DNA from: Chiloscyllium plagiosum
Lineage: Eukaryota
Direction of reading: 5' to 3'
Length of the DNA stretch: 20,000 nucleotides
Assembly (NCBI RefSeq): GCF_004010195.1
Contig: NC_057753.1
Span: forward strand, 224,668-244,667
Both the position numbers and the translations under genes were made by a program. This document shows, in pieces, positions 1 through 20,000 of the stretch (the first letter of the stretch is position 1; every line of letters starts with the position of its first letter). The notes under the pieces are model-generated. The model was not told the DNA's origin, did no database searches, and worked only from the letters and a program-made list of their open reading frames with translations.

Positions 1-323
1 AGGATTTGAGCTATAGGGAAAGGCTGAACAGGCTGGGGCTGTTTTCCCTGGAGCTTCGTAGTCTGAGGGGTGACCTGATAGAGGTTTACAAAATCATGAG
101 GGGTATGGATGGGGTAATAGGCAAAGTCTTTTCTCTGGGGTGGGGAGTCCAGAACTGGAGGTTTAGGGTGAGAGGGGAAAGATATAAAAGAGACCTACAG
201 CGCAACTTTTCACACAGAGGGTGGTACGTGCATGGAATGAGCTGCCAGAGGATGTGGTGGAGGCTGGTACGGTTGGGTTGGGATATCTGGTCGGCATGGA
301 CAGGTTGGATCGAAGGGTCTGTT

Positions 324-450
324 ATGAGAAAGTGAGGACTGCAGATGCTGGAGATCAGAGCTGAAAAATGTGTTGCTGGAAAAGCGCAGCAGGTCAGACA
401 GCATCCAAGGAGCAGGAGAATCGACGTTTCGGGCATAAGCCCTTCTTCAG
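324..450 (-). mobile_element. Short Penelope-like terminal (pseudo-LTR) element, family A copy 1
   Basis: Homologous to 5114-5243 and 7651-7845. Flanked by direct repeat GAAGGGTCTGTT (312-323, 451-462). Carries a hammerhead motif at its 5' end. Confidence 0.75.
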
Positions 451-453
451 GAA
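419..453 (-). ncRNA. Minimal type-I hammerhead ribozyme motif, core intact
   Basis: Minus strand reads UUC CUGAAGA A GGGC-UUAU-GCCC GAAA CG UC GAUU: CUGANGA box, 4-bp stem II, GAAA, palindromic ACGU and a GUC triplet. Confidence 0.7.
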
Positions 454-602
454 GGGTCTGTTTCCATGCTGTACATCTCTATGACTCTATAATTAGCTGT
501 CTGGAGGGTAGTGGAAGGGGGAGATGAACGAATTGAAAAAGAAACCAGTTGAATACTTGAGGGGAATAAACTTACAGACAATGGGAACAGAACATAAGCA
601 AG

Positions 603-2022
603 TGTCAAGCCTCACTGAGGTGGTGCGCTGGAAATCAGGCTCTGCTATTCCCACAGGCATCACAAACTTTAAGGTCTTTAAAAATGCACAGAATCCCCAA
701 TTCTCCTGTCCATTAGACCCAGGTTTACAGAAAGCACTCCCAGATTTCCATACTTGGTAATTACTACTTATTACAAACGAATAGATGGTCAGCACATAAC
801 TCTACAAATTAAAACTCTAGTCCTGTTATAGACTCCCTTTGCAAACACACAAACACAGACAGGAAATAAAAACATGAGTGTTATGGGCAGACGGAAAGGC
901 TGGGAAGGCAGCTCAATGGTTTCTGTTCACAACCACTGAGATGTCTCTTGCGTTGATTCAGAATGCTGCTTTTTGATTTTTTTTCTCTCAGAAAGCTCTC
1001 ACTGGTTTGCAGGAGGGACAGGGTGACTCATTCACACTCAATGATCACTGACTTGTTAGGTAAGTCATAGCCTACATCAACTGAGGGAGAAATGTATTGA
1101 TTTTCTGGAGGATTAAAGTGACTTTTTGCTGCAGAGACTTGTGGAGACCTGAAGGCATCTCCCTTTCTTGTGCACAAGCCCAGGCTCTTCAGCTACCTGG
1201 GAAACAATAACGTACTTCGACAAATACCTATTTTTTTGCCATTGATAACTGGTCACTAGTCCACGGACCAATCAAGTACCGGTTGCCGGCTGAATCCCCA
1301 TTTGTACATGACCCCCGCCTCCAGCTTGGCTACAAACTTTCCACTCCTGCAATTGGAAGGATGTTGTGAAACTTGAAAAGGTTAATGAAAGATTTTCAAA
1401 GATGCTGCTGAGGTTGGAGGGTTTGAGCTATATGGAGAGGCTGAATAGGCTGGGGTTACTTTCCCTGGAGCGTCGGAGGCTGAGGGGTGACCTTATGGAG
1501 ATTTAGAAGATCATGAGAGGCATTTACAGGGTGAATAGCCATGGTCTTTTCCCCAGGGTAGGGGAGTTCAATCTAGAGGGCATAGGTTTAAGGTGAATGG
1601 GGAAAGATTTAAAAGGGACCTAAGGGGCAACTTTTCACACAGATGGTGGTGTGTGTATAGAATGTTACCAGAGGTGGTGGAGGAGGCTGGTACAATTACA
1701 ACATTTAAAAGGCATCTGGATGGGCGTATGAATAGGAAGGGTTTAGAGGGATCTGAGCCAATTGCCAGAAAATGGGAAGATTGGTTTAGGATACCTGGTT
1801 GGGATGGATGGGTTGGACTGTAGGGTCTGTTCCTGTGCTGTGCAACTCTATGACTCTACTGCTTGAATTAGCAGCTGTGTAAACCATAATTACAAAGAGC
1901 ACCTGGTTACTTGTTTCTTTAGAAGTGCAGCCACCTTTCAATAATCATTGGTTTTAAAGACAGTTCACTTCTCATTTCAGTTCACTAGTTGTTTTTTGTT
2001 TGAGAGACATGGCTTGACTACA
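603..2022 (-). mobile_element. Putative solo LTR splitting an old CR1 3' end, itself interrupted by a CR1 at 1354-1858
   Basis: Starts TGTCAAGCC (603-611) and ends GGCTTGAC(TACA) (2011-2022), a short terminal inverted repeat. Has a minus-strand AATAAA at ~768-773. Flanks (~497-602, ~2025-2075) resemble consecutive CR1 3' sequence. No clean TSD. Confidence 0.4.
1354..1858 (+). mobile_element. 5'-truncated CR1/HER1-type LINE 3' end
   Basis: Paralogous to 1-490 and 6610-7210; ends CTCTATGACTCTA. Confidence 0.9.
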
Positions 2023-2189
2023 CCAGAGAGACTATAGGCAGCTGGCCTCATTCCTCTGTCCTGCAATGACTCTAAGTAACTCAACAATACAGTCCGATGA
2101 CACCGGATCTTGGCAAATTTTGCTTCCTTCTCGATTAGCACACAGTGCTGCACATTAGCAGTAGCTAGCAATCATGGTTAACCAAGAAT

Positions 2190-2573
2190 GTCGTTTTCAA
2201 AACATTCTCTATCGTGGGATGTAGATATCACTGGCAAATATTTACTGCCCACCTCTCACTGCCATTGAACTGAGTGCGTTGCTTGGGCCATTTCCAGGGA
2301 GAGTTAAGAATCAACTACATTGCTGTGGGTCAGGAGTTGTCCTTACATGGTCTGGTCTACATACAACAGGATTTCCTATCCTAAGAGGTATCAGTGACTG
2401 TTTTAATGACAACAGATGATAGACTCATGGCCACCACCACGGAGATGAGCTGCCAGATTTATTAATGGAAACTAAATTCCAGCACAGTTTGCGGTTCGAT
2501 TTGAACCCACACCCCCATGGCATCAGAATGTGCTGCTGGTTTACTAGTCAAGTGACATTGGCACTACACCATC
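2190..2573 (-). mobile_element. Old tRNA-headed SINE (possibly DeuSINE/SacSINE1-like)
   Basis: Minus-strand A-box-like TGGTGTAGTG and B-box-like GGTTCAAATC. Body is similar to 11550-11780 (CATTGCTGTGGGTCAGGAGT vs CATTGCTATGGGTCAAGAGT). Confidence 0.5.
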
Positions 2574-3086
2574 TGCAGTGCACACTGAGGAACTATTGCC
2601 ACCTCCAGTGGGGCTGCCCTGCTGCCGAGATAAAAGCCACACTAGGATGGGGATGGGGGAGGGAAGGATCTGGGACCTCGGCAAGAAGGTGCGCGTCAGC
2701 GAATACAGCTCCGTCAGGAAGCTGGGACGACTCAGCCCATTTTACCGCAGGTTAACCCAGGAGAGTGAGGCGGACCTTTGAGCACAAGTGGACGGGCTGT
2801 GCCTTTGTCCCTTCCAGTGCCCAGGTGGACGGCAGATCACATGCCAGTCCTGTTTCCAGACATCAAGCAAATTCCCTTCATCAACTACGTGTCACCTCAC
2901 CACAAAACTCATTCAAGTTTGTCTCAACCCAATTCGCCCGTGACAAATTAACAGAGTGGGGACTTACTCGGTGGGAAATTTGGGATGGGAAGGATGCAGC
3001 TGAGACAATGGAGGAGCTAATCGAGATGCAAGTGACATGCACGCCGAGACGGGATCTGGTGCAGGAATTCAAAATCATGAGGCGCC

Positions 3087-4325
3087 TCAACAGGGGAGAT
3101 CTATTCCCTGCCTATTCACACGTCCAACAAGATGCCTCTGAAATGCTGCTATTGTATCCACCTCTGGCAGCATATTCCAAGCACTTGCCACCCTCTTTTG
3201 GGGAAAAAAAAACATCTTACCTCTCACATCTCCTTTAAACCTTCCTACTTTTAACTTAAACCTACATACCCAAGCAATTGACACTTCCATGGGGAAACAA
3301 AAAGAAAGAGACTCAACTATCCATGCCCCCCCATAATTCTGTAAACTTTTATTGAAGTGAAAACAAGCCAAGTTTGTCCAATCTCTCCTCATGGCTAATA
3401 CCCTCCAAACCAGGCAACATCTGAGTAAACTGCTTCTGTACCCTCTTCAAAGTCTCCACATGATTCTTGTAGCGTGGTGACCAGAACTCGACACAATATT
3501 CCAAATGCGGCCTAACTGAAGTTCTGTATAGCTGCAACATTACTGGTCAATTTTTATACTCTATTCCCCAACCATTGAATGAGAGGATACTATATGGCCT
3601 TCTTGATGATCTTATCCACTCGGTGTTGCCACATCCAGGGAATTGTGGACCTGTATGCAGAGATCCCTCTGTATGTTGATATTATTAAGGTTCTACCATT
3701 TATCGTATACTTACCTCTGGCGTCAATCTTCTAAGATGCGTCACCTTGTATTTGTCTGGATTAAACTCTATTCTGTTGCTTCTCCTATCTATATCCTGCT
3801 GTACCCTGGCAATTCACTTCACTGTCTGCAGCTCCCCCAGTTTTTGTATTGTTCACAAACTTAGTCACCAGGCCACTAAATCATTGCCAACACCAGGTGT
3901 CCCAGCCCTGAACCCCATGGAATACCCACTGGTCGCAGATCTCCAGCCAGAAAAATGCCCTTCCATGCTACTCTCTGTGACTAAGCTGTTCTGTGTCCAT
4001 CTTCCCAGCTCACAACAGATCCACTGTGGCTTTTGTATCAGTCCGTCTGCCATGCGTGACCCAGGGAGGCCTGCAGTACAACCTTAAAGTGACTGCACCC
4101 TTTCTATTCCCACGATTTATCCACATGGCCTCACGACTCACGGCCTCCAAGGTGTCATCTTGTCAGTATAGAAGTGTTATTCTCCCAAATCAGGAACACA
4201 ACTCACCCATCTCTTTTATATTCCTCTCTATCATGTCTGAGACATCTACATCCTGGCATATTAAGCTGCCAGCCTTGCCCCTCGTTCAACCAAGTCTCTG
4301 TAATAGCTACAGCATCATAGTTATA
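3087..4325 (-). mobile_element. Decayed CR1 LINE ORF2 fragments (RT C-terminus and endonuclease)
   Basis: LQLYRTSVRPHLEYCVEFWSPRY (CR1 RT C-terminus) and YDAVAITETWL (APE-type endonuclease motif); many stops and frameshifts. Confidence 0.85.
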
Positions 4326-4328
4326 TAC

Positions 4329-5040
4329 AGTCACAGATGTACAGCACAAGCAAAGACCCCTCAGTCCAAGTCGTCCATGCTGAATGGATATCCTAAACTG
4401 ATCTAGTCCCATTTGCCAGCACTTGGCCCATATCCCTCCAAACCCTTCCTATTCATATACCCATCCAAATGCCTTTTAAATGCTGTAATTGTACCAGCCT
4501 CCACCACTTCTCTGGCAACTCATTTCATATACACACACCACCCTCTGTGAGAAAAAGTTGCCCCTCGGGTACCTTTTAAATCTTTTCCCTCTCACCTTAA
4601 CCCTGTGCCCTCTAGTTTTGGACTCACCTATGATGGGAAAAAGAACTTGGCTATCCACCCTATCCACGCCTCTCGTGATTTCACAAATCTTTATATGATC
4701 ACCCCTCAGCCTCGCTGTTCCAGGAAAAATATCCCCAGCCTATTCAGCCTCTCGCTATAACTCAAATCCTCCAACCCCAGCAACAGCCTTGTAAACCTTT
4801 TCTGAACCCTTTCAAGTTTCACCACATCTTTCCTATAGCAGAAAGACCAGAATTGAACACAGTATTCCAATAGCGGCCGAACCAATGTCCTGTGCAGCTA
4901 CAATGTGACCTCCCAACTCCTACACTGACCAGTAAAGCAAGCACATCAAACTCCTCCTTCACTAACTTGTCTAGCCCAACTCCACTGTCAAGGAACGATG
5001 AGCCTGCACTCCAAGGTCTCTTTGTCCGGCAACACTCCCC
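4329..5040 (-). mobile_element. CR1/HER1-type LINE 3' end
   Basis: Reverse complement of the 3' region seen at 1354-1858 (ESKTRGHRVKVRGKRFKR), with the tail at ~4330. Confidence 0.9.
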
Positions 5041-5113
5041 GCTCTCGTGAAAGGATTGGGTTGAAGGAGGCACAGATTGAAAGTAACAGGCAAAAGTGCC
5101 AAAGATAAATGTT

Positions 5114-5243
5114 TTCCTGATGAAGAGCTTATGCTCACAACGTCCACTCTCCTGCTCCTCGGATGCTGCCTGACCTACTGTGCTTTTCCAGCACCACACT
5201 CTCGACTCTGATCTCCATGCATCTGCAGTCCTTACTTTCTCAT
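5114..5243 (+). mobile_element. Penelope-like family A copy 2, degenerate hammerhead
   Basis: CTGATGA A GAGC-TTAT-GCTC ACAA CGTC, followed by the family body to ...CTGCAGTCCTTACTTTCTC. Confidence 0.72.
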
Positions 5244-5259
5244 AGCAAGTAATTCTGGT

Positions 5260-5760
5260 CTGTAATCAGCGTGCCTGCCATGCCTGACCTCATACAAAGT
5301 ATTGCTAAAGTCAATATCGACCACTCGGCCTTCATTAATCACTTCTGTCACTTCTTCAACAACCTTCCCCGCAGAAAGCCATGCTGCCGATCACTAATAA
5401 GTCTATATTTTTCCCCAGATCGGAGTAAATCCTAAGAATCTTCTCCAATAGTTGCCCAATTACTGGCCTGTAATTGCCTAGATTATCCTTAGACCCTTAA
5501 ACAAAGGAACAACATTGGCTATTTGCCAGTTCCCTGGGATTTCTCCTGTCACTAAAGAATTCACACAACGCCCCAACAATTTCTTCATTTGCCTCCCTTA
5601 GCATTCTGGGAGAGACCCCATCGTGCTTTGTGGACCTGTCCATCATAACGCTTTTTAAAACACCAAACACCGTTTTCTTTTGTATAATTGTCATGTACCA
5701 GAACATCAAAATGCTGCTTCTGAGAGCCCACCATCCACCATGTCCACCTCTTTTGTGAAT
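5260..5760 (-). mobile_element. Decayed CR1 ORF2 fragments
   Basis: DGVSPRMLREANEEI...ANSQC resembles the CR1 pre-RT region. Confidence 0.65.
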
Positions 5761-5824
5761 CCTGATTCAAAGTATTTATTGAGGACTTCAGAGACTCCGA
5801 TGGTTTTGGGAGGGCGAGGGTAAC

Positions 5825-6066
5825 GTTCACTTGAATGGCTTGCATCTGGAGTGTACAGCTTAAGGCAATGACGGAGGCAGGTTCACTCGAGAAGTTAGGG
5901 TGTGGCGCACACAGTCCAAGACTATCTTGGTGCTGGTGATCACTTGCGCGGTTATTTTGTGGAGTTCACAGCCCGAGATGGGGTACAAGGCAGGTCACTC
6001 GAGTGGTTAGGGTGTAGACTGCACAACAGACTGTGGTTGAGGCAAAGAGAAATTGGATGGTTATTT
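5825..6066. repeat. Degenerate ~56-57 bp tandem repeat with alternating units
   Basis: TCACT(C/T)G..GGTTA-like motif at ~5827, 5883, 5940, 5995 and partly ~6051. AGGCAGG(T)TCACTCGAG..GTTAGGGTGT occurs at 5875 and 5988. Confidence 0.55.
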
Positions 6067-6609
6067 GTGAAGGAATAACGTGCGAGGTTGGGAGGAAGGA
6101 ACGGGAGAGTCGCACCATGTTGCGGATGCTAGGTCAGATAGCCAGTGCAAACATGATGGGCCAAACTGTAGGTGCTTGAAGGGAAAGACACTGAGATGTA
6201 CTGAACCTGATCAAAAGAGATTCTGGAGATCTTGGATTGCCAGTGCAACAGTTTGGAAAGAGCAGACAGTGCATGATCCCTTTGCAAAGGTCCAGGGGCA
6301 TGGTTTGAAGCTCTCCCCTTCTCAGCTGGCTGTATGTGTGATCAGCATTACACTACTAGATGGCACTGTTGTACCAAATATACTTCAGACCAGATTGGGA
6401 GCAAATATTTCAGCTGCCATGCAATTAGCACTATAGTAATAAATGTACACACTCTTTCCCAAATGAGTAGCAACTTGCAGCAAACTAAATTATAATTGTG
6501 TGCAAGTTACTCAGTTTTAATCTGCCAAAATGCCCCAAACTAACCATCACAAATGCAAATATTTTGGTGCTTCTTAAGCTTGCAACTGTGGAAGACAGAC
6601 TGGTGAGGA

Positions 6610-7210
6610 TGCCTTTATGGCATTGAGTATAAGACTTGGGGGGGGAGGTCACATTGCGGCTGTACAGGGCATTGGTTCGACCACTGTTGGAATATGTTCA
6701 ATTCTGGGTCCCCCTGCTATAGGAAAGATGTTGCCAAACTTGAAAGGATTCAGAAAAGATTTAGAAGGATGTTGCCAGAGATTGAGGGTTTGAGCTATAG
6801 CGAGGGACTGAATACGCTGAGGCTGAGCATCAGAGGCCGAGAGGTGACCTTATCGAGGCTTATAAAATCATGAGGGGCACGGACAAGGTGAATAGTCAAG
6901 ATCTTTTTCCTATGGGAGTCCAAAACTAGAGGGCATAGGATTAAAGTGAGGAGGAAAACATTTAAAAGGGACCCGAGTGGCAATGTTTTCATGTAGAGGG
7001 TGGTTTTTTGTGTGGAACAGAGGAAGTGGTGGAGGCTGGTAAAATTACAACATTTAAAAGGCATCTGGATGGGTAAGTGAATGGGAAGGGTTGGGAGGGA
7101 TATGGGTCAAGTGCTGGCAAACGGGACTAGATTAATTAGGATATTGGGCCAGCACAGAAGAGTTGGCCTAATGGGTCCATTTCCATGCTGCACATCTCCA
7201 TGATTCTATG
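6610..7210 (+). mobile_element. CR1/HER1-type LINE 3' fragment
   Basis: Paralogous to 1354-1858; tail CATCTCCATGATTCTATG. Confidence 0.9.
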
Positions 7211-7252
7211 AGGTCAAGCACGTTTGCTTTCCTCTTAGTGGCTCCTTCACTA

Positions 7253-8900
7253 ACTGGAGGGTGGCTAATGTTGTCCCATTTTCAAGAAAAGAGGGAGAGA
7301 GAAAACAGGGAATTATAGACCGGTTAGCCTGACGTCAGTGGTGGGAAAGATGCTGGAGTCAATTATGAAAGATGAAATTACGACTCATTTGGATAGCAGT
7401 AACAGGATAGGTCTGAGTCAGCATGGATTTACGAAGGGGAAATAGTGCTTGACTAACCTCCTGGAATGTTTTGAGGATGCAACTATGAAGATGGACAAGG
7501 GAGAGCCAGTGAATATAGTGTACCTAGACTTTCAGAAAGCCTTTGATAAGGTCCCACATAGGAGACTAATGAGCAAAATTAGGGCACATGGTATTGGGGC
7601 AAAATACTGACTTGGATTGAAAATTGGCTGGCTGACAGGAAGCAAACAGTGCTTAAAAATGTGTTGCTGGAAAAGCACAGCAGGTCAGGCAGCATCAAAG
7701 GAGAAGGAGAATTGACATTTCTGAAGAAGGGCTTATGCCTGAACCGTCGATTCTCCTTCTCCTTTGATGCTGCCTGACCTGCTGCGCTTTTCCAGGAACA
7801 CATTTTTAAGCTCTGATCCCCAGGATCTGCAGTCCTCACTTTCTCCAGGAAGCAAACAGTAGTGATGAATGGGTCCCTATCGGAATGGCAGGCGGTAACC
7901 AGTGAGGTACCACAAGGTTCGGTGCTGGGACCGCAGCTGTTTACAATATACATTAGTGATATAGATGAAAGTATTAAAAGTAATATTAGCAAATTTGCTG
8001 ATGACACAAAGCTGGGTGGCAGGGTGAAATGTGAGGATATTAGGAGATCACAGGGTGACCTGGACAGGTTAGGTGAGTGGACGGATGCAGCTTAACGTGG
8101 ATAAATGTGTGGTTATCCACTTTGGTGGCAAGAACAGGAAGGCAGAATACTGTCAAAATGGAGTCAAGTTAGGTAAAGGAGCAATACAACAAGATCTAGG
8201 TGTTCTTGTACATCAGTCAATGAAAGCAAGCATGCAGGTACAGCAGGCAGTGAAGAAAGCTAATGGATTGCTGGCCTTCGTAACAAGAGGAATTGAGTAT
8301 AGGAGCAAAGAGATCCTTCTGCAGCTGTACCCAGGGCCCTGGTGAGATCGCACCTGGAGTATTGTGTGCAGTTTTGGTCTCCAAATTTGAGGAAAGACAT
8401 TCTGGCTATTGAGGGAGTGCAGGGTAGGTTCACGAGGTCAATTCCCAGAATGGCGGGACTATCTTACGCTGAAAGATTGGAGTGATTGGGCTTATATACC
8501 CTTGAGTTTAGAAGGCTGAGAGGGGATCTGATTGAGACGTATAAGGTTATTAAAGGATTGGACACGCTGGACGCAGGAGGCAAGATTCCACTGATGGGTG
8601 GGTCCAAAACCAGAGGATACGGTTTTAAAATAAGGGGTAGGCCATTTAGAAGAGTTGAGGAGAAACTTCATCACCCAGAGAGTTGTGGGTGTATGGAACG
8701 CTCTGCCCCAGAAGGCAGTGAAGGCCAAGTCTCTGGATACTTTCGAGAAAGAGTTGGATAGAGCTCTTAAAGATAGTGGAATCAAGGATTATGGGGATAA
8801 GGCAGGAACAGGATACTGATTGCGGGTGATCAGCCATGATCATAATGAATGGTGGTGCTGGCTCGAAGGGCCGAACGGCCTACTCCTTCACCAATTGTTA
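7253..8900 (+). mobile_element. ~1.6-kb 5'-truncated CR1 LINE with RT domain (inactive)
   Basis: [20 protein letters not shown]...[12 protein letters not shown] motifs and VYLDFQKAFDKVPH. Contains stops/frameshifts and an insertion at 7651-7845. Confidence 0.95.
7651..7845 (+). mobile_element. Penelope-like family A copy 3 with inverted partial copy (fold-back)
   Basis: 15-bp TSD CAGGAAGCAAACAGT (7636-7650, 7846-7860). Arms 7651-7721 and 7741-7811 are inverted. Hammerhead motif at 7721-7748. Confidence 0.8.
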
Positions 8901-8904
8901 AAAA

Positions 8905-9282
8905 AAAACTGCCACAGACCCAATCTAGCAGCAATGTCCTTTAGGACTCAAATAGTTTGGTCAGCCATGGCGCTTCTGAGCTACTTTCGCCGATGATCGT
9001 TGAAACCCCCCCCCACCAACCAAAGCACCCTTGTTACCCTCAGTGCTTCCTCCGCCTTGTGTTCAACGTGGAGGAAGCACTCAATCAGCAGCAGAGGTGG
9101 CTCAGGGTTCAGTACATGGTAGTCAGCAGGTTCCCTTTCCTAGACTTGCACAAGTATCACAAGGCCCAATTGGAGGGGGGAGGGGTTCAGGAGTCAATGT
9201 TGAGGCCTTCCAGGGCAACTCCCTCCAAAATAAGTATCACCGTGCCACCACCTCTGCTGAGTCCATCCTGTGGGTGAGGACA
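8905..9282 (-). mobile_element. Old LINE (CR1/L2-like) fragment
   Basis: Homologous to ~11050-11300 (GTTCAACGTGGAGGAAGCACT vs GTTCAACATGGAGAAGCACT; GTGCCACCACCT shared). Confidence 0.55.
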
Positions 9283-9593
9283 TGATTTAAAAAGGACAGA
9301 GAGAAAACAGAGTTACAGACTGGGTGGTTTGGGGGGGGGGGAAGGGGGAGGGTGTGCTTGACATTGGCACTCAGGAAAATGCTAGAATCCATTATAAGAT
9401 CAAAGAGCAGGACACTTGGAAAACAGTGACTGGATTGGATATAGTCGGCATGGATTTACAAAAGGAAAAATAATGCTTGACAACTCGACTGGAATTTTTC
9501 AGGTATTTAATTAGTAGTGATGATAAAAGGGAGCCACCAGATGTGATTCAGTTGGACTCCAAGAAGTCTTTTGACAAAGGTCCCACAAACAAA

Positions 9594-10399
9594 TGTCATG
9601 GACCGGACCAGACCAGACCAGACCCCCTCCAAATATTTTAAGAAGGTAGCCTTGACTTAACTTATTTCAGTAACTTTACCTTACTTTTAAGGCAAATGTA
9701 AACTGCCGTGTTGCAGATGCAACATAACCGGTCAAGTTATTTTATGTTAAGCAAAACACAATTTATTTAAATACTGCAGTTAAAACGCAACCAAAAGGAA
9801 GAGAAATTTAGAATAACCTAACTCTCAGAAAACTTCTCAGAACAATAGATACAGTAGTTAACTCTCCCAATGAAGTTACATCCCATAAACACACACTGAC
9901 AAAAAGGAAAACTCAGAAAAACAGATTTTGTCTCCCGTGCAATCAAGAAAGAGAACCCTCAGCTTTTGGTTGTAGTCGAAGGGGGGAAAAAACCCAGCTT
10001 CCACTTCTTCAAGCTCACAAAAGCAACTGCCTAAAGCTAAACCTAAAAACTGAAAAGAAAAAGGACTAGAAATCTTGGCCTGTGACAGCTGGATTCACCT
10101 CTCCAGGCTGCTTCTATCGTTCCCAACTTTAAACACAAACCCCCAAGGTCTCACAGGCTGTATAGAACAATACAGCGCAGAACAGGCCCTTCGGCCCTTG
10201 ATGTTGCGCCGACTGTGAACTATTCTCAGCTTGTCCCCCTACACTATCCCAAAATCATCCATGTGCTTATCTAAGGATTGCTTAAATCTCCCTGTATACT
10301 CTAGTGCTTTTGGTATCCTGCTCTATACTTTCCTTACAACCTCTCTTCAAAGCAAAAAAAAAACTAGGACAAAATAACCTGAAAGCCACAGCATAATCA
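9594..10399 (-). mobile_element. Putative solo LTR
   Basis: TG...CA-bounded block (TGTCATGG...CATAATCA) interrupting collinear CR1 sequence; minus-strand AATAAA at ~9762-9767. Confidence 0.55.
10165..10291 (-). mobile_element. Short CR1-type 3' end inserted in the putative LTR
   Basis: GAACAATACAGCGCAGAACAGGCCCTTCGGCCC tail; 7-bp TSD CTGTATA (10158-10164, 10292-10298). Confidence 0.75.
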
Positions 10400-10699
10400 G
10401 AGATCTGCACGTAAAATTAAACGCATGGGATTGGGAGTAGTGCACTATCACATATAGAGAACTGGTTGGCAGGCAGGAAACAATAAATGGTCCTTTTCCC
10501 CACGTGTCAACCAGACCTATAAAGGTAAAGTGTCCGACGTTCCAGGGAGAATAGCACCCATCTATTCAGCCTCTCAAACCGTCTAACCCTGGCAACATCC
10601 TTCCACACCTTCCCTGAACCCTTTGAAGTTTCACAATATCTTTGCTGCAGAAAGCAAGGAGACTGGAATAGTTTGTTGTTGTTTCACCAGGTATACATG

Positions 10700-11500
10700 C
10701 CTGGAATAACCTCCAGCATTCTTGACTGAACTAAGGAGGAATACAATTCTGCTGCTGCTGACACCACAAAAATACCTGTTCTTTTATTTGCTAGGTCCAC
10801 TCAAAGTTTATCCTATTTAGCATAGTAGTGGTGTCATTAGGTAAAAAGGAGGCTGTTCTCAATGTAGCGATGGAACTTTGTCTCCACAGGGGCTATGCAG
10901 CACTAACTCCCACCGGATAGATATATCTGTAATAGGTTGATTTTCCCCTCACGTTGGATCCAGTCGAGCAGTTTGTATCCTTCAGGACTCAAACAATTCA
11001 GTCAGTAAGAGTGCTGCTGAGCCACTACTGGAGATGGACATGGAATCTCTGAGTGCATTCTTGCCACCCTCAGTGCCTCCTCCCAATGTTCAACATGGAG
11101 AAGCACTGATTCATCAGCCAACAGAGAATGGGATTTGGGAAGCGGGTTGGAGGGTTCCTTGCTCATGTTTGATTTGAGGTCATGGCCTGGAACTACAGAG
11201 TCAAGAGTAGAAGCTGAAAATCTCCTGGGGCAAGTCCTTTCTGACTGTATACTACTGTGCCACCACCTGCCTTACAGCAGGGCAGGACATATCCAGGGAT
11301 AGTTGTGGTGGTGATTTCGGTGATATTTTATTTATGGTGCGACTCAGACAATACATCTGGTCAGAACGATCGTTTGATTGGATTTTGGGACAACTATCTG
11401 CAAGCCATGGGTGGACGAGGAGAACGCTGCAGACTCTGTCATGTGTTAGCTGCTGCCATTTCCAGAGCCTACATCGTCGGCAAGTGGTCTGTGGCATTGC
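10700..11500 (-). mobile_element. Old LINE (CR1/L2-like) fragments
   Basis: Similarity to 8905-9282; heavily decayed, so boundaries are approximate. Confidence 0.45.
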
Positions 11501-11549
11501 AATGCTTCGAGACAATTTAACGGTTTGATACAGAGAGTGACCTGGGAAG

Positions 11550-11780
11550 TCGTTTCAGTGGGGCAGTTAAAGCAAACCACATTGCTATGGGTCAAGAGTC
11601 ACACGTCAGGCCACACTGGGTAATGTAGGCCCATACCCTTCCCTAAAAAGGACATTAATGAACCATTTTTTTACGATCTCACAGGTGACAATGATACGTT
11701 TTTCATGGAATTAAAACTTCATGATCTGCCACAATAACAGCAGTCTTCACTCTGCAGTACCATTCTGGTGAAATTACCAC
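11550..11780 (-). mobile_element. Old SINE, same family as 2190-2573
   Basis: Shared body motifs with 2290-2480. Confidence 0.45.
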
Positions 11781-11849
11781 TGTGCTAAATTCCTCTCCAG
11801 GTGGAGGCCATATGGGGAGCACTACAGGCAGTTAGAGTAAAGGGTGCAT

Positions 11850-12630
11850 TATCTGGGTGGCAACCTGTAACTAGCGTGTGCCACAAGGGTTAGTATTGGG
11901 GCCACAGTTTTTAGAATATATACCAATGATTTGGAATCCAGAGGTGAACATAGTTCGTGAGTAACAGGAGGGAAGGCAAGTGGTGAGGATGAAATAGGCT
12001 GCAGAGAGACACACTGACAGGTTGAGAGATTTGACAAAAACTTGGCAGATGGATTGAGTGGAAAAATGCTAGATTATGCACTTTGAAGAGGAGAGAAGCT
12101 GAATATTATTTAAGTGGAGAAAGACTGCAGAACAGAGCAAATTGAGGGTCTGGTGCGTAAATCATAAAAAGCTGGCATCCACTGTCAGCTAGCATCACAG
12201 AATCCCTAGTGTGGAAGTAGGCCATTCAGCCCACCAAGTCCACACCAACCCTCTGAAGAGCATCCCACCCACACCACTACCCTATAACTCTGCATTTCCC
12301 ACGGTTAATCCTCCTAACCAACACATCATGGGCAAGTTAGCACAGCCAACCCATCTAACGTAGAAATTTTTGGGTAACTGGGAAGGCAAATGGAACATTG
12401 GCCTTTATTTAAAAAGGGAAAGGACAAGTAGTGTATAGAGGTCTTGCGACAAGTACAATAGTTACTAGTCAGAGTGCAGCTGGAACACTGAACAATTTTG
12501 GGCATCTGACATTGTAGGCAGTTCACTAGGCTGTACCAGATATGGAGGGGCTGTTTTACCAGGTGAGGTAGAGTAAATTGGCCCGATACTCATTGGAATA
12601 CTGAAGAATGAGAGGTGACCCTACTGAAGC
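11850..12630 (+). mobile_element. Decayed CR1 RT fragment interrupted by a SINE
   Basis: GTGCCACAAGGGTTAGTATTGGGGCCACAG corresponds to VPQG.VLGPQ; collinear with 7890-8540. Confidence 0.75.
12193..12359 (-). mobile_element. HE1/V-SINE-type 3' half
   Basis: Contains the unit amplified at 17240-18002 plus a CR1-like tail. Confidence 0.65.
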
Positions 12631-12633
12631 AGT

Positions 12634-12905
12634 CATGATTTGGAGATGCCGGTGTTGGAACTGGGGTGAACAGCGTTAAAAGTCACACAACGCCAGGTTA
12701 TAGTCCAACAGGTTTAATTGGAAGCACACCAGCTTTCGGAGCGACGCTCCTTTATCAAGTGGTGATAGCGAGACAATGTGTTGAAGGTGTTAGCCCCCTG
12801 TGTTCTCTGTCTATGACCTGATGTTGAGATTGATTCCAATCTAAAAAGTGAAATAACAGAGTTTTACATAAATTCATGCAGTTTTTGAGCAAAGTGCAAT
12901 GTAAC
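12634..12905 (-). mobile_element. Penelope-like element family B terminal fragment
   Basis: Interrupts the CR1 and carries a hammerhead-like motif at 12727-12761; family assigned by recognition. Confidence 0.6.
12727..12761 (-). ncRNA. Minimal hammerhead-like motif (U3-A8 variant, N17=G)
   Basis: CAC UUGAUAA A GGAGC-GUC-GCUCC GAAA GC UG GUG: 3-bp stem I, 5-bp stem II and palindromic AGCU. Confidence 0.55.
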
Positions 12906-13224
12906 CCTCATTGTCCTCCCCCCCCCCTGTACTCAATGACTACGGGGGGGGGGAGGGGGGGGTGGGGCTTGTAGCCACAGGCGGACAATGAGGGAGTCGC
13001 GCGAAGAGGAGAACAATGGGGCGGGGAGGGGCCGTCACCAGAACAATGGGCCGAGCGGCCTCCATTACGCGACTGGATTCCGCGCATGCGCCCATCCCGG
13101 TCTCCCGCTCCGACCGCTAAGATGGCGGGCCGGTTGCCCCTGGCAACGGGGAAGCGCAGCGCTGCCGGGGGAGGGGAAGTGAGACAAAACTAAAACTCCC
13201 TGTGTTTCCTGGAGGACGGGGTCA

Positions 13225-13269
13225 CCACACACTCACACTCACACTCGCACTCTCTCTCTCTCTCTCTCT
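13225..13269. repeat. Compound (CA/CACT)n-(CT)n microsatellite
   Basis: Direct reading of the sequence. Confidence 0.85.
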
Positions 13270-13283
13270 GGGGAATGTCTTAC

Positions 13284-13321
13284 CTGCTCCAGCCGGACGG
13301 ACGGACTGACGGCGCGTCCAT
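13284..13321 (-). CDS. Putative first coding exon of an unidentified minus-strand gene (MDAPSVRPSGWS-R, phase 2)
   Basis: Strong Kozak context GTGAAGATGG and consensus donor CAG|GTAAGA at 13284/13283. Two NRF1-like GCGCCTGCGC motifs lie just upstream. It could instead be a 5'UTR exon. Confidence 0.5.
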
Positions 13322-13960
13322 CTTCACCCGCCCATCACCACCAGCTCTGCTGCGCCTGCGCGGTGATCCCTCTGCGCCTGCGCGGTAGCTCCAGCCGCCT
13401 CCCCGCTCCCCACCCTCCGGGAAAAAAAATAGGGACGGGGCCGCGCCCCGCTCCGTGCGGACATGCGCGCGCACGCACACGCACACACAGCAAAGGCAGA
13501 GGCGGCCCGGCGACAGGGCCCCGCTTCGTCCGTCACCGCCGCCGCCGCCAACAACAACACCCTGCACCGGTGGATCGGCCGCAACAGCCGGTTATTTTTT
13601 AGGGTGAGGAGGAGGACGGGACGGACTGTGGTGGCCGGGGGGGGGGGGAAACCGGCGGCTGCCCCCGCGCGGCGCACCACGGGAATGGTGGGTGGGTGCA
13701 GCTGCCCCCCCACGGCACGGGGCCGCCGCTGGGGAGGGGAAGGGGAAGGGGAAGGGGCGGGGCCTCCGGTTCCCAGGCAACGTGGCGCCCGGCCCCGCCT
13801 ACTCGCCAGCTCGCGCCGACGTGCGCGTTCCCGTCTCCCCTTCCAACCAGCAGCCGCGTGCGCGATGACGTCACTGCGCCCCTTTCGCGCTCTCCCTCCA
13901 CTCCCCCAGGGGGGGCGCGCCTTCAACTATTGCGCGCGATCGCGCGGGACCTTCCCTCTC

Positions 13961-13992
13961 CGTGCGTGTGTGTGTGCGCGCGCGCGCGCGCG
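13961..13992. repeat. Alternating purine-pyrimidine (TG)n(CG)n tract
   Basis: 32 bp of uninterrupted alternation. Confidence 0.85.
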
Positions 13993-14997
13993 AGCGAGAG
14001 GGAGAGAGCGAAACACCTTTCCCCCAGCTCCGACTGGACCGCTCGGTGGAACGGCCGCTGACCGACAGCGAGCGGCGGCCAATGGGGAGACGGGGTGCCG
14101 GGCCGCTCCATTGTTCGGCGCGCGGCCAATGGCGGAGCGGCCAGGGGGCGGGACTTGCGGCGGCCGGCCCAGACTGAGGCCGGAGTCTCTTTGTCTCCCA
14201 GCGCAGCCTCTGTGCCAGGGCCCCGGCCTTGGTGCTGCTGCAGCAGCTGCAGGCCAGGCATAGGCGCCCAGGCCTTGGGTGGGTGGGGGACGGGGGACTG
14301 GGGACGGGAGGGGGGGTGGGGTGGCGTGGCGTGGCGTGGCCAGACGGGGTTGGTTGGTGCAACCCACCCTTCCCTCCACTCCACTCCATGTCATTGCAAC
14401 CTGCGGCCCTGCACCCAGATTTCATGGTAGATGCACGTTTCCTCTTTATTTGCAAAAAAAAATGTTCTAAGCAAACCAAAAAGCGAAGAGATCGGGAGAT
14501 CTGTTTGCAATCCCTGAAGGAATCTGCAGCCTGTGGTTGGTTCGTGCCAGAATTATTATTATTTTCAACCTTACCACCCCCTTAATCCCATCTCTTTTAT
14601 TTTCTTCCCCCTCCTTTCTCTCTCCTGCAATTGCATTTTTTTTATTGGGAGGGTGTGTGTGTGTGTCTGGATGTTAAAGGGGGCAGGCTCTTCTTAAAGG
14701 GGCAGTTCTTTTTCGGAGGAGGGAGGCTCTTTGGCTGGTGGTGTGGGTTACAGAGAGCCCACCACTCTGGGGTCTCCTGCTGTGATGGTGCTGAAAAGTA
14801 CAGCCCCCTCAAGCCAGTTGCCAAGTTGATAGGTGACCCAGAGGGGGCAAAGAGCTTTCCCTAACGTTCTTCTCCTTTTGTCCGGAAGGCGGTGGAGGAC
14901 ACCTCAGCACCAAATGACCCCCCGTCTCCGAATGTGGATGGTAGGTGGGAAGGGATGTGGCAGTCCGCTAGTCAAAGAGACCGGATCTCTGTCAGTC

Positions 14998-15329
14998 GGG
15001 GTGGCATAGTGGTTTAGCACCGCTGCTTCACCGTGCCAGGGACACAGCTTCAGTTCCAGCCTGGGGTGAAGGTGTAACTGCAGTTTGCAGGATCTATTCC
15101 CCACCCCTCCTTGCCCCCCCCCCCATGTCTGCTTGGGGTTTGCGCCAGGTGCACTCGCACCATCCAAAGATGTGCAGGTTGGTTTTGGGTGGTTAGGCCG
15201 TGCTAAATCGACCCGTCGTGTCCTGGGAGGCGTCGGCTGGGTGGGTTAGCCGTAGGGAAACGTTGGGCACTCTTAAAAGGGTTGGTGCAGACTGGACAGG
15301 CCGAATGCGCTTTCGGGATTCTGTGAATT
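14998..15329 (+). mobile_element. Diverged near-full-length HE1/V-SINE-type element
   Basis: A-box TGGCATAGTGG, core CCAAAGATGTGCAGGTT...GGCCGTGCTAAAT and a CR1-like tail. Confidence 0.75.
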
Positions 15330-15489
15330 GGCTCGGGGGGGTACCCTTTCTGTGGTAAATGGGAAAGGGAGTGACTGCTGAATGATCTACTCCAGCGCCC
15401 TAATGCGTGGCCTGATTTGCCTTTTGTTTTCTCTGGTTTACGGAATCTGGGGTACTGGGTGGTCAATGGGGAAACCGGGATGAAGACGT

Positions 15490-15615
15490 TTGGATAAGTA
15501 CGCAAAGAGGTAAGGTTTGGATGGATGTGGCCCGGGGGCAGGCAAGTGAGGCTAGCTTAGTTTGGGATTATGGACTGCTTGGACCGAAGGGTCTGTTTCC
15601 GTGCTTTGTGACTGT
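15490..15615 (+). mobile_element. CR1 3' tail fragment
   Basis: GGACCGAAGGGTCTGTTTCCGTGCT matches the other tails. Confidence 0.7.
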
Positions 15616-16142
15616 AATAAAGGGAGTTCCATTTGCTCTGGGGGAAGTGATGGGGGCTCTAGCTTTTGCGCATGGAGCAGCGATCGTAACCCTGAAAGGT
15701 GGAATCGCTCCTCCCACCAACCCCGCAAACTTTGTAAAGCATAAGGAGTTAAAAGCAGAGGTAACCCTTTGGTCCCTGTCTAAGCCTATGGCACTATATG
15801 CATTGAGACCCAGGCTGTTCTCCTGCCTTGGTTTCATCTTCCTGCCACCTCTCCATCTGGAGACGTCTCTATTCCCTCCAAAACGAAGTGTCACGGCTTA
15901 AGGGATCGCAGGGGGTGAGGGGGACATTTGTCTTCCCCTTCTTGCCCCCTCTCGGAGGTGGTGAGAGTCTTTGCAATTCCCTACCTCCAAAGGCAGTGGA
16001 CGCAGGACCTTTTAAATATCTCCAAGACAAAGGTAGGTAGATTCTCGATGGGGGTGAGAGATTACCCGGGGTGGGGGGGGTGCGGCATGTGGAGTTGAGG
16101 TTAGCCATCAGAGGAGCCGCTGCTTGGCAGAGCAGAACAATG

Positions 16143-16418
16143 AGTCAGAGTCATAGAGATGTACAGCACGGAAACAGACCCTTCGGTCCAACCCGTCCAT
16201 GCCGACCAGATATCCCAACCCAATCTAGTCCCACCTGCCAGCACCCGGCCCATATCCCTTCAAACCCTTCCTATTCATATACCCATCCAGATGCCTCTTA
16301 AATGTTGCAATTGTACCAGCCTCCACCACATCCTCTAGCAGCTCATTCCATACACGTACCACCCTCTGTGTGAAAGAGTTTCCCCTTAGATCCCTTTTAT
16401 ATTTTTCCCCTCTCACCT
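16143..16418 (-). mobile_element. Young 5'-truncated CR1/HER1-type 3' end
   Basis: RGEKYKRDLRGNSFTQRVVRVWNELLEDVVEAGTIATFKRHLD is uninterrupted and followed by a GACTCT-type tail. Confidence 0.92.
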
Positions 16419-17103
16419 TGCCTACTGTTGTTGGTATGTTCCAACAGACTGGAACGTCTGAGTGCCCGCAACTCCGAGGTTAGGGAATTCTGAAGATCCA
16501 CGTCCCTTCGAGTTAAGGAATCACTTGGAATTTCTAAACGGCGGGTCCTCAACACCTCAAACGCAGTTCTGCACCCACCTTCCGAATTCTCCACGCTTCC
16601 CAAATCACGAACCTCTTCCTTGCTGAGCCCCTCCCGTGATTTCCCTTCGGCGAAGTGGAGCTGAGGGCGGTCAGGACCCGGATGGGCCGAGCGGCCTACT
16701 TCTCAGGGAGACTAGCTCCCGTCGGATGAAGGCCCGGTTGACCCATTCCTGGCACGTTTCGGAAATCAGCTCAAGGGACAGTTCCCCATTCACACCCCTC
16801 CCCAGTATGTCAGGCTCGTACTGACCTCCCTCCAATCACAGGCTTGAGCCCCTTTTGACCTGGCTCGTTAGGAACGCCCAGGCTTGCAAAGCGCCAGGCT
16901 CGGAGAGGAGGGAGAGCCTGGTGGAGGGGTGGGGTGGGGTGGGCAGGATTTGATAGCTTTAGGATGAAAGGCAGCTGGCAGAGCATTCCACAAGAAGTAA
17001 GACTGTCCGTTCCCCACGGCCTACCTGGGCTGACACTGACAGGTTGAGGAAACCCCCTTAAGGAGCTGGTGAGAAGGGTAGGATTGGTGCCAGACCACGA
17101 GAG

Positions 17104-17226
17104 CAGCACCGTGGCTCAGTGGTTAGTGCTGCTGCCTCTCAGGGAGCCCAGGGATCGATCCCACCCTCGGAGCGATTGCCCTGTGTGGAGTTTGCACTCT
17201 CTCCCTCATGTCTGTGCGGGTTTTCC
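17104..17226 (+). mobile_element. HE1/V-SINE-type 5' part
   Basis: A-box TGGCTCAGTGG and CTGTGTGGAGTTTGCAC; inverted homologue of 18030-18155. Confidence 0.8.
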
Positions 17227-17239
17227 TGCATTATTGGCA

Positions 17240-18002
17240 AATTTAGCATGGCCTATCCATCCTAACCTGCACATCCATGGGCACTGTGGGTAATTTAGAA
17301 CGGCCAGTCCATCCTAACCTGCGCATCCATGGGCACTGTGGGTAATTTAGAACGGCCAGTCCATCCTTACCTGCACAGCCCAGGGCACTATGGGTAATTT
17401 AGAACGGCCAGTCCATCCTAACCTGCACATCCATGGGCACTATGGGTAATTTAGTATGGCCAGTCCATCCTAACTTGCACATCCCTGGACACAATGGGTA
17501 AGTTAGCATGGCCAATCCACCCTAACCTGCACATCACTGGGCACTGTGGGTAATTTAGTATGGCCAGTCCATCCTAACTTGCACATCCCTGGACACAATG
17601 GGTAAGTTAGCATGGCCAATCCACCCTAACCTGCACATCCCTGGGCACTATGGGTAATTTAGCACGGCCAATCCACCCTAACCTGCACATCCCTGGGCAC
17701 TGTGGCTAATTTAGCAAGGCCAATTCACCCTGACCTGCACATCCCTGGGCACTGTGGGTAATTTAGCATGGCCTATCAATCCTAACCTGCACATCCATGG
17801 GCACTGTGGGTAATTTAGCACGGCCAATCCACCCTAACCTGCACATCCCTGGGCACTGTGGGTAATTTAACACGGCCAGTCCATCCTAACCTGCACATCC
17901 CTGGGCACTGTGGGTAATTTAGCACGGCCAGTCCATCCTAACCTGCACAACCCAGGGCACTATGGGTAATTTAGCACGGCCAATCCACCCTGACCTGCAC
18001 AC
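17240..18002. repeat. 52-bp minisatellite, ~14.7 units, derived from the SINE body
   Basis: Unit AATTTAGCAYGGCCARTCCAYCCTAACCTGCACATCCCTGGGCACTRTGGGT starts every 52 bp from 17240 to 17968. Confidence 0.97.
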
Positions 18003-18155
18003 CTTTGGACTGTGGGAGGAAACCGGAGCACCCGGAGGAAACCCACACAGACACGGGGAGAATGTGCAAACTCCACACAGACAGTCGCCGGAGGCCGGAA
18101 TTGAACCCGGGTCTCTGGTGCTGTGAGGCAGCAGTGCTAACCCACTGAGCCACCG
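17968..18155 (-). mobile_element. HE1/V-SINE-type element, intact tRNA-derived head
   Basis: A-box TGGCTCAGTGG (18152-18142) and B-box GGTTCAATTCC (18107-18097). V-domain-like GTGGGTTTCCTCCGGGTGCTCCGGTTTCCTCCCAC. Runs directly into the minisatellite. Confidence 0.9.
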
Positions 18156-18433
18156 GGCCCCTTCTTTGAGCTTTTTTTTTTTCTGTGTGTTTTTTTTTCC
18201 CTTTTGTCAGAGCTGCTTTCCCCTTCCCGCGGGTTTCTCTGCTGGACTGATGGAAATCTCTTTTCTGTGAATCTCTCTGGCGCTGTGAGGCAGCAGTGCT
18301 AACCCACTGAGCCACCGGGCCCCTTCTTTGAGCTTTTTTTTTCTGTGTGTTTTTTTTTCCCTTTTGTCAGAGCTGCTTTCCCCTTCCCGCGGGTTTCTCT
18401 GCTGGACTGATGGAAATCTCTTTTCTGTGAATC
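18112..18433. repeat. Near-perfect ~160-bp tandem duplication
   Basis: 18112-18273 vs 18274-18433 differ by one substitution and T-run length. Confidence 0.93.
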
Positions 18434-18555
18434 CCTTTTCCGCAGAGGACCGGCCAGCGAGGGTGTGTGGGCGAGGACCCCCCGGAGAGACAGCGGCCTG
18501 GGCTGAGAATCTGACGGAGGCTTCCCGGGAGCGGGGGCCCCGGCGCCGCCGCGGC

Positions 18556-19686
18556 ATGGAGACGGCGAACGGCAAGCCGGCCGGCGAGGGGAAGGCGGCG
18601 GGGCGCCGGGCCGCGGGCGAGGGGCGCCCCCGGGAGAAGACGCACAAGTGCGGCGACTGCGGCAAGAGCTACCACACCCAGTCGGAGCTGGAGACCCACC
18701 GGCGCGGGCACACCGGCGAGCGCCCCTTCTGCTGCCCGGTCTGCGAGAAGGGCTTCACCCGCTCCTCGGACCTGCGGGTGCACCAGCGGGTGCACACCGG
18801 CGAGCGGCCCTTCGCCTGCCCGGTCTGCGAGAAGAGCTTCACCCGCTCGTCGCACCTGCTGACCCACCAGCGGGTGCACACCGGCGAGCGGCCCTACAGC
18901 TGCTCGGTCTGCGGCAAGGGCTTCACCCAGCTCTCCAACCGGCTGCGGCACCAGCGGCTGCACACCGGCGAGCGGCCCTTCACCTGCCCGGTGTGCCGCA
19001 AGGGCTTCACCGACTCCTCCACCCTGCTGCGGCACCAGCGGCTGCACACCGAGGAGCGGCCCTTCACCTGCTCGGTGTGCGGCAAGGGCTTCACCCGCTC
19101 GCCGCACCTGCTGACCCACCAGCGGGTGCACACCGGCGAGCGGCCCTTCTCCTGCTCGGTGTGCGGCCGTCGCTTTACTCAGTCCTCCCACCTGCTGACC
19201 CACCAGCACAGCCACACCGGGGAGAGGCCCTTCCGCTGCTCGGTGTGCGGCCGCGGCTTCACCCAGCTCTCCCTGCTGCTGGCCCACCAGCACCTGCACG
19301 CCGAGAACAACCCAGTCAAGTACCCGGACGGCGAGGAGCCGGGCGCCGGCGAGGAGGAGGGCAGCCAGGGGGTGGCAACGCCCGCCCTGCTGCCCCCGCC
19401 CCCGCTGGGGCCCCCCCGGCCTGCCCAGGCCGGCGAGCGGCCCTTCAAGTGCTCGGTGTGCGCCAAGGCCTTCACCTGCCTCTCCCACCTGCTGCGGCAC
19501 CTGCGGGTGCACAGCGGCGAGCGGCCCTTCCAGTGCACCGTCTGCGAGAAGGGCTTCACCCAGTCGTCCAGCCTGCTCACCCACCAGCGCATCCACACCG
19601 GCGAGCGGCCCTTCTCCTGCTCGCAGTGTGGCAAGGGCTTCTCCCGCTCCTCCCACCTCCTTCGGCACCAGAGAGTGCACGTTTGA
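18556..19686 (+). CDS. C2H2 zinc-finger protein, 11 fingers (8+3), 376 aa from the first in-frame ATG
   Basis: Repeated C-X2-C-X12-H-X3-H with TGERP linkers. Kozak GCCGCGGCATGG. Acceptors at 18370 and 18445 leave the frame open, so an upstream exon may extend the N-terminus. Confidence 0.93.
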   Translation: METANGKPAGEGKAAGRRAAGEGRPREKTHKCGDCGKSYHTQSELETHRRGHTGERPFCCPVCEKGFTRSSDLRVHQRVHTGERPFACPVCEKSFTRSSHLLTHQRVHTGERPYSCSVCGKGFTQLSNRLRHQRLHTGERPFTCPVCRKGFTDSSTLLRHQRLHTEERPFTCSVCGKGFTRSPHLLTHQRVHTGERPFSCSVCGRRFTQSSHLLTHQHSHTGERPFRCSVCGRGFTQLSLLLAHQHLHAENNPVKYPDGEEPGAGEEEGSQGVATPALLPPPPLGPPRPAQAGERPFKCSVCAKAFTCLSHLLRHLRVHSGERPFQCTVCEKGFTQSSSLLTHQRIHTGERPFSCSQCGKGFSRSSHLLRHQRVHV

Positions 19687-20000
19687 CTCTCCCATTCCCC
19701 CCCCCCCCCACCGCCCTCCCACCCAACCGGGAGCGGCTGACTGAGGAAAGGGACCCGGGTTAGCTCGTGAGTCGGGGGCTGGCAGGATTGGGGTTCTTCT
19801 AACCTCCTGTTCGCTTCGGGCGGGGGCAGAAGGGATTTGGGGGGGGGGGGCGCGCGTGTGTCCTGTTTTAACGGGGTTTAGGGAGGGGTTGGGGTATTGG
19901 GTTAGGGTGGGGTGGGCGGTGGGTGTTTTAATAACCCCGGGGACTTTTTTTAACATCGGCCTCCAGTCGAATGGCTGGCGCCATCTCTTACCCAGAGCTT

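Follow-up and report, generated by a model that had tools for sequence, protein, structure and literature searches.

Short hammerhead-bearing insertions of likely Penelope-like origin in Chiloscyllium plagiosum

Three short sequences beginning at a CUGANGA box, the first element of a hammerhead ribozyme core, are scattered in LINE-rich DNA of the 20,000-nucleotide stretch analysed here (the window). They raise the question of whether a unit of about 130 nt moves as a discrete, retrozyme-like or non-autonomous element, as an earlier note proposed, or whether the copies derive from a longer element. Below, positions within the element are counted from the C of the CUGANGA box, which is +1.

Three related insertions in LINE-rich DNA

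Copy 1 (324 to 450, minus strand) is a 127-nt putative end-piece of a Penelope-like element (PLE), with an intact minimal type I hammerhead and a TSD. Copy 2 (5114 to 5246, plus strand) is a more diverged variant that lacks a TSD; its GAAA box has decayed and its stem II carries a compensatory A-U pair. Copy 3 has two arms: a direct arm (7721 to 7845, plus strand), which spans +1 to +125 including the tail and has a decayed core, and an inverted arm (7651 to 7721, minus strand), which corresponds to +21 to +91. When copy 1 was used as a BLAST query against the window, copy 3 matched at 92.8% identity (E 4e-50) and copy 2, at 5117 to 5243, at 85.2% (E 5e-36); the next match was unrelated (E 0.08). 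All three copies have CUGA(A/U)GA at +1 and CTTTCTC ending at +125. The proposal of three related copies with a common start near the box is thus borne out, both by these landmarks and by identities of 85 to 93%. As single units, the copies fold no better than their shuffles (z -0.21, -0.75, and +1.36).

The copies are insertions. One of the two TSDs claimed earlier, of 12 bp, flanks copy 1 at 312 to 323 and 451 to 462, inside the 3′ end of a LINE; the first three bases of the right repeat also match the family at -3 to -1, a case of microhomology. The corresponding empty site, in which 311 joins 451, was seen twice over. A second LINE 3′ end in the window (16147 to 16226, minus strand) contains the 12-mer once, and in public data 127 RNA reads (about 79 start places) and 11 DNA contigs run directly from 311 to 451.

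At copy 3, the 15-bp TSD reported previously is real (7636 to 7650 and 7846 to 7860), but it encloses 195 nt (7651 to 7845), including the inverted arm that the earlier note omitted. The matching lengths ascribed to the copies therefore fail here. The left repeat lies inside LINE RT coding sequence, which picks up again at the right repeat; the host LINE (7240 to 8620, plus strand) is split so that Pfam RVT_1 positions 64-97 fall to the left and 107-163 to the right. Its best named relatives are LINE RTs of birds, turtles, and frogs, from which we infer a CR1-type element. Specifically, the 71-nt inverted arm precedes the direct arm, lacks the final 34 nt (the tail), and has its inner end at the foot of stem II. 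Both arms differ from copy 1 at the same four positions (+38, +45, +53, and +88), which points to a single source, though the letter at +53 is simply the majority letter of the family.

For copy 2, no TSD was found; the best candidates adjoining its ends are 7 to 9 nt long with 2 to 3 mismatches. Contrary to the view that only the two TSD-bearing copies sit in CR1 LINEs, copy 2 is flanked on both sides by decayed minus-strand LINE remnants, making all three copies LINE-associated. This association is unremarkable, because LINE remnants make up about half of the first 9 kb, as judged by eye, and LINE targeting was rejected on that ground. Overall, the earlier observation stands in that the copies are real and are insertions, while its account of their lengths and of details of copies 2 and 3 does not.

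The layout of copy 3 is, by analogy, the 'inverted pLTR plus tail' pattern of PLEs. Four hallmarks of these elements have counterparts here: an inverted, 5′-truncated copy beside a direct one (7651 to 7721); an optional tail of 30 to 40 bp giving two classes of 3′ end (+91 for the arm and +125 for the direct copy, with public reads piling up at 326 and 365); short TSDs, of 12 and 15 bp, at two of the three copies; and a predicted minimal type I hammerhead, intact in copy 1 and decayed in copies 2 and 3. This architecture makes membership of the PLEs likely. An RT/GIY-YIG partner was not found in viral, genome, or metagenome contigs, and scans of these collections gave no true family member. 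Three of the collection scans, and another run on the window, turned up nothing. The 22 and 10 loci returned by two further scans were rejected as chance matches: in 25 of the 32, BLAST aligned only 20 to 34 nt around the seed, and in the other 7 nothing.

The hammerhead motif and the ends of the family

In copy 1, the hammerhead would be laid out as a core at 450 to 444, stem II at 442 to 431, GAAA at 430 to 427, and a palindromic ACGT, with the predicted cut between 423 and 422, i.e., after +28. A strict minimal-hammerhead descriptor matched once in the window, compared with one match in total over 10 Markov simulations. The copies had all been called ribozyme-headed. The CUGA(A/U)GA box is indeed present in all three, but the core is intact only in copy 1, since the GAAA position reads ACAA in copy 2 and GAAC in copy 3. 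No hammerhead family figured among the 12 Rfam matches to the window at E<=1; each was to a miRNA-hairpin model, scored under its gathering threshold, and arose from a hairpin at 12900 or from the way copy 3 folds back on itself. The hammerhead fold was also absent when copy 1 was folded as a circle or as a dimer, an outcome that is uninformative for a motif with an unpaired core. Within the family, variation affects the free N of CUGANGA in 34% of 917 reads and loop II in 10 to 32%. A 42-aa frame has no protein or Pfam match.

The predicted cut falls 28 nt inside the unit, and the copies and the inverted arm all span it. Therefore, the copies are not self-cleaved retrozyme monomers, and the hammerhead would be a passenger that does not cut out the unit.

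Where the members of the family end was read from public sequencing runs; the figures for the piles come from 18 of 819 rows of loose ends, and counts of contigs favour short copies. Among the loose ends listed, each of the three informative runs has its largest 5′ pile at 453 (-3), made up of 1054 contigs, 135 contigs, and 555 reads. On the 3′ side, two recurring ends lie about 31 to 34 nt apart: in run X23, 657 of the listed reads leave the element at 326 (+125) and 197 at 365, the latter matching the consensus up to about +94 and having mixed flanks past it. From the start of stem II to the 3′ end, the window family measures 117 to 120 nt.

The 5′ edge is less than absolute. The consensus signal reaches about -8/-9, past the start at -4 proposed below. 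An upstream continuation, of which only 30 nt are visible in the reads, is common to three consensuses; by eye, 18 and 20 of its 30 letters match that of X23, at an agreement of only 0.34 to 0.48. This low agreement suggests that about 0 to 30% of members run on into a common upstream repeat, while the others stop within a few bases. In the public reads, neither the starts nor the ends of molecules were reported to pile up. No circular RNA was found either, with none of the 15 joints listed, out of 308, joining the unit's ends head to tail, a weak test since the RNA library was poly(A)-selected; the window has no tandem copies of the unit.

Thus, part of the original proposal survives: the ends are non-random, and the family belongs to the world of PLEs and hammerheads. 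A retrozyme-like or discrete unit is unsupported, because the cut lies inside the unit, there is no tandem array in the window and no head-to-tail joint among those listed, copy 3 is a composite, and longer members exist.

Origin of the short copies

On balance, we favour the view that the copies are dead end-pieces of an endonuclease-bearing PLE, whose RT would initiate at an internal site lying about 125 nt inside the 5′ terminus of the RNA and run off. The TSDs and the empty site, the layout of copy 3, the two classes of 3′ end, and the 5′ pile at -3 all argue for this account. A precedent is PAc, from the anole, where the RT begins synthesis within the RNA, at two sites separated by the length of one tail and located 111 to 118 nt past the start of hammerhead stem II (PMC11167929). 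The RNA template is uncleaved, both target strands are extended, and the minimal RNA requires the first 172 nt of the ORF (PMC11167929). These rules were worked out in vitro on a single Poseidon element, and the window family may not follow them.

Under such rules, an RT start site would be present in both terminal repeats of the PLE RNA. A start at the 3′ repeat would give longer copies. A start at the 5′ repeat would allow only about 130 nt to be copied before the RT reached a transcription start located a few bases ahead of CUGANGA. That start may lie at the initiator-like word TCATTC, with its A at -4. The chance of such a word within a 10-nt zone ranges from 0.9% (TCAKTY) to 9% (YYANWYY), and the word was spotted post hoc and assembled from the read consensus and three window bases. 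The inverted arm could have arisen if the second target end primed synthesis at the tail-less site, or if the short cDNA folded back. The resulting stubs, missing the stretch beyond the RT start on which PAc depends, would presumably not move again.

If the stubs are indeed run-off products of the 5′ repeat, they would be an in vivo consequence of the internal initiation of PAc in vitro, akin to strong-stop DNA. This would explain how genomes fill with solo hammerheads, and it would offer an inexpensive way to test where transcription of PLEs begins and whether the ribozyme ever cuts the transposition template. The literature searched, which leaves out most subscription papers and Dfam/Repbase, did not contain this reading.

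A possible though clearly weaker alternative keeps the PLE origin and requires no transcription start. Here, full-length RNA is the template and its 3′ terminal repeat the source of the stubs, whose 5′ ends reflect stalling of the RT, or cutting or fold-back of the cDNA, at a protein-bound hammerhead. In copy 3 the inverted arm breaks off at +21, right where stem II has its foot; the hammerhead of PAc is protein-assisted (PMC11167929); PLEs are heavily 5′-truncated; and all three copies show possible microhomology of 1 to 3 nt at the 5′ junction. However, the RT reaches the hammerhead from its 3′ side, so that stalls are expected at +20 to +36, whereas the main pile lies upstream of the whole motif. 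Furthermore, folding of the cDNA head is no stronger than that of shuffled sequences (z -0.02 and -0.19).

More doubtful is a SINE-like family, in which some 130-nt copies retain an internal promoter and are expressed through read-through, with PLE proteins carrying out their retrotransposition in trans. With the same low probability, the 130-nt unit itself might be a self-sufficient Penelope 'SINE', combining an initiator, an uncut hammerhead serving as a protein-binding or promoter element, and an RT start site, with short masters moved in trans to very high copy number. Clustered ends on both sides, among the loose ends listed, fit such a family, as does the initiator-like word at the head; an internal promoter exists in D. 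virilis Penelope, pLTRs of Adineta act in trans, and non-autonomous Chlamys elements exist. Run X23 also shows a mild excess of reads in one orientation over the element (about 1000 against 380 to 690). On the other hand, the stubs end at the RT start without the downstream region that PAc requires, longer family members exist, and the copy 3 insertion is not of unit length. Should the 'SINE' exist, vertebrates would have a non-autonomous family that bears a hammerhead yet moves with neither self-cleavage nor circles, and across the genome its sharp 5′ edge would mark where PLE transcription starts.

A non-LTR retrozyme, whose tandem transcripts self-cleave into linear or circular RNAs of about 130 nt that are then reverse-transcribed and inserted, is very improbable: the type I hammerhead, the large TSDs, the lack of coding sequence, the derivation of retrozymes from PLE pLTRs, and the report of retrozymes in one chondrichthyan genome speak for it, but a cleaved monomer would span +29 to the core whereas the copies start before the core and cross the cut, their boundaries are not set by self-cleavage, the window has no tandem copies, no head-to-tail joint is among the few listed (a weak test), and the hammerhead, whose stem I is weak, belongs to the minimal PLE type.

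Relation to known elements

The family is ordinary in one respect, as solo minimal hammerheads of truncated PLEs have already been described in large numbers in vertebrates. Two accounts of EN+ PLEs (Craig et al. 2021, PMC8557442; Arkhipova et al. 2013, PMC3846280) describe insertion units of a pLTR, an adjacent inverted 5′-truncated copy, and an optional tail of 30 to 40 bp. The window copies resemble these units in TSDs of about 10 to 15 bp, the head-to-head inverted arm, a 34-nt tail on one arm only, solo terminal-repeat copies, and a hammerhead in the repeat. In contrast to those units, they have been cut down to about 130 nt, and their 5′ ends gather at the upstream edge of the hammerhead.

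Similarly, the min-HHR of metazoan PLEs, in the accessible text of Cervera and de la Pena 2014 (PMC4209133), shares with our motif a type I core, an extra base between the core and stem II, a G-C at the foot of stem II, a palindromic loopless helix III, a weak helix I, and a mostly solo occurrence assigned to truncated PLEs. Stem II has 4 bp in the window, compared with 7 to 8 bp in the schistosome families, and we found no description of clustered 5′ ends, such as the window family has, in that text.

Non-LTR retrozymes (Cervera and de la Pena 2020, PMC7229834; Li et al. 2026, 10.64898/2026.07.22.740005) are likewise non-coding, with a type I hammerhead, kinship to PLE pLTRs, large TSDs, and solo monomers. 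They are defined by tandem units and expressed circles, whereas the window copies are solo or inverted and have a minimal hammerhead.

PAc, a Poseidon element of Anolis carolinensis (Frangieh et al. 2024, PMC11167929), resembles the window family in having fixed 3′ ends about 111 to 120 nt past stem II that fall into two classes differing by one tail, and in using a template uncut at the hammerhead. The PAc ORF starts at stem II, whereas the ATG in loop II of the window family is only partly conserved; this would-be ORF start, at +15, is altered in about 32% of reads.

Insertion boundaries of the three copies

Positions are numbered here from the C of the CUGANGA box (+1), which lies at 450 on the minus strand in copy 1 (450-324), at 5117 in copy 2 (5117-5243), and at 7721 in copy 3 (7721-7845). 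In a BLAST search of the window, copy 1 matched copy 3 with 92.8% identity over 125 nt and copy 2 with 85.2% over 128 nt, both whole copies; a fourth match (7721-7647) is partial and inverted, and no other match in the window had an E value better than 0.08. In the alignment, all three copies begin at the hammerhead box and reach CTTTCTC at +125, bearing out the common start and end proposed in the earlier note. The next base, +126 (window 325 and 5242), is A in copies 1 and 2 and C in 161 of 165 reads.

A direct repeat of 12 bp (312-323 and 451-462) borders copy 1 on both sides. This 12-mer is present once in another LINE 3′ end of the window, and 127 RNA reads with about 79 start places, as well as 11 DNA contigs, join 311 directly to 451 without copy 1. 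Thus, copy 1 is a real insertion. Copy 3 is bounded by a 15-bp direct repeat (7636-7650 and 7846-7860), and the LINE reverse transcriptase (RT) sequence carries on beyond it: Pfam RVT_1 positions 64-97 match to the left and 107-163 to the right. Therefore, the inserted unit is 195 nt, in which a 71-nt inverted arm (7651-7721, minus strand; +21 to +91) is joined head to head to a direct arm (+1 to +125), and the resulting hairpin folds with a z score of -15.7 against shuffles. For copy 2, no target-site duplication (TSD) was found. It lies between decayed LINE pieces, from which a segment of RT seems to have been lost, judging by motifs that we take to be those of RT. About 70 nt (5041-5113) separating the LINE remnant from copy 2 match nothing else in the window and may have been added as filler when the TSD was lost. 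The earlier claim of three copies of matching length therefore holds for the repeat module; as insertions, only one TSD-defined unit fits it.

Hammerhead core and ends of the family in public reads

The copy 1 motif comprises CUGAAGA, one extra A, a 4-bp stem II, GAAA, and a palindromic ACGU helix III, with a predicted UC cut site after +28 and a stem I of only two adjacent pairs. It agrees with the minimal hammerhead described for metazoan Penelope-like elements (PLEs; PMC4209133). Under a strict descriptor, it was the sole match in the window, with one match in total over 10 simulations; an Rfam search of the window did not detect the motif. The GAAA boxes of copies 2 and 3 are damaged, and stem II of copy 2 contains a compensatory A-U pair. 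Among the 40 of 93 variants listed, 34% of 917 reads differ at the free N position, and variation at loop II positions ranges from 10 to 32%.

Judging by its repeats, the host looks to be a cartilaginous fish. In 20 of the 24 listed sequencing runs, which represent four organisms, at least half of the words from copy 1 and its LINE flank are present. Window 264-510 matched 131,059 contigs in X3 (a saturated run), 12,520 contigs in X15, 3,928 reads in X23, and none in X24, the contigs being biased towards short copies. Among the 18 of 819 loose ends listed, where reads or contigs leave the element, one 3′ pile lies at 326 (+125; 657 reads, mixed flanks) and another at 365 (197 reads, with the consensus still matching to about +94). 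The two 3′ end classes are 31 to 34 nt apart, and the shorter agrees with the copy 3 arm. On the 5′ side, all three runs have their largest listed pile at 453 (-3). Further upstream, the run consensuses share a continuation (18/30 and 20/30 letters against X23, counted by eye), which shows that a longer repeat exists. However, agreement of the upstream consensus is low (0.34 to 0.48), which means 0 to 30% long copies under simple mixture assumptions; most copies thus end upstream of the core, no more than a few bases from it. No head-to-tail joint occurred among the 15 of 308 joints listed, and no molecule-end pile was listed, although the RNA library is poly(A)-selected. In DNA contigs from other loci, ends of the element repeatedly adjoin the LINE 3′ end at its short tandem tail (489-492 to 326/328/365, and 453 to 489/490), which may reflect target preference or abundance alone.

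Classification and possible origin of the stubs

By insertion architecture, copies 1 to 3 behave like insertions of an endonuclease-positive PLE, with a minimal hammerhead, an inverted truncated copy, an optional tail, and TSDs. The defining feature of that class is a partner ORF with RT and GIY-YIG; scans of sequence collections and of the window for it were empty or gave chance matches only, and a 42-aa frame had no protein or Pfam match. Inverted truncated copies and a 30-40-bp tail at one end belong to the standard PLE layout (PMC8557442; PMC3846280). In PAc, the Poseidon PLE of Anolis carolinensis, the ORF begins at hammerhead stem II, reverse transcription begins inside the RNA, 111 to 118 nt into the ORF, and two initiation sites lie one tail apart; both target strands are extended, uncleaved RNA is used, and the first 172 nt of the ORF are required (PMC11167929). 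Here, stem II and the 3′ end are 117 to 120 nt apart, and the tail measures 34 nt.

We infer that RT would start at a site in the 5′ repeat, copy only the first ~130 nt of the RNA, and run off. Such stubs would be without the downstream binding region and would therefore be dead on arrival. Joining the upstream read consensus to the window bases places TCATTC, which we take to be initiator-like, at -6 to -1 (0.9 to 9% chance in a 10-nt zone). PLE transcription is driven by an internal promoter and starts inside the terminal repeat that lies upstream (PMC2377424; PMC6765202). Counting against run-off, the consensus signal extends to about -8, beyond the proposed start, and the ATG at +15 is changed in ~32% of reads. 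The copy 3 arm also speaks against it, since it ends at the base of stem II, where a stall would be expected; stalling or fold-back at the hammerhead is a possible, if rather unlikely, origin of the copies. Movement in trans of a SINE-like master family is improbable. The retrozyme-like unit of the earlier note is very improbable, since self-cleaved RNA would begin at +29, whereas the copies begin before the core and both copy 3 arms cross the predicted cut site, and neither the tandem units nor the cut-site ends of retrozymes (PMC7229834; bioRxiv 10.64898/2026.07.22.740005) were found in the window. Within the literature searched, there was no description of this repeat family or of run-off stubs.

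Other features of the window

A further likely stub (12632-12905, minus strand) has a decayed core at 12758, a 5-bp stem II, and an intact GAAA. Its core lies about 127 nt from the apparent 3′ end, and upstream sequence extends for about 145 nt. The relaxed motif by itself is no commoner than expected by chance, and no TSD was found; the stub likely belongs to another hammerhead-bearing family of repeats, a label that we assume. Adjoining it is a GC-rich, perfect-looking hairpin with poly-C and poly-G arms (12900-12973) and weak Rfam miRNA matches. By eye, a CpG island with CCAAT and GC boxes (13000-14330) may be a bidirectional promoter, with a possible first exon near 13283-13330 on the minus strand. 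Further along, a SINE-like element (17106-18160) contains a 52-bp unit in 15 tandem copies (17240-18016). Next comes a tandem duplication of 160 bp (18112-18433), and immediately after these repeats lies an apparently intronless, GC-rich C2H2 zinc-finger ORF (18537-19686, plus strand).

What the first reader, a model, noticed from the sequence alone, without database searches (positions are those of the whole stretch)
419..453. Intact minimal hammerhead ribozyme core in a ~130-nt insertion with a TSD
Seen: CUGAAGA-A-GGGC/UUAU/GCCC-GAAA-CG-UC on the minus strand, at the 5' end of an insert flanked by a 12-bp direct repeat. Known: Penelope-like retroelements carry minimal type-I hammerheads with palindromic stem III that work as dimers. 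Inference: cleavage would fall after GUC (423/422). The motif is in sense orientation to the putative leftward gene. Stem I is only 2 bp here.
Basis: partly seen in the sequence, partly recalled or inferred. Interest (0 to 1): 0.72.

Follow-up and report, generated by a model that had tools for sequence, protein, structure and literature searches.

The report
Penelope stub carrying minimal hammerhead motif
This 127-base insert is one of an estimated half-million short end pieces of a known jumping gene (a Penelope-like element) in this genome; its hammerhead-ribozyme motif is real but likely inactive as a lone copy, and such pieces likely arise when reverse transcriptase runs off the capped start of the element's uncut RNA.

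Summary
Window 450-423 (- strand) carries every core base of a minimal type-I hammerhead, at the 5' end of a 127-bp insert flanked by an exact 12-bp duplication. Stem I is 2 bp. The insert is a pseudo-LTR piece of a Neptune-type Penelope-like element: an RT + GIY-YIG frame runs into the same sequence elsewhere. There are 27,158 exact copies of the motif and an estimated 0.5-0.6 million pieces. Such motifs, and their scattered solo copies, are published. Rfam gives no hammerhead hit. Individual copies show no excess core conservation, but subfamily changes spare the core, and stem II shows one compensatory pair. Copy 5' ends cluster 2-6 nt upstream of the core, at an initiator-like TCATTCC, and rarely at the predicted cut. 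In this subfamily 63 of 100 listed copies ending at the initiator A carry an extra G, against 14 of 100 one base further in. This suggests cDNA run-off from a capped, uncleaved RNA. The G signal is weaker in a second subfamily and absent in a sister family. No dimer partner lies nearby, and no link to a host gene was shown. The scan found this before on other DNA.

The parts
324..453 (-). Penelope-like (Neptune-type) pseudo-LTR stub. Insert 324-450; 451-453 shared with the target duplication. Starts 3 nt upstream of the hammerhead core and runs to the end of the 'tail'.
   Evidence: 125 of 128 identical to three fetched loci; parent ORF
423..450 (-). Minimal type-I hammerhead: CUGAAGA 450-444, bulged A 443, stem II 442-439/434-431, loop 438-435, GAAA 430-427, palindrome ACGU 427-424, C17 423 (predicted cut 423/422)
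   Evidence: sequence; pattern vs shuffles; stem II pair probabilities 0.58-0.93
419..422 (-). 3' strand of stem I (GAUU); only the first two bases pair in this copy
451..453 (-). 5' strand of stem I (UUC), identical to the end of the target duplication; the parent's fourth base, the initiator-like A, is missing here
324..359 (-). Optional 3' 'tail' between the two preferred 3' ends of the family (about +85..+94 and +123..+125 from C3); boundaries approximate
   Evidence: 3'-end histograms; tail concept from PMC8557442 and PMC11167929
312..323 (+). Target-site duplication, left copy (12 bp)
451..462 (+). Target-site duplication, right copy (12 bp)
1..323 (+). Host repeat, left part: 3' end of a LINE (CR1-like; label recalled from its peptide motif, not tested), interrupted by the stub
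   Evidence: repeat families D7, D9, D11, D16
463..490 (+). Host repeat, right part: remainder of the LINE 3' tail
   Evidence: family D17
5114..5241 (+). Older, decayed stub of the same element (84% to reference); stem II carries the A-U variant pair, GAAA box broken
7647..7846 (.). Head-to-head pair: inverted partial stub (7647-7721, -) joined to a 130-nt stub (7716-7846, +), inside a 14-15-bp duplication (7636-7650 / 7846-7860); two core mismatches

Best explanation
The insert is a solo pseudo-LTR piece of a very abundant Neptune-type Penelope-like retrotransposon, and it is likely a dead-end cDNA made when the element's reverse transcriptase starts about 90 or 125 nt inside an uncleaved RNA and runs off near its likely capped 5' end. 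Shown: the motif, the duplication, the parent (RT + zinc-finger linker + GIY-YIG frame running into this sequence; this sequence running on into the ORF start), the copy numbers, the two 3'-end clusters, the 5'-end cluster just upstream of the core, and the extra G in this subfamily. Inferred: the transcript starts at the A of TCATTCC, 4 nt upstream of C3, so its first four bases are the 5' strand of stem I. The endonuclease nicks a target and RT primes internally (as shown in vitro for an anole element, PMC11167929), copies through the uncut hammerhead and reaches the cap, often adding one base opposite it. The cDNA end is joined by microhomology to the target or to a second cDNA made on the other strand, which gives head-to-head pairs. 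In the parent the hammerhead is predicted to cut after GUC only as a dimer or with protein help. This copy lacks the first base, keeps 2 bp of stem I, has no partner, and is likely inert. Odds: identity about 0.95; capped run-off origin about 0.6; this copy inert about 0.85.
For: Parent: L254 frame has RVT_1 E=6.4e-8 and GIY-YIG E=3.5e-4 with a CxxxxCxxC linker and a DKG motif, followed at once by the pLTR. The tail runs into an ATG with a long open frame in L301 and L305. L409 shows tail, ATG, an assembly gap, then hammerhead and tail 3.8 kb on. Copy number: 27,158 exact 38-mers over the core, 69,836 exact 39-mers of the body, 1,216 of an endonuclease 26-mer, 1,468 of the ORF start. 130 pieces lie in 767,603 non-N bases of 80 stretches fetched without regard to content. 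5' ends with family-matched references: 48 of 130 at -8..0, 5 of 130 at +26..+31. In 30 young copies picked only by their body, 15 end at -7..-2 (one of them at an N gap), none at +28 and two at +30; all four ending at -4 are preceded by G. Base before a -4 start: G 63, A 19, T 18 of the first 100 listed of 6,556. Control, base before a -3 start: G 14, C 49, T 37 of the first 100 of 6,861. Fisher p=7e-13. The base before the G varies, so a shared master flank is unlikely. Among 17 non-inverted -4 copies 10 have G, two of them one duplicated locus. Stem I is a perfect 4 bp, ending at the -4 base, in subfamily A2. An untemplated 5' G as a cap signature is described for L1 and SVA (PMC4859970, passages). 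An internal promoter with Inr and DPE is described for Drosophila Penelope (PMC2377424, one section and passages).
Against: The G signal is not general. Subfamily A2 has G 42, A 47, T 11 of the first 100 of 2,493, and only 4 of 13 non-inverted A2 copies have G. Sister family B has G 5, A 7 among its 12 non-native rows of 93. Many Gs are also present in the target or the inverted partner, so microhomology could select them. The 5' cluster is broad (-5..0), not a single base. Part of the sharp -4 peak was an artefact of using one reference for families with different upstream sequence, and some old copies may still be mis-bounded. No RNA 5'-end data were obtained, and no cleavage was tested.
Confidence: 0.7

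Rival explanations
1. The stubs are ordinary 5'-truncated copies begun at the 3' pLTR, and RT pauses or is joined by microhomology just past the hammerhead for structural reasons, with no RNA end there.
For: Heavy 5' truncation is typical of PLEs (PMC8557442, passages). The cluster is broad and 25 of 130 copies extend more than 15 nt upstream. Many junctions show microhomology, including this one (3 nt). The G excess is weak in A2 and absent in family B.
Against: A hairpin would be expected to stop RT on its 3' side, yet ends lie 10-14 nt beyond stem II. The G excess is present at -4 and absent at -3. The cluster coincides with an initiator-like motif kept in both families (TCATTCC, TTATTCC).
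Confidence: 0.2
2. The ~130-nt unit is a separate non-autonomous, ribozyme-headed mobile RNA (SINE- or retrozyme-like) amplified from its own masters.
For: Uniform length classes and own duplications. Two loci share a 224-nt tandem unit with the same junction and a hammerhead in each unit (L307, L312/L313). Non-LTR retrozymes derive from PLE pLTRs (bioRxiv 10.64898/2026.07.22.740005, parts 1-3 of 5 read).
Against: Short and long copies share the same subfamily letters in A1, A2 and B. 5' and 3' ends vary as in the parent. Inverted partners are frequent (13 of 30 and 17 of 30 loci). 5' ends do not sit at the cut site, as processing by self-cleavage would give. This copy is a monomer.
Confidence: 0.07
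3. This particular copy is a functional, possibly co-opted, self-cleaving element in an intron of a leftward host gene.
For: All core bases are intact. A plausible leftward first exon with a splice donor lies at about 13321-13284 (sequence).
Against: Stem I is essentially unformed in prediction. No partner lies within 30 kb. An intact core is common: 26 in the 768-kb sample. The copy is young (125 of 128 identical to other loci). Published minimal motifs did not cleave as monomers (PMC4209133) or needed the element's protein (PMC11167929).
Confidence: 0.03

Closest known systems
Minimal hammerheads (min-HHR) of metazoan PLE pseudo-LTRs (Cervera & De la Pena 2014, PMC4209133; parts 1-2 of 4 read, two of three supplements searched)
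   Same: Type-I topology, full core, one base between positions 9 and 10.1, G10.1-C11.1 pair, palindromic 15.2-16.2 with no loop III, short helix I, mass occurrence as single motifs from truncated PLEs, head-to-head pairs.
   Different: Helix II is 4 bp here against 7-8 bp in Schistosoma and 6 bp in D. virilis. Numbers are far higher (about 1e5 intact cores by extrapolation, against about 4,000 in coelacanth and 9,000 in Xenopus). No cartilaginous-fish term was found in the searched supplements. The parts read did not map copy ends.
EN+ Penelope-like elements, Neptune clade (PMC8557442 and PMC3846280, passages)
   Same: Single ORF with RT, DKG motif, zinc-finger linker and C-terminal GIY-YIG; pLTRs in direct and inverted arrangement; optional 30-40-bp tail; TSDs; Inr-like motif in the pLTR.
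   Different: Clade was assigned from motifs only, without a tree. No microsatellite target bias was seen in the loci viewed (not counted).
Anolis PAc Poseidon element (Frangieh et al. 2024, PMC11167929; parts 1-2 of 4 read)
   Same: Two RT start sites about one tail apart, downstream of the hammerhead; uncleaved RNA as the main template; extension on both target strands.
   Different: In PAc the ORF starts at stem II; here the ATG lies about 40 nt past the tail. The parts read did not report a 5'-end hotspot or an extra G.
Non-LTR retrozymes (bioRxiv 10.64898/2026.07.22.740005, parts 1-3 of 5; PMC7229834, search listing only)
   Same: PLE-derived, type-I hammerhead, non-coding; monomer copies are common.
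   Different: Defined as tandem repeats with a hammerhead in at least two consecutive units. This locus is a monomer; only rare loci such as L307 and L312/L313 fit.

Membership tests
Minimal type-I hammerhead of PLEs | Core boxes CUGANGA, GAAA and UH | tested here: met
Minimal type-I hammerhead of PLEs | Helix II closed by G10.1-C11.1 with an unpaired base after A9 | tested here: met
   compensatory A-U pair in 13 of 100 listed A-variant copies vs 1 of 116 G-variant copies
Minimal type-I hammerhead of PLEs | Palindromic helix III stub (15.1-16.1) | tested here: met
   ACGU at 427-424
Minimal type-I hammerhead of PLEs | Helix I of 2-5 bp | tested here: inconclusive
   2 bp in this copy, 3 of 4 in parent A1 and family B, 4 of 4 in A2; predicted pairing below 0.01 in this copy
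Minimal type-I hammerhead of PLEs | Located in the pLTR of an RT + GIY-YIG element | tested here: met
Minimal type-I hammerhead of PLEs | Self-cleavage as a dimer or with protein help | not testable with these tools
   Needs an in vitro assay; cofolding did not give the active dimer as the lowest-energy form
Rfam hammerhead families | Covariance-model match | tested here: not met
   No hammerhead model among 6 matches at E<=10 in window 1-2000
EN+ PLE, Neptune clade (parent element) | One ORF with RT and C-terminal GIY-YIG | tested here: met
   RVT_1 above cut-off in 3 of 3 proteins; GIY-YIG E about 3e-4 but just under the curated cut-off in 2 of 3
EN+ PLE, Neptune clade (parent element) | Zinc-finger-like linker between RT and EN | tested here: met
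   CNRRRCNTC at about residues 742-750 of P0001; the motif is shared with Nematis per PMC8557442
EN+ PLE, Neptune clade (parent element) | Partial tandem or inverted pLTRs, and an optional tail | tested here: met
EN+ PLE, Neptune clade (parent element) | RT phylogeny within Neptune | not tested
   No named reference PLE proteins were on hand; the PDB sequence search gave 0 matches
Non-LTR retrozyme | Tandem units, at least two consecutive ones with a hammerhead | tested here: not met
   Single core in 30 kb; met only at rare other loci (L307, L312/L313)
Non-LTR retrozyme | Circular RNA from self-cleavage | not testable with these tools
   The available RNA runs were unsuited

The most novel reading that the evidence does not exclude
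The hammerhead is built into the element's transcription start. The first four bases of the capped RNA are the 5' strand of stem I, and the palindromic ACGU sits at +28..+31, the position of a downstream promoter element (the Drosophila Penelope motif RGACGTGY shares ACGT). Cutting would then remove a 32-nt capped leader and act as a dimer- or protein-gated decapping switch between translated and template RNA. The hundreds of thousands of stubs would be a fossil 5'-RACE library showing that uncut, capped RNA is the template in vivo.
Probability: 0.3. Interest if true: 0.55.

Novelty: new member of a known kind. Interest (0 to 1): 0.25.

Why it matters
The locus itself is ordinary: one of very many decaying pieces of a known kind of retroelement. 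The family-level pattern is of moderate use, because the role of PLE hammerheads is still open (PMC8557442 calls it unclear). Copy ends here agree with the in vitro result that uncleaved RNA is the template (PMC11167929). They also give a precise, testable prediction for the transcript start, and show natural tandem units that can be assayed for dimer cleavage. In seven literature searches I saw no paper reporting the cap-G or start-site clustering for PLE stubs. The library lacks most subscription papers, Lunse et al. (PMC5785218) was not held, and bioRxiv supplements could not be seen.

Tried and rejected
Rfam scan of 1-2000: no hammerhead. DNA-similarity search of the genome with the insert: nothing, because very common words are skipped. 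Pfam on three short ORF pieces: 0 of 3; longer frames worked. PDB sequence search with P0001: 0. Single-reference 5'-end histogram: its sharp -4 peak was partly an artefact, and one search replaces it. Core conservation among individual copies: not above the body. Cofolding two monomers: the active dimer was not the predicted minimum; nearest-neighbour folding says little about this. Sequencing runs: no RNA holder listed. One single-cell poly(A) run from a coded organism laid 1,621 reads on a long pLTR copy, on both strands, with no pile-up of molecule starts or ends; its loose ends at the -4 position (96 reads) reflect transcribed genomic stubs, not RNA starts, and the second run laid nothing. 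Laying four runs on window 1-16000 gave repeat-derived signal and no clear spliced host gene among the joints listed. Idea that the extra G is copied from the GAUUC that follows the cut site: not supported as the sole cause, since G still exceeds T (42 vs 11) in A2, where that sequence is GAAUC; not excluded. Idea that an upstream splice acceptor at about -26 sets the 5' ends: rejected, since no ends cluster there. Structure prediction and large protein searches were not run, as they would not change the verdict.

Full report
Observation. On the minus strand, 450-423 reads CUGAAGA-A-GGGC-UUAU-GCCC-GAAA-CG-UC, followed by GAUU. All conserved hammerhead bases are present, and the predicted cut is 423/422. 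A pattern for this motif with up to 3 mismatches found 2 matches in the window and none in 200 shuffles. The insert is 324-450 (127 bp) between exact 12-bp repeats at 312-323 and 451-462. The flanks match an uninterrupted copy of the host repeat at 74 of 77 positions. The host is the 3' end of a plus-strand LINE (CR1-like, label recalled). Stem I has two Watson-Crick pairs. Rfam finds no hammerhead in 1-2000 at E<=10.

What it is. The genome (G000, 3.56 Gb; its repeats recall cartilaginous fish, from memory) holds 27,158 exact copies of a 38-mer over the motif and 69,836 of a 39-mer from the body; backwards controls gave 0. In 80 stretches of 10 kb taken mostly at round coordinates on 14 contigs (767,603 non-N bases) there were 130 pieces and 26 intact cores. 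This extrapolates to roughly 0.5-0.6 million pieces and about 1e5 cores. Longer copies run upstream into an endonuclease frame. L254 holds an 893-residue open frame with RVT_1 (E=6.4e-8), a DKG motif, a CxxxxCxxC linker and GIY-YIG (E=3.5e-4, just under the curated cut-off), directly followed by the pLTR with the hammerhead. Downstream, the tail continues into an ATG and a long frame. L409 shows tail, ATG, an assembly gap, then hammerhead and tail, about 3.8 kb apart. Exact 25-26-mers from the ORF number only 1,216 and 1,468, so stubs far outnumber long copies. The insert is thus a pLTR piece of an EN+ Penelope-like element of Neptune type (motifs per PMC8557442, passages; no tree was built).

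Is the hammerhead under selection? I aligned 66 of the sampled copies, those spanning the core, to one real copy. Non-CpG core positions averaged 0.96 majority frequency against 0.94 in the body (p=0.20), and the three CpGs in and beside the core are decayed (0.73-0.83). Inserted copies therefore drift. Common alternative letters, which mark subfamilies, fall at N7 (T 37, A 24, G 4), in loop II and at stem I position 1.3, and none falls in the core. Among copies with A at the second stem II position, 13 of the first 100 listed (of 1,390) carry the compensating T (counted by eye), against 1 of 116 copies with G (p=4e-4). This is probably a single event in an old master lineage. Subfamily A2 has a perfect 4-bp stem I; A1 (this copy's subfamily) and family B have 3 of 4. 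The pattern fits selection on master elements, but the evidence is modest.

Where copies begin and end. 3' ends fall in two groups, about +83..+94 and +121..+125 from C3. This is the PLE 'tail', which PMC11167929 traces to two internal RT start sites. The first 5'-end histogram used one reference and overstated a -4 peak, because family B has different upstream sequence. With family-matched references, 48 of 130 ends lie at -8..0, 25 beyond -15, 10 at -15..-9, 19 at +1..+10, 12 at +11..+25, 5 at +26..+31 and 11 further in. Of 30 young copies picked by the body only, 15 end at -7..-2, none at +28 and two at +30; four of the 30 abut N gaps. Templates were therefore mostly uncut RNA, as found in vitro for the anole element. 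Position -4 is the A of TCATTCC, which fits the initiator consensus YYANWYY (recalled); family B has TTATTCC. In subfamily A1 the base before a -4 start was G in 63, A in 19 and T in 18 of the first 100 listed. Before a -3 start, G was 14 of 100 (p=7e-13). These listings cover only the start of contig C1 and were counted by eye. Of 20 G loci inspected, about 7 share the G with the target, about 5 with an inverted partner, and the rest look untemplated or are unclear. An extra 5' G is described as a cap signature for L1 and SVA (PMC4859970, passages). Against generality: A2 gave G 42, A 47, T 11, with 16 of the A rows from eight palindromic head-to-head junctions and only 4 of 13 non-inverted loci showing G. 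Family B gave G 5 and A 7.

Mechanism. Shown: identity, parent, ends, and the G excess in A1. Inferred: a Pol II transcript starts at -4 from an internal promoter, as in Drosophila Penelope (PMC2377424, one section and passages). RT primes at a nick and starts 90 or 125 nt into the RNA. When it does so on the 5' pLTR it copies through the uncut hammerhead and runs off near the cap, leaving a 95-130-nt stub. Extension on both target strands gives the frequent head-to-head pairs (13 of 30 and 17 of 30 loci; one in this window at 7647-7846). This copy starts at -3, joined by a 3-nt microhomology, so the target supplies the edge of stem I.

Is this copy active? Probably not. Predicted stem I pairing is below 0.01, and it is the only intact core on either strand in the window plus 10 kb to its left. 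Published minimal motifs showed no monomer cleavage and low dimer cleavage (PMC4209133, parts 1-2 of 4), needed the element's protein (PMC11167929, parts 1-2 of 4), or cleaved in 1 of 9 natural dimers (bioRxiv 10.64898/2026.07.22.740005, parts 1-3 of 5). The review PMC6765202 (passages) says the same. A leftward first exon is plausible near 13321-13284, but its reach to position 450 was not shown, and the stubs in the window lie on both strands.

Comparison and novelty. Minimal hammerheads in PLE pLTRs and their genome-wide solo copies are published (PMC4209133). A 2026 preprint reports retrozymes in one cartilaginous fish and derives them from pLTRs. This locus is a new member of that known kind, works like a PLE min-HHR by sequence, and fails the tandem criterion for retrozymes. 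The capped run-off reading did not appear in my seven searches. One key paper was not held, one supplement of PMC4209133 was not searchable, and preprint supplements are closed. I recorded this reading before looking at earlier scan notes; four unreviewed notes reach the same reading in this and other genomes, which is repetition and not independent support.

Verdict. Real, correctly described, ordinary as a locus. Interest 0.25.

Noticed in passing
L307/L308 (G000:C1 about 16,163,000) and L312/L313 (G000:C1 about 26,522,100): Two separate loci carry head-to-tail 224-nt units (hammerhead, tail, first codons of the ORF) with the same junction and an intact A2 hammerhead in consecutive units; retrozyme-like and a natural substrate for a dimer test.
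   Followed up: partly
L351-L380: A second abundant PLE family (B; N7=U, loop UUUU, different upstream and tail sequence) makes up 93 of the first 100 listed of 20,383 matches; it keeps the core and an initiator-like TTATTCC but showed no G excess.
   Followed up: partly
window 13321-13278 (- strand): ATG followed 38 nt later by a consensus splice donor inside a CpG island (about 13000-14500): a plausible first coding exon of a leftward gene, possibly at a bidirectional promoter.
   Followed up: no
window 18603-19764 (+ strand): Array of 84-bp C2H2 zinc-finger repeats, GC-rich, probably a zinc-finger gene exon.
   Followed up: no
window 17240-18016 and 18112-18433: A 52-bp minisatellite of 15 copies and a 160-bp tandem duplication, both related to a dispersed SINE-like repeat.
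   Followed up: no
window 427-424 (- strand): The hammerhead's palindromic ACGT lies at +28..+31 from the inferred start, where a downstream promoter element would sit; the Drosophila Penelope motif RGACGTGY shares ACGT (PMC2377424). Possible dual coding.
   Followed up: no
L019:1695-1760: A stub that begins at the predicted cut site, next to a longer copy; such ends are rare but present.
   Followed up: partly
L254 5061-4500 (- strand); L410: In-frame tandem peptide repeats inside otherwise open PLE frames, reminiscent of the inserts reported in rotifer PLE ORFs (PMC3846280, passages); could also be assembly artefacts.
   Followed up: no
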